Translations under genes and position numbers: made by a program | NCBI GenBank assembly: GCA_001443005.1 | Contig: LEKQ01000001.1 | Span: forward strand, 594,542-658,541 | Source: a bacterium GBS-1 | GTDB lineage: Bacteria > Synergistota > GBS-1 | Reading direction: 5' to 3' | DNA: 64,000 nucleotides | Part shown: positions 1 to 64,000 of the stretch, in pieces | Layout: every line of letters starts with the position of its first letter | Numbering within the stretch: position 1 is the stretch's first letter | The notes under the pieces: model-generated | What the model was told of the DNA's origin: nothing | What the model saw: the letters and a program-made list of their open reading frames with translations, nothing else | Databases searched by the model: none

Positions 1-344
1 CAGCATCTGATAGCTTCTTAATCAAGCGAGTTCCGTTAGTTGTAGTTAAAACAGCGCGCTTTCCCTTTATCATATGAGCGTTCTCCATAACATCGGTAGG
101 AGAGTTATCGAAGTCGAACCCAGGTATCTTAGCCCCTCCCCTCTCCCCCATTAGAAGGATATCGGGGTTTTCCCTCTTTAAGGACTTAGCTTCCCTTATA
201 GAAGATGTGATAAAGAGCGAGTCCCCACCATAAGCGAAGAAAGTAACTATAGTGGATGTGGCTCTTATTACATCCAGAGCTATCCATAGAAAATCCTCCT
301 TAGGCAAGGGCTCTGAGAGAGAAGACAAAAGGTAAACCTTCATA
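1..344 (-). CDS. 2-phosphosulfolactate phosphatase (ComB) family protein, N-terminal part only; C-terminus lies beyond the window start
   Basis: Not in the ORF track because it runs off the window. My own minus-strand translation from the ATG at 344 gives MKVYLLSSLSEPLPKEDFLWIALDVIRATSTIVTFFAYGGDSLFITSS..., with the ComB-type LDVIRATSTI motif. Confidence 0.55.
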
Positions 345-348
345 AAAC

Positions 349-2094
349 TCAACCCCGCTTAAGGATGGCTCCCTGATCAGCCGAAGTGACTGCTTCAGCG
401 TACCGCGCTAAATATCCCCGGGTTACCCTCGGAGCGGGAGGCTTCCAGTTGGCTAGCCTCCTCTTTATCTCCTCTTCGCTCAGATGCAAATCAAGTTTCC
501 TCTCATCGATATTTATAGTTATGAGGTCCCCATCTTGAACGATAGCGATCGGCCCACCTGAAGCTGCCTCAGGAGAGACATGCCCCACACAGGGACCCCT
601 CGTGGATCCAGAAAACCTCCCATCGGTGACTAAAGCCGTGCTATCCCCTAAGCCCATACCGACGAGAACAGACGTAGCGGCAAGCATCTCTCGCATACCC
701 GGTCCCCCCTTAGGTCCCTCATAGCGTATAACGACTACATCTCCCCTCTGAACCTTGCCATCAAGAATGGCTTGAACTGCATTTTCACAGGACTCGAAAA
801 CCTTAGCTGGACCAGTGTGAACCCTCATGGAGGGCGAAACCGCAGTCTGCTTCACAACTGCACCATTGGGAGCCAGACTTCCCCTTAAAATTGCCAAGCT
901 ACCTTCCTCATGAACAGGGTTATCAAGAGAACGAATTACCTCTCTATTACGGTTTTTGGCTTTCTTCAATATATCCCTAAGAGTGCAAAGCATAACGCTC
1001 CTCTCATCTAAATGAAGTAGGGGAGAAAGCTCCTTCATAACAGCAGGAATCCCACCGGCATCATCCAGATCCTTAAGGGTATATGGACCAGAAGGCTTCA
1101 AATCAACCAAGTGCGGCGTAGTCCTACTTACCCTATCGAAGTCATCCAGTGTTATCCTTATGCCTATCTCATGGGCTATAGCGGGGATGTGAAGCAAAGC
1201 GTTGCTTGAACCTCCCACAGCCACAACCACTCGCATGGCATTCTCAAAGGATCTGTCTGTTATTATATCGGAAGGTTTAACACCTCTCTCTATGAGCCTC
1301 ATAACCTGAATCCCCGAAAGCTTGGCTTCCCTAAGCTTTTTAGAATATACAGCGTGAGTTGTCGCACAGCCCGGCAAAGTCAAGCCCAGGCTTTCAGCCA
1401 CACATGACATGGTGTTCGCAGTCCCCATCATGGAACATGAGCCTACAACAGGGCATATGCAATCCTCCATTTCCCTAAACTCCTCTTCTGTCAACAATCC
1501 ACGCCTATAAAGTCCCACAGCCTCCCTTATCTCATAGACAGCTAAGCTTCTACCCTTAAAAACCCCCGGGAGCATCGGTCCACCAGTAACCATGATAGAT
1601 GGAACGTTTATCCTTAACATCGCCATAAGCATACCAGGAACTATCTTATCACAGGCGGCTAAGAAGACCAAGCCATCTAACTGCTCCGCCTGAGCCACGA
1701 GCTCTATGGAATCAGCTATCACCTCTCTACTGGGTAGAACATAACACATTCCCTGATGCCCCTGGGCTATACCATCGCATATGGCGATGGTGTTAAACTC
1801 AAAGGGCACGCCCCCAGCCAACCTTATGCCCTCCTTAACCGCCTCAGCGATCTGGCGAAAATGCTTATGCCCGGGGTGCATCTCATTCCAAGAGTTCACA
1901 ACACCAACGAAAGGACGGTTGAATTCCTCATCGATCAACCCACAAGCTTTAAGAAGGGCACGCATACCAGCCCTATCTATACCCTCCACAACAACTCGAC
2001 TGCGCAATCCCACGGCTTCATTCACCCTCCCTAAAAACAAAGGAATCAGGGCTCCAAGACCGGAATGGTAATCAAGGCATTGGGTACAACCCAA
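349..2094 (-). CDS. IlvD/EDD-family dehydratase (dihydroxy-acid or sugar-acid dehydratase), paralog 1
   Basis: [37 protein letters not shown] and [11 protein letters not shown] motifs. True start is probably near 2025 (GTG), which would remove the overlap with the upstream gene. Confidence 0.85.
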
Positions 2095-3329
2095 ACTTTA
2101 GCATCCTTGCCGAGCTCAAAGAACGCTCGCTCCAGCGCCTCTTCAACAGTAGGCTCGTACTCTAGAAATAGCTCCCTTAAGATAGGCTCTGGAACAGCTG
2201 TCCCAACCATAAAGATCTTAGCCCAGTTTAAGGCCTTAGCCAGAACGAAGGCCTTGTGCTCCCCCGGTTCAAATCCCTCGCGATAAGCCCTCTCTAAAGC
2301 TTCCACAGGTGACCTTACGCTTTTCATCCAGTTATAGTACCCCTCATGCCCTATACCATCCTCACACGCCGCAGGGATTATTATTATCCCCCCCTTTCTG
2401 ACCAAAGGACGAGGTGCAAATATCAGGTTATTAACCGCCCTGGTCGCCTGATATAGGTCCCTGTCCTTAGGATATCTGGGTATCGCTATGATAATATCCC
2501 CCTGCTGACTAGCTTTAACCTCATAAATCTCTTTCGCAAACCTCACGCCCGCATCGTGAGCTTTCACCGGATCACCAGCGAACACCCCAAGAAGGCGCTT
2601 ATCGTCATCGAGCACCACGTTAACTATGAAGTCAAGGCCAAGAAAGCCAGCCGCTTCCTCAAGAAAACGTCTAAAGAGGTTATCCTCGATCACACCCAAT
2701 CTGGTCTTAGGATGATCCAGCATGGCGATATTGTGCGTAGCAGAAATCGTGCGAACGCTTGCAACACCAACTGCAACGCTTTTAACCCCACCGCTGTACC
2801 CCGCAAAGAGGTGAGGTTCAATAACACCTGTCGCGATCCTTAAATCAGCCTCTGCTACGCTTTTATTTATCTCCACAGGTATGCCCTGAGATAGGGTGTT
2901 CCCCAAAAACTTAAGCCCCTCAGGGTTAAAGGCATTATGGTTCTCAACCTTGACTCTCCTTACCACCTCTTCACTATACATCTCCTTGAACTCCTCAATA
3001 GAATTGGGCCTGTGAGTACCAGTAGCAACAACTACACTGATATTCTCATCGGGTATCCCAGCTTCGTTAAGCTCCTTCAACAAAAGGGGAATGACTACCT
3101 CCTCACAAGCATATCTGGTTATATCGGTAGCTATGATGACCACCCTCTGCCCAGGCTTGGCTAAATCTCTTAGGGCTTTGCTCCCGATGGGATTTCTTAA
3201 GGCATCCTCAAAGGCAGAAACCACATCCTTAACCGGTGGGTACCTCTTCGGGTCAAGAACCCCCAAAAAATTCCTCTCAGGGATATTAAGCCTAAGAACA
3301 CTCCCCCTTAGGGGAATCTCGACTATCAA
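2046..3329 (-). CDS. LarA-like (DUF2088) nickel-pincer-dependent 2-hydroxyacid racemase/epimerase family protein
   Basis: 427 aa; overall resemblance to the LarA/DUF2088 family ([18 protein letters not shown] segments). Family assignment from memory of family features. Confidence 0.65.
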
Positions 3330-3358
3330 ATTAGATCAACCTGCCTTTCAGAGTACAA

Positions 3359-4417
3359 TCACATCCCCACAAGCTTTTTTGCCTCCTCTAAGGCCCTTAA
3401 GGCTCCTTCACCTAATGGTACGCCCTCCTTAAGCCTCTTGCACATGGTCCGATAGCTTCTCTCCCCCGGCAGAAGGATCTCATCCACGCCCTTAGCTCTC
3501 TTAGATCCCTTTATCATCTTTATGTATCCATCCACCTTTTCCTTGAACTCGTCAACCGGCATGAAGCTTTCGACTTTAATAGCCACCATAAAATTACCGA
3601 CGCCCATCGGCTTAGTAAAGTCCAAGAACATGGATTTTATATCTTTACCGTAAGAGGAACCAGTTAAGAGGCCACTTATTATGTCTATCACAATTGACAT
3701 CCCATATCCCTTGGCTCCCCCTAAGGGCAAAAGGGCTCCTTCTAGAGCCTTCTCCGGATCATCCGTGTGGTTTCCTTCATTATCCACAGCCCAACCGAAG
3801 GGGATTTTTTCACCCTTTCTTAAGCTCTCCTCTATCTTCCCTCTGGAAACAACGCTCGTTGACATATCCAAAACGATCGGTATCTCCCTACCTGCTGGTA
3901 TAGCAACTGCAAAGGGGTTCGTCCCTAGTACAGGCTCACAACCACCATGGGGAGCCATTAAAGCAGCTGTGTTAGTTAGAACGATGCCTATCATGTTTTC
4001 TCTCAGGGGCATCATCGCATAGTGACCCGCAATACCGATGTGATTCGTATTTCTAACGCCAGCGATAGCAACATCATTCTCCTTAGCCTTTTCTATACAC
4101 ATGGACATGGCCAGCTTTCCCGCAACCTGGCCAAGGCCATTATCTGCATCGATCAAGATAACGTTTCTTGATTCCCTTATAACCTTTATATTGGGTTTTG
4201 GATTTATAATCCCAAGCCTTATCCTCTTTACATAGGTGGGAAACCTAACTACACCGTGCGATTCTATTCCTCTTAAATCCGCTGCGACTATAGCCTCAGC
4301 TGTGTCAAGCGCATCCTGCTCTGGCACGCTCAAGCGCATCAGTACAGAGGAAAGGATCCCAATTAAATCCTCGTAAGGAACCAAAACCAAGGGAGCGAAA
4401 CCCTCCTTTAGGTTCAC
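3359..4417 (-). CDS. Ldh_2-family (malate/L-lactate dehydrogenase family 2; ComC/AllD-like) 2-hydroxyacid dehydrogenase
   Basis: N-terminal ADLRGIESHGVVRFPTYVKR motif typical of Ldh_2; 352 aa. Confidence 0.75.
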   Translation of the reverse strand: MNLKEGFAPLVLVPYEDLIGILSSVLMRLSVPEQDALDTAEAIVAADLRGIESHGVVRFPTYVKRIRLGIINPKPNIKVIRESRNVILIDADNGLGQVAGKLAMSMCIEKAKENDVAIAGVRNTNHIGIAGHYAMMPLRENMIGIVLTNTAALMAPHGGCEPVLGTNPFAVAIPAGREIPIVLDMSTSVVSRGKIEESLRKGEKIPFGWAVDNEGNHTDDPEKALEGALLPLGGAKGYGMSIVIDIISGLLTGSSYGKDIKSMFLDFTKPMGVGNFMVAIKVESFMPVDEFKEKVDGYIKMIKGSKRAKGVDEILLPGERSYRTMCKRLKEGVPLGEGALRALEEAKKLVGM

Positions 4418-5571
4418 ATCGTCGGACCTATTCTGGTTATCGCGAACTCACCATGACCAAGCTGCTCTGACTTAGTCATCTTTCCATTTATCACAGAAAG
4501 CATTTCCTTTATGATTCTGCGCCCAACCTCTTCAACCGTTTCGATCCCCAGTATTATAGTTCCTGCATTGATATCTATGTTATCGGACATCCTCTCCCAA
4601 GTCTTGGGATTACCAGTAATCTTTATAACCGGAGCAATGGGGCAACCAACGGGTGTTCCCCTTCCCGTGGAAAAGAGAACCAATTGAGCTCCACCTGCCA
4701 CCATGCCGCTCACCGACTGAACATCATGCCCTGGCGTATCCATTATCCACAGCCCTTTGCCCTTAGGCTGCTCCGCATATTCAACCACGCCTTGAATTGG
4801 AGACCTCCCAGCCTTAAGGATGCAACCAAGGGATTTTTCCTCTATCGTCGTTATACCACCTTCAATGTTGCCTCTCGTCGGCTGAGTCCCTCTTAAATCG
4901 ACGCCCATCTTCAAAGCGTCCTCTTCAGCTCTCTTTACGATCTCGTATATACGCTTAGCTACATCTTCGTTAACCGCTCGCTTGGCCAATATGTGCTCCG
5001 CCCCTATAAACTCGGGGGTCTCCGATAATATCGACGTTCCACCCGAGCTAACCACGAAGTCCGAAGCAACTCCCATGGCAGGGTTCGCCGCTATCCCAGA
5101 GGTGGCATCCGAACCACCGCACTCAAGAGCAATCACGATATGGGATAGATCTATGACCTCCCTCACCATCCCAGACAGATCCGAAAGCATGCTCTCAGCT
5201 ATGGCTATCCCCTTATCTATAGCCCTTAAGGTTCCACCTTCTTCCTGAATCACCAGGACCTCGACCTTCTTCCCCGACTCCGATATCCTCTCAGCCAACA
5301 TATAGGGATCGAGCTTCTCGCATCCGAGCCCAACCACCAGAACCGAAGCCACGTTGGGATTCTTACCAACCCCAACAAGGGTCCTCAGGGTTTGCTCATA
5401 GTCAACGCCAAGCTGTCCACATCCCTCATTATGAGTTATAGACACGCTTCCAGGAACACTCTTCGATATGGCTAAGACCACCTCATTGCTACAGACAACG
5501 CTCGAAAGTACAAGAAGGTGGTTTCTAATCCCAACTGAACCATCGGGCCTTATATAACCCCATAGTTTCAT
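4414..5571 (-). CDS. UxaA-family dehydratase large subunit (altronate/galactarate dehydratase C-terminal domain; SuyB-like)
   Basis: 385 aa matching the UxaA/GarD C-terminal region; 4-nt overlap with the upstream small subunit gene. Confidence 0.8.
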   Translation of the reverse strand: MKLWGYIRPDGSVGIRNHLLVLSSVVCSNEVVLAISKSVPGSVSITHNEGCGQLGVDYEQTLRTLVGVGKNPNVASVLVVGLGCEKLDPYMLAERISESGKKVEVLVIQEEGGTLRAIDKGIAIAESMLSDLSGMVREVIDLSHIVIALECGGSDATSGIAANPAMGVASDFVVSSGGTSILSETPEFIGAEHILAKRAVNEDVAKRIYEIVKRAEEDALKMGVDLRGTQPTRGNIEGGITTIEEKSLGCILKAGRSPIQGVVEYAEQPKGKGLWIMDTPGHDVQSVSGMVAGGAQLVLFSTGRGTPVGCPIAPVIKITGNPKTWERMSDNIDINAGTIILGIETVEEVGRRIIKEMLSVINGKMTKSEQLGHGEFAITRIGPTM

Positions 5572-5876
5572 CTCCCACCACCCTCTCCCTTAAGCAAGTC
5601 GCCTCTTCCCCTATTACTCACAACGTTATGAACATGCACCCAATCCCCAACCTCGATATCTCGCGTAGCCCTACCTATAACCTCACCGTACTTTATGACA
5701 TCGCCATCCTTTGGAATCCTCCTAACGGCAAACTTATGGCCAAAGGGTATGTCCGCGATCACCCTTACCTCCCTAGACTGGTTAGAGATTCTCACTAACG
5801 CTATCTCACCAGCTTGAATGTCTTCAAGAGCTGTAGCCACGTTATCTGCCCCATCAAGTAAAAGAGCCCTTTTCAT
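5568..5876 (-). CDS. UxaA-family dehydratase small subunit (SAF domain; SuyA-like)
   Basis: 102 aa; SAF-type segment IPFGHKFAVRRIPKDGDVIKYGEVIGRATRDIEVGDWVHVHN; overlaps the large subunit start. Confidence 0.7.
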   Translation of the reverse strand: MKRALLLDGADNVATALEDIQAGEIALVRISNQSREVRVIADIPFGHKFAVRRIPKDGDVIKYGEVIGRATRDIEVGDWVHVHNVVSNRGRGDLLKGEGGGR

Positions 5877-5891
5877 AAATCAATCACCTTC

Positions 5892-7775
5892 CTATAAAAG
5901 CCAGTCTAACCCTAGCTCGATAAGCTTCCAAGGTTGGGGAACGCCCTCTTCATCCCAACCAGACATAAGGTAATAAATCCTCTTGGCCTCCTCGAACTCC
6001 TCCCTAGTAACGAATCTACCCTCATGGATACCCCCTCGGAGAGGCATGTACATCTTTTCTGCCAATCTATCCTCCTTCGAATCCACTCCACTTCTAACGT
6101 TAAACACCCTCATCATGTTCAGTCTTCTTTCCCCAACCTTCATGAGCTCCCATAGGCTCACTTCCCAACCGGTCACCGCGCTAACGGCTTCGACCACCTC
6201 ACTGTAGTTTAAACCCCTTGTAGGAGCCATGCAAAACATGCATATATCGAGGGAGTTCAACATGCTATAAGCTATCATAGTGTAATAGGCGAACCTAACT
6301 TTTCTACCATCAAGATCGAACCAAGGTAATCTCTCATTGATACCCAAGATAGCTATTCTTTCAAGGTTAACGTCTGGAGCGTCAGGACCTATGCTTGGAT
6401 CATGTTCACTCGCCATGTGATCCGCTCCTATAGGACAAACAGAATAGACCAAAGCAAGGGACCTTTTAACCCTCGGCTCATGAGCGGGATACTCAACCCC
6501 TTTGCATTCAACGGCATACCTCTCCGCGTTTCTCCCTATAGCTTGAGCAGCCCTCCTCGACCCTTCAGCCAGAAGTCTCCCTATACCCTCTTTCTTAACT
6601 ATCTTCTCAATAAGGGGTATTACCACATCCTTGTTACCAAACCTCAACTCAAGCCCATCGGTCTCTTCCTCAGTTAATATTCCGTTCTCATAGCAATCCA
6701 TTGCAAAAGCTATAGTTCCTCCCAGGGATATAGTGTCTATGGTGTACTTATTGCAGAGCTCTATAGCCTTAGAGACGATATAGGGGTCATCCACCCCTAT
6801 GTAGGAACCTAAAGCAGCCATAGATTCATACTCCAGGCTGGTGTACTCTTGATCTATCTCAAATGGTTCTCTCGCTCCAACCAACCTCTTACATCTTACA
6901 GGACAAGCATAACACCCGGTCTTTTTCACATCCATTATGGTCTCTATGAAGTCACCTGCAATCTTATCCACACCATCAAATACCCCGCTTCTCCAGTTAA
7001 AGGTGGGTAGCTGCCCACCTGTGCTGAAGAGCTTGGTGGTTATGGTTGTCCCCCACTGGTGCAATCTAAGCTGACCTGGGTAGCTCTTAAACCTGGAAGC
7101 AAAATCCTTGGCTATCTTTACCAACTTACCTTCATCCTTAAACTGGGGTTTTCTCGTCCCCTTAACCACAATAGCCTTCAGCTTTTTAGAACCCATAACT
7201 GCTCCAAGTCCGCATCTACCATGCATATCATGAATATCACAAGCTATGCTTGCAAACCTAACGAGGTTCTCCCCACCTGGGCCTATTCCAAGAATCCTCA
7301 AGCCCCTTTCTCCTAACTCTTTCTCAACCTCTCTAAGAACATCTGCGTTGTGCTTCCCCCAAAGATGCGAAGCATCTTTGATCTCCACATTTCCATCCTT
7401 AACCCAAAGATAAACGGGTTTTGAAGCCCTTCCTTTAACCACTATCGCGTCCAATCCCGCAGACTTTAAGGCCACACCCCAAAATCCACCGGCCTCGCTA
7501 TCAGCTATACCACCGGTCAACGGAGAGACTGAAACAGCCGAATGCCTTGCGAACCCCGGTAAGGGAGCACCCGTCACCACGCTGGGAGCGAAAACTATCA
7601 CGTTCTCAGGAGAATAGGCATCCGTTCCAGGTTTAACGTACTTCAATACATAATAACTTCCAAGACATCCCCCACCTATATATTTCCTGAAAAAGGCCTC
7701 TCCCGGACTCTCATATTCAACCGCCATATTAGAGAGATCCACATGGGCTATCCTATCCCAAAAGCCATATCCCAC
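5892..7775 (-). CDS. aor: Aldehyde:ferredoxin oxidoreductase (tungsten-containing AOR family)
   Basis: 627 aa; AOR N-domain plus Fe-S/pterin-binding region (KPVYLWVKDG..., GPGGENLVRFASIACD, CYACPVRC). Confidence 0.9.
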   Translation of the reverse strand: MGYGFWDRIAHVDLSNMAVEYESPGEAFFRKYIGGGCLGSYYVLKYVKPGTDAYSPENVIVFAPSVVTGAPLPGFARHSAVSVSPLTGGIADSEAGGFWGVALKSAGLDAIVVKGRASKPVYLWVKDGNVEIKDASHLWGKHNADVLREVEKELGERGLRILGIGPGGENLVRFASIACDIHDMHGRCGLGAVMGSKKLKAIVVKGTRKPQFKDEGKLVKIAKDFASRFKSYPGQLRLHQWGTTITTKLFSTGGQLPTFNWRSGVFDGVDKIAGDFIETIMDVKKTGCYACPVRCKRLVGAREPFEIDQEYTSLEYESMAALGSYIGVDDPYIVSKAIELCNKYTIDTISLGGTIAFAMDCYENGILTEEETDGLELRFGNKDVVIPLIEKIVKKEGIGRLLAEGSRRAAQAIGRNAERYAVECKGVEYPAHEPRVKRSLALVYSVCPIGADHMASEHDPSIGPDAPDVNLERIAILGINERLPWFDLDGRKVRFAYYTMIAYSMLNSLDICMFCMAPTRGLNYSEVVEAVSAVTGWEVSLWELMKVGERRLNMMRVFNVRSGVDSKEDRLAEKMYMPLRGGIHEGRFVTREEFEEAKRIYYLMSGWDEEGVPQPWKLIELGLDWLL

Positions 7776-7810
7776 AATTTATCACCCCTTTTAATGGCTT
7801 TAATATCAAA

Positions 7811-8827
7811 CTACTGAGGCAACCTTCTAATATCCCATATTTCCGGGTTAGCGATATTATCGGGCCTCTCTCCCCTTAATACAGATATGACGTTTTTACA
7901 AACCATTTTCGCCATATTAGAGAGCGTTTCTTCAGTATGGGCTGCCATATGAGGCGTAGCAACAACATTATCTAAAGTTAAAATGGGCTCATCAACGGAT
8001 GGGGGCTCTGGATCGAAAACATCCATACCAGCACCTGCTATGACCCCATCCCTAAGAGCCCTATAAAGTGCCCTTTGATCTATCACCGAACCCCTTGCAG
8101 TGTTAACAATTATAGCGTTTCTCTTCATCATGGAGAGCTCCCTTTCGCCTATGAACTTCTCGTTCTCCTTAGTAGCAGGTATGTGTATCGTTATAAAATC
8201 CGCATTTCTAAGAAGATACTCCAGATCTCCAACAAGCTCAGTATCCTCTAACCCCTCTTGCCTAAGAAGCTCTTCGTTAATATATGGATCATAGCCTATA
8301 ACTTTCATAGAAAAACCATACTTGCATATCCTGGCAACCTTTCTTCCGATGTTGCCTAAACCTATAACTCCAAGGGTCTTTCCTGAAAGCTCAAAGCTCT
8401 TAACCTGAAGCCTATAGTTGTAGTTTCCATAAACCCTAAGCTGAACACCCGCATCCCATATGTGCTTCGCAACCGCCATCATCAGACATACGGTATGCTC
8501 AGCAACCGCATTAGCATTCGAGCCCGGTGCATAAACCACTGGAATGCGGTAGGCATTGGCTGCTTCTAAATCCACGTTATCAACCAAAGCCCCATGTTTA
8601 CCTATGACAACGCATCTTTTAGCGGCTTCGATTATACTTCTACCTATGTAGGGATGAACCCTCACGATTATGCCATCATAATCCATAACCTTTTTCAAGA
8701 GATATTCCTCGTCAAGGCTTTCCGCAACATCAACCTTTATCTCCGCTTCTTCCAACATCTTAACCCCATCTGGGTGAATTTCCTGCATCAAAAGGACCCT
8801 TCTTTCAGCCATGATACCCCACCTCAC
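7811..8827 (-). CDS. D-isomer-specific 2-hydroxyacid dehydrogenase (NAD-binding, PGDH/GyaR-like)
   Basis: GKTLGVIGLGNIGRKVA Rossmann motif and catalytic-domain layout of D-2-HADH. Confidence 0.8.
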   Translation of the reverse strand: MRWGIMAERRVLLMQEIHPDGVKMLEEAEIKVDVAESLDEEYLLKKVMDYDGIIVRVHPYIGRSIIEAAKRCVVIGKHGALVDNVDLEAANAYRIPVVYAPGSNANAVAEHTVCLMMAVAKHIWDAGVQLRVYGNYNYRLQVKSFELSGKTLGVIGLGNIGRKVARICKYGFSMKVIGYDPYINEELLRQEGLEDTELVGDLEYLLRNADFITIHIPATKENEKFIGERELSMMKRNAIIVNTARGSVIDQRALYRALRDGVIAGAGMDVFDPEPPSVDEPILTLDNVVATPHMAAHTEETLSNMAKMVCKNVISVLRGERPDNIANPEIWDIRRLPQ

Positions 8828-8839
8828 GTAAAGGCAGTC

Positions 8840-9703
8840 TTAAAGTACCTTCCTTAAGATCTTCGGAATCTCCGATAGCTTAAAGGCTATCTTAGCTCCA
8901 GCATCCTCTAAAACCCTTAGCTTGCTATCCGCACTTCCCGTTTCCCCTTGTATAATGGCCCCAGCATGCCCCATTCTCTTACCCGGCGGAGCCAGTCTAC
9001 CCGCAATGAAGGCTATGACTGGTTTCCTCATGCGCCTTATAACAGCGCTCGCATCCTCCTCACGGCTTCCTCCTATCTCTCCCACGATAACTACAGCCTC
9101 AGTATCGTTATCCCTATCAAACATTTCCAAGATATCAGCTATGTCTACCCCGGTAACTGGATCAGCTCCAATACCCACAACGCTGCTTTCACCGAAACCC
9201 TCATCGTTAAGATATCCAGAGACCTCATAAGAAAGCGTCCCGCTCCTTGAGATGACCCCTACCTTCCCCGGTTTAAACATATTGCCAGGCATTATCCCAA
9301 GCTTACCTACACCGGGAGAGATTACGCCAGGGGTTGTGGGACCAAGCATTACGACGCCCCTCTTCCTCGCAACCTCCCTCATCTCCATGGCATCAGCTAT
9401 GGGAACATGCTCGGGAATAACTACAACAAGCTTTATACCAGCATCTATAGCTTCAAACACAGCATCCTTCGCAGCAAAGGGTGGAGCAAATATAACCGTA
9501 GCATTAACGCCAAACCTCTCTACCGTCTCCTTAACATCATCAAACACTGGAACACCATATACCGTCTCTCCCTTTCTCCCAGGCGTTACTCCTGCCAAGA
9601 TCTTCGTACCATACTCCAACATCCACCTCGTCTGTATGCTTCCCACCCTACCAGTTATACCCTGGACGATAGCCCTGGTCTCATAAGTTAAAAGTATTGC
9701 CAT
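8840..9703 (-). CDS. sucD: Succinyl-CoA synthetase alpha subunit-like (CoA-binding)
   Basis: 287 aa; SucD-type segments IVQGITGRVGS and GPTTPGVISPG; the HAGA motif contains the phosphohistidine. Confidence 0.85.
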   Translation of the reverse strand: MAILLTYETRAIVQGITGRVGSIQTRWMLEYGTKILAGVTPGRKGETVYGVPVFDDVKETVERFGVNATVIFAPPFAAKDAVFEAIDAGIKLVVVIPEHVPIADAMEMREVARKRGVVMLGPTTPGVISPGVGKLGIMPGNMFKPGKVGVISRSGTLSYEVSGYLNDEGFGESSVVGIGADPVTGVDIADILEMFDRDNDTEAVVIVGEIGGSREEDASAVIRRMRKPVIAFIAGRLAPPGKRMGHAGAIIQGETGSADSKLRVLEDAGAKIAFKLSEIPKILRKVL

Positions 9704-9708
9704 AACCT

Positions 9709-10860
9709 TTATCCCCTCTCCTTCTGAGATAAAATCTCCTTAAGCAGATCGATCGCTTTCTCCGTATGGAAAGTTTTTATCAAGTGCACTCCAGCGCTAC
9801 TTAATATCTCCCAGGCCTCTTCCTGTTGATTCCCAACCGCCTTAACCACGATGGGGACATCTTTCGCAAAGCTCTCCCTAGCCTGTTTAACTCCATTAGC
9901 TGCTTCTATAAGGGAGTTCACCCCACCATAAAGATTAATGAGAATTGCCTTTATATTGCCTCTCCTTAAAACGAGCCTTATTGAATCGTTTATGAGCTTA
10001 GCTGTTATTCCACCGCCAGTCTCAAGAAAGTTGGCCGGCCTTAAGCCCTCATCAGCCATCAAATCTACAGTATACATACCCAAGCCCGCACCGCTCGATA
10101 TGAGCCCTATATCTCCATCAAGCACAACATAGGACACACCTATCTCTTTCGCTTCTCTTTCCATATAATCCTCCACGTCGACCTTTTCCAGCTTAGAGAA
10201 ATACTCCTGCCTAAATAAAGCATTATCATCTACTTCTACCTTAGCATCAGCCGCAACGATTCTTCCATCCTTTAAAAGGCATAAAGGATTTATTTCCAAG
10301 ATCGTTAAATCATAGCGAACGAAGGCATCGAACATAGAAGCAGCTATGTGAGAAAGCTTTACCAAAAGCTCCCTCTCAAAGCCCTTTCCCCTCAAAGCTG
10401 ACCTTATCTCATACTCCCTTAAAGCTTCGCTCGGATATTTATCTATTCTCACGAGCCTCTCGGGAAAGAGCTTAACTATCTCCTCTATATCCATGCCACC
10501 GGCATCGCAGAACATGAAGGTACGCTTACCAGATCGCGTATCTATGGTTATCCCCATATATATCTCCCTAGCTATGTCTAAAGCCTCCTCTACAAGGAGC
10601 TTCTTAACTTTAAAACCCCTTATCTCCTTACCAAAAAGCTCAGAAGCAACCTCTTGAGCGGTTTTAGGATCATCCGCAGGCTTAATACCACCCGCCTTAC
10701 CCCTACCACCTATGGGGACCTGTGCCTTAAGCACAACCTTCTTCCCTATCCTCTCGAAAGCGCCGGAAGCTTCCGACGGAGCGCTAATTACTACACCCTC
10801 GGGAACATCTATGCCGATCAGCTTTAAAAAATCCTTCCCCTGATATTCTAAAAGCCTCAT
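9709..10860 (-). CDS. sucC: Succinyl-CoA synthetase beta subunit-like (ATP-grasp)
   Basis: SucC-type N-terminus MRLLEYQGKDFL; track ORF starts 11 codons upstream at 10893, so I trimmed to the internal ATG. Confidence 0.85.
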   Translation of the reverse strand: MRLLEYQGKDFLKLIGIDVPEGVVISAPSEASGAFERIGKKVVLKAQVPIGGRGKAGGIKPADDPKTAQEVASELFGKEIRGFKVKKLLVEEALDIAREIYMGITIDTRSGKRTFMFCDAGGMDIEEIVKLFPERLVRIDKYPSEALREYEIRSALRGKGFERELLVKLSHIAASMFDAFVRYDLTILEINPLCLLKDGRIVAADAKVEVDDNALFRQEYFSKLEKVDVEDYMEREAKEIGVSYVVLDGDIGLISSGAGLGMYTVDLMADEGLRPANFLETGGGITAKLINDSIRLVLRRGNIKAILINLYGGVNSLIEAANGVKQARESFAKDVPIVVKAVGNQQEEAWEILSSAGVHLIKTFHTEKAIDLLKEILSQKERG

Positions 10861-10870
10861 CTCTCTTCCC

Positions 10871-11410
10871 TCACCCTTTCTTGAATATATCAAAGGCAGC
10901 CCTTAAGGCTTTTAAGTTTAAATCCCTAGTAGCAGGAGGTACCCTATTAAGCATGGCAGCCTCGAGCGATTCCCTTTTTACTATTCCTGTTAATGAGACC
11001 AAAACCCCCAAAGCCACTATGTTCGCAGATAAAGGCTTACCTGTCTCCCTTATGGATATCTCTGTTATAGGAAGCTCGTATATCTCAACGTCAGAGCGAG
11101 GTTTGACCTCCTTGATATAAAGTGTATCAATGATGATTAATCCTCCCTCTTTGACGCTCTCACCGTATTTATCCAGCGCATCTTGAGTCATAGCAAGTAA
11201 TATATCTGGTCTTTCGATCTCTGGGTAGTTTATCTCCTCATCGCTTATGATGATCTCGGACCTACTTGCACCACCTCTTGCCTCGGGACCATAGGACTGA
11301 TTATGCGTAGCGTTCTTTCCCTCATAAATCACCGCAGCCTCCGCAAGGATAATCCCTGCGAGAACCAGACCTTGACCACCGTAACCGCTTAACACTATCT
11401 CCTTCCTCAT
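10871..11410 (-). CDS. 2-oxoacid:ferredoxin oxidoreductase gamma subunit
   Basis: 179 aa; POR/KOR/VOR gamma-type GYGGQG motif. Confidence 0.8.
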   Translation of the reverse strand: MRKEIVLSGYGGQGLVLAGIILAEAAVIYEGKNATHNQSYGPEARGGASRSEIIISDEEINYPEIERPDILLAMTQDALDKYGESVKEGGLIIIDTLYIKEVKPRSDVEIYELPITEISIRETGKPLSANIVALGVLVSLTGIVKRESLEAAMLNRVPPATRDLNLKALRAAFDIFKKG

Positions 11411-12235
11411 TTAACCTTCCCCACCTTCAGCTAATTTTCGCCTTAACTCCTCATAAAGCTCCGTATACTCTCTCTTCTCCTTATTAACGAAGAGCTCGCC
11501 TATCAAAAACTTATCCTTCATCTCCTCGAGACTATACCTTTGAGCCTGTTGAACTAAAACAGCATGTTCCTTCTGCCACATCAGCATCTCATAAGGAGTT
11601 CTCATCCTATTTCTTCTCCCATAACCTACAGGACATTGAGAGACAACCTCAATGAAGCTAAAGCCCTTATGAGCGATGGCCTTAGCTATAAGATCAGCCG
11701 TTAACTGAATATGATAAACGGTGCTTCTTGCGATGAAGGTCGCTCCTGCCGCCTCAACAAGCTTGCATATGTCGAAGGATGGTTCAATGTTGCCGTAGGG
11801 AGCTGTTGTAGCATAGGTACCTTGAGGGCTTAAAGGGGAATACTGCCCACCTGTCATACCATATATACTGTTGTTTATAAGTATTGTAGTTATGTCTATG
11901 TTCCTTCTAGCAGCGTGGATCAGATGATTTCCCCCTATCGCCGCACCATCGCCGTCTCCCGTAATAACTATCACCTTCATATCGGGACGCATCAACTTAA
12001 AGCCTGTAGCGAAAGCTAAAGTCCTACCGTGAGTCGTTTGAATGGTGTTAAAGTCCACTATCACGTTGGTCCTTGCCGAACAGCCGATCCCGGTGAAAAG
12101 GACGATTTCATCCTTGCTCAACCCAAGCTTATCAACCGCCATGATCAAAGCCCTCACCACTGAACCGTTACCACAGCCCGGACACCATATATGAGGAAGC
12201 TTGCTTAACCTTAGATACTTCTTTATATCAAGCAT
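11411..12235 (-). CDS. korB: 2-oxoacid:ferredoxin oxidoreductase beta subunit (TPP-binding)
   Basis: CPGCGNG and TGDGD TPP-binding motifs; start trimmed to the internal ATG. Substrate (2-oxoglutarate vs pyruvate vs branched-chain) is not determinable from sequence. Confidence 0.8.
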   Translation of the reverse strand: MLDIKKYLRLSKLPHIWCPGCGNGSVVRALIMAVDKLGLSKDEIVLFTGIGCSARTNVIVDFNTIQTTHGRTLAFATGFKLMRPDMKVIVITGDGDGAAIGGNHLIHAARRNIDITTILINNSIYGMTGGQYSPLSPQGTYATTAPYGNIEPSFDICKLVEAAGATFIARSTVYHIQLTADLIAKAIAHKGFSFIEVVSQCPVGYGRRNRMRTPYEMLMWQKEHAVLVQQAQRYSLEEMKDKFLIGELFVNKEKREYTELYEELRRKLAEGGEG

Positions 12236-13373
12236 GGCTAAACACCTCTTTAATCGCATCAACTATCTCCCAAGGAGATATCATCTTGCCATCAACCCTA
12301 TTAATTCTAACAGCTTTCCTACAAATGCATCTTTCCACCTCTCCTACAAGCTGCCCCATGTTCATCTCAGGCACGACAACAACCTTAGCTCTTTTCGCAT
12401 ACCCCTCTACAACTTCGCCAGGGAAAGGCCAAAGGGTTTGTAACTGCAAAAGCCCAGCTCTTATCCCGCCCTCCCTCAGCATGTTAACTGCATCCTTGGC
12501 AGACCTCGCTGTACACCCATAGGCTACGATAAGCACGTCAGAATCCTCAACCCTATAGGTCTTATAATAAGTTATCTCCTTCCTATAAAACTCTATCTTC
12601 TTGTGAAGTCTCCTTATAAGCTCATTCGCCACCTTATGGTTATATGTTGCTGGGAAGCCCTCCTCATCATGTACATTACTAGTTACGTGATATCTGTACC
12701 CCTTACCGCGATAGGCGAAATCAGGAACACCGTCAGGCCCAGCGGCAAAAGGCTTATATTGCTCAGGCGGCAAGTTAGTAACTCTCCTATTAACTATCCT
12801 TATCCTGCTCGGATCTGGCAAAGTTACCTTCTCCCTTACGTGACCAACCACCGCATCGGAAAGAAGGATCACCGGATTTCTAATGAGCTCAGATATATTA
12901 AAGGCCTCTATAGTTAACTCAAAGGCCTCTTGAACCGTAGCAGGGCATAAGACAACTATAGGATGGTCTCCATGCGTTCCCCACCTCGCCTGCATGACAT
13001 CTCCCTGCGCAGGAAGGGTCGGTAAACCCGTGCTCGGCCCACCCCTTTGCACATCCACTATGACGCAAGGAATGTCAACTATTGTGGCATATCCCAAGTT
13101 CTCCTGCATTAAGGTAAATCCAGGACCACTCGTTGCAGTCATGGCCTTAAAACCAGCCATAGATGCTCCTATAACCGCAGCGATGCTAGCTATCTCATCC
13201 TCCATCTGAATGAATACCCCACCTACCTGAGGCATCCTAAGAGCCATCATCTCGGCTATCTCTGTAGCTGGAGTTATCGGATAACCCGCGAAGAACCTCA
13301 CTCCAGCTAAGATGGCTGCCTCAGCTATAGCCTCATTACCTTGCATGAATCGCACATCCTCCTTAAGGCTCAT
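12228..13373 (-). CDS. korA: 2-oxoacid:ferredoxin oxidoreductase alpha subunit
   Basis: 381 aa; GNEAIAEAAILAGVRFFAGYPITP alpha-subunit N-terminus. Confidence 0.85.
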   Translation of the reverse strand: MSLKEDVRFMQGNEAIAEAAILAGVRFFAGYPITPATEIAEMMALRMPQVGGVFIQMEDEIASIAAVIGASMAGFKAMTATSGPGFTLMQENLGYATIVDIPCVIVDVQRGGPSTGLPTLPAQGDVMQARWGTHGDHPIVVLCPATVQEAFELTIEAFNISELIRNPVILLSDAVVGHVREKVTLPDPSRIRIVNRRVTNLPPEQYKPFAAGPDGVPDFAYRGKGYRYHVTSNVHDEEGFPATYNHKVANELIRRLHKKIEFYRKEITYYKTYRVEDSDVLIVAYGCTARSAKDAVNMLREGGIRAGLLQLQTLWPFPGEVVEGYAKRAKVVVVPEMNMGQLVGEVERCICRKAVRINRVDGKMISPWEIVDAIKEVFSHA

Positions 13374-13597
13374 TCCTCTTCCCCCTCCCGCACCTCAACA
13401 GCATAATCAGGACACCTGAGCTCACAGCTTCTACAACCTACACACATCTCCTCGCGCATAACCCTAACCTTACCATCGCTTGTAAACTCAAAAACCTTCT
13501 TAGGGCAAAACTCTACACATATACCACAAGACTTACACCACTTAGTATTCAGAACAACCTTAAACCTCTTAGTCAAGGCAATCACCCCTTCTTTCAA
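13370..13597 (-). CDS. 2-oxoacid:ferredoxin oxidoreductase delta subunit (2x[4Fe-4S] ferredoxin)
   Basis: 75 aa with two cysteine clusters, CKSCGICVEFCP and CVGCRSCELRCP. Confidence 0.8.
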   Translation of the reverse strand: MKEGVIALTKRFKVVLNTKWCKSCGICVEFCPKKVFEFTSDGKVRVMREEMCVGCRSCELRCPDYAVEVREGEEE

Positions 13598-13602
13598 AGC
13601 GC

Positions 13603-13821
13603 TTAGCCGCCCGACATGATATATGTAACTACTATCTCGTCACCATCCCTAACTATCCTCGAGCTATACTCCCTCCTGGGCAAGACATCCCTATTCAAGA
13701 ACACAGTCATATAAGAGATATCATAACCAAGCTTCTCTAAAAGCTCCCCCACGGTCATCTCACCTTCCAAATTAACTTCCCTATTATTCACCTTAACAAG
13801 CATCTCCTCCATTTCCTCCAA
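13603..13821 (-). CDS. ThiS/MoaD-family small sulfur-carrier-like protein
   Basis: About 66-72 aa ending in GG (…DGDEIVVTYIMSGG); true start probably the ATG giving MLVKVNN... Confidence 0.55.
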   Translation of the reverse strand: MEEMEEMLVKVNNREVNLEGEMTVGELLEKLGYDISYMTVFLNRDVLPRREYSSRIVRDGDEIVVTYIMSGG

Positions 13822-13896
13822 ATAAATTATACTCAGTATACTGTCTACTTCCTAAATCATCAAGGCCACCCTTAAAAGGTATCTTTGGGTTTTTCT

Positions 13897-15552
13897 TCAC
13901 TCCAGGGATCTTCTAACCGCTCCCTTTGACGCGCTCTCAACGAAAAGCCTATAATATCTCAGGTAGCTGTTTTCAGGTATAAAGGAGCGATTGACCTCCT
14001 GTACCTCTCCTTTTCTCCTTTTATATTCTTCCTCTGATATCAATAGGTCTACCCTCTTCCTCCCGAGGTCTATCCTTATAACATCACCATCCCTAACTAT
14101 GGAGAGCGGTCCTCCTGCCGCCGCCTCAGGGGAAACATAAGCTATAGAGATGCCGTAAGAAGCCCCGCTAAGCCTGCCATCGGTTATGAGTGCAACGTTC
14201 TTATATCTATTTATTATCTCAACACACCTATGAAGCTCCCTCATGCCCGGACCTCCACAAGGCCCCTCGTATCTTATGATGATAACCTCCCCATCCTTAA
14301 GGTCATTGCTTGATGCATACTCCATAAACTCATCCTCCGAGTTAAATACCCTAGCTACCCCTTCAAAGGGATCCTTCAAAACGTCCACCAGCGCAGACAC
14401 CTTAAGCAGGGCTCCATCAGGAGCAAGGTTTCCTCTCAAGACTTTTATAGCTCCACCCTTAGCTATGGGGTCGGAAACCGATCTTATGATTGACTTCAAA
14501 GGCCTGAATCCCTCACTCTTCCCAATGATATCCCTCCAGGTATCGTTAAGGACCGTCTTTCTATCAAGGTTAAGATAATCCTTTAGTTCTCTTATCAATG
14601 CAACCACTCCGCCAGAAAAATACAGATCTATAACGGTATTCTCGTCGCTATTGGGAGTAACTTGAGCAATCAGGGGAACACTCTCGCTTATCCTCTCAAA
14701 ATCCTCCATGCTTATCTCTATCCTTAGCTCATGAGCTATGGCAGGAATGTGAAGAACAGCGTTTAGAGAACCACCTATAGCCATAACTACAGCTATTGCA
14801 TCCTCAAAAGCTTCCCTCGTCATTATCGCCGAAGGTTTCAAGCCCATCTCTATTAAGCGAACAGCTTGCTCTCCGGTTAATCTAGCTAAGTTATATCTCT
14901 GACTTGTTCCCGCTGGAGTTAAAGCTGACCCTGGCAATCCCACACCCAAAACCTCAGCTACTATACACATGGTATTTGCCGTTCCCAAAAATGGGCAAAC
15001 ACCTGGACCAGGATAATACCTCTCCGTGATGTCAAGCAGCTCATCCTCGGAGACCTTACCCTCAAGAAAGCTCCTTCTCGCCATCTTGGACTCCTTAGGC
15101 TTGATATAGTTGCACATCGGTCCTGCTCCCAACCAAATAGAGGGAAGGTCTATCCTAGCCATAGCCATAAGCATACCAGGGACGATCTTGTCGCAGGAGG
15201 AGAGAAAAACCAAACCATCGAATATATCGTGTCCCTTCACCATAGATTCTATCGAATCAGCGATCAACTCCCTGCTTGGGAGGCTATATTTCATGCCCTT
15301 ATGCCCCTGAGCTATACCATCGCATATAGCTATCGTGTTGAACTCGATTGGAACTCCACCAGCCTTGTAAACCCCTTCTTTTACCTTCTCGGCCAGGTCT
15401 CTTAAAGGGACATGCCCAGGGACTATTTCGTTCCAAGAGTTGACTATACCTACTATGGGCTTGTTAAGATCCGCTCGGGAAAAACCACAAGAAATTAGAT
15501 GCCCCTTTATAAGCTGTCTAACGTAGTTCGGAAAAGCACTCAATCGGTTCAT
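13897..15552 (-). CDS. IlvD/EDD-family dehydratase, paralog 2
   Basis: [30 protein letters not shown] and [11 protein letters not shown] motifs; 551 aa. Confidence 0.85.
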   Translation of the reverse strand: MNRLSAFPNYVRQLIKGHLISCGFSRADLNKPIVGIVNSWNEIVPGHVPLRDLAEKVKEGVYKAGGVPIEFNTIAICDGIAQGHKGMKYSLPSRELIADSIESMVKGHDIFDGLVFLSSCDKIVPGMLMAMARIDLPSIWLGAGPMCNYIKPKESKMARRSFLEGKVSEDELLDITERYYPGPGVCPFLGTANTMCIVAEVLGVGLPGSALTPAGTSQRYNLARLTGEQAVRLIEMGLKPSAIMTREAFEDAIAVVMAIGGSLNAVLHIPAIAHELRIEISMEDFERISESVPLIAQVTPNSDENTVIDLYFSGGVVALIRELKDYLNLDRKTVLNDTWRDIIGKSEGFRPLKSIIRSVSDPIAKGGAIKVLRGNLAPDGALLKVSALVDVLKDPFEGVARVFNSEDEFMEYASSNDLKDGEVIIIRYEGPCGGPGMRELHRCVEIINRYKNVALITDGRLSGASYGISIAYVSPEAAAGGPLSIVRDGDVIRIDLGRKRVDLLISEEEYKRRKGEVQEVNRSFIPENSYLRYYRLFVESASKGAVRRSLE

Positions 15553-15588
15553 TCAAGATCAACTCCCTCCATGAAGCGAAAATGGCTT

Positions 15589-16479
15589 TCATAGCAAACC
15601 AAGCCTCCTTAAGCCCTCTTTTATCTTTTCCCTTACCTCTTCGCTCGCTGGTCTGAAGGGTTCTCTCGGATACATCTTTATCCCGCGTAGGTTAACCATG
15701 GTATAAGCTCCTACGGTAGTGGTATTAGCGAGCCTCATAAGGTCTCTAACGGCCATCACCCTATTGTGAACCTCTATCACCTTATCCTTAGGGGCACCGC
15801 TCATCACCACATCATAAAGCTCCTTACAAAGCTCTGGAAAAGCGTTACCCAACCCTGGAATAAAGGCTTTGATGCCCAAAGAGGACGCAGGAACAAACAG
15901 AGCCTCGGTTCCTAAAACCACATCGAAGCCTTCTTTTTCTACCTTTCTCTTGAAATCCGATAGGACCATCAAATCGAAGCTACTATCCTTAACACCATGC
16001 ACACCTATATCCGCCAACCTCTTAAGCAAGCCCACGCTAACGGCATACCCGACAGTTTTGGGATTGTTATAAACATAAACAGGCACATTAACTGCATCAA
16101 CGATTCTTTTGAAATAAAATAAGACATCCTCCTCGGCATGATGATAGTAGAAAGGAGGAACCGCTGAAACAGCATCAGCACCTATCTCCTCAGCGTGTTT
16201 AGCGAGCTCAACAGCATCCCTCGTGCTTATGCTTCCCACATGAACAATAACCGGGACCCTCCCCCCGACCTCCTTCACAATTATCTCCGCAACCCTCTTT
16301 CTCTCCTCGAGGCTAAGCAAAGGTCCGCAGCCATAGGTCCCAAGGATGAAAAGGCCATCCACCGTCCCTAAAAGGAAGCTCGTAAAATCCCTCAAAGCTC
16401 CCTCATCTATATCGCCGTTTGCATCGAAGGGAACGATCATCGGCGGAATTACCCCTCTCAACTGGGTGATACCCATCAA
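15589..16479 (-). CDS. DapA/NAL-family class I aldolase or dehydratase (dihydrodipicolinate synthase family; 2-keto-3-deoxy-acid aldolase-like)
   Basis: 296 aa; GVIPPMIVPF..DGLFILGTYGCGPLLSLEER layout typical of DHDPS/KDG-aldolase family. Confidence 0.8.
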   Translation of the reverse strand: MMGITQLRGVIPPMIVPFDANGDIDEGALRDFTSFLLGTVDGLFILGTYGCGPLLSLEERKRVAEIIVKEVGGRVPVIVHVGSISTRDAVELAKHAEEIGADAVSAVPPFYYHHAEEDVLFYFKRIVDAVNVPVYVYNNPKTVGYAVSVGLLKRLADIGVHGVKDSSFDLMVLSDFKRKVEKEGFDVVLGTEALFVPASSLGIKAFIPGLGNAFPELCKELYDVVMSGAPKDKVIEVHNRVMAVRDLMRLANTTTVGAYTMVNLRGIKMYPREPFRPASEEVREKIKEGLRRLGLL

Positions 16480-16498
16480 AACACCCCCTTAAGGATCT

Positions 16499-18028
16499 TC
16501 ATCCCATTGTCTCTTGCAACTCGCTAATCTCCCTAAACTCATCCTGCAGCTTATGATAAATCTTCCAATATATCCTATATAACCTCTCGTATAAAACCCT
16601 TAGCCGCTCATCAGGCTCGATGCAATCGACTAACTGGACGGCCTTGGGAAGGATATCCTCATAGCTTTTTATATACCCAACGCCCCTCATGGCCATAACC
16701 GCTGCACCGAAAGAGGAAGCCTCCTCCATATTAACCCTAACTATTGATCTCCCAAGAACGCTTGATAGAACACCCGCCCAAACTTTAGACCTCATCAAAC
16801 CACCGGTTCCCCTAAGCTCTGTAGGGACGCTAACGACCTCTGAGACCGCCTCATATATACTCCTCATTCGAAAGGCTACACCCTCGATTATCGCCCTCGC
16901 TATATGTCTTCTATCATGGTGAAGCGCAAGACCGAACAAAATTCCTCTAACGTCAGCGTTCCAATAGGGGCCTCTCTCGCCGGTTAAAAAGGGCAAAAGC
17001 AAAAGCCCTCCTGCTCCTGGTTTGACCTCCTGAACCCATCTTTCGGCCTCCCTATAGAGGTCTAGGCCCATTTCTTTCAAATCCTCGTAAAAGCCATCGA
17101 TATACCAAGCCATCACAAGCCCAGCGTTGTTTATGGCGCACCCCACAAGCCAGGTATCCTCATCTAATATGTAACACCACGTTCTTCTTTTCTTATCAGT
17201 CATGGGACCCTTAACGGCCATTCTAACCGCACCGCTCGTTCCGATCATTATAGCCATCTTCCCTTCCCCGATTGAGTTGGAACCTAAAGACGATAAAGCA
17301 CCATCTCCAGCACCTATAACGATGGGAGTTCCCTCCCTTAAACTGGTTATGAGGCTAACTTCCTTAGAGACTTTTCCAACAACGGTTGAGGGGTAAACGG
17401 TCTCGCTCATTTTACCAATACTTATATCGAGGCTATCAAATATGGATTCCTCCCATTTTCTCTTATATATGTTAAGTAAACCGCTACCAGAGGCCACAGA
17501 GATATCGATGGCGAAGACCTTCGCTAAATTCCAAAGAACATACTCCTTTATGGTCATTATCCTATAAGCTTCATCAAGAGCTTGAGGGGTTTCATGCTTA
17601 AACCATATGAGCTTGGCGAGAGGATAGTTCACATGGAGGGGGCAACCTGTAATATCGTAAAGGTAATCAAACCTCTCTCGATAGCTCTTAAGCAGATCGT
17701 TAGACCTATTATCCCCCCAGATAATGAGATTGGTCTTTTTCCTCACATCAGAATCCACTAACATTATGCTGTGAAAAACGCTACTTAAACCTATGGCACC
17801 TATCTCATACTCACCGTTGGCAAGCTCCAAGGATTCCTTTATCGAGCTATATACAGCGGAGACAACCTCGTCAGGATCCTGCTCCACCCAACCAGGCTTA
17901 GGTTGAATAATCCTATAGTTTCTCTTAGCCATCGATATTAATCTTCCATCGCCATCGAAGATACAACATCTCGCCCCGGTTGTTCCTATATCAATACCTA
18001 TGAAAGCCGTCTTAGCCATCATAAACAC
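16499..18028 (-). CDS. FGGY-family carbohydrate kinase
   Basis: N-terminal FIGIDIGTTGARCC and two-domain FGGY layout; about 505 aa. Confidence 0.8.
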   Translation of the reverse strand: MFMMAKTAFIGIDIGTTGARCCIFDGDGRLISMAKRNYRIIQPKPGWVEQDPDEVVSAVYSSIKESLELANGEYEIGAIGLSSVFHSIMLVDSDVRKKTNLIIWGDNRSNDLLKSYRERFDYLYDITGCPLHVNYPLAKLIWFKHETPQALDEAYRIMTIKEYVLWNLAKVFAIDISVASGSGLLNIYKRKWEESIFDSLDISIGKMSETVYPSTVVGKVSKEVSLITSLREGTPIVIGAGDGALSSLGSNSIGEGKMAIMIGTSGAVRMAVKGPMTDKKRRTWCYILDEDTWLVGCAINNAGLVMAWYIDGFYEDLKEMGLDLYREAERWVQEVKPGAGGLLLLPFLTGERGPYWNADVRGILFGLALHHDRRHIARAIIEGVAFRMRSIYEAVSEVVSVPTELRGTGGLMRSKVWAGVLSSVLGRSIVRVNMEEASSFGAAVMAMRGVGYIKSYEDILPKAVQLVDCIEPDERLRVLYERLYRIYWKIYHKLQDEFREISELQETMG

Positions 18029-18043
18029 CTCAAGCTTTAAGAA

Positions 18044-18802
18044 TCAAACTGCCGTCCAGCCTCCGTCCACGAAGATTATCTGACCTGTGATATAAGAAGC
18101 CTCCTTAGAGGCCAAAAAAACCGCAACCCCTTTAAGGTCCTCCAAAGATCCAAACCTACCCAAGGGTATCCTTTTTATCATGCTTTCAAGCCTTTCTCTA
18201 TCGCTGAAGACCGCCTCGGTCATCCTGGTCTTGTACCATCCTGGCGCAATAGCGTTCACCCTTATGCCATACGCCCCCCACTCCTTAGCGAGCGCCTTAG
18301 TTAATGAGCCAACACCGCCCTTTGAAGCAGCATAGGCACATATGTTAGGAACGGTCACCTCAACCACGGTCAAGGAGCAAACGTTGATTATTGAGGGGGA
18401 ATCTGACCTCCTCAGTAATCTAAAAGCCTCCCTACACACGTAAAAGGTCCCAAAGAGATTAACCTCGATTATCTCCCTAAAATCATCGATTGGAAACTCC
18501 TCAGCGGGATACCTCCTATTGATGCCTGCAGCGTTCACAACGACATCAAGCCTACCATAGTTTCTCTCAATATTATCCATTATATTCTTCACTTCATCGT
18601 ATTTCGAGACATCGCATCTTAAGCCCGAAGCTTTAACACCATAGCCTTGACTTATCCTTAGGGCAGTCTCCTTTGCCTCCTCTATGGTCCTGCTAACTAT
18701 CAATACATCGCTTCCCGCCTCGGCGAGCCCCTCAGCGAGAGCCATACCTAATCCCCTTGACCCGCCAGTTACAAGAGAGAGCCTTCCTCTAAGGTTAAAC
18801 AT
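18044..18802 (-). CDS. SDR-family oxidoreductase (KduD/gluconate 5-dehydrogenase-like)
   Basis: TGGSRGLG cofactor motif and YAASKGG catalytic motif. Confidence 0.85.
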   Translation of the reverse strand: MFNLRGRLSLVTGGSRGLGMALAEGLAEAGSDVLIVSRTIEEAKETALRISQGYGVKASGLRCDVSKYDEVKNIMDNIERNYGRLDVVVNAAGINRRYPAEEFPIDDFREIIEVNLFGTFYVCREAFRLLRRSDSPSIINVCSLTVVEVTVPNICAYAASKGGVGSLTKALAKEWGAYGIRVNAIAPGWYKTRMTEAVFSDRERLESMIKRIPLGRFGSLEDLKGVAVFLASKEASYITGQIIFVDGGWTAV

Positions 18803-20276
18803 TTGCCCCCGTTATCCTCCTTCTCCCAAGAATCATTAGCACTATCAATACCCAAAGAATTATACAAATAGGCCTAGTAAAGAAAGGAGTTATGCTTTCA
18901 TTTAACGTCAAAGCCCTTCTTAGGTTCTCATCAGCCATCCTACCCAAAATCAACCCCAGGGTAAATGGAGCGAGAGGATAGCCGTGATTTCTCAGTACGT
19001 AACCTACTAAACCGAAAAGCAAGGTTACGTAGACGTCAAAAATGGAGTGATTCACAGCGTAGGCACCTATAACGCAGAGAGTTATTACTATAGGCATTAA
19101 GATGTCCTTCTTCACCAGCAACACCTTTATAAGTACGTTGCTTATAAGAAGCCCAAAGATAAGAAGCATAAAGTTAGCCAAAACCTGCATAGCAACGTAA
19201 TCATAGAAAAATTGCGGGGACTCAATGAAGATAAGCGGACCTGGCCTTATCCCGTGCAACAATATGCCTCCCAATAAAACGGCAGCAGCTCCGCTACCAG
19301 GTATGCCAAGAGCTATCATCGGAATCGAAGCTCCACCTATGCATGCGTTATTCGCTACCTCACAAGCGATAACCCCTTCCTTGCTCCCCTTACCTATCAT
19401 CTCCCTTTCCACACCGAGATTTTTGACAGCACCATAGCTTACCCAAGCGGCCACATCTTCACCAACGCCAGGAATAACACCGATCAGAATACCTATTATC
19501 GCAGACCTTATGGTCGTCTTCCAGTATCTAAAAACCTCTACTAAGGGAATACTAACCCTGAGCTTCTTAGGATCAACCACTAACTCCCCCTGTTTCGGCT
19601 CCCTCATCACGCAAAAAACCTCGGTTAAACCGAAAAGGCCTATCAAGGCAGGTATCAGAGATATGCCACTCATCAAATTTAGGCTGCCGAAGGTGAACCT
19701 TGGATAGGTGGTCATGTTATCCATACCTATCATAGCGGTCATAAGACCGAGAAAGCCCGTTATCCACCCCTTTAATTGCAACTCACCCATAGACAAGCTT
19801 CCACATATCATCACTCCCATTATGGTCAAAACGAAGAACTCCCAGGAACCAAACTTCAGGGCTATCTTAGCAAGCAAAGGGGTAGAAACAGCCAAGGCTA
19901 AGACGCCTATTAAACCACCCCAGAAGGAAGCTAAACGAGCAAGCCCTAAAGCTTCCCCAGCCATCCCATTCTTAGCTAATTCGTATCCATCTATAGCGGT
20001 AGCTGCAGCTGAAGGGGTACCAGGGATGTTAAGCAAAATGGCACTATTGGATCCTCCATATATACCACCGCAATAGAGAGCTACGAGCATCGGTATGGCA
20101 TATCGAGGGTCCAGACCATAGGTTATACCACTTAAGAGGGCTATACCCATCGTAGCTGTAAGACCAGGTAAAGCCCCGATTATTACCCCAAGGACAGAAG
20201 ATAGTGACATCAAAGATAGCAGCTTTAAGTCAAGAAGACCAACGAAACCATCAAAAAGCCTTAATAAGCTTTCCAC
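18795..20276 (-). CDS. tctA: Tripartite tricarboxylate transporter large permease TctA (copy 1)
   Basis: 493 aa polytopic membrane protein with the GALPGLTATMGIALL motif. Confidence 0.85.
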   Translation of the reverse strand: MESLLRLFDGFVGLLDLKLLSLMSLSSVLGVIIGALPGLTATMGIALLSGITYGLDPRYAIPMLVALYCGGIYGGSNSAILLNIPGTPSAAATAIDGYELAKNGMAGEALGLARLASFWGGLIGVLALAVSTPLLAKIALKFGSWEFFVLTIMGVMICGSLSMGELQLKGWITGFLGLMTAMIGMDNMTTYPRFTFGSLNLMSGISLIPALIGLFGLTEVFCVMREPKQGELVVDPKKLRVSIPLVEVFRYWKTTIRSAIIGILIGVIPGVGEDVAAWVSYGAVKNLGVEREMIGKGSKEGVIACEVANNACIGGASIPMIALGIPGSGAAAVLLGGILLHGIRPGPLIFIESPQFFYDYVAMQVLANFMLLIFGLLISNVLIKVLLVKKDILMPIVITLCVIGAYAVNHSIFDVYVTLLFGLVGYVLRNHGYPLAPFTLGLILGRMADENLRRALTLNESITPFFTRPICIILWVLIVLMILGRRRITGANV

Positions 20277-20300
20277 CTCGATCCCTCCTCAAAGCAGAAC

Positions 20301-20783
20301 TTAGGGCAACCTCACTCCAAGTAAATGTCCAAATGAGTACATCAAGCTCAAACTCACCAAAAGAGCGATCCCGATCGCGACGTGTAGCTTGACACTTTTA
20401 AAGTAAAGATAGGACCCAACTAGATAGAGAAAAGTCGCCAAAGTATAGGGTATCTTCCCCAAAAGAGCAACATAGGCGACCGTTAAAGCTATAAAGACGA
20501 CGAGCCTTTGTGTCTTGAGTCTCTCCTCCCTGCTTCCCTCATTTCTCCCCTTTGACTCCGAGAGGCTCCAACCTTTAAGGTTTCTTTTAAAGATAAACAA
20601 GAGGTAAAACATAAGCGCAGCTGAAAGAACCATAAGAATTGCCGATAAAACTGCGGGGGTAAGACCTGGGGAGTCATGAGGGTCTCCAGTAGGCATCTTT
20701 AGGGATTCAAACAAGCCATAAGCACCGATCAGGAAAACGAAAAGGGCAATCGCAAACTCCCACCACCATCTCTTCCTATCCAT
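20301..20783 (-). CDS. tctB: Tripartite tricarboxylate transporter small subunit TctB (copy 1)
   Basis: 160 aa, four hydrophobic segments, sits between tctC and tctA. Confidence 0.6.
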   Translation of the reverse strand: MDRKRWWWEFAIALFVFLIGAYGLFESLKMPTGDPHDSPGLTPAVLSAILMVLSAALMFYLLFIFKRNLKGWSLSESKGRNEGSREERLKTQRLVVFIALTVAYVALLGKIPYTLATFLYLVGSYLYFKSVKLHVAIGIALLVSLSLMYSFGHLLGVRLP

Positions 20784-20813
20784 CCTGAACTAAATCGCCT
20801 CCCCCTTAAAACA

Positions 20814-20845
20814 GTGCATGGCAGGAGGAAGAACCTGCCATGCAC
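20814..20845 (-). promoter_or_regulatory. Intercistronic stem-loop between tctC and tctB (copy 1): perfect 12-bp inverted repeat, 8-nt loop
   Basis: GTGCATGGCAGG-aggaagaa-CCTGCCATGCAC read directly from the sequence; no downstream U-tract. Confidence 0.5.
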
Positions 20846-20869
20846 CCATCTCTATCTAAGGGTCCAAAC

Positions 20870-21877
20870 TTACTCCGGCTTAGGAATCTTGAAATCCTCA
20901 GGAGATTTCTTCGCAAGCTTCAACTCATGTAAGAGCCAGCTAACCAAAGATGTCTCTCTCTTAGCGTACTCCTCAGACTTCTGCCTATCATAGCCAAGAT
21001 AAACCATGGCCTGCTTCTGTACGAACTCCTTGAACTTAGGAGACTGAACGGCCTTAGCGTATGCCTTATCTATCGCATCTACAACCTCTTGAGGAACATC
21101 CCTAGGAACTGCTATGCCCCACCAACCACCGAAAGGTAGATATTTCTTAATATCAGGAGCCCACTTCGCCACAGTGGGAACCTTACCTACGCCCTCTATC
21201 TCAATATCCTCGTCATTGAACGTCGCAAGGATCCTAAGCTGGCCACCCTTTATCAAATCTATGGCCTCCATTAAGCCTGGAATTCCCGCTTTCGTCTCCC
21301 CTGCCACAGCCGCGGCAGCAGCCGCACGACCGCTGGGATAAACCACTATCTTAAAGTCCCCTCCAACAGATTTCTTAAGCATCTCCAAAGCTATATGCCA
21401 CCCGTTGGCTATACCAGAGTTAGCAAGGGTTAAGTCCTTCCCCATCTCCTTCATAGCCTTAATGAAATCATCCATGGTCTTTATGGGAGAATCGGGCTTA
21501 ACGCATATGGTCGCTACACCAGCAGCAGCGATCCACATATGAAAGTCCTTATAAGAGAAGGGACCAAGGTCCATCACCTGATACATCCTTATGTTATCTG
21601 AGAGTCCTAACCAAATATAACCATCATGAGGCTGACCCATGACGTAAGCTGTCGCAACAGCTCCAGTGGCCCCAGGCATATTTATGACATTAATAGGAAC
21701 CCCTAGGATCTGCTGCATCTCTGCCGCCAATGCTCTATTGACCTGGTCTGTTGCTCCACCCGCACCGAACTGAACTATAACGGTTATAGGTCTCGTTGGA
21801 TAGGCAGCCCATCCCATACCTGCGAAGACACCCACGAACAAGCCCAACACCGCCAACATAACAAGAGCCTTCTTCAT
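20870..21877 (-). CDS. tctC: Tripartite tricarboxylate transporter substrate-binding protein TctC (Bug family; copy 1)
   Basis: Signal peptide followed by AAYPTRPITVIVQFGAGGATD Bug-family motif. Confidence 0.85.
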   Translation of the reverse strand: MKKALVMLAVLGLFVGVFAGMGWAAYPTRPITVIVQFGAGGATDQVNRALAAEMQQILGVPINVINMPGATGAVATAYVMGQPHDGYIWLGLSDNIRMYQVMDLGPFSYKDFHMWIAAAGVATICVKPDSPIKTMDDFIKAMKEMGKDLTLANSGIANGWHIALEMLKKSVGGDFKIVVYPSGRAAAAAAVAGETKAGIPGLMEAIDLIKGGQLRILATFNDEDIEIEGVGKVPTVAKWAPDIKKYLPFGGWWGIAVPRDVPQEVVDAIDKAYAKAVQSPKFKEFVQKQAMVYLGYDRQKSEEYAKRETSLVSWLLHELKLAKKSPEDFKIPKPE

Positions 21878-21901
21878 CTTTCTTCCCCCCTTTAGATTAA
21901 T

Positions 21902-21919
21902 TTCTTAAAGCTTTAAGAA
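21902..21919. promoter_or_regulatory. Perfect 18-bp palindrome TTCTTAAAGCTTTAAGAA just upstream of the tctC (copy 1) Shine-Dalgarno; candidate operator
   Basis: Read directly; near-identical palindrome lies in the same position upstream of tctC copy 2. Confidence 0.4.
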
Positions 21920-21954
21920 CCTCTTCCTTTTCACATCACCTCCCTCTACGGCTT

Positions 21955-23109
21955 TTACATGGCAGATCTGCATATCTGGATCAGATCTTCCAAGGTAGGA
22001 GTTCTCGGATTAATGGGTATCCCAACGTTACTCATCGCCTCACGACATATATCTTCAATGGCATCCTCTTTGACGCCTACCTCTCTTAGCCCTGCCGGTA
22101 TACCCACATCTCTACACAAAGCCTTTACCGCCTCAACCGCCCTACGTGCAGCCTGAAGCTCCGTAAGACCGGAAACGCTCTCTCCCAACGCTTCAGCTAT
22201 CTTAGCAAACTTAGAAAGGTTGCCAATGAGATTAAACTCCATACCATAGGGTAATAGGATAGCGTTTATCACACCATGAGGCACGTCGAAGTACCCACCC
22301 ATAACAGCTGTGATAGCGTGAATAACGCCCAAGCGCGTATTTGCGAAAGCCAAGGCTGCCATCGTGCTTCCTAAGAGCATGTTATAGCGAGCTTCAATAT
22401 TATCCCCCTTAGCATAGGCAGCCCTCAGATACTTTCCAATAAGATAGATAGCGTGATAGGCAAGCGACTCCGATATAGGCTCAGTTACAACGTTCGTGAA
22501 GGACTCTATAGCGTGAGTTAGAGCATCTAAACCAGTAGCAGCGGTCACGCTTGGCGGCATACTCAAGGTTAGAAGGGGGTCGCAAACCGCAATGTGAGGA
22601 GCGATCTTAGGATTACCTATGCCCATCTTAACTTTCTTCTTGGTATCCTTTATCACCGTCACCCAAGTTATCTCGCTACCTGTGCCAGCCGTAGTAGGAA
22701 CGGCAATGAGAGGAAGTATCCTGTTCTTCGGAGGGTTCTTCCAAAAGTAGGCTATCTCCCCCTCGTTAGTTAAAAGTAGACCGATCGCCTTAGCGGTGTC
22801 TATCGAGCTTCCTCCCCCAATCGCCAATAGGAGATCACACCCAAACTCCCGAGCAACTTTAACTCCCTCCTCGACTATCTCAACCGTCGGATTAGGCTCA
22901 ACTTTAGAGAAAACCTCAGTTCTAAAGCCAGCAATATCCAACTTGGCCTTTATGCCATTTACGATGTTCGTGCACATCAATCCCGGATCCGTAACTATTA
23001 AGACGCTCTTTCCGCCCAGTTCGTTAACCCTGTCTACTATTTTTTCGGCCTCTCCTATCCCAAAATACAACTTAGTCGGAATCTGCCAAACGAAGGGCTT
23101 AACAAACAT
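21955..23109 (-). CDS. Iron-containing alcohol dehydrogenase (Fe-ADH family)
   Basis: 384 aa; GGGSSIDTAKAIG motif and Fe-ADH layout. Confidence 0.85.
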   Translation of the reverse strand: MFVKPFVWQIPTKLYFGIGEAEKIVDRVNELGGKSVLIVTDPGLMCTNIVNGIKAKLDIAGFRTEVFSKVEPNPTVEIVEEGVKVAREFGCDLLLAIGGGSSIDTAKAIGLLLTNEGEIAYFWKNPPKNRILPLIAVPTTAGTGSEITWVTVIKDTKKKVKMGIGNPKIAPHIAVCDPLLTLSMPPSVTAATGLDALTHAIESFTNVVTEPISESLAYHAIYLIGKYLRAAYAKGDNIEARYNMLLGSTMAALAFANTRLGVIHAITAVMGGYFDVPHGVINAILLPYGMEFNLIGNLSKFAKIAEALGESVSGLTELQAARRAVEAVKALCRDVGIPAGLREVGVKEDAIEDICREAMSNVGIPINPRTPTLEDLIQICRSAM

Positions 23110-23325
23110 GCTATCCCCCCTCTATACTTTATTATTGTGATAATATCATCCATCCAAACAAATCTATCCTTATCCGCCAACGGAACAACATTCGCTATTT
23201 CTAAATGATATCTTAACATAAGCACCCGACAGCGTCAAGCCATGTTCGTATACCCAGTATGCTTGGATTAATGGTAATACCTCAACTATTTCGCATATAG
23301 GAGAATCTTTTAGATTCTCTCTATC

Positions 23326-24795
23326 TTAGTCCTTTAATTTACGCACCACCTTCCAAATAGATGGTCCTAAAAGGGTTAAAACTATAAGAGAAAACAAGAT
23401 TAAAGATATGGGACGGGTTAGGAAAGGGATAATGCTACCACCTGACTTTATAAGCCCTATACGGAGATTGTCCTCGATCATCCTACCAAGGATTAGAGCT
23501 AAAACCATTGGAGCAAGAGGCATGTTTATTTTCTCCATAACGTAGCCGAGTAAGCCAAACAGCGCCATTAGCCATATATCGAAGACGCTGTTTCTTATGG
23601 CGTAGGAGCCTACCATGGAAAACAGAACCACAGCACTCATAACTACACCTGCTCTAAGGCTAACCAAGCGAGAAAAGGCCTTTATCCCCAGCCACCCAAC
23701 CGGTAAAAGCATTATCTGCACCAGCAGGGCTACAGCGAAAATCTGATATACCAAATCCTTAGATTGAGCGAAGATGAGCGGTCCAGGCTTCAAGCCATAC
23801 ATCAGCATAGCGCCTAGGACTATCGCAGTTATAGAATCGCCAGGTATCCCCAGTGCCAGTGCAGGGATCCAAGTTCCACCTATAGCAGCATTATTCGCAC
23901 TGGTTGGAGCTATAACGCCACGGGGGCTACCGGAACCTATCTCATTACCACTAAGGCTTTTTTCCGCTCCATAGGCAACCCATGCAGCGATGTCCGCCCC
24001 CGCTCCAGGAAGAGCACCTATGAAAGTCCCTATCAAAGAGCTCCTTATTATAATGAACTTATTGCGATACATAAGCTTTAAAGCCTCAAGCACATCCAAC
24101 TTCCCATTGATTTTAACGCTTGGTAAGTCCAAGCTCTCCCTAAAGGACAATCTCTTCAATACCTCGGAAATTCCAAAAAGTCCTATCATAGCTGGGATAA
24201 AGCTAACACCATCCATCAGCTCCGTGATCCCAAAGGTAAACCTGGGATATCCCGTGGTGACATCTATACCTATGGTAGATATGAGAAGCCCAAACAAGGC
24301 TGAAAGAAGCCCCTTGATGGTATTACCTCTACTTAAAACGGCAGCCATGCTTAAACCAAAGACCCCCAACCAGAAATACTCGAAGTGCGTGAACTTCAAG
24401 GCTACCTCAGCTAACGGGGGAGCAGTGAAGATCAATATCAAAACCCCTATCAATCCTCCAAGAGCAGAACAGAAGAGATCCAAAGTTAAGGCTAAAGCTC
24501 CTTTACCCTTCTTATTCATCTCAAAGCCATCTAAAACCGCTGCCCCAGAGGCTGGCGTACCCGGAATCCTTAAGAAGGTCGCGGGAATATCGCCTGCAAA
24601 TATGGCGGTGAAGGAAACACCTATAACCATAGCCAAACCCGTTAGGGGCTCCATGTAATAGGTCAATGGTATTATGAGAGCTACGGCCATCGTAGCCGTA
24701 AGGCCAGGCATAGCGCCCACGAAAACGCCAAAGGCCATTGAAAGCAAAAGCGGAAAAAGAACCTTTAAGGAAAGGATGGATAAAAGATAAGACAT
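23326..24795 (-). CDS. tctA: Tripartite tricarboxylate transporter large permease TctA (copy 2)
   Basis: 489 aa; GAMPGLTATMAVALI motif; paralog of copy 1. Confidence 0.85.
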   Translation of the reverse strand: MSYLLSILSLKVLFPLLLSMAFGVFVGAMPGLTATMAVALIIPLTYYMEPLTGLAMVIGVSFTAIFAGDIPATFLRIPGTPASGAAVLDGFEMNKKGKGALALTLDLFCSALGGLIGVLILIFTAPPLAEVALKFTHFEYFWLGVFGLSMAAVLSRGNTIKGLLSALFGLLISTIGIDVTTGYPRFTFGITELMDGVSFIPAMIGLFGISEVLKRLSFRESLDLPSVKINGKLDVLEALKLMYRNKFIIIRSSLIGTFIGALPGAGADIAAWVAYGAEKSLSGNEIGSGSPRGVIAPTSANNAAIGGTWIPALALGIPGDSITAIVLGAMLMYGLKPGPLIFAQSKDLVYQIFAVALLVQIMLLPVGWLGIKAFSRLVSLRAGVVMSAVVLFSMVGSYAIRNSVFDIWLMALFGLLGYVMEKINMPLAPMVLALILGRMIEDNLRIGLIKSGGSIIPFLTRPISLILFSLIVLTLLGPSIWKVVRKLKD

Positions 24796-24802
24796 CTACA
24801 CT

Positions 24803-25294
24803 CTACCCCCTTAAGAGTGAAAATATAACTCCCTCAGGTAAGGGTAGCTTAAATATAACCTTGAAAATCCAATGGATTAACAAAGCCAAGACTACAGAAT
24901 AAACTAGAGATGAAAACCACCTAACTCTCATAAATCGCATTAGGAAAACTCCCAAGAGCGTTATACCAATCACGCTTCCGAAAATCTTCAGAACCGGGTA
25001 AAAGAGAAACCCCACACCTATGATAATTACGAAGCTCAAGCTTTTATATAAGCTGACGCCTTTAAATAGCGATGATCTCAATTCCTCCCTCGCTTTAAAT
25101 AGAGAGGTCAAACCAGATACAAAAAAGTAAAAACCAAAGATCAAGATCAAAAAAGCTAAGAGATCCGGGAAAAAGCTCGGTCCAGGCAACTTTTCCCCTC
25201 TTACCGTAAACTTCGGGAAAAACCTGGAATGGTAAAAAACGAAGCCTGATAAAGCGAAACAGCTCAAACTCAATATAAGGTCACTCCACCCCAT
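24803..25294 (-). CDS. tctB: Tripartite tricarboxylate transporter small subunit TctB (copy 2)
   Basis: 163 aa hydrophobic protein in the tctCBA position. Confidence 0.6.
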   Translation of the reverse strand: MGWSDLILSLSCFALSGFVFYHSRFFPKFTVRGEKLPGPSFFPDLLAFLILIFGFYFFVSGLTSLFKAREELRSSLFKGVSLYKSLSFVIIIGVGFLFYPVLKIFGSVIGITLLGVFLMRFMRVRWFSSLVYSVVLALLIHWIFKVIFKLPLPEGVIFSLLRG

Positions 25295-25320
25295 TTAGCC
25301 ACAATCCCCCTTTAAAGGCG

Positions 25321-25350
25321 GGGCAAGCTCGTGGGAACGAGCTTGCCCCA
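25321..25350 (-). promoter_or_regulatory. Intercistronic stem-loop between tctC and tctB (copy 2): perfect 12-bp inverted repeat, 6-nt loop
   Basis: GGGGCAAGCTCG-tgggaa-CGAGCTTGCCCC; same position and architecture as copy 1. Confidence 0.5.
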
Positions 25351-25362
25351 AAGAGAATACCT

Positions 25363-26337
25363 TTACTTCTTAAGATATCCGCCTAGCTCGAGAACCGTCT
25401 TCCAAGCTTTATCCTGCTCCTCAACGAATTTCCTGAACTCCTCTCCCCTTCTTACCTTTATACCAAAGCCATTGGTTTCCATGAACTTCTTGAAAGCTTC
25501 AGAGTTAGCTATCTCAATAATGGCATCCTCGAGCTTCTTCTTTATCTCAGCAGGGGTTCCTTTAGGAACACCCACACCCCTCCACGTACCAGCGCTCCAG
25601 TTAATACCGAGCTCCTTTAAGGTCGGTACATCTGGGAATGCAGGAAGCCTCTCATCGGCCATAACAGCGAGAGCTCGAGCCTGACCGCTCTTTATATAAG
25701 GAGCGGCTTCCGCCAACGAACAGGTAACCACGTGGACATGCCCACCTAAAAGCTCGGTCAAAGCTTGAGCAGCGCCCGTGGTAGACGGAATCCACTTAAC
25801 GGAATCCACAGGCAAACCAGCAGCGTGAAGCATACCTATCCTAGCTAAATCCCATATCCCACCCGCTGCGACGCCGGAGAAAAGAAGCTTACCTGGATTA
25901 GCCTTTATATCGTCCAGTAGCTCCTTGAGATTCTTCCATGGGGCATCGGCCTTGACCGTTACTCCTGCAGCATCCTCGTTAACCTGAGCTATATAGTCGA
26001 AAGCCTCATAGGTTAGGTCCGTGAGGCCCATCCAGTGCATTGTGGCTAACTCCAATGTCACGATGGTTATGGTGTATCCGTCTGGGGGTGCATAAGCACC
26101 AGCGGCGTGCCCCACCGCTCCACCGCCACCCGTTTTGTTAACCACAGTGAAGGGCTGACCAAACTTCTTAGAAAGCTCATCTGCCAAAAATCGAGCAAGC
26201 CTGTCGGTGCCCCCACCAGCACCCCAAGGACAGATAACCGTAACCGCCTTCTCTGGATAGGCCGCCCACGCGCTTAAGGTAAAGACCCACGTAAACCCCA
26301 TAACCGCCAAAACTACCACCCATAAAAGCTTCTTCAT
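25363..26337 (-). CDS. tctC: Tripartite tricarboxylate transporter substrate-binding protein TctC (Bug family; copy 2)
   Basis: Signal peptide followed by AAYPEKAVTVICPWGAGGGTD Bug-family motif. Confidence 0.85.
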   Translation of the reverse strand: MKKLLWVVVLAVMGFTWVFTLSAWAAYPEKAVTVICPWGAGGGTDRLARFLADELSKKFGQPFTVVNKTGGGGAVGHAAGAYAPPDGYTITIVTLELATMHWMGLTDLTYEAFDYIAQVNEDAAGVTVKADAPWKNLKELLDDIKANPGKLLFSGVAAGGIWDLARIGMLHAAGLPVDSVKWIPSTTGAAQALTELLGGHVHVVTCSLAEAAPYIKSGQARALAVMADERLPAFPDVPTLKELGINWSAGTWRGVGVPKGTPAEIKKKLEDAIIEIANSEAFKKFMETNGFGIKVRRGEEFRKFVEEQDKAWKTVLELGGYLKK

Positions 26338-26350
26338 TTTGAAACCCCCT

Positions 26351-26366
26351 TTCTTAAATTTAAGAA
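26351..26366. promoter_or_regulatory. Perfect 16-bp palindrome TTCTTAAATTTAAGAA abutting the tctC (copy 2) Shine-Dalgarno; candidate operator
   Basis: Read directly; shares the TTCTTAAA / TTTAAGAA half-sites with 21902-21919. Confidence 0.4.
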
Positions 26367-26523
26367 GCTTTGCTTAAAAAGCAAATATTACCAGTTTCAC
26401 CTCCTTCCTTATGTTAAACTCTCTGTTTAAAGTATAGCAAAAGAAGAACCATCTTTCGAGATCTCCAAAACCTTTTCGGGAAAAGATGTGCTGAAAAAAT
26501 CTCTTAAATTTTTTAGTCTATTC

Positions 26524-26997
26524 TTAAAAGCACCTTTTTCTGAGATTAAACCTTCTTAAAATGGGCAGAAACATGCCTCCAACGAGAGCTAACGCCCCAA
26601 GAGCGCCGGGCCTGGAGGAGATTTCACAACCGCCGCACCACCAGTCAAAGTCAACCCTTATGCTACGAGGCCCCCACCATGTAGAATGACCGTATTCATC
26701 CTCAACCTTAACGCATACATCGTACCACCCCTCGTACCACACCCTATACCATAGAGTGTCGCTCCACTCCACCTCAACGCCATTCACATACCATGTATAG
26801 TAAATGTAATCACCATCAGGATCATAGGCTTCAACGCGCCCCTTTATGATCGCATATTCATCACACCAATCGTATTCGTAATAATCCACATCCAACCAAA
26901 CGTTCGTTATTATAGGAGGCGAGTTCTGCCCCAAAGCATATCCAGATATACATAAGAGCAAGACAAGGGAAACAAGCGATATCTTAAGCCCCTTCAA
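26524..26997 (-). CDS. Small secreted W/Y-rich PKD-like domain protein with a C-terminal hydrophobic/basic tail
   Basis: N-terminal signal peptide (MKGLKISLVSLVLLLCISGYALG); DPDGDYIYYTWYVNG PKD-like core; tail CGGCEISSRPGALGALALVGGMFLPILRRFNLRKRCF; 4-nt overlap with upstream gene. Confidence 0.5.
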   Translation of the reverse strand: MKGLKISLVSLVLLLCISGYALGQNSPPIITNVWLDVDYYEYDWCDEYAIIKGRVEAYDPDGDYIYYTWYVNGVEVEWSDTLWYRVWYEGWYDVCVKVEDEYGHSTWWGPRSIRVDFDWWCGGCEISSRPGALGALALVGGMFLPILRRFNLRKRCF

Positions 26998-28232
26998 ATG
27001 AAACTTCCTCCCTTAGCGCGTTCCATCAAATCAAGGAGAACTTCAACCACCTTTTGAGCAAACTCAGGATCATTTATGTTGTTATCGAGCTCGTAAACTG
27101 GTATCCCAGGTCTAAGATTAGCCTTTATCGAATCGAAGCAAGCCCTATCAGCCTCAGGATCCCAGAAGGCTTGACCAGGACTGTCAAGCATGGAAACACC
27201 CTTTAGCGGTATAAGCACGGCCACCGGCCCCTTGCTTTCGTTCGCCGCCCTAGCTATCCACTCCCCTATGGCTTTGTTTTCTTCAACGTTCGTCCTAACC
27301 AAGGTGACATTAGGATTCCACTCGTATATCTTTCTGCCCCTATACTTCTCCGGAACCGTATCTTTCGCCCAGAAATTGATCATATCGACACAACCCGGAA
27401 CTAAAACGGCAGGGATACCTCTTCTTGCAGCAGCAAAGAGCCTATCCTTCCCCGCCGATAGAACCCCTCCACCTATCTCATCAGCTAACTCCGTAGTCGT
27501 TATATCAGCCACAGCTGAAACCAAGCCCTGATCAATGAGCATCTCCATGGTTCTCCCACCGGTCCCAGTAGCGTGAAACACCAGTATCTCAAAGCGATCG
27601 CCCAAAAGCTCTTTAACCTTCTCGACGCACGGTGTCGTGTTCCCAAACATGCTTATAACTATAACTGGCTTCTCAGGCTCCTTAAGCATCTCCTCATAGG
27701 CACCATGCTCAAGCATCCCCGCGAGCGCCCCCACGGCGTTCTTATAAATCGCCCTGCTAATCCTATTTAAGCCAGCCACATCAACTATTGAGGGAAACAT
27801 CACTATATCCTTAATCCCAACATATCGAGATACATCTCCACCAGCAACCGTAGACACCATCACCTTAGGAATACCTATGGGCAAAGCTTGCATGGCCGTT
27901 GTGGCTATTATGGTCCCAGCGCTTCCTCCCATACCAAGTATGCCATGAAGATTCCCTTCATCATATAACCTCCTAACTACCTCCTTAAGCCCCTTGGTCA
28001 TCGTATCCATCGCTAAGCTCTTATCCTTTTTCGCCTGGAGCTCCTCTATGCTCACTCCCCCCGCCTTTGCCACCTCTGCCCTCGTTATATCTGGTTCGAA
28101 GAAGGGCTTCCCCATCACACCAAAATCAACCACAATAACCTCAAAACCAGAGCTCTTGAGCAGATCCCTAACGTAGGCAAAATCCTGCCCTTTGGTATCT
28201 AAGGCACCGACTAAAACAACCTTCTTAGTCAT
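26994..28232 (-). CDS. Tm-1-like / UPF0261-family protein
   Basis: 412 aa; N-terminal MTKKVVLVGALDTKG and overall resemblance to UPF0261; recognised from memory of the family. Confidence 0.6.
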   Translation of the reverse strand: MTKKVVLVGALDTKGQDFAYVRDLLKSSGFEVIVVDFGVMGKPFFEPDITRAEVAKAGGVSIEELQAKKDKSLAMDTMTKGLKEVVRRLYDEGNLHGILGMGGSAGTIIATTAMQALPIGIPKVMVSTVAGGDVSRYVGIKDIVMFPSIVDVAGLNRISRAIYKNAVGALAGMLEHGAYEEMLKEPEKPVIVISMFGNTTPCVEKVKELLGDRFEILVFHATGTGGRTMEMLIDQGLVSAVADITTTELADEIGGGVLSAGKDRLFAAARRGIPAVLVPGCVDMINFWAKDTVPEKYRGRKIYEWNPNVTLVRTNVEENKAIGEWIARAANESKGPVAVLIPLKGVSMLDSPGQAFWDPEADRACFDSIKANLRPGIPVYELDNNINDPEFAQKVVEVLLDLMERAKGGSFI

Positions 28233-28247
28233 ACTATCCTCCCTCCC

Positions 28248-29087
28248 CTAACGAGCAAGCCTCAGCGACTTAAAGGCCTCAACCTGCGCTTTTATCGCCC
28301 TCTCTGTAGGCAGGCGCTCGATGCTTGAAGCGCCAAAGAACCCCACGACACCAGGCATCATCGCAAGAGCCTTACCCACATTCTCAGGCTCATCGAAAGG
28401 CCCTCCATGGCATATCACCAGTATATCCTTTCTAACTCTCTTAGCAGCTTCAGCGATAGACATCACCTTCTCAACGGCTTGCTCCAAGGTCATGGCCACA
28501 CCAGCTCCTATCGTACCACCGGTAGTTAAACCAACATGAGCAACGATAACATCAGCACCAGCCTTAACCATCTCAACGGCCTGGTCCTCATCAAACACAT
28601 AGGGTGTGGTAAACATATCAAGCTCATGAGCTATCCTTATCATCTCGATCTCCTTATCATACCCCATACCTGTGGCCTCAAGGTTAGCCCTGAAGTTACC
28701 GTCAATTAGACCAACAGTTGGGAAGTTCTGAACGCCGGAGAAACCCATTTCCTTAAGCTCCCTTAAGAAAACGGGCATAAGCCTAAAGGGATCTGTGCCG
28801 CAAACGCCAGCCAAAACAGGGGTGTTTTTCACAACCGGCAAGACCTCCCTCGCCATCTCAACAACTATAGCGTTAGCATCACCATAGGGCATAAGACCCG
28901 CTAGGGAACCTCTCCCACCCATCCTGAATCGACCAGAATTATAGATAACTATCAGATCTATTCCACCAGCCTCAGCCATCTTCGCGGATATCCCTGTTCC
29001 AGCTCCACCACCCACTATGGGCCTTCCAGCCTCGATCTGAGCGTGAAGGCGAGCTAATATTTCTTCCCTCGTAAAACCGATCTTCAT
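28248..29087 (-). CDS. PEP hydrolase-like TIM-barrel protein (usual partner of UPF0261)
   Basis: About 280 aa; start set to the ATG (MKIGF...) preceded by GGAGGTG; track ORF extends to a GTG at 29096. Confidence 0.6.
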
Positions 29088-29124
29088 TAGCAACACCTCC
29101 CTTAAAAAAATCTTTTCTGACTAT

Positions 29125-29154
29125 ATTATAAAGCTTAGACAATCTTTATATCAA
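29125..29154 (-). promoter_or_regulatory. Candidate promoter for the long minus-strand array (upstream of the PEP hydrolase-like gene)
   Basis: Minus strand reads TTGATA (29154-29149), 18-bp spacer, TATAAT (29130-29125); lies in the divergent gap shared with the eamA-like gene. Confidence 0.35.
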
Positions 29155-29162
29155 CTTAAAAG

Positions 29163-30035
29163 ATGACAGGATCAAGGAAAGCTGATAAAATATTTAAAGG
29201 AATGAAAAGGCTATTACTCTTCCTAGGGGTCTTTATAGTTTCCTTCTCTGGAATAATGATAAGATTAAGTTCCGCTAACCCCTCTTCTATCGCCTTTTAC
29301 AGATGTCTAATAGCTTCCCTATGCTATGCATTAGCTTTGAGAGGAAGCTTTAAAAGGTTCGACCTTAAGAAGGAATTGCTCCTTTTGGTCGCCGGAGCCT
29401 TCCTTTCCATGCACTTTTTCTTCTGGATAAGCTCCTTCGAACATACTACGGTGGCAGGTGCTGTCATTCCCTTGATGCTTCAGCCCTTCCTAACATCGAT
29501 AATTTCCTTCCTACTTTACAGGGAAAGGGTATCCCCCACTCAAATCCTAGCGACCTTAATAGTCCTTTCAGGAATAACGCTGATGATGTTCTGGGATGCA
29601 AAGGCTTCCATTAGGCTATCCTTTGGAGACTTACTCTCCCTTATAGGAACCGTTTTTTTATGCGGGTTCATCCTAACCGGGAAATACCTAATCCCTAAGA
29701 TTGGAACCCTTAACTTTAACCTGAGAAGCTATGTAATTGCAAGTTTAATTCTCTTTCTAGCAAGTTATGAGAGATCCATGCAGGTCTTTCCGCTAAGAGA
29801 GTGGCTTATATTCTCAGGCCTTGGGGTAGGGTGTTCCTTCTTAGGCTACACGCTAATTAATAATTCCTTAAAGTTCTTCGGCGCAGGCACGATAGCGATG
29901 GCCTTGGTTGGCGAACCCGTGCTTAGCATATTATGGTCCTGGGTCCTTTTGGGCGAGAAAGCAACCTTTCCTCAGTTTTTCGGCCTTCTAACATCTATCG
30001 TCGGAATGATCATCTTCTTTAGAGCGAAGCTTTAA
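29163..30035 (+). CDS. EamA/DMT-family transporter
   Basis: About 10 predicted hydrophobic helices in a two-repeat arrangement; real start may be the ATG at about 29202. Confidence 0.7.
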   Translation: MTGSRKADKIFKGMKRLLLFLGVFIVSFSGIMIRLSSANPSSIAFYRCLIASLCYALALRGSFKRFDLKKELLLLVAGAFLSMHFFFWISSFEHTTVAGAVIPLMLQPFLTSIISFLLYRERVSPTQILATLIVLSGITLMMFWDAKASIRLSFGDLLSLIGTVFLCGFILTGKYLIPKIGTLNFNLRSYVIASLILFLASYERSMQVFPLREWLIFSGLGVGCSFLGYTLINNSLKFFGAGTIAMALVGEPVLSILWSWVLLGEKATFPQFFGLLTSIVGMIIFFRAKL

Positions 30036-30608
30036 CTTGCTTAATAGAAGGTCAACCTTTCTCTCTAACTCCTTAAGATCACCATCGTTATAGATAACGT
30101 AGTCTGCCAAGCGTTCTTTCTCCTCCAAAGGAAGCTGCTTAGACATCCTATCCCTTATCTCCTCTTCACTCCAACCACGAGATTTCCTTAATCTCTCTAC
30201 AACCACATCGAGGGAAGCAGTAACAACGACTACGAGGTCAACATCATAGGCTCCACCAGCTTCGAAGAGAAGGGGAATTTCAACAACAAGGTCATCGTTC
30301 GCTTTGCGAGCTCTCTCTATCTCTACCTTAATCCTCTCCCTAACTAGGGGGTGAAGCAGGGAGTTCAAAGATGATAGTTTAGAATCATCCTTAAAAACTA
30401 TACCTGCAAGGCTCTTTCTATTCACCTCCCCTCTATCGTCAAATATACAATCGCCGAAAAGCTCCCTAAGCTTGGCTTTAACCCAAGCTTCCCTTAAAAG
30501 CTCATGAACGATATCATCAGCGCTTATGACCTTCAAACCCCTTTCTCTTAATATTCTCGCGACCTCGCTCTTCCCGCAACCTATGCCCCCGGTTAAGCCT
30601 ATTATCAT
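29988..30608 (-). CDS. coaE: Dephospho-CoA kinase
   Basis: N-terminal IIGLTGGIGCGKSEVA P-loop and CoaE length. Confidence 0.85.
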   Translation of the reverse strand: MIIGLTGGIGCGKSEVARILRERGLKVISADDIVHELLREAWVKAKLRELFGDCIFDDRGEVNRKSLAGIVFKDDSKLSSLNSLLHPLVRERIKVEIERARKANDDLVVEIPLLFEAGGAYDVDLVVVVTASLDVVVERLRKSRGWSEEEIRDRMSKQLPLEEKERLADYVIYNDGDLKELERKVDLLLSKLKLRSKEDDHSDDRC

Positions 30609-30609
30609 A

Positions 30610-32493
30610 TTAATCCTCTATAACCATCTTGTGTATAGACCTTATCTCATCGATGAACATAGAAAGAGAGTAAGACATGGTCCTTCCATAGATCCTGCGC
30701 ATCCTACAAGCGGTCATGTATAGTCTATCCATGGCCCTCGTCATTCCAACGTAGCAGAGACGCCTCTCCTCCTCAAGCTCATCACGATTATTGAAGCTCC
30801 TATAAAGCGGGAAAAGCCCCTGCTCCATGCCAACCATAAATACCACTGGGAACTCAAGCCCCTTAGAGGCATGCAACGTCATCATGTTTATCGCATCCTC
30901 AGTGCCCCTCTTAAGGTCCTGATCTGTATATAGAGAGATCTTGTCTAAGAAGGCGGTGAGGGTTAGATGAGGTTCTTCCTCCTCCATACGACTTATAACC
31001 GTTAAAAGCTCCTCAAGGTTCCTTATCCTATCCTCACCCTCATCACCAAGAGAGCGAAGCATATCTATGTAGCCACTTTTTTCAAGAAGCTCTATGAAAA
31101 GCTCCCTCAAGGGAACCTTATCCACCTTCTCCCTGAAACTATCTATCAAGTCAGAGAAAGAGAGCAAGGACTTCTTCACCTTAGACGGTGCTGGAAAGCT
31201 CCTTATACCCTCCCATATGGTTAAATTATTCTCTAACAGATACTCCCTCAGGGAAAGCAACGTTTTCTTCCCTACACCTCTCGAGGGAGTAGAGATGGCT
31301 CTTTCAAGACCTAGAATATCATAGGGCATAACGAGTATTCTCAGATAAGCTAAGGCATCCTTAATCTCCTTCCTCTCATAGAAGCGAACGCCACGGACTA
31401 TCCTATAGGGAAAGCCACTCCTTAAAAAGAGCTCTTCATAAAACCGAGATTGGGCATTGGTTCTATAAAAAAGAGCTATATCCTTGAAGGAATACCCCTC
31501 TTTAGTTAGGGATGATATCTCATCCACGATGAACCTTCCCTCTTCTATATCGCTATCCCCCACGTAGACTACAACCGGTCTACCTCTACCCCTTTCGGTC
31601 CACAGCTTCTTAGGAAATCTACTTTCATTGTTAGCTATAACGCTATTTGCCGCTTCAAGAATCGACTGGGTTGACCGATAGTTTCTTTCAAGGTAAATTA
31701 TCTTAGCATCTGGGAAATCTTCCCTAAAATTAAGTATTATCTTTGGGTCTGCTCCTCTCCAACTATATATAGATTGATCCGGATCACCTACCGCAGTTAG
31801 GTTTCTGCTCCCTGACGATATTATCTTGGTCAAAAGAAACTGAGGCCTATTTATATCCTGATACTCATCGACAAGCACATATTTAAACCTTTTTGTATAC
31901 TTCTCTCTTACGCTGTCCACCCTAAGGAGTTTAAGTGGTTCAAGGAGAAGGTCATCAAAATCAACGAGATAAAGATCTTTTTTCCTTTTCTCATACTCAA
32001 AATATATATCTCCCAAAACCTTATCCTTAGCGGTGTAGGCGATAAACTCCTCTGGAGAAACCATAGAGTTCTTAAGTAAGCTTATTCTGGAAGCACAAAA
32101 CTGAGGAGTTATACCATCCAGCTTGGGGGAAATCTCCCCTATTATCTCCTTTAAAAGCTCCTCTCTGTCATCCTCGTCCAACACTGACACCTTGTGCCCT
32201 TCTGATCTAAGAACCCTAAGCCCGAAGGAGTGAAATGTAGATATAATCATATCCTTTGCCCTTTCACCGACGAGCCTAATGACCCTATCCCTCATCTCAT
32301 CGGCCGCCTTATTAGTGAAGGTAACCGCTAATATCTCCTCTGGAAAGGCAAGCCCCTCAGCCAAGATATAGGCTATCTTATATGTTACTACCCTGGTCTT
32401 ACCGCTACCCGCACCCGCAAGGACTAAAAGGGGCCCCTTCGTATAAGTGACGGCTTCCCTTTGCTCCTCGTTCAACTCCTTAAGAAAGTCCAT
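30610..32493 (-). CDS. UvrD/PcrA/Rep-family ATP-dependent DNA helicase (short form, 627 aa)
   Basis: Walker A GAGSGKTRV, motif Ia TFHSFG, motif II VLVDEYQD. Confidence 0.8.
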   Translation of the reverse strand: MDFLKELNEEQREAVTYTKGPLLVLAGAGSGKTRVVTYKIAYILAEGLAFPEEILAVTFTNKAADEMRDRVIRLVGERAKDMIISTFHSFGLRVLRSEGHKVSVLDEDDREELLKEIIGEISPKLDGITPQFCASRISLLKNSMVSPEEFIAYTAKDKVLGDIYFEYEKRKKDLYLVDFDDLLLEPLKLLRVDSVREKYTKRFKYVLVDEYQDINRPQFLLTKIISSGSRNLTAVGDPDQSIYSWRGADPKIILNFREDFPDAKIIYLERNYRSTQSILEAANSVIANNESRFPKKLWTERGRGRPVVVYVGDSDIEEGRFIVDEISSLTKEGYSFKDIALFYRTNAQSRFYEELFLRSGFPYRIVRGVRFYERKEIKDALAYLRILVMPYDILGLERAISTPSRGVGKKTLLSLREYLLENNLTIWEGIRSFPAPSKVKKSLLSFSDLIDSFREKVDKVPLRELFIELLEKSGYIDMLRSLGDEGEDRIRNLEELLTVISRMEEEEPHLTLTAFLDKISLYTDQDLKRGTEDAINMMTLHASKGLEFPVVFMVGMEQGLFPLYRSFNNRDELEEERRLCYVGMTRAMDRLYMTACRMRRIYGRTMSYSLSMFIDEIRSIHKMVIED

Positions 32494-33268
32494 AAACCTC
32501 TGGTGCCCTGTCCTTAAAGACAGGGATCATCTCCCTGACCTCCTTAACCTTATCTACATTTATCTCTGCAAATATGACCGTTTCAATATCGCTCCCACCT
32601 GCTATAATATCGCCCCATGGGTCGATCACCAGAGAGCTTCCACCAAACACCAGGTCACCCTCCTGACCGCACCTATTAACCCCTATAACATAGCATTGAT
32701 TCTCTATAGCTCTTGCCTGAAGCAGTATCTTCCAGTGGTTTATGCGCGCTAACGGCCACTGGGCGGGAACGAAGATAACCTCCGCTCCCTTCAAGGCGAG
32801 CGATCGAAAAAGCTCGGGAAAACGAAGATCATAGCAAATAGTTAAACCGCATTTCACCCCTTCTAGCTCAAAGAGACAAAGATCACTTCCTCGCTCAAAG
32901 ACTCGATCCTCACCCATAAGCCCAAAGAGGTGTATCTTCCTATAAACCCCAAGGAGCTTCCCCATCCTATTAAATACAAAGGAAGTATTATATATTTTAC
33001 CCTTATCAATAAAGGGGATACTGCCTCCAACTACGTTAACGTTATAGTGGCTAGCAATATCCATTAAAAACTTTAAGGTTTTAGGGTTTTCATTTGACGC
33101 AATTTCTCTTAAGTTCTTAATATCGTAGCTCGTGTCCCACATCTCCGGAAGAATCACGATATCGGGGTTCTTCCCTTTCGTCCTCTCAAGTAAAGCTTTT
33201 ACCCTCTGCCTATTGGCCTCTGGATCACCGAGCTTTACATCAAACTGAAACAAAGCCACTTTAAGCAA
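32480..33268 (-). CDS. Carbon-nitrogen hydrolase (nitrilase superfamily)
   Basis: Catalytic E/K/C context (ILPEMW, KIHLF, ICYDLRFPE). Confidence 0.8.
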   Translation of the reverse strand: MLKVALFQFDVKLGDPEANRQRVKALLERTKGKNPDIVILPEMWDTSYDIKNLREIASNENPKTLKFLMDIASHYNVNVVGGSIPFIDKGKIYNTSFVFNRMGKLLGVYRKIHLFGLMGEDRVFERGSDLCLFELEGVKCGLTICYDLRFPELFRSLALKGAEVIFVPAQWPLARINHWKILLQARAIENQCYVIGVNRCGQEGDLVFGGSSLVIDPWGDIIAGGSDIETVIFAEINVDKVKEVREMIPVFKDRAPEVYGLS

Positions 33269-33332
33269 TTTAATTCCCCCCTCTTAGTATTCGAACTCAT
33301 GAAATATTATATCACCTTTTCGCAAGCCCCCG

Positions 33333-33378
33333 TTGACTTTTAGAGCGCTTTAGATTATATTGATTTTAAAAGCGCTTT
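33333..33378 (+). promoter_or_regulatory. Candidate sigma-70-type promoter of the TAXI-TRAP operon with two AAAGCGCTTT-type palindromic boxes
   Basis: -35 TTGACT (33333-33338), 17-bp spacer, -10 TATATT (33356-33361); box AGAGCGCTTT at 33342-33351 and perfect palindrome AAAGCGCTTT at 33369-33378. Confidence 0.4.
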
Positions 33379-33392
33379 AAGGGGGGATAAGC

Positions 33393-34394
33393 ATGAAAAG
33401 GTTAGCCTTAGCAATTTTGATCGTTGCTTTAGGGTTCTCGCTGTTTGCAGGTACAAGTTTAGCCCAACTTAAGTTTATAGTCATAGGAACAGGTTCAACA
33501 GGAGGAACCTTCTATCCAGCTGGAACCGTCTTAGCGAACACTTTCAACACTTATCTCAAGGATCTGGGAATCAAGTGGTCAGCGCAGGCATCTGGTGGAA
33601 GCATAGAGAACCTATCGATGCTTTCAAGGAAAGAGATACAAATGGGGATAGCAGGAAGCGCACCAGCCTCTTGGGCATACGAAGGCAAGGAAATGTTCGA
33701 GGGAAAGCCAATTAAAAACATCAGAGCTATAACGACCTTGTGGCCGGAGATGACTCAAGTGATATACAGAAAGGACTCTGGGATAAAGCACTGGAAGGAC
33801 CTCAAAGGAAGAAAAGTAGCTGTTGGTCCTGCGGGAAATCCACACTTCTACATGGCATCGCTCCTTAAGGCAACCGCTGATTTGACCTTTAACGACATAA
33901 TTCCAGAATATATGGGATACGGCGATTCGGTAGAAGCCCTCCAAAGCAGACTTATAGATGCAGCTTACCTTTCCGCTGGAATCCCAACACCTGCCGTAGC
34001 CCAAGCCTACGCAGGTAGAGTTCCAGTAGATATGCTTGAGATATCCGATGAAGAGCTCGATAGACTCCAGAAGATAGCGCCTTTCTATGTTAGAGGCATT
34101 ATACCCAAGGGAACTTATCCAGGACAAGACAGAGACCTTAAGGTGGCCGCTAACCCCACGGTCTTGCTTGTGGAAAAGGACCTACCAGAAGATATAGTCT
34201 ACAAGATGGTCGAGGTTATCTACGCAAAGGCACTAGATGAGATAAGAAAACAGCATAAGGCCTTATCTTACCTGAGCTTAGAAAGCGCAACACAGGTGGG
34301 AGGAATTCCTTTCCATCCTGGCGCCATAAAATTCTACAAGGAAAAGGGAATAAAGGTAAGCGAGGATATAATACCTCCAGAGATGAAGAAGTAA
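33393..34394 (+). CDS. TAXI-family TRAP transporter solute-binding protein
   Basis: Signal peptide followed by IGTGSTGGTFYPAG TAXI motif. Confidence 0.8.
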   Translation: MKRLALAILIVALGFSLFAGTSLAQLKFIVIGTGSTGGTFYPAGTVLANTFNTYLKDLGIKWSAQASGGSIENLSMLSRKEIQMGIAGSAPASWAYEGKEMFEGKPIKNIRAITTLWPEMTQVIYRKDSGIKHWKDLKGRKVAVGPAGNPHFYMASLLKATADLTFNDIIPEYMGYGDSVEALQSRLIDAAYLSAGIPTPAVAQAYAGRVPVDMLEISDEELDRLQKIAPFYVRGIIPKGTYPGQDRDLKVAANPTVLLVEKDLPEDIVYKMVEVIYAKALDEIRKQHKALSYLSLESATQVGGIPFHPGAIKFYKEKGIKVSEDIIPPEMKK

Positions 34395-34422
34395 ATTAAG
34401 GTAAGTAAAGCGCTTTCTCTCC

Positions 34423-34462
34423 AAAAGGTGGTGTCGCTAGCTTGAACGACACCACCTTTTTA
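34423..34462 (+). terminator. Rho-independent terminator or attenuator after the TAXI binding-protein gene
   Basis: AAGGTGGTGTCG-ctagcttgaa-CGACACCACCTT followed by TTTTTA; a third AAAGCGCTTT box lies at 34407-34416 just upstream. Confidence 0.6.
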
Positions 34463-34492
34463 TAATTTTACAGATGAGGGGGAATTAAGGGT

Positions 34493-36370
34493 ATGCGCAA
34501 GCTTAGTGGAAAGACAGCAACGTGGGCTTTAATATTTGCCGTTTTCGTTTCCCTATTTCACGTATGGATGAATAGCATAGGCCTAACGGAGATAATAAAG
34601 AAAAACATAGCACATGTATGCTTACTTATGTCTCTTGCATTCCTATACTATCCTGCAACATCTAAATCTCCAAAGGATAGACCCTCCTTATTAGACTGGG
34701 TTTTTTCCTTTATATCTATAGCCATTACTATTTACTTCTTCCTAAGCTATGAGAAGATCATAAAGAGCGTGTTTAACCCAACGACGCTAGACTTCGTCTA
34801 TGGAATAAGTCTTATGATACTGCTTACCGAAGCCTCAAGGAGAGTGGTAGGGGTTCCCCTAACTCTTCTATCTGTTATGTTTCTAGTTTACGCTTACTTC
34901 GGTCCCTACTTTCCCGAGCCCTTCACTCATCAAGGCTATAACTTAAGAAGGATAATCATAAGGATGACCATGACTGACGAAGGTATACCTGGAATAGCGT
35001 TAATGGTATCATCCTCCTACGTGTTCATGTTCGTGCTCTTCTCAAGCTTCCTAAGGGCCAGTGGAACATCGAAGTTCTTCAATGACTTCGCCTCAGCATT
35101 AGCTGGGAAGAGAAGAGGAGGGCCAGCTAAGATAGCTATAGTGGCAAGCGCTTTAACGGGAACCATAAGCGGCAGCGCTCAAGCAAATGTGGTTACGACA
35201 GGCAGCTTCACCATCCCTCTAATGATTCAAATAGGATATAAGCCTTACTTCGCAGCAGCGGTAGAAGCTATAGCCTCCACGGGAGGCATCATCATGCCCC
35301 CCATAATGGGAGCAGCTGCCTTCATAATGAGCTCCTTCTTAGGCGTTCCCTATCTTAAAATAATGTACGCGGGTTTTATCCCTGCCTTACTCTATTACTT
35401 CAGCTTATATCACATGGTTGACTTGGGCGCTGTAAAGTGGGGGCTTGAAGGACTACCACCGGAAAAGCTCCCCAATGTCAAGGATGTGTTCAAGGAAAGA
35501 GGACATATGGTTGTTCCTCTAGTAGCTCTAATAGTCGCACTTATAATGGGCTTCAGCCCTATCATAAGCGCGCTCTTCGGGCTCGCTCTTATACTGATAT
35601 TGGGAAACTTGAGAAAATCAACCAGGATGTCATTAAAAGACATAATAAAGGCGCTTTATGAGAGCGCAATAGATTCTATATCAATCGCGGTAGTATGCGG
35701 TATAGTAGGGTATATCATAGGTGTGGTAGGGATGACCGGCTTGGGTCAGGAAATAGGATACACGATACTCCGTTTTTCTCAGGGAAACTTAACGTTAACC
35801 TTAATCACCTGCATGATAACAGCCATAATCCTCGGTATGGCACTACCTGCAGCTGCCTGTTACATAATAACAGTCACCGTAGCCGCCCCAGCGCTCATGA
35901 TGATAGGGGTTGAGCCATTAGTCGCCCACTTTTTCGCTTTCTACTTCGGAACCATGTCCGCCGTCATCCCACCCGTAGCGCTCACATCCTATACAGCAGC
36001 TGCTATAGCTAAGGCTCCACCAACCAAAGTAGCAATAACGGGACTTGGCTTAGGGATAGCTGGATTAATAATACCTTATCTATATGCTTATAATCCTGTC
36101 TTGCTATTGATAGACTTCTCTTGGGGGAAATTTATTTGGGCTATAGCCTTTAGCTTCGTAGCGCTATACTCTATGGCCATAACTGTGATAGGCGTTATCC
36201 CTTCATCGAAGGAGCTCTCGATCTACGAAAGGGGGATTTTTGGGCTCTCTTCAATATTGATGATGCCTAATTCAAACAACCTTAAGATCCTTGGTCTTCT
36301 CCTTTTCCTAGCAGCCTACATTACTCACAAAAGGCTAAAAAAAACTGATCCTCGAAAACAATTAATGTAA
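34493..36370 (+). CDS. TRAP transporter fused permease (DctQM-like, TAXI-associated)
   Basis: 625 aa polytopic membrane protein immediately downstream of the TAXI binding protein. Confidence 0.8.
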   Translation: MRKLSGKTATWALIFAVFVSLFHVWMNSIGLTEIIKKNIAHVCLLMSLAFLYYPATSKSPKDRPSLLDWVFSFISIAITIYFFLSYEKIIKSVFNPTTLDFVYGISLMILLTEASRRVVGVPLTLLSVMFLVYAYFGPYFPEPFTHQGYNLRRIIIRMTMTDEGIPGIALMVSSSYVFMFVLFSSFLRASGTSKFFNDFASALAGKRRGGPAKIAIVASALTGTISGSAQANVVTTGSFTIPLMIQIGYKPYFAAAVEAIASTGGIIMPPIMGAAAFIMSSFLGVPYLKIMYAGFIPALLYYFSLYHMVDLGAVKWGLEGLPPEKLPNVKDVFKERGHMVVPLVALIVALIMGFSPIISALFGLALILILGNLRKSTRMSLKDIIKALYESAIDSISIAVVCGIVGYIIGVVGMTGLGQEIGYTILRFSQGNLTLTLITCMITAIILGMALPAAACYIITVTVAAPALMMIGVEPLVAHFFAFYFGTMSAVIPPVALTSYTAAAIAKAPPTKVAITGLGLGIAGLIIPYLYAYNPVLLLIDFSWGKFIWAIAFSFVALYSMAITVIGVIPSSKELSIYERGIFGLSSILMMPNSNNLKILGLLLFLAAYITHKRLKKTDPRKQLM

Positions 36371-36399
36371 CGGGAGGATGGGGATACGCTCCTCCCGTT
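36369..36399. terminator. Stem-loop between convergent TRAP permease and glnA (possible bidirectional terminator)
   Basis: AACGGGAGG-atggggatacgct-CCTCCCGTT, 9-bp stem, in the 32-bp gap between convergent stop codons. Confidence 0.45.
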
Positions 36400-36402
36400 A
36401 AT

Positions 36403-37743
36403 TTATAAGATGGGAAGATATCTCTTTACCTCAAACTCGGTCACCTGAGCACGATATATATCCCACTCCTTCTTCTTATTACGGATAAAGCTCTCGAACA
36501 CATGGTCTCCCAAACACTCCCTCACGAGCTCGCTTTTCTCCATCACAGATATGGCTTCCCCTAAGCTTCCAGGGAGTGTCTCTATTCCAAGTCTTCTTCT
36601 CTCCTCATCGGTAAGCTCGTAAACGTCCACCTCCACAGGTGGTGGAGGCTCAAGCCCCTCTTCAACCCCCTTAAGTCCTGCAGCCAACATAACGGAAAAA
36701 GCAAGATAAGGATTACACGCTGGGTCAGGAGCGCGATACTCCACTCGCGCTGCCCTTTCCGTGCCTATTCCAAAGGCGGGAACCCTAACTAAAGCTGAGC
36801 GATTCTTTCTCCCCCAGCATATGTAAGCAGGAGCCTCATAACCGGGTATCAGGCGCTTATAAGAGTTAACCCACTGGCAAGTGATCGCCGTGATCTCACG
36901 AGAGTACTTCAAGAGACCGGCTACAAAGCTAAGCCCTATTCCAGAAAGTCCATAATATCCATTAGGATCATAAAAGGCGTTCCTATCACCCTTAAACAGC
37001 GACTGGTGAACATGCATACCACTACCATTAATTCCATAAACAGGCTTAGGCATAAAGGTCGCATAGACGTTATTCTCTAAAGCCACCTGCTTAACTACCA
37101 CCTTATACGTCATAACGTTATCAGCCATCGTTAGAGCATCTGTATACTTTATATCAACTTCATGCTGGCTATAGGCTACCTCGTGATGACTAAACTCCAC
37201 GCTTATACCCATCTCATTCAACATGAGGACAGTCTGACGTCTGAGATCTATCGCCATATCGAGAGGCGTCGCATCGAAATACCCACCGTAGTCAAGAAAA
37301 TCAGTTCCATCCGAAGATTTAAAGTAAAAATACTCGAGTTCAGGCCCTACATAGTAGGTAAACCCCTTCTCTGCCGCTTTCTTCAGGTTACGCTTAAGAA
37401 CATAGCGTGGGTCTCCCTCAAAGGCTTTACCATCAGATGTTAAGATATCACAAAACATCCTTGCTACCCCGTACTCTTTAGGACGCCACGGAAGGATGCA
37501 AAATGTGGTAGGATCAGGCATAGCGATCATATCGCTCTCCTCAATGCGAACAAAACCCTCAATAGACGATCCATCGAAGCCCACACCCTGTTCTAAGGCT
37601 CCCGGGAGCTCATCCGCCGTTATCGTGAAGCTCTTAAGGAATCCCAAAATATCGGTAAACCAAAGTTTGATGAACTTAATGTTTCGCTCCTTAACAAGTC
37701 TCATCACATACTCCTTAGGATCACCAACCATTTTCATCTTCAT
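36403..37743 (-). CDS. glnA: Glutamine synthetase (short type I, about 446 aa)
   Basis: GS N- and C-domain layout (IKFIKLWFTDILG; GPELEYFYF). Confidence 0.85.
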   Translation of the reverse strand: MKMKMVGDPKEYVMRLVKERNIKFIKLWFTDILGFLKSFTITADELPGALEQGVGFDGSSIEGFVRIEESDMIAMPDPTTFCILPWRPKEYGVARMFCDILTSDGKAFEGDPRYVLKRNLKKAAEKGFTYYVGPELEYFYFKSSDGTDFLDYGGYFDATPLDMAIDLRRQTVLMLNEMGISVEFSHHEVAYSQHEVDIKYTDALTMADNVMTYKVVVKQVALENNVYATFMPKPVYGINGSGMHVHQSLFKGDRNAFYDPNGYYGLSGIGLSFVAGLLKYSREITAITCQWVNSYKRLIPGYEAPAYICWGRKNRSALVRVPAFGIGTERAARVEYRAPDPACNPYLAFSVMLAAGLKGVEEGLEPPPPVEVDVYELTDEERRRLGIETLPGSLGEAISVMEKSELVRECLGDHVFESFIRNKKKEWDIYRAQVTEFEVKRYLPIL

Positions 37744-37858
37744 GACCTCCTTAGCCTAAAGCTGCATTTTGTCAAATTATACCCAGCCAAGTTCACAGAA
37801 GTTTTTCAGGATTGTTACAAATTTGTTTCCTAATAGCGATCAGCAATTAAACTTAAAA

Positions 37859-38566
37859 TCATTCTTCCTCATCACTGAACTTATATCCTATGTTCCTTAC
37901 CGTCTGAATATATTTATGATCATAATCCCCAAGTTTATTTCTAAGCCTACTTATATGAGTATCAACCGTTCTACTACCACCATAATAGTCATAGCCCCAA
38001 ACTTTGTTAAGAAGCTCTTCTCTCGTGAAAACTCTACCCCTATTGGTGATAAGGAGCTTCAAAAGCTCGTACTCCTTAAAGGTTAAGGGGATAAACCTAC
38101 CCCTTAAAATCACCTTATACCTTTCCATGTCTATCATAAGGTCACCGCATCTTATCACCCTTTCATCCTTAAAAGATGAGGATCCCTTCCTCAACAACCT
38201 TCTCACCCTAAGAAATAACTCCTCAGACGATATCGGCTTAACAAGGAAATCCTTAAAAAGATTATCCTCCGCAAGAAAGGCAAAACTCCATTCCTTCTCA
38301 GAAACAAGGGCAACTATAGGAATATCTTTTGATGAAAGAAAGTTTAAGACATCACTCAAAGTGTACTCCATATCGGACAGGGATTCAAAGAGGTCTAAAT
38401 CAACGAGGAATAGGTCAAAAAAGTGTCCTTCCCTCTCAAGCTCATCAAGAAACTCGTCCGGATCCTCAAAAATCATGAGGGCAATACCCTTCCTTGAAAA
38501 CTCCTTTAAAGCATTCCTAAGATCCTCCTTCTTCGCTAAAAGAGCCAGTCTCACAAAAACTACCAC
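37859..38566 (-). CDS. OmpR-family winged-helix response regulator with an atypical receiver domain
   Basis: C-terminal OmpR/PhoB-type DNA-binding domain (TREELLNKVWGYDYYGGSRTVDTHISRLRNKL); receiver retains LVDLDL and KP but lacks the usual N-terminal acidic pair. Confidence 0.7.
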   Translation of the reverse strand: MVVFVRLALLAKKEDLRNALKEFSRKGIALMIFEDPDEFLDELEREGHFFDLFLVDLDLFESLSDMEYTLSDVLNFLSSKDIPIVALVSEKEWSFAFLAEDNLFKDFLVKPISSEELFLRVRRLLRKGSSSFKDERVIRCGDLMIDMERYKVILRGRFIPLTFKEYELLKLLITNRGRVFTREELLNKVWGYDYYGGSRTVDTHISRLRNKLGDYDHKYIQTVRNIGYKFSDEEE

Positions 38567-38596
38567 CTTCCAGGAAAGAAAGCGATATTTTTAAAA

Positions 38597-39913
38597 TCAC
38601 GCCTCCAAACTCTCTTCCGCAATACCCAAGAGCTTGGCCACATCCTCATAGTTAGGACCGTAAATGCCTTCAAGTATATTCATAGAAGAGGCCATATAAT
38701 CTAATAGGTCCCTATCGCAGAGCTCCTTTAGCTTTAAATAAACTCTACCATCTAACTTCCCACCTTTTACATCCCTCTCTATTACGCTTAAAGCCTCTAG
38801 GGGGCTCATCTTCGGTCTATAGGGCCTTTCCTCAACTAAGGCGGAAAAAACATCACAAACCTGAAGGATTCTCTGCGATAAACTCAACCTATCACCGGTT
38901 AAGCCCAAGGGATAACCCGTTCCATCGAGCCTCTCGTGGTGAGCAGCGGAGATAATCCCTAGATGCTCTAGACCCGCCCTCTTAAGCATCTCATAGGTAT
39001 CCACCACATGCATACGCATTATTAGAGCTTCAGTATCATCAAGTGGACCCTTCTTATGCAACACCTCAAGAGGTGTTTTGATCTTCCCAACATCATGAAA
39101 CAAAGCAGATATATTTATAAGTTTAGCATCTTCCTCACTTAGTAGCTCCTGAGCTATAATCTCGGAAAACTTGAAAGTTAAAAAGGTATGATTCCTCGTA
39201 TAGGGGCTACGCAAATCGATAAGCGCTGCTATAACCTCAGCGAATCCCTCTATCTCATCCAGTGAAAGCGTTTTAGAGGAGGTAAAGCCCTCGTCATCAT
39301 CAAGAAGAGCATTTAAAACCCTGTAGTCCTTTAAGATATCCATGGTAACTCCATTAACTTCCTCCAATGTTCCGGCCTCATTATCCACAAAATGAAAAAT
39401 AGATTTAAACAAATCCGGCTTAAGCTCAGCGTCTTCAGACTTAATATGAGCTATAGAGATCATGTCGGCGATTCTAATGGAGTTTGCAAGTATCCTTATA
39501 AGATCGTCACTCTCATCTATCATCTGATAGGGTGTATGGTGATAGAGGATCGCCTTAGCACACCTCGGACAGAGAGGTTTGACGCGCATAGCGATTAGAT
39601 AGGACAGCATAGGATGGTCGTTAGATTTATCAAAAGTTAAAACTAACTTTTCCAGATCTGAAAAGTTTCTAAACATATCCTTAAAGAGTTCGTAATTCAT
39701 CAGCGAAGCTTTAACAGCAAGGCCGATATCGTGAAACAACCCCGCAAGATACGCGCAATCAAGATCAACGGATAAAGCTAACCTTTTTAAGATCTCTCTC
39801 GTTATCTTAGCCACCTGAAAGCCATGCCTGATGAAGTTCTTATACTCCAATACACCAAACTCGCGAAAGAGCCTCACCATGGACGCCAAAGGAAACTTAA
39901 GGACGAGCTCCAA
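38597..39913 (-). CDS. Tandem HD-domain protein with C-terminal HD-GYP (putative c-di-GMP phosphodiesterase)
   Basis: First HD (LFHDIGLAV, HHTPYQ), second HD-GYP (LFHDVGKIKTP, HHERLDGTGYPLGL). Confidence 0.75.
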   Translation of the reverse strand: MELVLKFPLASMVRLFREFGVLEYKNFIRHGFQVAKITREILKRLALSVDLDCAYLAGLFHDIGLAVKASLMNYELFKDMFRNFSDLEKLVLTFDKSNDHPMLSYLIAMRVKPLCPRCAKAILYHHTPYQMIDESDDLIRILANSIRIADMISIAHIKSEDAELKPDLFKSIFHFVDNEAGTLEEVNGVTMDILKDYRVLNALLDDDEGFTSSKTLSLDEIEGFAEVIAALIDLRSPYTRNHTFLTFKFSEIIAQELLSEEDAKLINISALFHDVGKIKTPLEVLHKKGPLDDTEALIMRMHVVDTYEMLKRAGLEHLGIISAAHHERLDGTGYPLGLTGDRLSLSQRILQVCDVFSALVEERPYRPKMSPLEALSVIERDVKGGKLDGRVYLKLKELCDRDLLDYMASSMNILEGIYGPNYEDVAKLLGIAEESLEA

Positions 39914-40060
39914 ACAAAATCACCTCCTCAACATCGTGATTATAGTATAACATAAGAGAAAGCCGTTTCAAATACGTTTAAAGATGTTAAGCATAAAGCT
40001 ATTAATACATTAAATAAATTAATACAAAATGCCACTTTTTATGTGTTTAATGACATAGTA

Positions 40061-40089
40061 TAGACACATCTTTAGGTCTATGATATAAT
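40061..40089 (+). promoter_or_regulatory. Candidate near-consensus promoter directly upstream of the histidine kinase gene
   Basis: -35 TAGACA (40061-40066), 17-bp spacer, extended -10 TGaTATAAT (40081-40089); predicted start site within a few nt of the GTG at 40098. Confidence 0.4.
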
Positions 40090-40097
40090 TTAAAACC

Positions 40098-41570
40098 GTG
40101 TGGATTAGGCTTAGAACTGGAATCAGAACAAGGATCATTCTCTTAACCCTCTTTATGGTTTGCGTTCTCCTTGTTTCGGGGTGGCTAAATGTGAAGCTAT
40201 TTAGCAGGGCAACGGAGACGATGATGTCCCTTTCCGAAGAGAGGAGTACACTAGACTACATTAGAACTCTAGAGGAAATTTTAGAAAGACTAAGGGTAGA
40301 TTTCGAGATATTAGCTTTAATTAGGGATGGTTGGCTACCCCCCACACTTAAAACGCTCCAGGAAGTCGAAGCTTATGTAAGAATTATCGAAGAGAAGGAA
40401 GCCATTGAAGAAAGCTTAAGGGAGGCTTTCCATGAGCTTAAAGGCCACATAACGGGTTTAACCCCTCCCTTTGATGATAAAAAGTTCAGGGAAGCTAACA
40501 AGCTACTAAAACAATTAAGAGAATCCGTAGAGGAATTATCACACAAAGTAGAAGCCAAGATTATAAAGATAGAAGCGAACTTTAGAACATTCCTTGAGAG
40601 CTCAAGAAGACTATCTTGGAACATTCTAATAGTAGCTATGATATTTACTACCATTTTAGCTTACCTTATAGTAAGGGAACATATGAAAACTAGCCTCGCT
40701 ATAGTTAACCATCTTAAGAACATAACCAGTCAGATAAAGAGTAACTCCTTCCCTGTGATTCCCCCTCCGTTGAAGGCAATGCTACCCGAAGGGGAAAAGA
40801 TAGCCGAATACATAAATGAGCTTGTTAACCAACACAATATAAGCCTTAAAAGGATTAGGGAACTAAGCGAAGCCAAAACCGCCTTCCTGGCGATAGCGTC
40901 TCACGAAACTAAAACACCCTTAACCTCGATAATCGGCTACTCGGAGATACTCCTAGAGGAAGATATCCCTCCTAAGCTTAAGGAGAAACTCACCATCATA
41001 AGATCTCAAGCTCAGACTCTACTTAAAACGATGGAAAGGATGCTATCCTATTCAAGGCTCGGCTCCGACATCAACCTATCTAAAGTAAATTTAAGGGAAC
41101 TCCTAGAAAAGGTTGGAATGGAATTTGTGGAAAAAGCGAGAGAAAAAGGAATAGATTTCAAGATTAATATACTAAGTAATAATACGACCATAGAAACTGA
41201 CCCCTATAGGCTCGAGATAGCCTTAAGGGAGATCTTAGATAATGCCTTTAAGTTTGCCCAAAATGGTTACATAGAATTAACGTTGAAAATTATCAAAGAT
41301 CGTGCTATCATAGCTGTAAAAGATAGCGGTCCCGGAATAGAAGAAGACAAAAAAGATATGATATTTGAACTCTTCTACCAAGGAGAGGGCTTCTTAACTA
41401 GAAAGCACAGCGGCTTAGGTTTGGGTTTACCCTTAGCTTTAAGAGCTATTAACGGTATAGGAAAGATCACCTTTAAAAGCCAAAAAGGGAAGGGTAATAC
41501 CTTCTATATAATCCTCTACGGAGGGGGGATCTTAAGTTGGTCAAGCTCACGAGAAAACTCGAAACCATAG
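40098..41570 (+). CDS. Sensor histidine kinase (two TM segments flanking an extracytoplasmic region; HisKA + HATPase_c)
   Basis: H-box ASHETKTPLTSIIGYSEIL; C-terminal G-box GLGLGLPLA; hydrophobic segments at aa about 10-30 and about 160-185. Confidence 0.8.
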   Translation: MWIRLRTGIRTRIILLTLFMVCVLLVSGWLNVKLFSRATETMMSLSEERSTLDYIRTLEEILERLRVDFEILALIRDGWLPPTLKTLQEVEAYVRIIEEKEAIEESLREAFHELKGHITGLTPPFDDKKFREANKLLKQLRESVEELSHKVEAKIIKIEANFRTFLESSRRLSWNILIVAMIFTTILAYLIVREHMKTSLAIVNHLKNITSQIKSNSFPVIPPPLKAMLPEGEKIAEYINELVNQHNISLKRIRELSEAKTAFLAIASHETKTPLTSIIGYSEILLEEDIPPKLKEKLTIIRSQAQTLLKTMERMLSYSRLGSDINLSKVNLRELLEKVGMEFVEKAREKGIDFKINILSNNTTIETDPYRLEIALREILDNAFKFAQNGYIELTLKIIKDRAIIAVKDSGPGIEEDKKDMIFELFYQGEGFLTRKHSGLGLGLPLALRAINGIGKITFKSQKGKGNTFYIILYGGGILSWSSSRENSKP

Positions 41571-42730
41571 AGCCTTCAGCAACCTTGGCAATCACAGCTT
41601 TAGCTATCAAGATGAAGAGGGAAGGAAAGGATGTTATAAGCTTGTCAGCAGGAGAGCCCGACTTTCCAACCCCAAGAAACATCAAGGATGAAGCAATTAA
41701 GGCTATAGAAAACGATTTCACTCACTATACCCCAGAATCTGGGATAACCGAACTAAAGGAAGCGATCGCGGAGAAGTTTGAAAAAGAGTGGGGAATAAAG
41801 TACAACGTTAATGAAGTGATCATCTCCAATGGAGCAAAGCATGTTATATTCAATGCCCTGTTTGCCCTATGCGATGAGGGAGACGAAGTTTTGGTTATAA
41901 CGCCGGCCTGGGTGAGCTACATAGAGCAGATAAAGCTCGCTGGAGGTAAACCGGTAATAGTCGAGACCAAGGAGGATAACGATTTTATCCCAGACCCAAA
42001 GGAAGTAGAGAGAAAAATATCGCCTAAAACGAAAGCCATAATTTTAAACAGCCCTCATAACCCAACAGGTGCAGTATACCCAAAGGATGTTCTTATAAAG
42101 ATAGCTGAAACAGCGACATCAAAGGGCGTCTTCATAATTAGCGATGAGATCTACGACAAGTTATCCTATGATGAGGAATGCGTTCCACTGGTCCATCTTA
42201 TCCCTGAGGCGAAAGAAAATATATTAATAGTGAACGGAGCCTCCAAAGCCTACGCTATGACTGGCTGGAGAATGGGATGGGGCTTAGGTCCAGCTAACCT
42301 AATCAAGGCCATGGGTATAATACAGGGGCATATGACATCGAACCCCTGCTCCATATCCCAGAAAGCAGCATTAGAGGCAGTGAGGGGTCCTCAAGACGAG
42401 GTAACGGAGATGGCAAGGGAGTTCAAAGAAAGAAGAGAGCTCATATGCTCGCTACTTGAGAAAGCCCCATATATGACCTTTAGGAAGCCGAAGGGAGCCT
42501 TTTATCTCTTTCCAAACATTACTAAAGCCTTGGGAAAGAGCTTTAAAGGAGAGGTAATAGAAGACGATATAACCTTAGCAAGAAAGTTACTCGAAGAAAA
42601 GCTCGTCGCTATAGTCCCAGGAAAGGCGTTCCTTGCTCCAGGATATATAAGGATATCTTATGCTGCTTCCAGAAAAGATATAGAGGAGGCTTCAAAAAGA
42701 ATAATAGAATTTTTAGAGGAATTAGTCTAA
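41537..42730 (+). CDS. Aspartate/aromatic aminotransferase (PLP-dependent, class I)
   Basis: [21 protein letters not shown] (PLP-lysine region); TTG start preceded by GGAGGGGGG. Confidence 0.85.
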
Positions 42731-43822
42731 GAAATCTTTAAGCTTTTTACTTCTTGTAGGATGTCTCAACTTACGCAGGGCTTTACTTTCAATCTGCCTT
42801 ATTCTTTCCCTTGTAACGCCGAAGCGCTTACCAACCTCCTCAAGGGTAGAAGGTCTTCCATCCTCAAGTCCAAAGCGAAGCTTTAATACCTCTCTCTCTC
42901 TCTTTGAAAGGGTGTTTAAGACCGCCTCAAGTTGCTCCTTAAGAAGCTGCTTTGCCGCAGCTTCAGAGGGAGAAGGGATAATTTTATCCTCGATGAAATC
43001 TCCAAGATGACTATCCTCCTCTTCCCCTATTGGCGTCTCGAGGGAAACCGGATCCTGAGCCACTTTCATTATCTCCTCAACCTTCTCAGGAGGCATCTCC
43101 ATAGCTTCGGCTATCTCCTCTATGGTTGGTTCCCTTCCAAGCTCCTGAACGAGCTGCCTTGAAACCCTCTGAAGCTTATTTATGGTCTCTACCATATGAA
43201 CTGGTATCCTTATGGTTCTCGCTTGATCGGCGATAGCTCTTGTTATGGCTTGCCTTATCCACCAAGTTGCATAGGTGCTGAACTTATAACCCTTCCTGTA
43301 GTCAAACTTCTCAACGGCTCTTATAAGCCCAAGATTACCTTCCTGAATAAGATCCAGGAAAAGCATCCCTCTACCTATATACTTCTTAGCTATACTGACA
43401 ACGAGCCTGAGGTTAGACTCTATGAGCTTCCTCTTCGCCTCCATATCGCCTTGTTCCATCCTCTTAGCAAGCTCTACCTCTTCCTCCGCGCTTAAAAGAG
43501 GGATCTTACCTATCTCCTTAAGATACATCCTAACAGGATCATCAATCGCTATCTCATCCCCCAGCTCCAAATCCAGATCCTCAAGCTCTAACTCTTCCTC
43601 CTTCTCCCTACTAACGACCCTATCATAAGTCTCTGGAGAGTCTACCACATCTACGCCCATTTCCATAAGGTTAATATAAAGCTCGTCCAATTCATTAGGA
43701 GATATGACATCCTTCCCCAAAACCTCCTCTATCTCATCATAGGTTACATAACCTTTGCCCTTCCCCTCCTCTAAAAGGGTTTTAATCATCTCAACCTTCT
43801 TATTTGTTGCCTCCGTCATCAA
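42722..43822 (-). CDS. rpoD: RNA polymerase primary sigma factor (sigma-70 family, short form)
   Basis: Region 2 [37 protein letters not shown] and region 4 ending; lies downstream of dnaG. Confidence 0.9.
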
Positions 43823-45560
43823 TCAAACACCCCCTCTTGTGAAACTTCTTCAAAAGCTCCAAATATTCCCGATATTGAGATGGGGAAAGCGACCCCTCTC
43901 TCCTTAAAGTCCCTTCAAGCTCGTCGAGCCTTTTCTTAAGCTTCCTTAAAAGCAAAGATTCCAACAAACCATCGAAATAAACCTCTATTCTCTCCTCCTC
44001 ACAGGGAAGTTCTCTTAAGAGAAGAGAGGAAAGCAAACCAACAATCTTCTCCTCTCCTTGAGCTTCCTCCATTATTTTATATTCGCTAAAACCCCTTAAA
44101 ATCCTCTCTAAAATCCACCTTAATTTTTCATCCTCAAAGAGATCCAAACCACCAAACTTAATTAGCTTCTCCAGAAAAGCGGGTCTTTTAAGAACAAGCA
44201 AAAGGACCTCCTCCTCAGCCCTTTGAAAACCGTTCTTCTTAGATATAGGTGGAAGCGAAACCCTTACCTTTTCGCCCCTCCCTCGAGAGCTAAGAACCCT
44301 CCGAAGCGTCCTCTCTGAGAGTCCTAACCTTTCAGAAAGCTTCTGGAGAATGATATCCCTATCAACTTCAGAAAGCTCCAACAGGAAGTCTATCCCTTTC
44401 TTTAACGCTTCCCTCTTGCTCTCGATGCTCGCAGGATTGAAATCTTTAAATATCAGATCAAGCCTAAAGTCCCAAAAGCTGCGAGAACTCCTAAGAAGGA
44501 GCTTGAAAGCTTCACCACCATTCTCCGAAACGAAGTCGTCGGGATCCATCCCCACAGGCAGATCAACGACACTAACCTTTAACCCCCTGTTGACGAGAAT
44601 TGATATCCCCCTTAATGTAGCAGACTCCCCCGCAGCATCAGCATCGTAGGCTATGAAAACCTTGGATGCATAACGCGCTATCAAGTTCGCTTGCGCCTCG
44701 GTTAAAGAGGTCCCTAAGGAAGCAACGACAAATCGCACCCCCGCCTGGAATAGCTTTATCATATCCATATACCCTTCGACTAGAACGATACTATCCTCGG
44801 CCTTTATATAGTTTAATGACTTATCTATCCCAAATAGGACCTTTCTTTTGCTGAAAACGGCTGTCTCTGGAGAGTTTAGATACTTGGGCTCTTCTCCTTC
44901 AAGGCTTCTCCCACCAAAGCCAAGGATTCTTCCCCTCTCATCAGCTATGGGGAAGATAATTCTACCCCTGAACTTATCATAATAGCGGCCATCTAAGGAA
45001 AGGGAAGCAAGCCCAGCCCTTAAGAGGTCCTCAGGGTAGAAACCTTTATTAAACATAAAGTTCATCAACGCATCCTTAGAGGATGGAGCATATCCTATCC
45101 TGAAGAGCCTTACTGTAGAAAGATCCAAACCCCTCCTCTTCAAGTAGGATAGCGCTTCACTCCCTTCCTCATCCCAAAGCTTCGTCTCAAAGAAAGCCAA
45201 AGCGAGTTCATTAAGCTTATAAATTTTCTCCCTCTCACGAGCCTCCCTCGTTAAGCTCGTGGGGTCAAGCTCACTTAAGGATATACCAGCCCTTTCAGCG
45301 AGCTTCAAAACCGCATCATGAAAAGAGATCTTCTCCATCCTCATCACAAAACCGACGACATCCCCTCCTGCACCGCAGCCGAAGCAGTGGAATATCTGCT
45401 TCTCCGGACTAACGATGAAAGATGGTGTCTTCTCGCTATGGAAGGGGCAGAGGGCCTTATAGTTCTTACCAGCTCGCTTAAGGGTCACATACTCCGAGAT
45501 GACATCCACTATATCGTTTCTCCTTCTAACTTCCTCAATGAAATCAGGCGTAAGTCGCAA
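43800..45560 (-). CDS. dnaG: DNA primase
   Basis: CHC2 zinc finger ([20 protein letters not shown]) and TOPRIM region; start placed at the TTG giving [10 protein letters not shown] (track start 45599). Confidence 0.9.
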
Positions 45561-45587
45561 GCTCCTTAAACCTCCCAAGACAATTAT

Positions 45588-45618
45588 AGGGGACTTCAAC
45601 CCGGGGTTGAAGTCCCCT
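45588..45618 (-). terminator. 31-bp near-perfect palindrome / hairpin downstream of hppA and upstream of dnaG
   Basis: AGGGGACTTCAACC-cgg-GGTTGAAGTCCCCT, 14-bp stem; no clear U-tract, so terminator function is uncertain. Confidence 0.4.
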
Positions 45619-45652
45619 ATGGGTTTAAGCTAAAGTTAGATGATCTTCAAAA

Positions 45653-47605
45653 TTAAAAGAGAGAAGCGAAAACCAAAGCTATTATAGACATAAGCTTGAT
45701 TAGAATGTTAAGGGAAGGTCCAGCCGTATCCTTAAAAGGATCACCCACGGTATCTCCAACAACTGCAGCAGCATGGGTAGGAGTCCCCTTGCCACCAAAG
45801 TGTCCCTCTTCTATGTATTTCTTAGCGTTATCCCAAGCGCCACCAGCGTTGGCCATGAAAACGGCAAGAAGAACTCCCGTTATTATGGAACCAGCCAAAA
45901 GCCCTCCTAACGCTTCCTTGCCCAGAATGAAACCAACGAGGAGCGGAGAGACTATAGCCAACATTCCAGGAAGCACCATCTGCTTTAAAGCTCCAGCCGT
46001 GCTTATATCTATACATCTATTATAGTCAGGTTTTGCCTTACCCTCAAGTAAACCTGGTATCTCCCTAAACTGACGACGAACCTCCTCAACCATAAAGTAA
46101 GCAGCTCTACCAACAGCCTCTAAAGCGAAGGAGCAAAAGAGGAATGGAAGCATACCACCTATGAAAGCACCTGCTATAACCTTAGGAGATATCAAGGATA
46201 TGACCTTAAGGTCAACGGCAGTACTATAAGCTGAGAACAGAGCTAGAGCTGTAAGGGCAGCAGAACCTATCGCAAGCCCCTTACCTATAGCAGCTGTCGT
46301 ATTTCCAACAGCATCTAACCTATCGGTTATCTTCCTAACCTCCGGTGGAAGCCCAGCCATCTCAGCTATACCCCCAGCGTTATCAGCTATAGGCCCATAG
46401 GCATCGATGGAAAGATTCATACCCGTTAAAGCGAGCATCCCAACCGCTGCCACGGCTATCCCATAAAGACCACCAAAGTGATAAGAAACGAGTACGGAAC
46501 CTACGAGAACCAAAACGGGTAAGGCGGTACTTTTCATACCTACGGCTATGCCCATAAGTATATCGGTAGCCGCTCCCGTCTGAGCGGACTCAGCTATTCT
46601 CTTAACCGGGTTATACAGAGAAGAGGTATAATATTCCGTTAAAAGCCCTATGGCGATTCCAGCGATATCTCCTGCAACCACAGCCCAGAATAGATTCAAA
46701 CTATCAAATAGAAATCTCGTTATAAAGAAGCTAGAAACTATTATGAGGATCCCTGTTATATAAGTTCCCCTTCTTAAGGCAAGCTGAGGATCTTCATCCT
46801 TTCTGATACGTACGAAATAGGTCCCTACTATGGCAGAAAGGATACCCATGCTTGAGAGGATAAGGGGATAAGCCACACCCTTAACCCCGTAAACGACAGC
46901 CCCGATGATCATAGCAGCTATTATAGAGTTCACGTAGGACTCGAAGAGATCAGCGCCCATACCGGCTATATCCCCAACGTTATCTCCCACGTTATCGGCT
47001 ATAACTGCAGGGTTCCTTGGGTCATCCTCAGGAATACCAGCTTCTACCTTTCCTACAAGATCCGCTCCAACGTCAGCAGCTTTAGTGTAAATTCCACCAC
47101 CAACACGAGCAAACAAAGCTATAGAGCTTGCCCCAAAACCAAAACCATTTATTATATTGGGATCACCAAAAATAGAGTAAAGAACCGCAACCCCCAATAT
47201 CCCGAGACCCACAACCGACATACCCATAACCGTCCCGCCCATGAAAGCGATTCTCAGAGCAGGAGCAACGCCTTGCGTAGCCGCATAAGCAGTTTTACCG
47301 TTGGTCTTCGTAGCTATGTTCATGCCCACATATCCCGCAAGAGCTGAGCAGAAAGCCCCTGACACGAAAGCGATAGCCGTGGAGAGGCTCACCTTCCAGA
47401 CCAATACCAGAGCAACTATTATTACAAAGGGAACAAGAACCTTGTACTCCCTGAAGAGGAAGGTCATAGCGCCACCGTGAATTATGTTCGATAGCTCCCT
47501 AATCCTCTCGGGACCAGGATCAGCCTTCCCCACCCTATTAGCGGCGTAAGCCGCAAAAATAAGCGCCAGTATCCCAACCATAATTGAGAACATTATAACA
47601 CCCAT
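45653..47605 (-). CDS. hppA: Membrane-bound ion-translocating pyrophosphatase (H+/Na+-PPase)
   Basis: 650 aa polytopic protein with [14 protein letters not shown] and DNAGGIAEM motifs. Confidence 0.9.
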
Positions 47606-47621
47606 TTAAAGCACCTCCCCT

Positions 47622-48683
47622 TTAGATGTTATACCAGGCTTCGCTCCTCCAAGGATGGGGGAGAAGAAGCTCATCGAATACCTGTAAAGCATATCTATCG
47701 GTCATACCAGCTATGTAATCGATTATCACCCTCTCACGCCCGTCAGAGAGGCTCCTCTCCCTAAAGCCATAAGGCAAGTGCTCCGGATGCTCCATAAAGA
47801 ACTCGAAGAGCTTCTTAAGCATGAAACGAACGCGCGGTTTCTCCCGCTGAGCGATATCACCCATATAAACTCTATCGTAAAGAAACTTCCTGAGTTCTTC
47901 CATCGCATCAAGAAGCTCTTGGCTCAAAACTATCTCACCTTTATTCATACTCATCCTAACGCAGTCCTTAACCATCTTGTCTATTCTCTCACCATGAGTC
48001 TTACCCAGGAAAGCTACAGCCTCCCTTGGAAGATCCTCGACGGAAACAAGATTGGCCCTTAAAGCATCATCCAAATCATGATTCAAATAAGCTATACAGT
48101 CTGAAATTCTAACTACCATTCCCTCAAGAGTCAAGGGGGGATCCGATGAAAACCCAAGGCTAAAATCCACTTGCCCCTTGGAGTGCTTCAATATACCATC
48201 TCTAACCTCCAAAGTAAGATTGAGCCCCTTTCCGTCTCGTTCAAGCCTATCCACGATCCTCAGGCTCTGCTCAGCGTGCTTGAAGCCACCCAAGCCTATC
48301 TCCCTCGATATCTCATCCAGAACCTCCTCCCCCATATGCCCAAACGGAGTGTGTCCAAGATCATGGCCTAAAGCTATGGCTTCAGTTAGATCCTCATTAA
48401 GACGCAAGGCCCTCGCTATCGTCCTCGCTATCTGAGCGACCTCAAGAGTATGAGTCAACCTCGTCCTATAGTGGTCTCCCTGAGGAGATAGAAGGACCTG
48501 CGTCTTATATTTCAGACGCCTAAAGGACTTAGAATGAATTATTCTATCCCTATCCCTCTGATAGCAGGTCCTTAAATCGCACTCCTTCTCAGGCTTTAAT
48601 CTTCCTCTGCTACGCTTCGCCAAAGATGCGTAGGGGGATAGAGTACTCTCCTCTATGCTTTCAGTTATTTCTCTGATGACCAT
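47622..48683 (-). CDS. dgt: dGTP triphosphohydrolase-like HD-domain protein
   Basis: [29 protein letters not shown] motif. Confidence 0.8.
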
Positions 48684-51334
48684 CCCTTCCCATCTTCGCT
48701 CAGCTTAGCGTGAGCAGCAGCAAGGCGTGCAACAGGAACTCTAAAGGGAGAACAGCTCACGTAGTTTAAGCCTATCTGATGGCAGAACTCTATAGAAGAT
48801 GGCTCTCCACCATGCTCTCCACATATTCCTATCTTAAGGTTAGGTCTGGTCTTCCTACCCTTTTCAACAGCTATTTTCATCAAAGCGCCAACACCATCTC
48901 TATCAAGCACCTCAAATGGGTTATGCTTAAGGATACCCTTCTCTATATACTGTGGCAAGAACTTACCCTCTACATCATCTCTCGAGAAACCAAAAACAGT
49001 CTGAGTCAGGTCGTTCGTACCAAAGGAGAAGAACTCAGCATACTTAGCTATCTCATCGGCGGTTAGAGCTGCTCTGGGTAACTCAATCATAGTTCCGACA
49101 TGGTACTCAACCCTGACGCCCGCTTTGCTCATCTCCTCTTCAGCAACCCTAACCACCATCTCCCTTAAAATCTCCATCTCCTTCCAATGCCCAACTATAG
49201 GAAGCATCACATCTGGAAGCGCCTTACAACCCTCCTTAACAAGCCTAGTAGCCGCCCTAAATATCGCCCTAACCTGCATCTCGTATATCTCCGGGTAGAC
49301 TATACCAAGGCGACAACCTCTAAAGCCAAGCATGGGGTTAGCCTCCTGAAGAGCCCTAACCTTCTTTAAAAGTTCCCTCTTTTCCTCAATAAGCAAAGCG
49401 TTCTTCTCAGGCTCCTTCTCGAGCTCCATGAGCTCCTCAAGTATCTCCCTCTCCTTGGGCAGGAATTCATGAAGAGGCGGATCAAGAAGCCTTATGGTCA
49501 CAGGATAACCTTCCATAGCCTTGAGTATCTCGTAGAAATCTCCTTCTTGCATAGGCAAAATCTCATCCAAAGCGCTTTCCCTTTCCTCCCTCGTCATAGC
49601 CATTATCATTCTCTTAACTGCGGGAAGCCTATCCTCAGCCATAAACATATGCTCAGTACGACAGAGACCTATACCCTTAGCTCCAAACTCCCTTGCCCTC
49701 CTCGCATCTTCAGGCGTATCAGCGTTAGCCCAAACCTGAAGGCGCGCGATCTCGTCAGCCCAAGAAAGAAGCTCCCTAAACTCGGGGCTCATCGATGGCT
49801 CAACCATTGGGACCTCTCCAAGTATAACTATCCCCCTGCTCCCATCTATGGTTATTACGTCCCCCTTCTTAACCACTACATTCCCTACAGTGAAAACCTC
49901 CTTCTCAAGGTCTATGCTTATAGCCTCACATCCAACAACACAAGGCTTACCCATACCTCTTGCCACAACCGCAGCGTGACTCGTCATGCCACCCCTACTA
50001 GTCAATATCCCTTGTGCCGCATAAAGACCATGAATATCATCGGGAGTCGTCTCAGGTCTGACCAAGATCACCTTCTCACCCCTGCTTCCTAACTCGCTAG
50101 CCTCATCGGCAGTGAAAACCACCTTACCACAGGCAGCACCAGGTGAAGCCGGAAGCCCCTTGGCCAAAACATCATATTTGGCGCTCGGGTCTACCTGCCT
50201 ATGAAGGAGGGTCTCAACCTGCTTCGGCGAAACCATCCTTACAGCCGTAGCCTTATCTATTATCCCCTCTTTAACCATATCCACAGCGATCTTCACCGCT
50301 GCCTGAGCGGTTCTCTTTCCAGACCTCGTCTGAAGAAGATAAAGCTTCCCCTTTTCAACGGTGAACTCTATATCCTGAACGTCCTTGTAATACCTCTCAA
50401 GCTGATCGCAAACCCTCTTTAACTCCTCATAAATCTCAGGCAAAGCCTCGGCCATCTTCTCTATAGGAAGGGGCGTCCTTATACCTGCAACCACATCTTC
50501 ACCTTGGGCATTAAGCAAAAACTCACCATATATCTTCTTCTCGCCGGTCGATGGATTTCTAGTAAATGCCACACCTGTTCCAGAGTCATTGCCCCTGTTA
50601 CCGAAAACCATGGTCTGTACGTTAACCGCGGTTCCCATCTCTTCCGATATACCATGTATCTTTCTATAAACCTTAGCTCTCTCGTTGTTCCACGATTCAA
50701 AAACGGCAGCTATAGCCATAAAAAGCTGCTCCCAGACATCCTGTGGAAACTCTTTGCCGGTCTTCTTCTTGACCAACTCCTTATAATCCTCGATGACCTT
50801 CTTCCAAGTTACAGCATCTACCTCAGTATCATACTTAACACCCTTCTCCCTCTTCCATTTCTCTATAATATGCTCGAACTCCTCGTGAGGAATTCCCATA
50901 ACGACGTTCCCAAACATCTGTATGAACCTACGGTAGCTATCATAAGCGAACCTTTCATCACCCGTTTGAGCTATAAGCCCCTTAACCGTCTCATCGTTGA
51001 GACCAAGGTTAAGAATGGTATCCATCATCCCAGGCATCGATACAGGAGCACCAGACCTAACGGAAACCAAAAGAGGATTATTCACATCACCAAACCTTTT
51101 ACCAGTCTTCTCCTCAAGGATCTCCATTTTCTTCCTGACCTCAGGTTCTATCTCTTTTAGAACCTCTTTGCCAAGCTTCAAGTACTTTCTACAAACCTCG
51201 GTTGTAATGGTAAAACCGGGAGGAACAGGTAAGCCAGCTTTTGTCATCTCCGCAAGCCCAGCACCCTTTCCACCAAGCAGAGCCCTTAAACTCTCACTCC
51301 CCTCCTCAAACAGATATATCAGCTTTTCTGCCAT
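48665..51334 (-). CDS. ppdK: Pyruvate, phosphate dikinase
   Basis: N-terminus [12 protein letters not shown], phosphohistidine region [20 protein letters not shown]-terminal PEP-utilising domain; track start at 51373 trimmed. Confidence 0.9.
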
Positions 51335-52154
51335 CGAGGAGCCCCCTCCTCTCCAAGTGATATATAATCTCATGAGCGGTTTCCTCTATCGCCTTATTTG
51401 TAACATCTATCACAGGCACACCAAGCCTCCTCATCACCCCCTCCGCATACTCAAGCTCCTGAAGAACCCTCTCCAGCTTAACGTAATTGACCTCTGGTCC
51501 AAGGCCCATCAGCTTCAACCTCTCCTGTCTTATTTGAACAAGCTTCTCAGGGTGAATCGTTAGGCCGAAGATTCTCCTCCTGTCTATCTCCAACAACTCC
51601 TTAGGAACCTCCACCTCCGGGATAAGAGGAACGTTAGCAGCGAAAATGCCCCTATAAGCGAGATACATGGACACGGGCGTCTTTGAAGATCTGGAAACCC
51701 CTATTAAAACCACATCCGCGCCCTTAATTCCAGGAAGATATCTACCGTCATCACACTTTACTGCAAATTCTATAGCCCTTATCCTTCTAAAGTAGGCCTC
51801 ATCCATCCTCCTTAAAAGACCAGGACGCTCCTTAGCCCTCATCCCAGAGACTCTCTCAATCGAGGATATAACAGGGCCTAAAACGTCAACGCTAAATATC
51901 TCTGCCTCTTTGGCCTTCCTCATCATGTATTCTCTTAGGGCTGAAGAGGCTAGGGTATAAATTACCAAGGATGCACCTTCTTTCAAGGCCAGATTCATAA
52001 TCTCATCTATATTGGCCTTACTCGTAATAGAGGGGAATTTATCCAAAGTATAATTAAGGCCCTCAAATTGAGACAACGCAGCTTTACAAACCAACTCAGC
52101 TGTCTCACCTGTAGAATCGGAAACCACGAAAATTCGAAAGATCCCCCCAGGCAT
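51306..52154 (-). CDS. Pyruvate phosphate dikinase regulatory protein (bifunctional kinase/pyrophosphorylase, DUF299)
   Basis: IFVVSDSTGETAE N-terminus and GVSRSSKTP P-loop; directly upstream of ppdK. Confidence 0.8.
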   Translation of the reverse strand: MPGGIFRIFVVSDSTGETAELVCKAALSQFEGLNYTLDKFPSITSKANIDEIMNLALKEGASLVIYTLASSALREYMMRKAKEAEIFSVDVLGPVISSIERVSGMRAKERPGLLRRMDEAYFRRIRAIEFAVKCDDGRYLPGIKGADVVLIGVSRSSKTPVSMYLAYRGIFAANVPLIPEVEVPKELLEIDRRRIFGLTIHPEKLVQIRQERLKLMGLGPEVNYVKLERVLQELEYAEGVMRRLGVPVIDVTNKAIEETAHEIIYHLERRGLLDGRKADISV

Positions 52155-52156
52155 TA

Positions 52157-54232
52157 CTAAACCCCCAGCATCCAGATAGCACCTATCCTTTCAACACATT
52201 CCTTTATGGACTTAAGGAGCCTTAGCCTGTTTAATTTAAGCTCCTCCTGAGGAGCCATGACTAAAACCTTGTCGAAAAAGCGATTTATAAGATCAGTAAG
52301 AGAGAAAAGCTCCAGCAAAAACTCAGGGTAATCTCCACTAAGGAAGCTCTTTTCCGCCCTAGGTTTGACTTGAGAAAAGGCCTCGTAAAGCTCTCTCTCT
52401 GCCTCCTCGACTAAAAGCTCCTCCTTAACCTCTCCATCCACGCTTAACCCCTTCAATATGTTAACCACCCTTACGAAGGCTGAAACGAACCTCCTGAAAT
52501 CCTCCCTGTTAATGAACTCACTTAATACGGAAGCCCTCCTTAAAAGCTCATATGGCTTAAACCAATCTGAAGCTATAACGCATTCAGAAAGCGCGTGCTC
52601 AAAACCCTTCTCCTTCAGCTGGTTAAATATTCTATTTTTAAGAAATTCAAATACCTCCTCCTTCACACCATTGGGAGCCTTAAGAAGCTCAACACTCCTT
52701 AAAACCAAGTAATCCAAGGACAGGGTTAATCCCCTCTGCCATATTATCTCATTTATGGCACGAGCCTGCCTTCTTAAAGCGTACGGATCCTGAGAACCGG
52801 TTGGTGCCAAACCAGCCATGAAACAAGCTACTATCGTATCCATCTTATCAGCCAAGCTCACAATTGTGCCCGTCCACGTCTTGGGCAGTTCATCTCCAGC
52901 AAAGCGCGGAAGATAATGCTCATATATACCCCAAGCTACTTCCTCACTCTCACCGAACTTTAAAGCATATTCTCTTCCCATTATCCCTTGAAGCTCTGGA
53001 AACTCGCTAACCATATCTGTAACGAGGTCAGCTTTGGCGAGATAAGCGGTTCTAGAAACCACTTCTGAAGAGACAGGAAAACCAAGAATGGCATTAATAT
53101 CAAGCGATAAGGCCCTTATCCTTTCCATCTTATCATACATCGTCCCCACTTTCTCAAGAAATACAACGCCCTTAAGAAGGGGAACTCTATCCTCAAGGGG
53201 AACCTCAAGATCCTTTTTATAATAAAAGTCTGCGTCCTCAAAGCGAGCCTCTAAAACTCTTTCATACCCCTCGATTATGGGATCCATAACTGATGCCCTA
53301 TTATTGCTGACAGCTATAAAATGGGGCAAAAGTTTACCATCCCCAGAGTAAACCGGGAAGTACCTCTGATTAACCTTCATAACCATAACGAGAACTTCGC
53401 TCGGAAGCTTGAGAAATTCCTCCCTAAAATCCCCCTTAACTACAACTGGGTATTCCGTTAAAAAGACGTTTTCCTCAAGCAGATCCTCATCTACCAACTC
53501 CTTTCCCCCGACGCTTCTCTGAAGCTTCTTAACCCCCTCTTCTATTATGGTCCTCCTCTTCGCTGGGTCAAATATGACAAACTCCCTCTCTAAACTAAAG
53601 AAGAAGTCCTTCACATCTTTCACCTCAAACTCAGCCCGTCCCATAAACCTATGCCCCCGCGTCCTTCTACCGCTTTTAATTCCGTCAAGCTCAAACTCTA
53701 TTACCTCATCTCCATAGAGAGCCAAAAACCAGCGTATGGGTCTTAGAAACTTCAGGCTCCCCTTCCATCTCATAGACTTAGGAAGGGGTAAAGATGTAAC
53801 AAGTCGAGGCAAAAGATAAGCCAAAACTTCCGCTGTCTTCCTTCCTTTATGCCTTTTGATGGCGAAAACATACTCCCCCTGATCCGTATCCTTCACAACA
53901 AGATCCTCTACCCTAACCCCTCTTGATCTGGCAAAGCCAATTGCGGCTTGTGTAGGCAAGCCATTAGCATCGAAAGCAACTCTTCTTGCAGGTCCCTTAA
54001 TCTCTTCGATCAGATCCTCTTGATCCTCGGAAAGCCCCTTTACGAACAGAATGAGCCTCCTTGGCGTACCAAAGGTCTCCACCTCATCAAACTTCAAGCG
54101 CTCACTGTTAAATATTGAAAGGGATAACTCCTTAAGTAAATGAAGGAGCTCAGGGATGCTTCTTGCTGGTAGTTCTTCAGTCCCTATCTCAAAAACTAAG
54201 TCCCTCACCATTTTCAAAACAACCCCCTTCAA
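52157..54232 (-). CDS. glyS: Glycine--tRNA ligase beta subunit
   Basis: N-terminus [12 protein letters not shown]; 691 aa; follows glyQ. Confidence 0.9.
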
Positions 54233-55110
54233 AACTTGTTAAGCAATGGAAAGCCCATCTCTTCCCTTTGCTTTATATAAGCTAAGGCGCACTTCCTAGC
54301 AAGATTTCTAACCCTTGAGATATAGTGAGTCCTTTCGGCAACGCTTATAGCCCCTCTCGCATCAAGGAGATTAAAGGTATGAGAGCATTTAAGAACGTAA
54401 TCATAAGAAGGAAGAACCAGCCCTTTCTCAACAAGTCTTGCAGCCTCCCTTTCATACATCTCAAAGAGCTTTTGAAGCATATCCACATCAGCCTCATCAA
54501 AGTTATATATTGAGTACTCAACCTCTCCCTTGTGATGTATGTCTCCATAGGTAACCGACCCAACCCACTTAAGCTCGAAGACGGATTTAACCTTCTGAAT
54601 GAACATGGCTATCCTCTCAATCCCATAGGTCAGCTCAACGGGTATGGGATCAAGGTCAACTCCCCCAACCTGCTGAAAGTAGGTGAATTGGGTTATCTCC
54701 ATACCATCGAGCCATACCTCCCATCCCATACCCCATGCGCCCAAAGTAGGGGCCTCCCAATCATCCTCCACAAACCTAATATCATGCTCTTTTGGATCTA
54801 TACCAAGGGCTTCCAAGCTCTTGAGATAAAGTTCCTGAACGTCATCAGGAGCTGGCTTCAATATCACCTGATATTGGTAGTAATGCTGAAGCCTATTGGG
54901 ATTCTCGCCATATCTCCCATCGGTAGGACGACGAGAGGGCTCCACATAGGCCACACGCCAGGGTTCCGGTCCTAAAGACCTCAAAGTGGTGGCAGGATTC
55001 ATGGTCCCCGCCCCAACCTCGATATCATATGGCTGTTGGATAACACATCCCTGTTCAGCCCAAAACCTTTCAAGCCTAAATATCACTTCCTGAAAGTTCA
55101 AACTTAACAC
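54229..55110 (-). CDS. glyQ: Glycine--tRNA ligase alpha subunit
   Basis: Strongly conserved [29 protein letters not shown] and [19 protein letters not shown] blocks. Confidence 0.9.
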
Positions 55111-55813
55111 CCCCCAATATCTTATCAGATACCAATTTCAAATATAAAGAAATTTCTTTCAAATATTTTAAATCAAAAGCTCTACTTTTAAAAGTGGCAA
55201 AGGAACCTTTTTGAGCATCTCGCATTATAGTTATAGCCTCGTCATCAAGCTTGATAACCTCTCCTGAAGAGCAATCCTCACAAAGAGGAAAAAGCGAATC
55301 CCCACTTACATAGGCCACTCCCCTAAGATCTTGACCGCAGGAATAGCAGACATCAAATCTAGGAAGATAGCCAAGGATGTTAAGAACCTTAACGGAAGCA
55401 ACAAGCTCACCAAGGGTAGGGTCGCCATCCTCCTCAAGAAATTTCAAAAAGGCAAGGGAAGAATCAAACAGCTTCGGCTCAGGAAGCTCATAGGGAAGAA
55501 GTTCCTCAATAAGACGAAGATAAGATAGGCTCGCCCTCAACCTATCTAAAGAGGACCTTACCTTCCAGAAACTCCTTCCCAAATCAAACTCTTTAAGATA
55601 AAGGTTCCCACGCGTAGAGCGATAAACGCTCATCACCCCATAATTCAATGGCTCTAGGAGACCCCCAAACCTATTTGGAATCTTAGCGGCACCAGGTGCG
55701 ATAACCAAAAGCTTCCCCTTCTCTCTCGTAAAGATGGAGAGAAGCTTATCTGATCTCACAACTTTCCTGCCAAGGATTAAAGCATGAAGGTGGATAAACC
55801 TATCGAAAACCAT
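55076..55813 (-). CDS. recO: DNA repair protein RecO
   Basis: 245 aa with C-terminal Cys cluster (CYSCG...CEDCS); sits in era-recO-glyQS order. Confidence 0.8.
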
Positions 55814-55819
55814 TTCCCC

Positions 55820-56743
55820 TCAATACTCCGAAAAACCTAACCTCCTAACATCGCTCTCCGACATTCTCCAGTCCTCTCTAACCTTAACCCAAAGCTCAAG
55901 GAAAACCTTCGACCCTAAGATATGTTCTATCTCTTCCCGAGCCATCCTCCCTATCTTCTTGAGCATGCTTCCCCCTTTACCTATGACTATCTTCCTATGA
56001 GAATCTCTCTCCACATATATAGTAGCCCTTATGTAAACCAGATTCTTGTTCTCTCTCCTTTCCATCTCTTCCAGAACAACCGCAACCGAGTAAGGTATCT
56101 CCTGATGAAGCTCATTAAACAGCTTCTCCCTTATTATCTCCGATATCAAAAACTTAAGCGACTGATCAGTAACCATGTTATCTGGGTAAAGGGGTTCACC
56201 ATAAGGTAAGTGCTCAAATATCTTCTCGATAAGTACATCCAAGTTGGTTCCCTTAAAGGCAGAGATGGGTATAACCTCCCTGAAGTAAAGCTTATCCTGA
56301 TAAAGCTCAATAGCTCTCCAAAAGGCCTCCTTATATTCAAGCAGATCTATCTTATTAACCAAGAGAAACTTGGGAGTATCTACCTTACTCAAAAGGGATA
56401 TTATGATCTCATCCTCGGGTGATATCTCCTGATCGCTTGCCTCAACCAAGTAAAGTATAAGGTCAACCCCTTCAAGCGACTCCATGGCTATCTTAACCAT
56501 CTCTTCCCCCAAAAGATGCCTTGGCTTATGAATTCCAGGCGTATCAATGAAAACTATCTGTCCCTCCGGCCGAGTGAGAATCCCTCTAACTTGGGTCCTC
56601 GTGGTCTGAGGCTTGGGAGAAACTATAGCGACCTTCCTCCCCAAAAGAGCATTCATTAGGGTTGACTTTCCCACATTTGGTCTTCCGACCAAAGCAACGA
56701 AGCCCATCTTTTTCTTGCTCACCTTATCAGTTTGAACCCCCAT
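55820..56743 (-). CDS. era: GTPase Era
   Basis: G1 GRPNVGKST, G3 DTPG, C-terminal KH domain. Confidence 0.9.
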   Translation of the reverse strand: MGVQTDKVSKKKMGFVALVGRPNVGKSTLMNALLGRKVAIVSPKPQTTRTQVRGILTRPEGQIVFIDTPGIHKPRHLLGEEMVKIAMESLEGVDLILYLVEASDQEISPEDEIIISLLSKVDTPKFLLVNKIDLLEYKEAFWRAIELYQDKLYFREVIPISAFKGTNLDVLIEKIFEHLPYGEPLYPDNMVTDQSLKFLISEIIREKLFNELHQEIPYSVAVVLEEMERRENKNLVYIRATIYVERDSHRKIVIGKGGSMLKKIGRMAREEIEHILGSKVFLELWVKVREDWRMSESDVRRLGFSEY

Positions 56744-57117
56744 GGAAGTAAATCCTTTAGCCTCCTCTCAATGAAACTTCCATCTGGCTTCGCCATAATA
56801 ACTAAGAGATCTTCAGAAAACTCATAAAGCGTCTGCCTACAGGCACCGCAAGGGTAAATGAAATCTGAAGAATCACCAACTACAGCTATGACTTCAAACT
56901 CCCTACACCCATTCGCAACGGCACTAAAGAGAGCGACACGCTCAGCGCAGATAGTCAAACCATAGGAAGAGTTTTCAACATTGCATCCCCAAAATATCTT
57001 ACCATCCTTAGATAGTATAGCCGAACCGACCCTAAAGCCAGAATAAGGAGCGTAAGCCCGCTCCATCGCTTTAAGCGCCGCTTTAATCAGTTTGACTTTC
57101 TCAATCTCTGTAACCAA
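56719..57117 (-). CDS. cdd: Cytidine deaminase
   Basis: Zinc-binding CAER...PCGACRQ motifs; 132 aa. Confidence 0.85.
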   Translation of the reverse strand: MVTEIEKVKLIKAALKAMERAYAPYSGFRVGSAILSKDGKIFWGCNVENSSYGLTICAERVALFSAVANGCREFEVIAVVGDSSDFIYPCGACRQTLYEFSEDLLVIMAKPDGSFIERRLKDLLPWGFKLIR

Positions 57118-58135
57118 CGAGACTCACCTTCTCACTCTTTTCCACCTCTATCCTTATTCCAAAGAACTCTAGGCTCTTCTCTATGAGCCTTAAGGCAGAG
57201 CTCAAAACCTCAGGATTTCCAACAGCCTTTATGATAACCGGATCAACCGGAATCGGTCTATGATTAACCAAGATCACGGGACCAACGCACCTTATGGATG
57301 ACTGAACCACTAACCTTTCCCCTCCTACCTGAATGCCAAGAGCTCCAGCGGCGAAGAGCTCATTAACTATATCCCTGAGGTCGCTATCGTGTATTATATG
57401 GGCTTCGCCCTCTTTTTTCTTAGCATCATAAACCTTAAGGATAATTCCCTCCCCCTCTAGGGGAGCAAAGCCTGCCAAGCTGGCTAAAGTGTCAAGACGG
57501 CTTTTCAAGCTCATGATCTCCCCCTTAAGGCTATCCAATCTGCTTTTAAGCATGTCCTCAGTTAAAACTACCACCTTTCCCTGTGATACCTCAAACCTAA
57601 AGGTAGAGGAAATTTGACGGAATAGAGGAATCTCCTCTATCTTGGAGATGGTTTCACCAGAAAGCAACCCCCGAGGAGCCTCCACTTCAACCCTACTCCC
57701 ATCTTCAGCCCTTCTTATGACTATCTCAGCAACTCCATCGAACACTCTAACCTTGCTATCGGAAGCGATAAGATTAACAACCTCCCTTAAGTGATGATTC
57801 TTAGCCTCATTTAAGATAGCATCATAAACGAGACTACCATGATGAAGCAAAGCGCCTATAGTCTCCTCCGCGGTTGAAGAAGATTCGGTCTCAAACCGAA
57901 GTCTGGCAAGAGCGCTCCTAACGGAAGGGTAGTTTGAAACTCCAAGCTGATTCGCTAAAAGCTGATAGTATTGAAGAAGGATAACAGCCATACCTTTAGC
58001 CTTTTTGAGCTCTGCAGCTCTACCACCTAAACCACCAATATCTATTAATTTAACTAGGAAAACGGTGTTAACGGCCAAAAGTATTAGAAGTATCCACAGA
58101 ATCCAATTTTCTCTTTTCTTCGTATTCCAAAGCAT
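57101..58135 (-). CDS. DUF881-family membrane-anchored protein
   Basis: N-terminal TM segment; C-terminal DSDLRDIVNELFAAGALGIQVGGERL resembles DUF881. Assignment from memory, moderate. Confidence 0.5.
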   Translation of the reverse strand: MLWNTKKRENWILWILLILLAVNTVFLVKLIDIGGLGGRAAELKKAKGMAVILLQYYQLLANQLGVSNYPSVRSALARLRFETESSSTAEETIGALLHHGSLVYDAILNEAKNHHLREVVNLIASDSKVRVFDGVAEIVIRRAEDGSRVEVEAPRGLLSGETISKIEEIPLFRQISSTFRFEVSQGKVVVLTEDMLKSRLDSLKGEIMSLKSRLDTLASLAGFAPLEGEGIILKVYDAKKKEGEAHIIHDSDLRDIVNELFAAGALGIQVGGERLVVQSSIRCVGPVILVNHRPIPVDPVIIKAVGNPEVLSSALRLIEKSLEFFGIRIEVEKSEKVSLVGYRD

Positions 58136-58751
58136 TTTTCTTCTCCTCCAATAATTCGCTCGCTAAAACTCCTGCTGAAACCACAAACTTTAATGCCTGA
58201 TCCACCGTGATGGGAATGCGAATGACCTCACTTGCTGGGACGAGAAGCACGAAACCCGATGTAGGATTAGGAGCTGTGGGCACAAAAATCGTAAGGAACT
58301 CATCCTTATCGACACAAGAAACAAATTTTCCTCCTTTACTCGTAACGAGCCCCATCGAATAAATTCCCTTACGCGGGAACTCCACCAAAACGACCTCCCT
58401 AAAGGAGCTTTTCTCTTTAACCAGAAAAACTTCAAGTACCTGCTTTATGGTCATGTAAACCCCCCTGACGAAGGGGATCATCGAGACCAATCCCTCTAAT
58501 AGCGAAACCAATCTTCTCCCTATATAGTGGGCTGTCAACATACCTATCAGAATTGTCAGTAAAACGAAGACTCCAAGGAACAAAAAGCTTATACCAGGGA
58601 TCTTATAACTCGTGAGCTTGAAAACTATCCTTCCAAGATTAGCATCGACCCAAAGGAAGATCTGATAGAAAACGTATAAAGTTATCGTTAAGGGAATGAC
58701 AACTATAAGCCCAGCAAAGAAGTAATGTCTAATCCTCCTCAGCCCTTCCAC
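58068..58751 (-). CDS. DUF502-family membrane protein
   Basis: N-terminal FFAGLIVVIPLTITLYVF and second TM segment; about 227 aa. Confidence 0.55.
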   Translation of the reverse strand: MEGLRRIRHYFFAGLIVVIPLTITLYVFYQIFLWVDANLGRIVFKLTSYKIPGISFLFLGVFVLLTILIGMLTAHYIGRRLVSLLEGLVSMIPFVRGVYMTIKQVLEVFLVKEKSSFREVVLVEFPRKGIYSMGLVTSKGGKFVSCVDKDEFLTIFVPTAPNPTSGFVLLVPASEVIRIPITVDQALKFVVSAGVLASELLEEKKNALEYEEKRKLDSVDTSNTFGR

Positions 58752-60003
58752 CCTCTTCCTTCAAAACCATAACCCTCTTGATTCTATTCCTTTTGACCTC
58801 AAGGACCTTTAGCTTAAGATTTTTGAAGTTAACCTCTTCTCCTGTCCGAGGGATCCTCCCAAGCAATGAGAAGAGTAGACCTGCTACCGTATCATAGTCC
58901 CTTTCCTCAAGATCACTATCGCCCTCGATACCGAACAGCTCAAGAAGCTCGTCGAGGTTCATCTTTCCATCGACTACATAGACCTCCTCTCCAACCTTTT
59001 CCACAGGTGGGAGCTCCTTATCGTATTCATCCTCTATCTCCCCCACTATCTCCTCAAGAATATCCTCCATTGTAACCAAACCTGCGGTTCCACCATATTC
59101 ATCTATCACTATCGCTATATGAATCTTTCTCTGCCTTAACTCCTCGAAGAGCTCCTTAACAGGTTTGGTCTCGGGAACGAAGTAGGGAGAGCGAGCTAAT
59201 CTCCCAACCTTCTCATCCCACTTACCAGCGGCTATCACGGGAAGTAGATCCTTAGCGTAGAGTATGCCTATGATATTATCTATATCATTCTCAAAAATGG
59301 GTATTCGAGAATGACCATAATCCTCCACCACCCTTACTGCATCCCTAACATCGGAGGTAGATTCCAAGCAAACCATATCAGGTCTTGGAACCATGATCTC
59401 TCTGACTACCTTATCTCCAAGATCTATAACGCTCCTTATCATCTTCCTTTCCTCTTCCTCGAGATCCACCTCTTCACCTCTAGATAAGAGAATCTCAAGC
59501 TCCTCTCTCGTAATAAGAGGGTAAAGGAATTTTTTGCTTTCCCCTCCCAAGAGCTCAACGATCTTAGAAAATACGATCGCAACAGGGTAAAAGACCAGCG
59601 ATAACAAATACATAGTGTATATAACTCTTTTGGCTATATCCTCAGAATATCTTAGCGCCAACCCCTTTGGCGTTATCTCACCGAAAAAGAGTATCACTAA
59701 GGTCATTATACCTATGGCAAAACCAACACCAAGGTTAGGGAAGATCTTCAGGGATAAGGATGTAGCTAACGCAGATGCGGTTATATTAACTAAGTTGTTG
59801 CCTATGAGTATAGCCACAAGCACCCTCTGAGGATCATCTAAGAAAAACTCCCAAGCCTTTGCTTTAGATGGGGTAGTTTTCATCAAGCTAAGTATCTTAG
59901 TCTTGCTTAAAGATACAAGCGCAGTTTCCGAAGCCGAGAAAAGAGCTGATAGAGAAACGAACAAAGCTAAAAGAAACAAATCCGCTTTAGGAACTTCCAT
60001 CAC
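58729..60003 (-). CDS. HlyC/CorC-family transporter (DUF21 + CBS pair + CorC_HlyC)
   Basis: N-terminal DUF21 membrane domain (SASETALVSLSK), CBS region, C-terminal transporter-associated domain. Confidence 0.8.
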   Translation of the reverse strand: MMEVPKADLFLLALFVSLSALFSASETALVSLSKTKILSLMKTTPSKAKAWEFFLDDPQRVLVAILIGNNLVNITASALATSLSLKIFPNLGVGFAIGIMTLVILFFGEITPKGLALRYSEDIAKRVIYTMYLLSLVFYPVAIVFSKIVELLGGESKKFLYPLITREELEILLSRGEEVDLEEEERKMIRSVIDLGDKVVREIMVPRPDMVCLESTSDVRDAVRVVEDYGHSRIPIFENDIDNIIGILYAKDLLPVIAAGKWDEKVGRLARSPYFVPETKPVKELFEELRQRKIHIAIVIDEYGGTAGLVTMEDILEEIVGEIEDEYDKELPPVEKVGEEVYVVDGKMNLDELLELFGIEGDSDLEERDYDTVAGLLFSLLGRIPRTGEEVNFKNLKLKVLEVKRNRIKRVMVLKEEGGRAEED

Positions 60004-60469
60004 CTGACTCTTCCTTCTTAAAGCCTTCCAAATACTCCCTTTCCTTTAAACGCATCTTTGCAGCTTCCTCTTCAGAAGCATGATCATAACCAAGAAGATG
60101 AAGCAATCCGTGAATGACAAGAAGCTTCACCTCAGATGCAGGGTCCCAACCAGCTTCCTGAGCCTGAGAAATAGCCCTATCTATCGAGACCATCACCTCT
60201 CCTAAAAGGAAGAAGGGCGCACGCTCATCAATATCGTCATGCATTGGGAAAGATAAAACATCAGTTGAGCCCTTCCTCCCAGTGAAAGCCTCATTTACAG
60301 GTATCATCTCTCTATCGGTCACGAAGGTAAGGCTCACCTTCATTTTCGAAAGCTTAATCGAATCCCTATACTCCCTCCCTACCACCATGCGCGTTATCTC
60401 TCTTATCTCCTTCTGGGTTAATCCCACCCTCCTTAGAAGCTTCCCTTGATCGTTTATTAGAACTCTCAC
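59987..60469 (-). CDS. ybeY: rRNA maturation endoribonuclease YbeY
   Basis: HGLLHLLGYDH zinc-binding motif. Confidence 0.85.
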   Translation of the reverse strand: MRVLINDQGKLLRRVGLTQKEIREITRMVVGREYRDSIKLSKMKVSLTFVTDREMIPVNEAFTGRKGSTDVLSFPMHDDIDERAPFFLLGEVMVSIDRAISQAQEAGWDPASEVKLLVIHGLLHLLGYDHASEEEAAKMRLKEREYLEGFKKEESGDGSS

Positions 60470-62426
60470 CGTTCTTTCCCCCCTCTGGATACTCTATCCT
60501 CGAATGATACATCCCCCTAAGAACTTTAACGAAAGTATATACTATCCTCTCCAGATCCCTAAAGGATAACGGAGATTCGTTCAATTGCCCATCTTCTACT
60601 TTCATCTTTATCGCCTCTCTCACCAACCCCTCAAGCTTAGACGGCGTAAGTTCTGTTAACAATCTAGCTGAAGCTTCAACGCAATCCGCAAGCATAACTA
60701 TAGCGGCCTCCTTAGTCTGAGGCTTTGGACCAGGATACCTAAAATCGTCTGGGTTCACTGCATCGCCCATTTCCTCCTTAGCCTTATGATAGAAGTAGGA
60801 AACAACACTTGTTCCATGATGCTGAAGAATTATATCGACAACCGGTTGAGGAAGTTTATACTCCCTAGCCAACTCTAAGCCATCCTTAACGTGGGAGGTC
60901 ACAACAAGCAAACTAAGATGAGGCGTTATTTTCTCATGGTAGTTTTTCTCGTCAACCTGATTCTCTATGAAAAGGTGTGGTCTTTTAAGCTTGCCTATGT
61001 CATGGTAGTAGGAGCCAACCCTGGCAAGCAGAGCGTCAGCCCCTATCTCATCCGCTGCTGCCTCGGCCAGATTAGCTACCAAAAGGCTATGATGATAGGT
61101 TCCCGGAGCCTCAACCTGAAGCCTTCTTAATAGGGGATGAGATGGGTCAGCAAGCTCAAGGAGCCTAAGGGGAGAAAAGAGCCCGAAAAGGCTTTCCACA
61201 TAGGGAAGTCCACCTGCAACGACTATGCTTGAACCAACACCGTTAAGAAAGCCCAAGAAACCGTTTAAAAGCATCACCCTTGTGGGAATATTCAGGAACA
61301 GACCGATGGCAGTTAAAGCGATCCCGTTAACCACTCCCATTATTACTCCCGCTCTTATGAAGGAGCCCCTATGCCTTATCCCTCTCAGCTCCTTTATACC
61401 AGCAATACCACCGAATATGCCCAATACGAGGGGAGCAAAACCAGCGCCCTTAAAGAAGCTCAAGGCAAATGCCAGAATCCAAGTCATGAAAATAGCAAAC
61501 CTAGGACATATCAATACAGCGTAAGACAAAGGAACTATGCCTATGGGAACCAAGGTAGGAAAGACAGGGGTCAGGATCCTCCCCAAGAAGAAAAGTAGGG
61601 AAACGGAAAAGAATATAAAGAGAAGCAGACCTATATCCTCAAAGCCCTTACTATACCAGATGGCTAAGTAGATATAGATAATCCAAATCAAAAGAAGCGA
61701 AACGATAAGTATCCCGATCAACTTTAGGGTTATCTTGGATTTAGAGAAGCCCAAAGCCTCAAGGATTAAGATATGCTCCCTTTTAAGCGGCTCACCCTTA
61801 CGAACGACGGTCTCCCCTCTATGAACCCTCAGGGTAACGGGTCTTACCTCTCTTACAGCAAGGAGCCTCTGTTTTTCCGTTTCAGTCTCATCAAGCCTAA
61901 CGTTAGGCTTAAGCTCGGCCTCAAGAATATCCTTAAGCTTGGTTATAACATCCTCATGTAGGGTTATCTCTGAAGCACGTTTCAAAATTCCCTCCAGCAA
62001 AGCGGGCAAGGACTCCTGAGAGATGCCCTTAGAATACCCCTCTTCAAGCACCTTAAGGATATGATCTCTCTGCTCAGGAAGAAGCTCCTCCAAGCCTGAA
62101 AGCCTCTCTTTAACCTTCGCTAAGACCTCCTCAACAACCCTCTCATCGGCGATGAACACACCCCTTATTCTCGAAGCAACCCTCTCTTTAAGCTTTTGTG
62201 TCTCTTCTTCATCTATAATCTCCACATCCTTATGAGCCACTATATCGTAAGGAGCCTTCTCCCCAACCCCAACCGAAAAAGCTAAGATGGACAGCCAATC
62301 CCACGAAAGCATAAAGAAAGCACTTAACCCTATACCCATTAAGACCAGTATTAAACTAAGCTTAACCTTAATGCGCCTTAAAGTGTCTTTTAAACCACTA
62401 CTGCCGTTGCTTTTCCCGCGACTCAT
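60366..62426 (-). CDS. 7TM-receptor-linked HD-domain phosphohydrolase (PgpH/YqfF-like)
   Basis: Extracytoplasmic N-region, multi-TM block, C-terminal HD domain (YYHDIGKLKRPHLF); sits in the phoH-yqfF-ybeY order. Confidence 0.8.
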   Translation of the reverse strand: MSRGKSNGSSGLKDTLRRIKVKLSLILVLMGIGLSAFFMLSWDWLSILAFSVGVGEKAPYDIVAHKDVEIIDEEETQKLKERVASRIRGVFIADERVVEEVLAKVKERLSGLEELLPEQRDHILKVLEEGYSKGISQESLPALLEGILKRASEITLHEDVITKLKDILEAELKPNVRLDETETEKQRLLAVREVRPVTLRVHRGETVVRKGEPLKREHILILEALGFSKSKITLKLIGILIVSLLLIWIIYIYLAIWYSKGFEDIGLLLFIFFSVSLLFFLGRILTPVFPTLVPIGIVPLSYAVLICPRFAIFMTWILAFALSFFKGAGFAPLVLGIFGGIAGIKELRGIRHRGSFIRAGVIMGVVNGIALTAIGLFLNIPTRVMLLNGFLGFLNGVGSSIVVAGGLPYVESLFGLFSPLRLLELADPSHPLLRRLQVEAPGTYHHSLLVANLAEAAADEIGADALLARVGSYYHDIGKLKRPHLFIENQVDEKNYHEKITPHLSLLVVTSHVKDGLELAREYKLPQPVVDIILQHHGTSVVSYFYHKAKEEMGDAVNPDDFRYPGPKPQTKEAAIVMLADCVEASARLLTELTPSKLEGLVREAIKMKVEDGQLNESPLSFRDLERIVYTFVKVLRGMYHSRIEYPEGGKNGESSNKRSREASKEGGINPEGDKRDNAHGGREGV

Positions 62427-63396
62427 TCTCCCTCCTCATCTCATATTCCTCATAGGCTTTAACTATCCTCTGAACTAGCTCATGCCTCACAACATCCTGC
62501 TCCGTTAGGTAAACAAAGGCTATGCCTCCTATGCCAATTAATATATCTCTAACTTCAACAAGACCAGATCTCTTGCCCGGCAGATCTATCTGAGTTATAT
62601 CACCGGTTATAACCATTTTGGAACCAAACCCCAACCTTGTCAAGAACATCTTCATCTGCTCCGGGGTAGCGTTCTGAGCCTCATCAAGTATAACGAAGGC
62701 ATCGTTAAGCGTCCTTCCTCGCATATAGGCTAAGGGGGCTATCTCTATGGTTCCGCTCTCCAAAAGCTTATGGAACCTTTCAGCCTCAAGCATCTCATAA
62801 AGAGCGTCATAGAGGGGTCTGAGATAGGGCTCTATTTTCTCTCTTAAATCCCCAGGAAGAAAACCGAGCTTCTCCCCCGCTTCAACGGCTGGCCTGACAA
62901 GTATAATTCTTCCAACCTTCCTACTCTGAAGGTAAGAAACGGCTAAGGCAACAGCAAGGTAGGTTTTACCAGTACCAGCAGGCCCTATAGCAAAAGTTAT
63001 ATCGTTTTCCCTCACCGCCTCCACATACTTCTTCTGTCCTAAAGTCTTCGGTCTTATTATCTTACCCCTGACAGTAACGTGAATTACATCATCGTAAAGC
63101 TCACCTAGCTTTAAATCCCTACCCTGCTTTAACATCTTAACGCTATATTTAAGTTCCTTAAGACTTATTGGATGCCCTTTTCTAGCTATTTCCATCATCT
63201 CTTGAAACAGGATGCCTGCCTTTTTCAGAGACTCCTCATCATTACCTACCATAACAAGCTCATTTCCTCTAGGGAATATCCTAACGTTGAAGCTCTTTTC
63301 AACAAACCGTAGGTTCTCATCCTCTTTACCTGCAACGTTTATCATCACGAGGTGGTCATCTGCCAAAAACCTCAGTTCGGTCTTGACTTCACCCAC
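62398..63396 (-). CDS. phoH: PhoH-family ATPase
   Basis: Walker A AIGPAGTGKTYLAVA and PhoH layout. Confidence 0.9.
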   Translation of the reverse strand: MGEVKTELRFLADDHLVMINVAGKEDENLRFVEKSFNVRIFPRGNELVMVGNDEESLKKAGILFQEMMEIARKGHPISLKELKYSVKMLKQGRDLKLGELYDDVIHVTVRGKIIRPKTLGQKKYVEAVRENDITFAIGPAGTGKTYLAVALAVSYLQSRKVGRIILVRPAVEAGEKLGFLPGDLREKIEPYLRPLYDALYEMLEAERFHKLLESGTIEIAPLAYMRGRTLNDAFVILDEAQNATPEQMKMFLTRLGFGSKMVITGDITQIDLPGKRSGLVEVRDILIGIGGIAFVYLTEQDVVRHELVQRIVKAYEEYEMRRENESREKQRQ

Positions 63397-63416
63397 GATT
63401 TAAGCTTTCACCCCCT

Positions 63417-63647
63417 TCAAACGGACTCAACACTTTTTACCTCTGGCACATGCTTCTTTATCGTAGACTCCACCATAGCCTTCAAGGTGAACTGGGCGAA
63501 GGGGCACCCTCCACACTGTCCCGTAAGTCTAATCTTGACCTTCCCATCTTCATCCACGCTAACCAGCTCCGCCTTACCCCCCTCGATTGCCAAATAGGGG
63601 TTGACGAAATTATCTAAAACCTCTTTTACCTTCCCCTCAAGCTCCAT
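63417..63647 (-). CDS. NifU-like (Nfu-type) Fe-S cluster assembly domain protein
   Basis: 76 aa with GQCGGCPFA CxxC motif; good SD (AGGGGG) upstream. Confidence 0.7.
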   Translation of the reverse strand: MELEGKVKEVLDNFVNPYLAIEGGKAELVSVDEDGKVKIRLTGQCGGCPFAQFTLKAMVESTIKKHVPEVKSVESV

Positions 63648-63660
63648 AACTTATTCCCCC

Positions 63661-64000
63661 TTTCTAAACCGGATAGGCATACTCATCCCACGGCTTCTCA
63701 AACCCCATATCCAACTTGAACTTCCTTGCATACTTTCTCCTCAAGAAGTCGATAGCAACTTGAGGAAACAAAGCATAGGTCAAAACGTCCTCTGGCTCAA
63801 CCGCTAAAACTCCTAACTCTTTTCTACACTTTTCCAACATGGGTTCAAGAAGATCCGCAGGCCTACAGGTTATAGGCTCTTCATCCCCTATGGCCTTTCT
63901 CTTTACCTCCGGGTCTATAGGAGCGGGAGGCCTACCATAAAACCCCTTAATATAGTCCCTAACCTCCTTAGGAACTATCTTATACCTCTCACCTACAAGG
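63661..64000 (-). CDS. Oxaloacetate decarboxylase alpha / pyruvate carboxylase subunit B-like carboxyltransferase, C-terminal part only (N-terminus beyond the window end)
   Basis: My own minus-strand translation ends ...ITCRPADLLEPMLEKCRKELGVLAVEPEDVLTYALFPQVAIDFLRRKYARKFKLDMGFEKPWDEYAYPV*, matching the conserved carboxylase C-terminal region; no biotinyl domain follows. Confidence 0.6.

Follow-up and report, generated by a model that had tools for sequence, protein, structure and literature searches.

The window, i.e. the whole stretch of 64,000 nucleotides analysed here, originates from an uncultured thermophilic hot-spring bacterium. The minus strand of this window harbours a unit of three genes, the last of which encodes a small protein predicted to be secreted. 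The unit and its surroundings comprise the following features, given in the direction of transcription:

29125..29154, minus strand: promoter-like TTGATA-18-TATAAT upstream of the three-gene unit, 11/12 matches (consensus scan; pattern match only)
28248..29087, minus strand: gene 1 of the three, encoding a PEP_hydrolase-like protein with a TIM barrel (279 aa as called; Pfam PF09370)
26994..28232, minus strand: upstream gene, UPF0261 / Tm-1-like ATP-binding protein, 412 aa (Pfam PF06792 and PF23189)
27007..27012, minus strand: Shine-Dalgarno sequence GGGAGG, 9 nt 5' of the TTG, within the end of the UPF0261 gene (sequence)
26994..26997, minus strand: TTGA overlap of 4 nt, made of the small-gene TTG (26997-26995) and the UPF0261-gene TGA (26996-26994) (sequence)
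26524..26997, minus strand: the small gene in full, coding for a secreted PKD-type protein of 157 aa whose C-terminal tail has three parts (ORF list, sequence, orthologs)
26524-26526, minus strand: stop codon of the 157-aa gene
23326..26337, minus strand: TctC-TctB-TctA tripartite tricarboxylate-type transporter, 186 nt downstream of the small gene (Pfam)

No rRNA, tRNA or Rfam features were found in the window, and neither an intrinsic terminator nor an unusually stable RNA structure lies between the small gene and tctC.

Orthologs of the small gene were present in six lineages: that of the window, L016, L001/L008, L017/L024/L025, L026, and L020. Orthologs were matched with E values of 3e-48 and 9e-48, and the additional ones that complete the six were found by synteny. 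They share 51-60% identity with the window protein; L026 is 79% identical to L017. Scanning genome contigs with the family profile revealed one MAG only (JASKLF01 'bacterium'), and the scan of metagenome contigs returned only two contigs, both already recovered by other routes; no new neighbours, clients or proteases emerged from either scan.

The start codon of the small gene is TTG. Its 4-nt [T/G]TGA overlap with the UPF0261 gene is kept in five of the six lineages (window, L016, L001/L008, L017/L024/L025, and L026), the two genes being free of overlap in L020, and a GGAGG(TG) equivalent of the Shine-Dalgarno sequence precedes every ortholog. The TTG/TGA overlap bears out the translational coupling to the Tm-1-like gene proposed in an earlier note on this locus, and the small gene is predicted to be expressed as the third, translationally coupled gene of the PEP_hydrolase-like/UPF0261 unit. 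The gene order PEP_hydrolase-like, UPF0261, small gene is the same in all six lineages; judged by this synteny, the link of the small gene to the unit is conserved within the clade. The 'catabolic operon' of the earlier note was an assumption, as the PEP_hydrolase-like and UPF0261 pair is without known function. For these two families, the conserved translational coupling to a gene for a surface protein offers a modest but tangible lead.

The encoded protein can be divided into the following parts:

26929..26997, minus strand: signal peptide, residues 1-23 (MKGLKISLVSLVLLLCISGYALG / QNS; n-h-c layout, six-lineage alignment)
26644..26928, minus strand: mature ectodomain, residues 24-118, a single divergent PKD-type Ig-like beta-sandwich
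26626..26643, minus strand: signature motif W119-W120-C121-G-G-C124, invariant in six lineages
26605..26625, minus strand: polar spacer, residues 125-131 (EISSRPG; alignment, AF2)
26557..26604, minus strand: hydrophobic segment, residues 132-147 (ALGALALVGGMFLPIL; alignment)
26527..26556, minus strand: basic C-terminal cluster, residues 148-157 (RRFNLRKRCF; alignment)

The signal peptide, which was identified by reading the sequence and not by a predictor, consists of MKGLK, a hydrophobic core, and ALG|QNS. All six lineages have A or V at position -3, a small residue (G, S or A) at -1, and then the invariant Q24 and N25. Residues 2-24 form a helix in the AF2 model, and no lipobox cysteine is conserved among the six lineages. 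This should be a Sec-type signal peptide, with signal peptidase I predicted to cleave on the N-terminal side of Q24.

The ectodomain of the window protein is acidic, ~26% aromatic, and contains one cysteine pair, C45 and C95. Across the family, Trp, Tyr, and Phe together account for 25-29% of the ectodomain compared with ~8% in the long ORFs of the window, and eighteen aromatic columns are conserved among the five lineages compared. Exactly two ectodomain cysteines are present in every lineage, the partner of C45 being a loop cysteine in the orthologs and C95 in the window protein. The ectodomain cysteines are thus accounted for as a pair, and the two cysteines of the tail motif therefore form a separate unit.

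The Pfam PKD models (PF00801 / PF18911) scored 11.5 bits, below the gathering threshold of 23.5, and matched four of five orthologs with a best E value of only 0.017. Both the beta-sandwich fold of PKD domains and homology to PKD repeats at the level of profiles were recovered: the family profile matches 843 PKD-type proteins, including hundreds of multi-PKD surface proteins. Fold neighbours of the ectodomain also include CBM-like and glycoside-hydrolase accessory domains, and a sequence search of the PDB gave marginal matches only (E 0.04-0.08). The closest known domains are those of the PKD type (PF00801 / PF18911 / PF16820), for example those described as PKD-like in the clostridial collagenases ColG/ColH, and PKD1 from Vibrio cholerae PrtV (4l9d). 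The window family shares with them a DPDGD...YTW signature but has YTWYVNG in place of the usual WDFGDG. It also differs in its exceptional Trp/Tyr content (the 25-29% given above) and in that the window protein is a lone domain, not a repeat in a large enzyme or adhesin. Speculatively, the aromatic-rich domain most plausibly serves in binding or adhesion, its target being a glycan or another surface ligand. Both the signal peptide and the PKD-like, W/Y-rich core described in the earlier note are upheld by these data, as is its observation on 26524-26997 as a whole, which proved to be a conserved gene with orthologs in six lineages.

The tail begins directly after an invariant VDFD with a motif of the family consensus W-[W/Y]-C-G-G-(G)-C. 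The spacing of its cysteines varies by lineage (CGGC or CGGGC), with both C121 and C124 being invariant. The spacer is Ser/Gly-rich and 7-13 residues long in the orthologs; AF2 assigns pLDDT values below 50 to residues 121-131 and short helices to residues 134-147. The hydrophobic segment comprises 13-16 aa across the family, contains Gly/Pro in all lineages, and is Gly-rich in most. One proline, P145, is invariant, and two are present within 13-14 residues in L017 and L026. Because of its 13-16 residues and the Gly/Pro found in every lineage, the segment would make a poor permanent helix anchor. The C-terminus is dibasic across the family; the orthologs end with RRG, KKL, KRLKRL or KRLKRP, and the basic end is made of Lys or mixed Lys/Arg in L020, L017, and L026. 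The invariant tail residues cluster in VDFDW[WY]CGG(G)C plus the one segment proline, while variation falls in the spacer and at the other segment positions. Judged by the alignment, the tail is conserved beyond the needs of a generic anchor, with an invariant CGG(G)C and an invariant segment proline.

Whole proteins and isolated tails were scanned with 18,950 NCBIfam models, for two of which the cutoffs are 20 bits (MYXO-CTERM) and 27 bits (JDVT-CTERM). MYXO-CTERM was the only one of the 18,950 models matched by the window protein and by P0002; P0003 and its tail matched MYXO-CTERM, JDVT-CTERM, and, faintly, a myxosortase-dependent M36 model. The MYXO-CTERM scores for the whole protein and the tail alone were as follows: 10.9 and 14.2 bits (window protein); 15.6 and 19.6 bits (P0002); and 11.7 and 15.8 bits (P0003). 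The JDVT-CTERM score of the P0003 tail, 16.9 bits, was slightly above the MYXO-CTERM score of this tail. No natural family sequence scanned reached the curated cutoff of any sorting-signal model. The scanned tails of L017 and L020, two sequence types that stand for three of the six lineages (the third being the L017-like L026), matched no sorting-signal model. No match at E<=10 was obtained with PEP-CTERM, PGF-CTERM, GlyGly-CTERM and similar models for whole proteins and isolated tails, or with Synerg-CTERM (TIGR04564) and CGP-CTERM (TIGR04288) for orthologs and tails, a level at which HMMER filters may mask very weak matches.

The MYXO-CTERM match was dissected using in-silico mutants. Replacement of the second cysteine by serine, deletion of the motif, and shuffling of the motif each abolished it. 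Replacement of the first cysteine by serine left a match of 20.5 bits, and the change of RR to EE reduced the score by only ~3 bits. In the alignment, the invariant cysteine of the model falls on the second cysteine of the motif. These mutant scores indicate that the match depends on the cysteine motif and on its correct spacing from the hydrophobic stretch. The comparison with sorting-domain models proposed in the earlier note thus gave a divided answer, with sub-cutoff responses from MYXO-CTERM (and from JDVT-CTERM for P0003) and silence from PEP-CTERM, GlyGly-CTERM, and Synerg-CTERM. Because only cysteine-type models respond, the tail is best read as a lineage-specific, MYXO-CTERM-like signal. 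With all MYXO-CTERM and JDVT-CTERM scores below cutoff, it is, by this measure, a member of no named sorting-signal class, in agreement with the earlier note. The same note had likened the tripartite layout to exosortase and rhombosortase signals; the layout is real and conserved, but is better compared with cysteine-type signals, the only ones whose models respond.

[quoted passage not shown] Cysteine-type sorting by CPBP proteases was defined computationally in 2023, and an experimental demonstration followed for MrtX in 2025. MYXO-CTERM proteins often possess two nearby cysteines (GCGC) and undergo cysteine-dependent cleavage by the CPBP protease MrtX (PMC11980579). Haft argues that, where residues inside the membrane-spanning part are conserved, an intramembrane protease is likely to recognize them. 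Among the sorting models, MYXO-CTERM (TIGR03901) gave the highest score with the window protein, with P0002, and with the majority of isolated tails. The window family resembles it in the layout of its extreme C-terminus, where a Gly-rich signature containing cysteine is followed by small polar residues, then by a hydrophobic segment, and lastly by basic residues; it also has two nearby invariant cysteines (CGGC/CGGGC), and its members are secreted proteins. PKD-repeat proteins with canonical MYXO-CTERM tails exist (e.g. P0147). There are also differences. The MYXO-CTERM segment lacks proline and charged residues and is followed by an Arg-rich end, whereas the window family has the invariant P145 and, in L020, L017, and L026, a basic end with lysine. 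MYXO-CTERM, whose myxosortases are MrtX/MrtC/MrtP, is restricted to Myxococcota and Bradymonadales and has 3-73 clients per genome; the window organism is an uncultured thermophile, not a myxobacterium, with one client family within the ~140 kb examined.

The JDVT-CTERM system (NF033191, with MrtJ) is likewise of the cysteine type, with a three-part signal, a conserved segment proline, and typically one client per genome. Its signal, however, has a single cysteine followed nine residues later by a near-invariant Asp-Pro, in contrast to the two cysteines, the lack of DP, and the proline near the segment end in the window family. In 16 of 17 cases the JDVT-CTERM protease is encoded next to its client; the neighbours here are UPF0261 and a TctC or phosphatase-like gene, with no adjacent protease. 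[quoted passage not shown] CGP-CTERM belongs to the hyperthermophilic Thermococcales, so cysteine-type signals do occur in hyperthermophiles. Both signals are shorter than that of the window family and their cysteine abuts the segment, unlike the 7-13 residue spacer found here, and the window family has no CGP.

A sorting signal is, by definition, common to unrelated proteins and co-occurs with its enzyme. HMM and regular-expression scans of all ORFs in the window and 26 loci (~140 kb) revealed no second tail-bearing protein; within these sequences of the window genome and its relatives, the tail is carried by one protein family only. A CGGC found in a NifU-like protein is unrelated to the tail family. 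In the annotation of the window, its flanks, and the related loci (~140 kb), genes for PF02517/CPBP proteins, exosortases, and rhomboids are all absent. Both parts of the refuting condition set in the earlier note, the lack of other tail-bearing proteins and of a sortase-like enzyme, thus apply to these ~140 kb, which are too small a share of a genome to be decisive. A tail-only profile search of a 5.8-billion-protein database gave 13 word-sharing candidates and no match, the family's own members likewise being unrecovered, so that this negative carries no weight.

Our tentative reading, to which we give somewhat less than an even chance, is that of a small cell-envelope protein with a lineage-specific cysteine signal of the MYXO-CTERM kind. 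Once exported, the protein would be retained in the cytoplasmic membrane by its hydrophobic segment, the basic end lying on the inner side. C124, the second motif cysteine, would then be modified, probably by lipidation, and a myxosortase-like glutamic intramembrane protease of the CPBP/Rce1 type, its gene lying elsewhere in the genome, would remove the hydrophobic segment together with the basic end, so that the PKD domain would stay tethered to the envelope through its new C-terminus. Consistent with this reading are the conserved gene, the PKD fold, the conservation of the tail, the cysteine-dependent HMM response, the weak anchor, the cysteine accounting, and the precedent. Against it stand the sub-cutoff scores, the silence of L017 and L020, the single tail family, and the ~140 kb without a protease; the small gene never has a protease as a neighbour, while single-client JDVT-CTERM usually has one next door. 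The segment proline and a host outside Myxococcota/Bradymonadales are also unlike MYXO-CTERM. If the tail is a true sorting signal, cysteine-type CPBP-protease systems would extend to a new thermophilic lineage, with a distinct signature (CGGGC, spacer, proline) that has no NCBIfam model.

A plain C-terminal membrane anchor is a serious rival, only slightly less probable than the sorting-signal reading. The product would be a type I membrane protein, anchored permanently in accordance with the positive-inside rule and neither cleaved nor lipidated, in which CGG(G)C would be a structural, redox or metal-binding membrane-proximal feature, such as a small disulfide loop. The confinement of the tail to one family, with no second client or candidate protease in ~140 kb, agrees with such an anchor, as do HMM matches that are all sub-cutoff and absent for the L017 and L020 tails. 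The motif is also contiguous with the conserved domain end VDFDWW and could belong to the fold; AF2, however, leaves it outside the modelled sandwich, with pLDDT below 50 at residues 121-131. The short segment with its invariant proline (two prolines in L017/L026) fits an anchor poorly, and the variation between CGGC and CGGGC speaks against an exact CxxC site for redox chemistry or metal binding. The response of cysteine-type sorting models is, moreover, specific and requires the second cysteine. Were the tail only an anchor, this would be a membrane protein of an ordinary kind, restricted to its clade, whose PKD domain is unusually rich in aromatic residues.

Rather unlikely, and compatible with either mode of anchoring, is the functional explanation that the protein acts as an extracytoplasmic partner of its neighbours, for example as a ligand-capture or scaffold module for TctCBA or for the PEP_hydrolase-like/UPF0261 pathway. 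The gene order kept in six lineages, the start/stop overlap kept in five, and the one strong promoter-like site upstream of the unit would be in line with this, and ligand-binding beta-sandwich modules typically display a conserved aromatic-rich surface like this one, CBM-like domains being among the fold neighbours. TctCBA, however, adjoins the small gene only in the window and L020 lineages; elsewhere it is followed by a 2-phosphosulfolactate-phosphatase-like gene (the next gene in L001, L017, L024, and L026) and a CRISPR-Cas cluster. The nearest UPF0261 locus outside the clade (69% identity, an Anaerolineae MAG) has no such small gene, and the small protein diverges far faster than UPF0261 (51-56% versus 84-86% identity between related lineages). 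Ligand binding itself is a candidate function.

We regard as improbable a more far-reaching version of the cysteine-signal reading. Here, W-[W/Y]-C-G-G-(G)-C, the spacer, the proline-containing segment, and the dibasic end would make up the first known example of a new cysteine-type signal, present in a deep, uncultured lineage of thermophilic bacteria and served by a new CPBP/myxosortase branch, and its sole, operon-coupled client would be a Trp/Tyr-rich PKD receptor acting in one pathway with the Tm-1-like/PEP_hydrolase-like pair. If true, it would provide the first functional handle on these two families.

Recognition of the tail by an exosortase/archaeosortase or a rhombosortase, with the Gly-Gly of the motif as a GlyGly-CTERM signature, is very improbable. 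The layout of GlyGly-CTERM (TIGR03501) is a GG signature, small residues, a hydrophobic segment, and basic residues, and GG/GGG and the other elements of the window tail follow this general plan. PEP-CTERM, PGF-CTERM, and GlyGly-CTERM, however, failed to match even at E<=10, the tail has no P-E-P or P-G-F motif, and no exosortase or rhomboid gene occurs in the window. In those systems the signature abuts the segment, whereas 7-13 spacer residues intervene here.

That the 157-aa ORF is a chance ORF or an annotation artefact, as its non-ATG start and uniformly sub-threshold Pfam matches might suggest, can be dismissed almost entirely: amino-acid conservation over six lineages (56 invariant columns) refutes it, as do the conserved Shine-Dalgarno sequence and coupling, the confident AF2 beta-sandwich model, and the 843 PKD-type proteins matched by the family profile, and 26524..26997 is, on this conservation, a real gene. 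A variant C-terminus seen in P0005 (…LPYFKKV) was rejected: contig L022 differs from the window gene by three single-base insertions only, and since these are most likely assembly errors, the odd C-terminus is considered an artefact. The labels given to the MAGs of the relatives disagree with one another ('bacterium 42_11', 'Chloroflexi bacterium', and 'Synergistetes bacterium').

The small gene and its upstream neighbour are arranged as follows:

26524..26997, minus strand: small gene, 157 aa, TTG start
26997-26995, minus strand: TTG start of the small gene, overlapping the UPF0261 TGA stop
26996-26994, minus strand: TGA stop of the UPF0261/Tm-1-like gene, overlapping the small-gene TTG
26994..28232, minus strand: UPF0261/Tm-1-like gene, 412 aa

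Both the reading frame and the translational coupling described in the earlier note are present. A 4-nt [T/G]TGA start/stop overlap was found in five of six lineages, and a Shine-Dalgarno sequence (GGGAGG) lies 9 nt upstream of the TTG, within the UPF0261 gene. The frame has no in-frame ATG ahead of residue 142, so the signal peptide needs the TTG start. Only in lineage L020 are the two genes without overlap. The called start of its ortholog (L020:11208-11720) falls within the hydrophobic core, and no ATG, GTG or TTG there gives a signal peptide. The sole start that does is a CTG located 5 nt past AAAGGAGG, just beyond the UPF0261 stop; it would yield a normal signal peptide (LKKHIFKGFSIVIGIILVLGVTSLVSA, cut before QNS).

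The small gene is real, conserved and clade-restricted. A word-indexed search of 5.8 billion proteins returned only the protein itself and two orthologs, P0002 and P0003 (56-57% identity, E about 1e-48). Additional orthologs were reached via the better-conserved upstream gene, whose homologs (84-86% identity) led to contigs with the small gene. It is now known from six lineages, at 51-60% identity to the window protein. The order PEP_hydrolase-like gene, UPF0261, small gene occurs in all contigs of sufficient length; on the 1.4-kb L016 contig, an unannotated upstream gene overlaps the small gene's start. The small gene is absent at the nearest UPF0261 locus beyond the clade (69% identity, Anaerolineae MAG). 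One GTDB species representative, an unclassified 'bacterium' MAG, carries it, and the phylum labels of relatives are mutually inconsistent. The window, with a G+C content of 45.7%, has matches among metagenome contigs from Great Boiling Spring at 77 °C. Among related lineages, identity is 51-56% for the small protein versus 84-86% for UPF0261; fast divergence of this kind would be usual for an exposed surface protein. The truncated and variant proteins P0005 and P0008 (L022:10001-10474, contig Ga0065718_1002360) were rejected; they arise from three single-base insertions, the sole differences between that locus and the window gene. These insertions, and a UvrD gene broken into three ORFs (L002:4503-6388), look like indel errors made in assembly rather than biology.

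The predicted N-terminal signal peptide (residues 1-23, cut between ALG and QNS) has a typical layout. All six lineages possess A or V at position -3, G, S or A at -1, and an invariant Q24-N25; a conserved lipobox was found in none of them. Residues 24-118 form a PKD-type beta-sandwich ectodomain. The Pfam PKD score is 11.5 bits (cutoff 23.5), with sub-threshold PKD matches in four of five orthologs. An exhaustive search of 1.84 billion representatives with the family profile matched 843 proteins at E<=1e-3; within one protein, as many as 20 repeats were matched. All seven top matches that were scanned contain Pfam PKD-family domains (PKD, PKD_3, PKD_4 or K319L-like PKD), six of them above the gathering score, and three carry T9SS tails. 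The AlphaFold2 model of the ectodomain core has pLDDT >90. These results bear out the PKD-like core, and the proposed richness in Trp and Tyr is equally clear: Trp makes up ~10% and Tyr ~14% of the ectodomain, compared with 0.9% and 3.1% across the long ORFs of the window. Aromatic residues account for 25-29%, with 18 aromatic columns conserved in the five lineages analysed, and the domain is acidic (D+E 20, K+R 6).

Exactly two ectodomain cysteines occur in every lineage. C45 (26863-26865) is invariant; its presumed partner is located, in five lineages, in a variable Trp/Tyr-rich loop. In the window protein this loop is 5-6 residues shorter and has no Cys, which is found instead at C95 (26713-26715). 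This looks like a single disulfide with a relocated partner of C45. The ectodomain is thus a PKD module standing on its own, extremely aromatic, that would most plausibly serve in binding. One family-profile match, P0147 (3137 aa), is a giant multi-PKD protein with a canonical-looking MYXO-CTERM end (…GSGCACATSPAPARLPWAPLLALVGALGALWLRRR), which shows that PKD modules and cysteine-type tails co-occur elsewhere.

The three-part layout of the tail is conserved in six lineages. It comprises an invariant motif, VDFDW[W/Y]-C-G-G-(G)-C; a Ser/Gly-rich spacer of 7-13 residues; a hydrophobic stretch of 13-16 residues that includes Gly/Pro in each lineage and has a single invariant proline, P145; and RR, KK or KR followed by zero to eight more residues. 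The basic extension is longest in the window version (RRFNLRKRCF); other lineages end in RRG, KKL, KRLKRL or KRLKRP. When the family was compared with 18,950 NCBIfam models, sorting-signal responses came only from MYXO-CTERM (cutoff 20 bits) and, weaker on the whole, JDVT-CTERM (cutoff 27 bits), both below cutoff.

Scores of the small-protein family against the two responding models (bits)
Window protein: MYXO-CTERM 10.9; JDVT-CTERM no match
Window tail alone: MYXO-CTERM 14.2; JDVT-CTERM no match
P0002: MYXO-CTERM 15.6; JDVT-CTERM no match
P0002 tail alone: MYXO-CTERM 19.6; JDVT-CTERM 10.3
P0003: MYXO-CTERM 11.7; JDVT-CTERM no match
P0003 tail alone: MYXO-CTERM 15.8; JDVT-CTERM 16.9
L017 and L020 orthologs, whole and tail alone: no match to either

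[quoted passage not shown] The exosortase/rhombosortase-type resemblance suggested in the earlier note is best refined to one with cysteine-type signals. Variants of the P0002 tail were scored in silico against MYXO-CTERM. The match was lost when the second Cys or both Cys were changed to Ser, or when the motif was deleted or shuffled; it was kept (20.5 bits) with only the first Cys changed, and RR to EE lowered the score by ~3 bits. The likeness thus rests on the motif and the second Cys, beyond 'hydrophobic plus basic'.

MYXO-, JDVT-, Synerg- and CGP-CTERM are predicted to be processed by the CPBP/Rce1-type glutamic intramembrane proteases MrtX/C/P, MrtJ, MrtS and MrtA; two nearby Cys are frequent in MYXO-CTERM, and residue conservation within the membrane-spanning part is a sign of an intramembrane protease (Haft, 10.1101/2023.06.07.544157). 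Cys-dependent cleavage of the TraA MYXO-CTERM by MrtX was demonstrated experimentally (Guo, Haft and Wall, PMC11980579). The features that the present tail shares are the architecture, the double Cys and the conserved intramembrane Pro. Unlike MYXO-CTERM, it has an invariant Pro, Lys-based clusters in some lineages and another taxonomic origin; unlike JDVT-CTERM, it carries two Cys and lacks both DP and a neighbouring protease; unlike Synerg-CTERM and CGP-CTERM, it has a spacer. Since a defining feature fails in each case, the tail belongs to no named class, in line with the earlier note. Signal and enzyme co-evolve, which calls for models built for each lineage (Haft, 10.1101/2023.06.07.544157). 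The interpretation in the earlier note is partly supported: the tail is conserved and resembles a sorting signal, and its closest known relatives are of the cysteine type, which CPBP/myxosortase proteases process, not the exosortase/rhombosortase ones.

The best explanation, tentatively held, is a lineage-specific MYXO-CTERM-like signal, in which the Cys would be modified first and intramembrane cleavage would follow. Close behind it comes a plain type I anchor, in which the CGG(G)C stretch would be structural. A sorting signal is established by its sharing among unrelated proteins and its co-occurrence with an enzyme. All ORFs with 40 codons or more, from the window and the other loci analysed, were scanned with tail HMMs and patterns; in these ~140 kb of this and related genomes, amounting to no more than a few percent of a genome, the orthologs were the sole tail-bearing proteins. 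Precomputed Pfam annotation of nearly the whole window and ~5.6 kb past its low-coordinate end, again a few percent of a genome, contained no PF02517/CPBP, exosortase or rhomboid genes, and neither did the related loci. The enzyme of a housekeeping system that serves many clients would not be expected close by (Haft, 10.1101/2023.06.07.544157); were there only one client, the missing neighbour protease in all six lineages would count against a sorting signal. The small protein with its tail is a modestly interesting candidate variant of the cysteine-type sorting system.

A strong promoter-like site precedes the PEP_hydrolase-like gene, and two complete TctC-TctB-TctA sets lie in tandem beyond the small gene (18795-26337, minus strand):

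29154-29125, minus strand: promoter-like site TTGATA-18-TATAAT
25363-26337, 24803-25294 and 23326-24795, minus strand: TctC, TctB and TctA of set 1
20870-21877, 20301-20783 and 18795-20276, minus strand: TctC, TctB and TctA of set 2

No terminator-like site was found after the small gene, and the 186-nt spacer between it and tctC includes a weak promoter-like site. Only the window and L020 lineages have TctCBA after the small gene; in the others, a 2-phosphosulfolactate-phosphatase-like (ComB-like) gene and then a CRISPR-Cas cluster are located downstream. The stable partner of the small gene is therefore the UPF0261 and PEP_hydrolase-like pair, and the label 'catabolic operon' is an assumption.

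The CRISPR-Cas clusters past the ortholog and the ComB-like gene (L017:12597-17941; L024:3539-8834; L008:about 11100-20400) encode Cas6, an unannotated protein of 435-449 aa, a 593-aa AEP-TOTE (primase-polymerase-like) protein, Cas1 and Cas2, the AEP-type protein adjoining Cas1-Cas2 in related lineages. Repeated 'VAIPFSSGSFST' translations at 17.6-18.8 kb of L008 suggest a CRISPR array. In the window, an iron-type alcohol dehydrogenase gene separates the Tct sets, with short-chain dehydrogenase and FGGY kinase genes next. A 222-aa ATG ORF (23990-24658, plus strand), antisense inside tctA and with a low-complexity Pro/Ser/Lys-rich translation, was rejected as almost certainly a shadow ORF. The region 43800-63396 has the order phoH, 7TM-HD (pgpH-like), ybeY, CNNM/CorC, DUF502, DUF881, cdd, era, recO, glyQ, glyS, PPDK regulator, PPDK, HD, H+-PPase, dnaG, sigA. 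This order is very similar to the phoH...era-recO...glyQS...dnaG-sigA region of Bacillus subtilis and hints at a lineage affinity with Firmicutes-like bacteria.

Follow-up and report, generated by a model that had tools for sequence, protein, structure and literature searches.

We propose that the two genes at 26994-29087 of the DNA analysed here (the window, 64,000 nucleotides from the Synergistota bacterium GBS-1) encode a small-molecule kinase and a phosphate-binding-type barrel enzyme, which would act on a polar, probably carbohydrate-derived, phospho-intermediate. Together with a gene for a small secreted protein, the two genes make up an independent three-gene unit. Judged from sequence, we give the functional reading about an even chance of being right. 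The pair is found in bacteria, archaea, fungi and plants, and its families include the tomato virus-resistance protein Tm-1. The interval coincides exactly with two minus-strand genes, and their assignment to UPF0261 and to the PEP hydrolase-like family, made in a preliminary description of this DNA, is borne out by profile searches (PF09370, PF06792, PF23189, NF002674). The features of the locus are as follows.

1-343, minus strand: ComB-family gene (PF04029, 2-phosphosulfolactate phosphatase), of which the window edge leaves the N-terminal part (PF04029, E 1.4e-31)
344-26337, minus strand: accessory catabolic array, context outside the unit (Pfam annotation; absent from relatives L001 and L088, present in L091)
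26338-26523, minus strand: gap of 186 nt from the end of the three-gene unit to TctC, which opens the array; upper indel boundary (sequence, folding)
26524-26997, minus strand: small secreted PKD-like ORF, 157 aa, TTG start (sequence; orthologs after the pair in L001, L088 and L091)
26994-28232, minus strand: UPF0261 / Tm-1-like ATP-binding protein, 412 aa, putative small-molecule kinase (PF06792, PF23189, NF002674, Tm-1 and MarK structures)
28248-29087, minus strand: PF09370 'PEP hydrolase-like' (β/α)8 barrel protein, 279 aa (PF09370 and PDB 2P10 matches)
29094-29100, minus strand: Shine-Dalgarno sequence GGAGGTG, 6 nt upstream of the ATG at 29087 (sequence; invariant in four relatives)
29125-29154, minus strand: σ70-type promoter-like site, TTGATA-18 nt-TATAAT (11/12 positions; cores invariant in four genomes)
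29163-30035, plus strand: divergent EamA-family transporter gene, syntenic neighbour (PF00892, E 1e-33; same place in all four relatives)

Organisation of the three-gene unit

The barrel gene stands first and is followed, after a spacer of 15 nt, by the UPF0261 gene. Its real start is the ATG at 29087, because the GTG of the longer mechanical ORF (from 29096) falls inside the Shine-Dalgarno sequence at 29100-29094. The candidate promoter noted earlier upstream of the pair holds up well, as the TTGA and TATAAT cores stay unchanged across the window and L091, L001 and L088, whereas the bases around them vary. The small ORF begins at a TTG (26997), preceded by AAGGGAGGAAG, and is translationally coupled to the UPF0261 gene through a 4-nt overlap with its stop codon. 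The same overlap is present in L001 and L088, and in L091 the start as called lies 50 nt downstream. The ORF follows the pair immediately in each of the four relatives, among which it is 50-59% identical.

The small protein has a signal peptide and a single PKD-like domain, and also shows a CGGC motif and a C-terminal tail of hydrophobic and basic character. The Pfam PKD model scores it at E 0.3 (11.5 bits, below the cut-off of 23.5) and an ortholog at E 0.017, likewise below the cut-off, as was MYXO-CTERM on the small ORF. The domain does match tandem repeats of large surface proteins which themselves score as PKD_4, PKD or PKD_3 in Pfam. Coupling of the pair to a small PKD protein, as claimed before, is confirmed by the overlap and the conserved position, with weak direct support for the PKD identity itself. 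The pair and the small PKD-like gene form a conserved three-gene unit with its own putative σ70-type promoter in this Synergistota lineage.

Below the unit, the 186-nt gap holds no detectable terminator or stable structure (fold z-score +0.52), is poorly conserved relative to L091 and contains a weak promoter-like site at 26459-26431 (9/12 positions). As no terminator was found in the gap, separate transcription of the unit and the array cannot be claimed, and transcription from the unit may run on into the array.

The UPF0261 protein

The UPF0261 protein matches PF06792 (E 3e-63, 213 bits) and PF23189 (E 6e-90, 301 bits), each end to end and with a cut-off of 27 bits, and passes the 335-bit cut-off of NCBIfam NF002674 with 581 bits. 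Among structures it matches Tm-1 (3WRY) at 4e-83 and MarK (9MPY) at 1.5e-73. MarK was shown in 2025 to be a kinase for phenolic hydroxyl groups that turns ATP into ADP, which establishes kinase chemistry for the UPF0261 fold (PMC12624787). D14/T15/K16, G195 and H219 of MarK correspond to D12/T13/K14, G197 and H220 here. The D-T-K motif of the ATP site, which also corresponds to K20 of Tm-1, is kept almost throughout the family (D in 66/67 sequences, T13 in 63/67, K in 66/67), and the acceptor-site residues G197 and H220 each occur in all 67. The aromatic pocket is not kept: T196, F283, I285, H304 and H348 of MarK, of which the first three are hydrophobic and H304 serves in π-stacking, are replaced by N198, M284, N286, W305 and L349. 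This is evidence that barrel-partnered members of the family have a more polar acceptor pocket than MarK, the sole characterised kinase of the family.

The earlier statement that no function is known therefore needs amending for the UPF0261 fold, given MarK, and stands for the bacterial pair, for which no paper assigning a biochemical function was found in the literature searched. That literature on UPF0261, PF09370 and 2P10 comprised only MarK, the evolution of Tm-1-like proteins, a phylogenetic-profile mention and a Brucella signature-tagged mutagenesis note.

The barrel protein

The barrel matches the PF09370 (COG5564) family model over its full length (E 7e-129, profile positions 1-267 of 267) and, with a (β/α)8 fold like that of 2P10, matches this structure (Mll9387) at E 5e-109. 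It is 95-97% identical among relatives whose UvrD proteins are 70-79% identical, and across phyla the figure is 62-83%, apart from two outliers (39-40%), while an archaeal copy stands at about 64%. This conservation points to a strongly constrained enzyme. A search of PDB sequences with the barrel profile, aimed at distant relatives of known function, gave only 2P10 and a weak match to FabK (E 0.0067), and the sequence profile matched no PEP-utilising family. The 'PEP hydrolase' name goes back to the PEP mutase / isocitrate lyase superfamily. To PEP/pyruvate-type barrels the barrel is no closer than to those of the IGPS, triosephosphate isomerase or KDPG-aldolase types. The β7 'HGGP' and β8 'GASS' segments, the latter with the short helix that follows it, may form a standard phosphate-binding site, a site read from sequence and predicted secondary structure rather than from a ligand complex. 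The invariant barrel loops are of low confidence in structure prediction. An AlphaFold2 model of a natural prokaryotic fusion (P0391), in which a fixed kinase-barrel interface was sought, reached pLDDT 84 and pTM 0.62, and at this pTM no domain interface is fixed.

Gene neighbourhoods and the catabolic array

Pairing of the two families, adjacent or fused, is as widespread as was claimed. The comparison took in 87 loci, from an array-lacking sister genome, from Thermanaerothrix and from 80 GTDB species belonging to other phyla. In 65 of them, spread over many phyla, the barrel gene sits next to the UPF0261 gene on the same strand, and in 72 it lies within 10 kb. The UPF0261 gene precedes the barrel gene in 49 of the 65 adjacent loci, so that the window, with its barrel gene first on the same strand, shows the minority order. 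Fused proteins, with UPF0261 ahead of the barrel, occur in plants (the Tm-1-like proteins) and among prokaryotes, where some proteins 677-722 aa long carry both domains. Among the loci compared there is no universal third partner. A Cupin_2 protein is a neighbour in 17/82, and sugar or LIV-type ABC transporters, Gfo/Idh/MocA oxidoreductases, xylose-isomerase-like barrels, enolase-superfamily dehydratase and glycosidase genes recur. Neighbours were clustered de novo on a crude ORF caller which picked some antisense ORFs in high-GC loci (e.g. clusters 3 and 9), and the counts are therefore approximate. In other phyla the pair may have a looser tie to carbohydrate or sugar-acid catabolism, although genes of this kind are abundant in the phyla sampled.

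In the window the pair is positionally first in a same-strand run that reaches base 1. The array reads TctCBA, Fe-ADH, TctCBA, SDR, FGGY kinase, DHDPS-like aldolase, IlvD/Edd, 2-oxoacid:ferredoxin oxidoreductase, succinyl-CoA-synthetase-like, D-2-hydroxyacid dehydrogenase, aldehyde:ferredoxin oxidoreductase, UxaA-like, Ldh_2, LarA-like and IlvD/Edd. The sister Synergistota species L001 and L088 have the promoter and the three genes in the same chromosomal context, followed directly by ComB and without the array, while L091 has the array beside the pair in the same arrangement as the window. The ComB gene of the window comes directly after the last array gene and is 67% identical to that of L001, which starts 4 nt after the small ORF. 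Because the unit leads directly into ComB in L001 and L088, and the window ComB lies beyond the array, the array is a lineage-specific insertion or deletion in an older operon. No mobile-element signs were seen at the indel boundaries, neither tRNA genes nor meaningful boundary repeats. From this comparison the ComB-family phosphatase gene appears to be the ancestral downstream neighbour of the unit, and the block of about 26 kb (344-26523) a lineage-specific accessory one, outside the pathway of the pair. The pair does head the array by position, as described before, but as a separate unit. A ComB-family gene is also directly beside the pair in two Desulfobacterota metagenome-assembled genomes, and the window locus contributes a recurrent link of the pair to a ComB-type phosphatase and a small cupin.

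Proposed function and alternatives

In the model that we favour, the UPF0261 protein would act as an ATP-to-ADP kinase and phosphorylate a hydroxyl of a small polar metabolite, probably carbohydrate-derived. The barrel would then bind the phospho-compound at the putative phosphate site and convert it, for example by cleavage, isomerisation or elimination. Where present, the ComB-type phosphatase may take the phosphate off afterwards. Carried to its full extent, with the ancestral phosphatase included, the model becomes a phosphorylate-transform-dephosphorylate cycle for a polar metabolite in which the barrel chemistry takes place on a phospho-activated intermediate. We put this cycle forward as a speculative extension with a small chance of being correct. 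If true, it would show what all of the Tm-1 family, plant fusion proteins included, natively does in biochemical terms.

Two other readings each seem to us unlikely. The pair could be, as the preliminary description had suggested, the first committed step of the downstream Tct/sugar-acid array, or its sensor, and would be co-transcribed with the array from the promoter at 29154-29125. It is true that all genes share one strand, that the gap before TctC lacks a terminator, that L091 is arranged alike and that in other phyla the pair often stands beside uptake transporters and sugar or sugar-acid enzymes. Against this suggestion stand, however, the two sister species which keep the promoter and the three-gene unit without the array, and the ComB gene (1-343) at the far end of the array in the window. 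Moreover, the 87 loci of the first comparison, drawn from other lineages and from the sister genome without the array, show no Tct genes beside the pair, the one exception found being L091, which shares the array, and the gap is poorly conserved and holds a weak promoter-like site of its own. Alternatively, by analogy with PPDK or PEP synthase, the two proteins might form a heteromeric ATP-dependent phosphoryl-relay enzyme in which UPF0261 supplies the ATP site, the phosphoryl group is carried on His220 and an oxo-acid or enol acceptor sits in the barrel, so that the barrel would be the catalytic acceptor site and not a downstream enzyme. This we regard as improbable, as MarK needs no barrel to phosphorylate its substrate and has the acceptor site in its C-terminal domain, the barrel is no nearer to PEP/pyruvate-type barrels than to other types and finds no PEP-utilising family in the sequence-profile search, and the fusion model shows no confident interface.

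The homology to 9MPY over the full length, with the ATP motif, G197 and H220 conserved, would also fit an aromatic (phenol) kinase of the MarK type, working on phenolics from lignin or other sources. We consider this very unlikely given the five replaced pocket residues, one of which (W305) takes the place of an H304 reported to be more than 90% conserved in MarK homologs, given that no acvCDEF-type carboxylase or phosphatase genes appear in the Pfam annotation of 349-34394, and given the adjacent barrel partner, where the MarK homodimer is reported to be active without any partner protein. Legacy annotations ('transcriptional regulator', 'signal transduction', 'TIM-barrel signal transduction protein') and the position of the unit beside a CRISPR-Cas locus in sister genomes could hint at a ligand-sensing or regulatory module, or at an antiviral role like that of plant Tm-1. 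We give such a role hardly any credence: Pfam finds no DNA-binding or signalling domain in either protein, conservation is enzyme-like, the CRISPR-Cas adjacency is confined to two close relatives, L001 and L088, and PADLOC defence models matched none of the three proteins at E ≤ 0.01.

The kinase and barrel enzyme model thus remains our preferred reading, in which the pair is an unexceptional representative of a family already described. The pair is unusually conserved, and the window locus is no easier a test case for its joint function than thousands of other genomes. What the locus does offer is a clean case of the pair as an operon independent of a neighbouring catabolic array, and with it a warning for annotation, that position alone is no ground for placing the pair in a Tct/sugar-acid pathway.

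Comparison with known systems

Pairs of a kinase and a phospho-sugar barrel are familiar from KDG kinase with KDPG aldolase and from IolC with IolJ, the latter preceded by the cupin IolB. The UPF0261 protein differs from these in having no sequence homology to PfkB or FGGY kinases. The barrel has its structural homologue in Mll9387 of Mesorhizobium loti (PDB 2P10), named 'putative phosphonopyruvate hydrolase'.

Among the closest known systems is MarK (Saro_1862), the multiple aromatic kinase of Novosphingobium aromaticivorans, which has the same two-domain UPF0261 fold over its full length and shares the D-T-K motif and the acceptor-site Gly and His with the window protein. The gene for MarK adjoins acetovanillone carboxylase and phosphatase genes, whereas the window protein adjoins a barrel, and no acvCDEF/hpeCBAD carboxylase and phosphatase genes are among the Pfam-annotated genes at 349-34394 of the window. 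The activation logic of the proposed cycle would be that of the kinase-carboxylase-phosphatase route for acetovanillone. MarK is reported to be active as a homodimer without a barrel or any other partner, the acceptor being bound by its C-terminal domain (PMC12624787), an observation which counts against the proposed scheme of kinase plus barrel.

The Tm-1 protein of tomato (N-terminal half in PDB 3WRV-3WRY) and the Tm-1-like proteins of plants combine the same two families as the window pair. Against the window pair taken as one concatenated sequence, plant proteins show 44-50% identity and cover 83-100% of it. They differ in being one polypeptide, with UPF0261 then barrel as in the commoner bacterial gene order, where the window has two genes and the barrel first. 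The known activity of Tm-1, binding of tobamovirus replication proteins, is a plant-specific role. Finally, the position of MarK H304 is occupied by Trp in the window clade, while Tm-1 and nearly all aligned fused proteins have His.

A conserved two-gene unit and its small companion

The stretch 26994-29087, described preliminarily as a UPF0261 (Tm-1-like) gene paired with that of a PEP hydrolase-like barrel, is exactly two minus-strand genes, and profile searches give full matches to both families (PF06792, PF23189, NF002674 and PF09370). The unit reads as follows.

29154-29125, minus strand: promoter-like site TTGATA-18-TATAAT, 11 of 12 positions matched
28248-29087, minus strand: gene 1, PF09370 barrel, 279 aa; ATG at 29087, 6 nt downstream of the Shine-Dalgarno GGAGGTG
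26994-28232, minus strand: gene 2, UPF0261 protein, 412 aa; start 15 nt past the gene 1 stop
26524-26997, minus strand: small ORF, 157 aa; TTG start, 4-nt overlap with the UPF0261 stop, good Shine-Dalgarno ahead

A longer GTG reading frame of gene 1 starts within the Shine-Dalgarno GGAGGTG. The gene 1 product matches PF09370 end to end (E 7e-129) and the structural-genomics protein Mll9387 (2P10; E 5e-109), and gene 2 carries both UPF0261 domains (PF06792, E 3e-63; PF23189, E 6e-90), scores 581 bits against NCBIfam NF002674 (cut-off 335) and matches the structures of tomato Tm-1 (E 4e-83) and the kinase MarK (E 1.5e-73). Judged on sequence, the family matches of both genes are not due to chance. 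No paralog of either gene is present elsewhere in the 64-kb window. When the window is aligned with three relatives, the TTGA and TATAAT cores are invariant, as is the Shine-Dalgarno, and the flanks diverge; as the cores persist amid differing surroundings, the candidate promoter of the preliminary description is phylogenetically supported.

Each of the three relatives (L001 and L088, array-lacking sister Synergistota, and L091, a related genome with the array) has a small-ORF ortholog next after the pair, with 50-59% identity among the four genomes, which makes it a real gene. The 4-nt overlap recurs in L001 and L088, and in L091 the start as called lies 50 nt downstream of the UPF0261 stop. 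In the product we recognise a signal peptide, a single Ig-like domain, the motif CGGC and a basic hydrophobic tail. Its domain resembles tandem repeats of large proteins in an exhaustive search, repeats that Pfam labels PKD_4, PKD or PKD_3, so "PKD-like" is a fair description. The suggested coupling to a small PKD protein is thus upheld by the overlap and by repeat homology, although the direct Pfam PKD match falls under the cut-off (E 0.3 in the window, 0.017 in an ortholog). The C-terminus runs from W-W-C-G-G-C through a hydrophobic stretch to an Arg/Lys-rich tail, weakly like MYXO-CTERM or another C-terminal sorting signal, MYXO-CTERM itself being under cut-off in the window and the L001 ortholog. 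The ORF is seen only in this Synergistota lineage, its matches among the first 87 loci being four copies of one sister genome, and it diverges far faster than the two enzymes coupled to it.

The pair across genomes

Word-prefiltered protein searches with the UPF0261 protein and the barrel gave at least 8000 scored candidates each, and we compared 87 loci, 80 from one-genome-per-species data (many phyla, 51-67% identity) and seven fetched before. At 65 of the 87 the barrel gene is the same-strand neighbour of UPF0261 (49 downstream and 16 upstream, the window being of the upstream type), and at 72 it lies within 10 kb. With the two window proteins concatenated as the query, the search brings up plant Tm-1-like proteins at 44-50% identity and 83-100% coverage, consistent with the fusion described in PMC5028733, as well as fusions of 677-722 aa on large prokaryote-like contigs. 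The expected adjacent or fused pairing is therefore confirmed.

Conservation of the barrel is exceptional. It is 95-97% identical among four relatives, against 70-79% for UvrD and 59-79% for CoaE in the same genomes, and shares 80-83% identity with Chloroflexota (Anaerolineae) copies and about 64% with a haloarchaeal plasmid copy, a sequence pattern that points to extreme constraint or else to transfer of the gene horizontally between phyla. Separately, 57 Klebsiella plasmid records and at least one E. coli plasmid hold only a short unannotated fragment similar to barrel residues 7-57 (55% identity), probably a gene remnant. A Qingshengfaniella plasmid locus encodes at 8276-10024 a 583-aa "phosphoenolpyruvate hydrolase family" protein of about twice the usual length, which may have a different domain architecture; it stands beside Gfo/Idh/MocA and cupin genes, opposite a standard pair in a sugar ABC transporter/glycosidase operon.

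No third gene is universal beside the pair. A Cupin_2 protein about 130 aa long is the most specific repeated neighbour: it is present at 17 of 82 non-redundant loci, often directly upstream, separates the two genes in Haloterrigena and adjoins one prokaryotic fusion. Rarer repeated neighbours are related to carbohydrates: ABC transporters of the sugar or LIV type, Gfo/Idh/MocA oxidoreductases, xylose-isomerase-like barrels, SDR, AKR, Zn-ADH, an enolase-superfamily dehydratase, 2-hydroxyacid dehydrogenase, GH4 and a protein with a β-L-arabinofuranosidase domain. The raw counts thus suggest a carbohydrate- or sugar-acid-like theme. Two Desulfobacterota genomes have a ComB-family gene immediately ahead of the pair. 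Tct genes adjoin the pair in none of the 87 loci.

The array is a separate insertion or deletion

Among the matches listed, the nearest UPF0261 relatives are Synergistota metagenome-assembled genomes (84-86% identity). In GCA_030153785.1 (L001/L002) and L088 the genes run CN-hydrolase, UvrD, CoaE, EamA (divergent), barrel, UPF0261, small ORF, ComB-family phosphatase and CRISPR-Cas, with no Tct or sugar-acid genes at the pair locus. BLAST aligns L001 4975-11618 with window 33259-26630 as a single block, after which the ComB gene matches window 343-15, a fragment with PF04029 (E 1.4e-31); the entire array (344-26523) thus sits between genes contiguous in sister genomes. In L091, which has the array, the small ORF is followed by TctC, TctB, TctA and Fe-ADH. 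L001 groups with L088 by CoaE and UvrD identities, which is compatible with one gain or loss of the array. No tRNA genes or boundary repeats mark the array junctions. We regard operon structure, family membership and the insertion or deletion of the array as essentially certain.

Two large insertions/deletions distinguish the window from L001, the 26-kb array (344-26523) and a block of about 6.8 kb (about 33260-40100) between CN-hydrolase and histidine-kinase genes, both shared at least partly by L091. The first gene of the smaller block encodes an NMT1_3 binding protein, and the neighbouring 625-aa ORF (34493-36370) probably encodes, by analogy with L091, a permease of the DctM-type TRAP/TAXI kind. 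ComB is followed in the sister genomes by a CRISPR-Cas adaptation locus (L001 12419-18410, L088 12597-17941), with Cas6, two unannotated proteins, a 593-aa AEP-TOTE (archaeo-eukaryotic primase-like) protein, Cas1 and Cas2. Within the array, two small minus-strand ORFs (13370-13821) occupy a 523-nt gap upstream of 2-oxoacid:ferredoxin oxidoreductase genes; the 75-aa one, with two CxxCxxCxxxCP ferredoxin motifs, we take to be probably the δ subunit of that enzyme, and the 72-aa one, ending Gly-Gly, presumably resembles a ThiS/MoaD-type carrier. A 102-aa minus-strand ORF (5568-5876) directly upstream of the gene for the C-terminal part of a UxaA/GarD-like dehydratase (4414-5571) is presumably its separately encoded N-terminal SAF-type domain. 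Plus-strand GC skew is negative in 31 of 32 2-kb windows over 1-64000 (cumulative -7.2) and weakest at about 34-36 kb and 40-42 kb, the sites of plus-strand genes; large ORFs are mostly minus-strand, and both are consistent with a single replication-strand orientation throughout.

The barrel site

The barrel resembles 4ML9 (an uncharacterised barrel described as having "the conserved phosphate binding site"), IGPS, triosephosphate isomerase, TrpA, the KDPGal and KDPG aldolases, KPHMT and PEP-mutase/isocitrate-lyase members. It comes no nearer to the PEP/pyruvate type than to the IGPS, triosephosphate isomerase or KDPG-aldolase types, which leaves the "PEP hydrolase" name without specific support. 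Sequence and model predict what looks like a standard phosphate-binding site, made up of two invariant motifs: H227-G-G-P beyond β7 and, beyond β8, G252-A-S-S with its short helix. K36, Y49, R55, D99, N121, H184 and H227 are invariant and, since they sit at or close to the C-terminal β-strand ends in the AlphaFold2 model, are candidate catalytic residues; the invariant, low-confidence loops 56-65, 98-100 and 189-195 are probably mobile active-site loops.

Discussion

We propose that the UPF0261 protein would be a kinase and the barrel an enzyme working on its phosphorylated product, the substrate being polar and probably carbohydrate-derived, with a ComB-type phosphatase, where present, perhaps closing the cycle. 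Taken as a whole, and with its chemistry inferred, we give this two-step reading about an even chance. That the pair is instead a step of the array pathway or its sensor is improbable: the 186-nt gap upstream of TctC contains no terminator, so read-through from the pair is possible, but sister genomes keep the promoter and three genes without the array, the pair by this comparison clearly functions without it, and the earlier view that the pair heads the array finds no support in any functional sense. A PPDK-like phosphoryl relay, with its acceptor site in the barrel, is similarly doubtful; AlphaFold2 on a natural fusion gives pTM 0.62 without a clear interface. A regulatory or antiviral role seems very unlikely, as PADLOC gives no match.

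The preliminary observation is confirmed, and its interpretation is supported in part. The locus adds an ordinary further case of an already recognised, widely conserved gene pair, and offers no privileged way into the question of its function. In the literature searched we found no study assigning a function to the pair or to PF09370, so the earlier statement that none is established stands to that extent; it does not for the UPF0261 fold, whose sole known biochemical function is that of MarK (Novosphingobium aromaticivorans, PDB 9MPY), a homodimer that phosphorylates phenolic hydroxyl groups, turning ATP into ADP (PMC12624787). In MarK, ATP is placed at N-terminal D14/T15/K16, and acetovanillone binds in the C-terminal domain at G195 and H219, in a pocket lined by T196, F283, I285, H304 and H348, the two sites lying an unexplained 25 Å or so apart (PMC12624787). 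A HMMER alignment maps the binding residues to window D12/T13/K14, G197 and H220, each retained by 63-67 of the 67 family members compared, T13 least often, whereas the pocket residues T196/F283/I285/H304/H348 become N198, M284, N286, W305 and L349, with Trp in 53 and His in 14 of the family sample at position 305. The catalytic apparatus is thus kept, with an acceptor site that is more polar and unlike that of MarK, and a phenol kinase of the MarK type is quite unlikely.

Follow-up and report, generated by a model that had tools for sequence, protein, structure and literature searches.

A TAXI-TRAP uptake operon of the Synergistota lineage GBS-1 with a putative leaky internal terminator and candidate operator boxes

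Introduction

Internal stem-loops located after binding-protein genes cause premature transcription termination and thereby set the binding-protein:translocator ratio of ABC importers (PMC9045158). Among TAXI solute-binding proteins, the solved structures 1us4/1us5 represent the glutamate/glutamine-binding protein of Thermus thermophilus according to a review (PMC5812351). Operators of the LacI family are represented by the AglR motif nnntcAAAGCGCTTTgannn (PMC4052901) and by the CcpA cre boxes that are built on a AAAGCGCTTT core (PMC3463425).

The window analyzed in this study, a stretch of DNA of 64,000 nucleotides (64 kb), contains a TAXI-TRAP operon in which elements resembling both kinds of device were identified. 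Attention had been drawn to them by a first-pass annotation made from the letters of the window, which had pointed out three palindromic boxes around the first gene and a hairpin between the two genes. Overall, this is an ordinary nutrient-uptake operon carrying already known kinds of device.

Results and Discussion

Gene Content and Probable Substrate

The operon consists of two adjacent genes on the plus strand, coding for a TAXI solute-binding protein followed by a fused DctQM permease (Table 1). The binding protein scored 292 bits against TIGR02122, above the curated cut-off of 84.35, and 269.7 bits against PF16868 (4.9e-80; cut-off 27), and the permease scored 628 bits against TIGR02123 (cut-off 320.65). 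A reading of the binding protein N-terminus, MKRLALAILIVALGFSLFAGTSLAQ, revealed the basic start, hydrophobic core, and A-x-A motif that are features of a signal peptide, via which the protein is predicted to be exported. The neighboring carbon-nitrogen hydrolase gene had its top NCBIfam matches (deaminated glutathione amidase and nitrilase) below their respective cut-offs. Both the TAXI-TRAP gene identities and the arrangement divergent from a nitrilase-family gene had been assigned correctly in the first-pass annotation, as confirmed by TIGR02122, TIGR02123, and PF00795.

A G-rich Shine-Dalgarno sequence precedes the TAXI gene at the equivalent place in the orthologues. At its far end, the operon has a hairpin in common with the convergent glnA gene that folded at -21.3 kcal/mol on the plus strand (z -5.0) and at -18.4 kcal/mol on the minus strand (z -5.1). 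Past glnA, the window encodes a regulator of the OmpR family, whose receiver domain is degenerate, as well as an HD-domain protein and a histidine kinase. No RNA family was identified by an Rfam search of positions 32400-37900.

Table 1. Coordinates of the genes and sequence features of the TAXI-TRAP operon and its surroundings in the window.
Feature	Position	Strand	Description or basis
Carbon-nitrogen hydrolase (nitrilase superfamily), divergent from the TAXI operon	32480..33268	-	PF00795, E 4.8e-58
Likely extended -10 of the hydrolase gene, TGATATAAT, back-to-back with the TAXI promoter	33306..33314	-	by reading
Sigma-70-type promoter of the TAXI operon	33333..33361	+	TTGACT-17 nt-TATATT, 10/12 matches
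Direct-repeat unit 1, TTGACTTTTAGAGCGCTTTA	33333..33352	+	repeat search; holds -35 hexamer and box 1
Box 1, AGAGCGCTTT, in promoter spacer	33342-33351	+	pattern search
Direct-repeat unit 2, TTGATTTTAAAAGCGCTTTA	33360..33379	+	repeat search; holds box 2
Box 2, AAAGCGCTTT, at predicted transcription start/mRNA 5' end	33369-33378	+	pattern search
Shine-Dalgarno of the TAXI gene, AGGGGGGA	33380..33387	+	by reading
TAXI-family TRAP solute-binding protein	33393..34394	+	333 aa, signal peptide; PF16868, TIGR02122
Box 3, AAAGCGCTTT	34407..34416	+	12 nt past the TAXI stop, 6 nt before the hairpin
Putative internal intrinsic terminator or stabilizer	34423..34469	+	14-bp stem, 10-nt loop, T-rich tail TTTTTATAATTTT
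Shine-Dalgarno of the permease gene, GAGGGGG	34476..34482	+	by reading
Fused DctQM TRAP permease	34493..36370	+	625 aa; PF06808 6.3e-86, TIGR02123
Operon-end hairpin, common to convergent glnA	36368..36400	.	strong fold, both strands

The best solved-structure match of the TAXI protein was 1us4/1us5, aligned by sequence over residues 17-320 (E 2.2e-50). Both are TAXI proteins, and the fused DctQM partner encoded here is usual in TAXI systems; the likeness is one of sequence only, and the gene neighborhood varies between the orthologues of the operon described here. The glnA gene adjoins the operon, and orthologous operons neighbor an M20 peptidase or histidine-utilization genes. As judged from the closest structure (1us4) and these neighboring genes, the transporter probably takes up glutamate, glutamine, or a related compound.

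Intercistronic Hairpin

Orthologous operons were collected via protein database and contig look-ups and encode TAXI proteins with 86, 85, 84, 77, 72, 70, 69, and 66% identity to that of the window. A protein-guided scan of species-representative genomes identified no close relatives, the best matches being 39% (L001) and 44% (L074) identical, and thus offered no promoters useful for comparison.

The hairpin between the two genes of the operon has arms of 14 nt (34423-34436 and 34447-34460) that are 100% complementary and are directly followed by TTTTTATAATTTT, and the whole 104-nt intercistronic region folded at -29.5 kcal/mol (z -2.8). A simple terminator scan missed it because its 10-nt loop exceeds the 3-8 nt of common search rules; loops in the orthologues span 4-10 nt. 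A GC-rich hairpin of 12-16 bp with a U-tract was present between the binding-protein and permease genes in all eight full-length orthologous operons, and in a ninth the contig ends inside the hairpin, of which the start is visible. The stems of these hairpins range from recognizably related to completely different, with z -3.1 to -6.0 versus shuffles. Strong GC hairpins also follow the binding-protein gene in both TctCBA operons of the window, with a clear U-run in one only.

No promoter-like site was found in a scan of the region before the permease gene (34395-34492). The terminator tail includes a TATAAT hexamer (34461-34466) without a usable -35 or TG extension, and a weak internal promoter of the permease gene at this position was judged unlikely, the best -35-like hexamer (TTGAAC) being only 13 nt away.

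The arrangement is consistent with that of the Ruminiclostridium cellulolyticum ABC importers (PMC9045158) in its leading binding-protein gene, the long GC-rich stem-loop and U-rich tail that separate this gene from the membrane-component gene, the lack of an evident second promoter, and the conservation of the position across relatives. The two differ in the transporter, an ABC importer in R. cellulolyticum versus a secondary TAXI-TRAP system here, and in the organism, which here belongs to an uncultured lineage. By glycyl-tRNA synthetase, its nearest relatives (73-80% identity) are metagenome-assembled genomes labeled Synergistetes, with all others at 51% or less. The first-pass annotation had read the hairpin as a terminator that attenuates transcription of the permease gene, and a role as a leaky internal terminator is well supported by comparison with the complete and partial orthologous hairpins. 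A mechanism of this kind has already been published and is thus not new.

Promoter and Palindromic Boxes

The promoter assigned to the TAXI operon was the joint-best sigma-70-like match in a scan of positions 32400-36600, and in the orthologues the equivalent place is taken by TTGAC(G/T/A/C) and by hexamers resembling TATAAT. The likely extended -10 of the hydrolase gene on the opposite strand was recognized by reading, having been missed by the promoter scan because no -35 is present. The TAXI promoter is overlaid by two direct-repeat units of 20 nt with a period of 27, the second unit lying 27 bp downstream of the first and being 85% identical to it, and the repeat includes TTTAGA/TTTAAR sub-repeats spaced by ~10-11 bp.

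All three boxes described in the first-pass annotation are present in the sequence, with the placement that it had given them in the promoter spacer, at the transcription start, and after the TAXI gene. Box 2 begins 8 nt past the -10 hexamer, at the expected transcription start. Box 3 is followed by the anti-Shine-Dalgarno-like CTTTCTCTCC. The minimum-energy fold has this stretch base-paired with the Shine-Dalgarno of the permease gene. Another exact copy of AAAGCGCTTT lies at 49569, within the coding gene of a pyruvate phosphate dikinase.

Exact copies of AAAGCGCTTT numbered three in the 64-kb window versus 0.07-0.26 expected (Markov orders 0-4). Allowing at most one mismatch, 13 sites were identified window-wide versus 2.65 expected from dinucleotide shuffles and ~5.7 from a third-order background, an excess that largely reflects coding-sequence composition. 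More telling is the local clustering of the boxes. Among 5000 dinucleotide shuffles of the intergenic regions on either side of the TAXI gene, a single one contained two exact copies of any palindromic 10-mer, and in 25 such a 10-mer reached three sites with at most one mismatch. The three boxes also hold the sole GCGC tetramers of the intergenic DNA of the window, counted without the window ends and without positions 13374-13896 (523 bp), where two small genes are located. An origin of the cluster by chance is therefore unlikely.

Boxes 1 and 2 are non-independent events because both fall within the 20-nt direct repeat, which could be a tandem duplication. This opens an account in which the boxes are functionless, with a 27-bp tandem duplication as the origin of boxes 1 and 2 and a chance match of 10-11 nt as that of box 3, such that only the promoter and terminator matter. 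Besides the repeat itself, the copy in coding DNA at 49569, the boxes missing from all orthologous promoters, and the failure to find a regulator in the window and flanks searched are consistent with this account, as are pairs D13, I6, and I12, which indicate that exact repeats of 10-11 nt are no rarity over these 1.4 kb. It nevertheless appears somewhat unlikely, as the repeated word is perfectly palindromic and has its GC core in AT-rich intergenic surroundings, a duplication leaves the third copy unexplained, and both the shuffles (1/5000 with any palindromic 10-mer twice) and the confinement of GCGC tetramers to the boxes within true intergenic DNA argue against it.

The boxes were absent from nine of nine orthologous promoters including that of the syntenic 86% orthologue, as determined by reading for L084, L085, L086, L087, L090, L092, L094, and L220 and additionally by a whole-locus pattern search for L084-L087. 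The syntenic orthologue has kept a TTGACG-17-TATAAT promoter, with another palindrome (TGTATAC/ATATACA) following the -10, and a GntR/FCD regulator is adjacent to the 84-85% orthologues. Since the intergenic DNA of the 84-86% orthologues is too diverged to align with the window, the absence of the boxes is weak evidence against their function. Variants at the strain level (99.9% identity to the window) had 7-9 differences in 7 kb, with none in the boxes and one in the hairpin loop, which is too few to be informative. The boxes are probably a functional, species-specific site with a LacI-like core.

Candidate Regulators of the Boxes

The core of the boxes (AAAG-CG-CTTT) has the central CG step and matches the AAnCGnTT core of the LacI family. 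Identical 10-bp cores are contained in the AglR motif (PMC4052901) and in the cre boxes (PMC3463425), and as with these LacI-family operators the operon has more than one site, located at or beside the core promoter. The LacI-family operators are palindromes of 16-22 bp, whereas the symmetry of the boxes ends at 10 bp (boxes 2 and 3) or at 12 bp with one mismatch (box 1) and gives way to asymmetric flanks; moreover, the target is not a sugar operon and the orthologous promoters lack the sites.

No LacI, GntR, or TetR-type gene was identified among the 54 window genes scanned plus ~13 kb of extra flank (~77 kb in total), so that the added flank did not provide the nearby regulator outside the window that the first-pass annotation had envisaged. 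The sole candidate regulator in the ~77 kb was an atypical OmpR-type protein, of a family that usually binds direct repeats. Likewise, the other intergenic regions searched contained no further extended box.

A metagenome search for two boxes 10-30 bp apart returned, among the matches listed, mostly terminator hairpins with AAAGCGCTTT arms and satellite repeats (L120), and a few of the matches listed resemble dual LacI-type operators (L173, L156, L124, and L147/L167). At L173, the AAAGCGCTTT core occurs both within and downstream of the 17-nt spacer of a promoter that is unrelated to that of the TAXI operon and precedes another binding-protein gene. The matches listed did not include the locus of the window itself.

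The repressor operator proposed in the first-pass annotation thus holds as to promoter overlap, palindromy, an arrangement unlikely by chance, and a core of LacI type, but finds no counterpart in a box of the orthologues, an extended symmetry, or a matching regulator encoded within the ~77 kb. A repressor operator is a plausible function of the boxes and the best single explanation of them.

The direct repeats rather than the palindromes could be the recognized units, bound by a winged-helix regulator such as the OmpR-type protein (37859-38566) with its kinase (40098-41570), and this would link the transporter to nitrogen or amino-acid status. The sub-repeats are spaced as noted above, the OmpR-family protein near glnA is the only DNA-binding regulator in the window, and other loci have a histidine kinase gene immediately after that of the permease (L084) or a regulator-kinase pair ahead of the TAXI gene (L090 and L091). 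Set against this, the repeat has a period of 27 bp versus the 10-11 bp typical of the OmpR family and is not conserved in the orthologues, its sub-repeats are AT-rich with low information content, box 3 is left unexplained, and a near-consensus promoter does not look activator-dependent. We regard recognition of the direct repeats as improbable.

Promoter-proximal operators accompanied by distal auxiliary ones are known from lac (O1/O2) and gal (OE/OI). The boxes are similar in that two sites at the promoter are joined by a further, identical site ~1 kb downstream, inside the transcription unit. This likeness is drawn from the sequence, and the distal site is here in an intercistronic gap; in addition, boxes 1 and 2 are spaced by 27 bp, or ~2.6 helical turns, and are therefore out of phase.

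Possible Pairing Between Leader and Post-Stop Region

In B. subtilis hbs and S. aureus icaR, the 5' untranslated region is known to interact with the 3' one. By analogy, the boxes might act in RNA, with box 2 at the mRNA 5' end pairing with box 3 over 11 bp and the resulting loop resisting ribonucleases. Positions 33369-33379 and 34406-34416 are perfectly complementary over 11 nt (pair I8), the duplex was computed at -14.7 kcal/mol (z -2.1 versus shuffles), and both partners would be on the short transcript if it starts at the predicted position of ~33368. Versus single-sequence shuffles, leader/post-stop pairing was suggestive in three of eight orthologues; as a conserved feature it was rejected, as matched and mismatched combinations of leaders and post-stop regions from the eight orthologues gave p = 0.13. 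The post-stop region of the window pairs with every orthologue leader via the anti-Shine-Dalgarno-like CUUUCUCUCC, such pairing does not account for box 1, located upstream of the transcription start, and an 11-bp duplex across 1 kb is weak, more so in a thermophile. An action of the boxes through such RNA pairing is accordingly highly improbable. The purine-rich coding strand suggests that the organism may be thermophilic.

Proposed Model and Implications

In the model we propose, one strong sigma-70 promoter would transcribe both genes of the operon, and the hairpin and U-tract between them would act as a leaky internal intrinsic terminator that probably also shields the 3' end of the short transcript. 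The majority of transcripts would end after the binding-protein gene and a minority would read through, therefore yielding much more binding protein than permease. The species may have gained a pair of palindromes of the AAAGCGCTTT type, in the promoter spacer and at the transcription start, that are most likely bound by a dimeric helix-turn-helix repressor encoded elsewhere and blocking RNA polymerase, with box 3 as a putative auxiliary operator or roadblock. For the terminator, the model draws on comparative evidence and a published mechanism, while the part played by the repressor and boxes is what we infer. Taken whole, an uptake operon with a leaky terminator and repressor-bound boxes is the account that we favor by a little.

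The three boxes could also constitute a single system peculiar to the species, either as a repressor loop over the 1-kb gene or through pairing of the mRNA 5' end with the 11 complementary bases that precede the terminator, which appears distinctly improbable. If true, looping or RNA closure would add a second layer of control on the binding-protein:permease ratio, which in relatives would depend on the terminator alone. The boxes would be of consequence only by defining a regulator together with its regulon in this lineage, and they are at present a testable lead rather than a discovery. The terminator, while unsurprising, is a case useful to annotation and to the interpretation of transcriptomes, and would extend the principle of excess binding protein from ABC importers to the TAXI-TRAP and TTT transporters of a little-studied, uncultured lineage.

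Intergenic hairpins and possible control of permease translation

The arrangement of the TAXI operon, with a hairpin lying between the binding-protein gene and the next gene, is identical to that of both TctCBA (tripartite tricarboxylate transporter) operons of the window, which carry a strong GC hairpin immediately 3' of the binding-protein gene tctC and 5' of tctB (see table). The tails of these two hairpins consist of UGUUUUAAGG behind one and merely a weak U-run behind the other. Within the TAXI operon, the palindromic box 3 is immediately followed by CUUUCUCUCC (34417-34426), a complement of G-rich Shine-Dalgarno sequences. In the minimum-energy fold, this stretch bridges the foot of the terminator hairpin to pair with the permease ribosome-binding site (34476-34483), and this predicted pairing could reduce permease translation still further when transcripts read through. 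A further hairpin (36368-36400), located where the permease gene and glnA converge, has a strong fold on each strand (-21.3 and -18.4 kcal/mol) and is probably a bidirectional terminator common to both genes. Nearly all genes of the window (1-64000) are held by the minus strand and the GC skew is strongly negative throughout (~-0.15 to -0.33). Plus-strand genes are few, the TAXI operon among them, and are conspicuous by near-zero skew.

Coordinates of features in the window and in loci of relatives with orthologous TAXI genes
Feature	Location	Strand	Remark
GC hairpin, tctC-tctB gap of TctCBA operon	25295-25362	-	strong fold
GC hairpin, tctC-tctB gap of second TctCBA operon	20784-20869	-	strong fold
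Apparent extended -10 of divergent hydrolase gene, TGATATAAT	33306-33314	-	no recognisable -35
OmpR-family regulator	37859-38566	-	Trans_reg_C passes Pfam
HDOD/HD-domain protein	38597-39913	-	precedes OmpR-family regulator
Histidine kinase	40098-41570	+	faces OmpR-family regulator
Palindrome TGTATACATATACA	L084 ~4958-4975		just 3' of -10
Palindrome TATAATGTATATAC	L087 ~5055-5068		
Conserved TGTATACTACCATACCA	L085 4835-4855; L220 1190-1210		

Candidate regulators of the TAXI transporter

The upstream region of the divergent hydrolase gene, which appears to use an extended -10, overlaps both the TAXI -35 and the candidate operator box 1, so that a protein bound at this box could affect the hydrolase as well as the TAXI genes. 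An OmpR-family regulator is encoded just upstream of glnA; its receiver domain failed Pfam, leaving Trans_reg_C as the sole passing domain, and the usual N-terminal acidic pair is apparently missing. The likely promoter of the neighboring histidine kinase gene (GATATAAT) is overlapped in its -35 to -10 region by an inverted repeat, TAGAC-N10-GTCTA (40063-40082). An orthologue of this kinase lies immediately 3' of the permease gene in L084, and a regulator-kinase pair is found upstream of the TAXI gene in L090/L091. This repeated linkage of kinases and regulators to TAXI transporter genes may be regulatory.

Promoter regions of relatives

The database call of the 70% orthologue in L087 (P0006, 363 aa; 5001-5091 region) is ~30 residues too long, with the signal peptide beginning at an internal ATG (5091) and a TTGACA/TATAAT promoter falling within the called open reading frame. 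The paired-box scan also returned a satellite-like array (period ~21 bp, unit form GGTGTGTGTAAAAAGCGCTTT) on metagenome contig Ga0105054_10062080 (L120), bearing no relation to the window.

At the positions of the window boxes, other short palindromes occur in the relatives (L084, L087, L085, and L220), including TGTATACTACCATACCA, which is common to L085 and L220 and adjoins a divergent GntR/FCD regulator and a DctPQM operon. Different regulators may control the TAXI transporter in different species. Upstream of the TAXI promoter of the 72% orthologue (L090 ~4885-4915), ATATA(A)GGTCTTA is repeated twice in tandem with a period of ~12 bp, which looks like a response-regulator binding site; genes for a response regulator and a kinase are present at the same locus.
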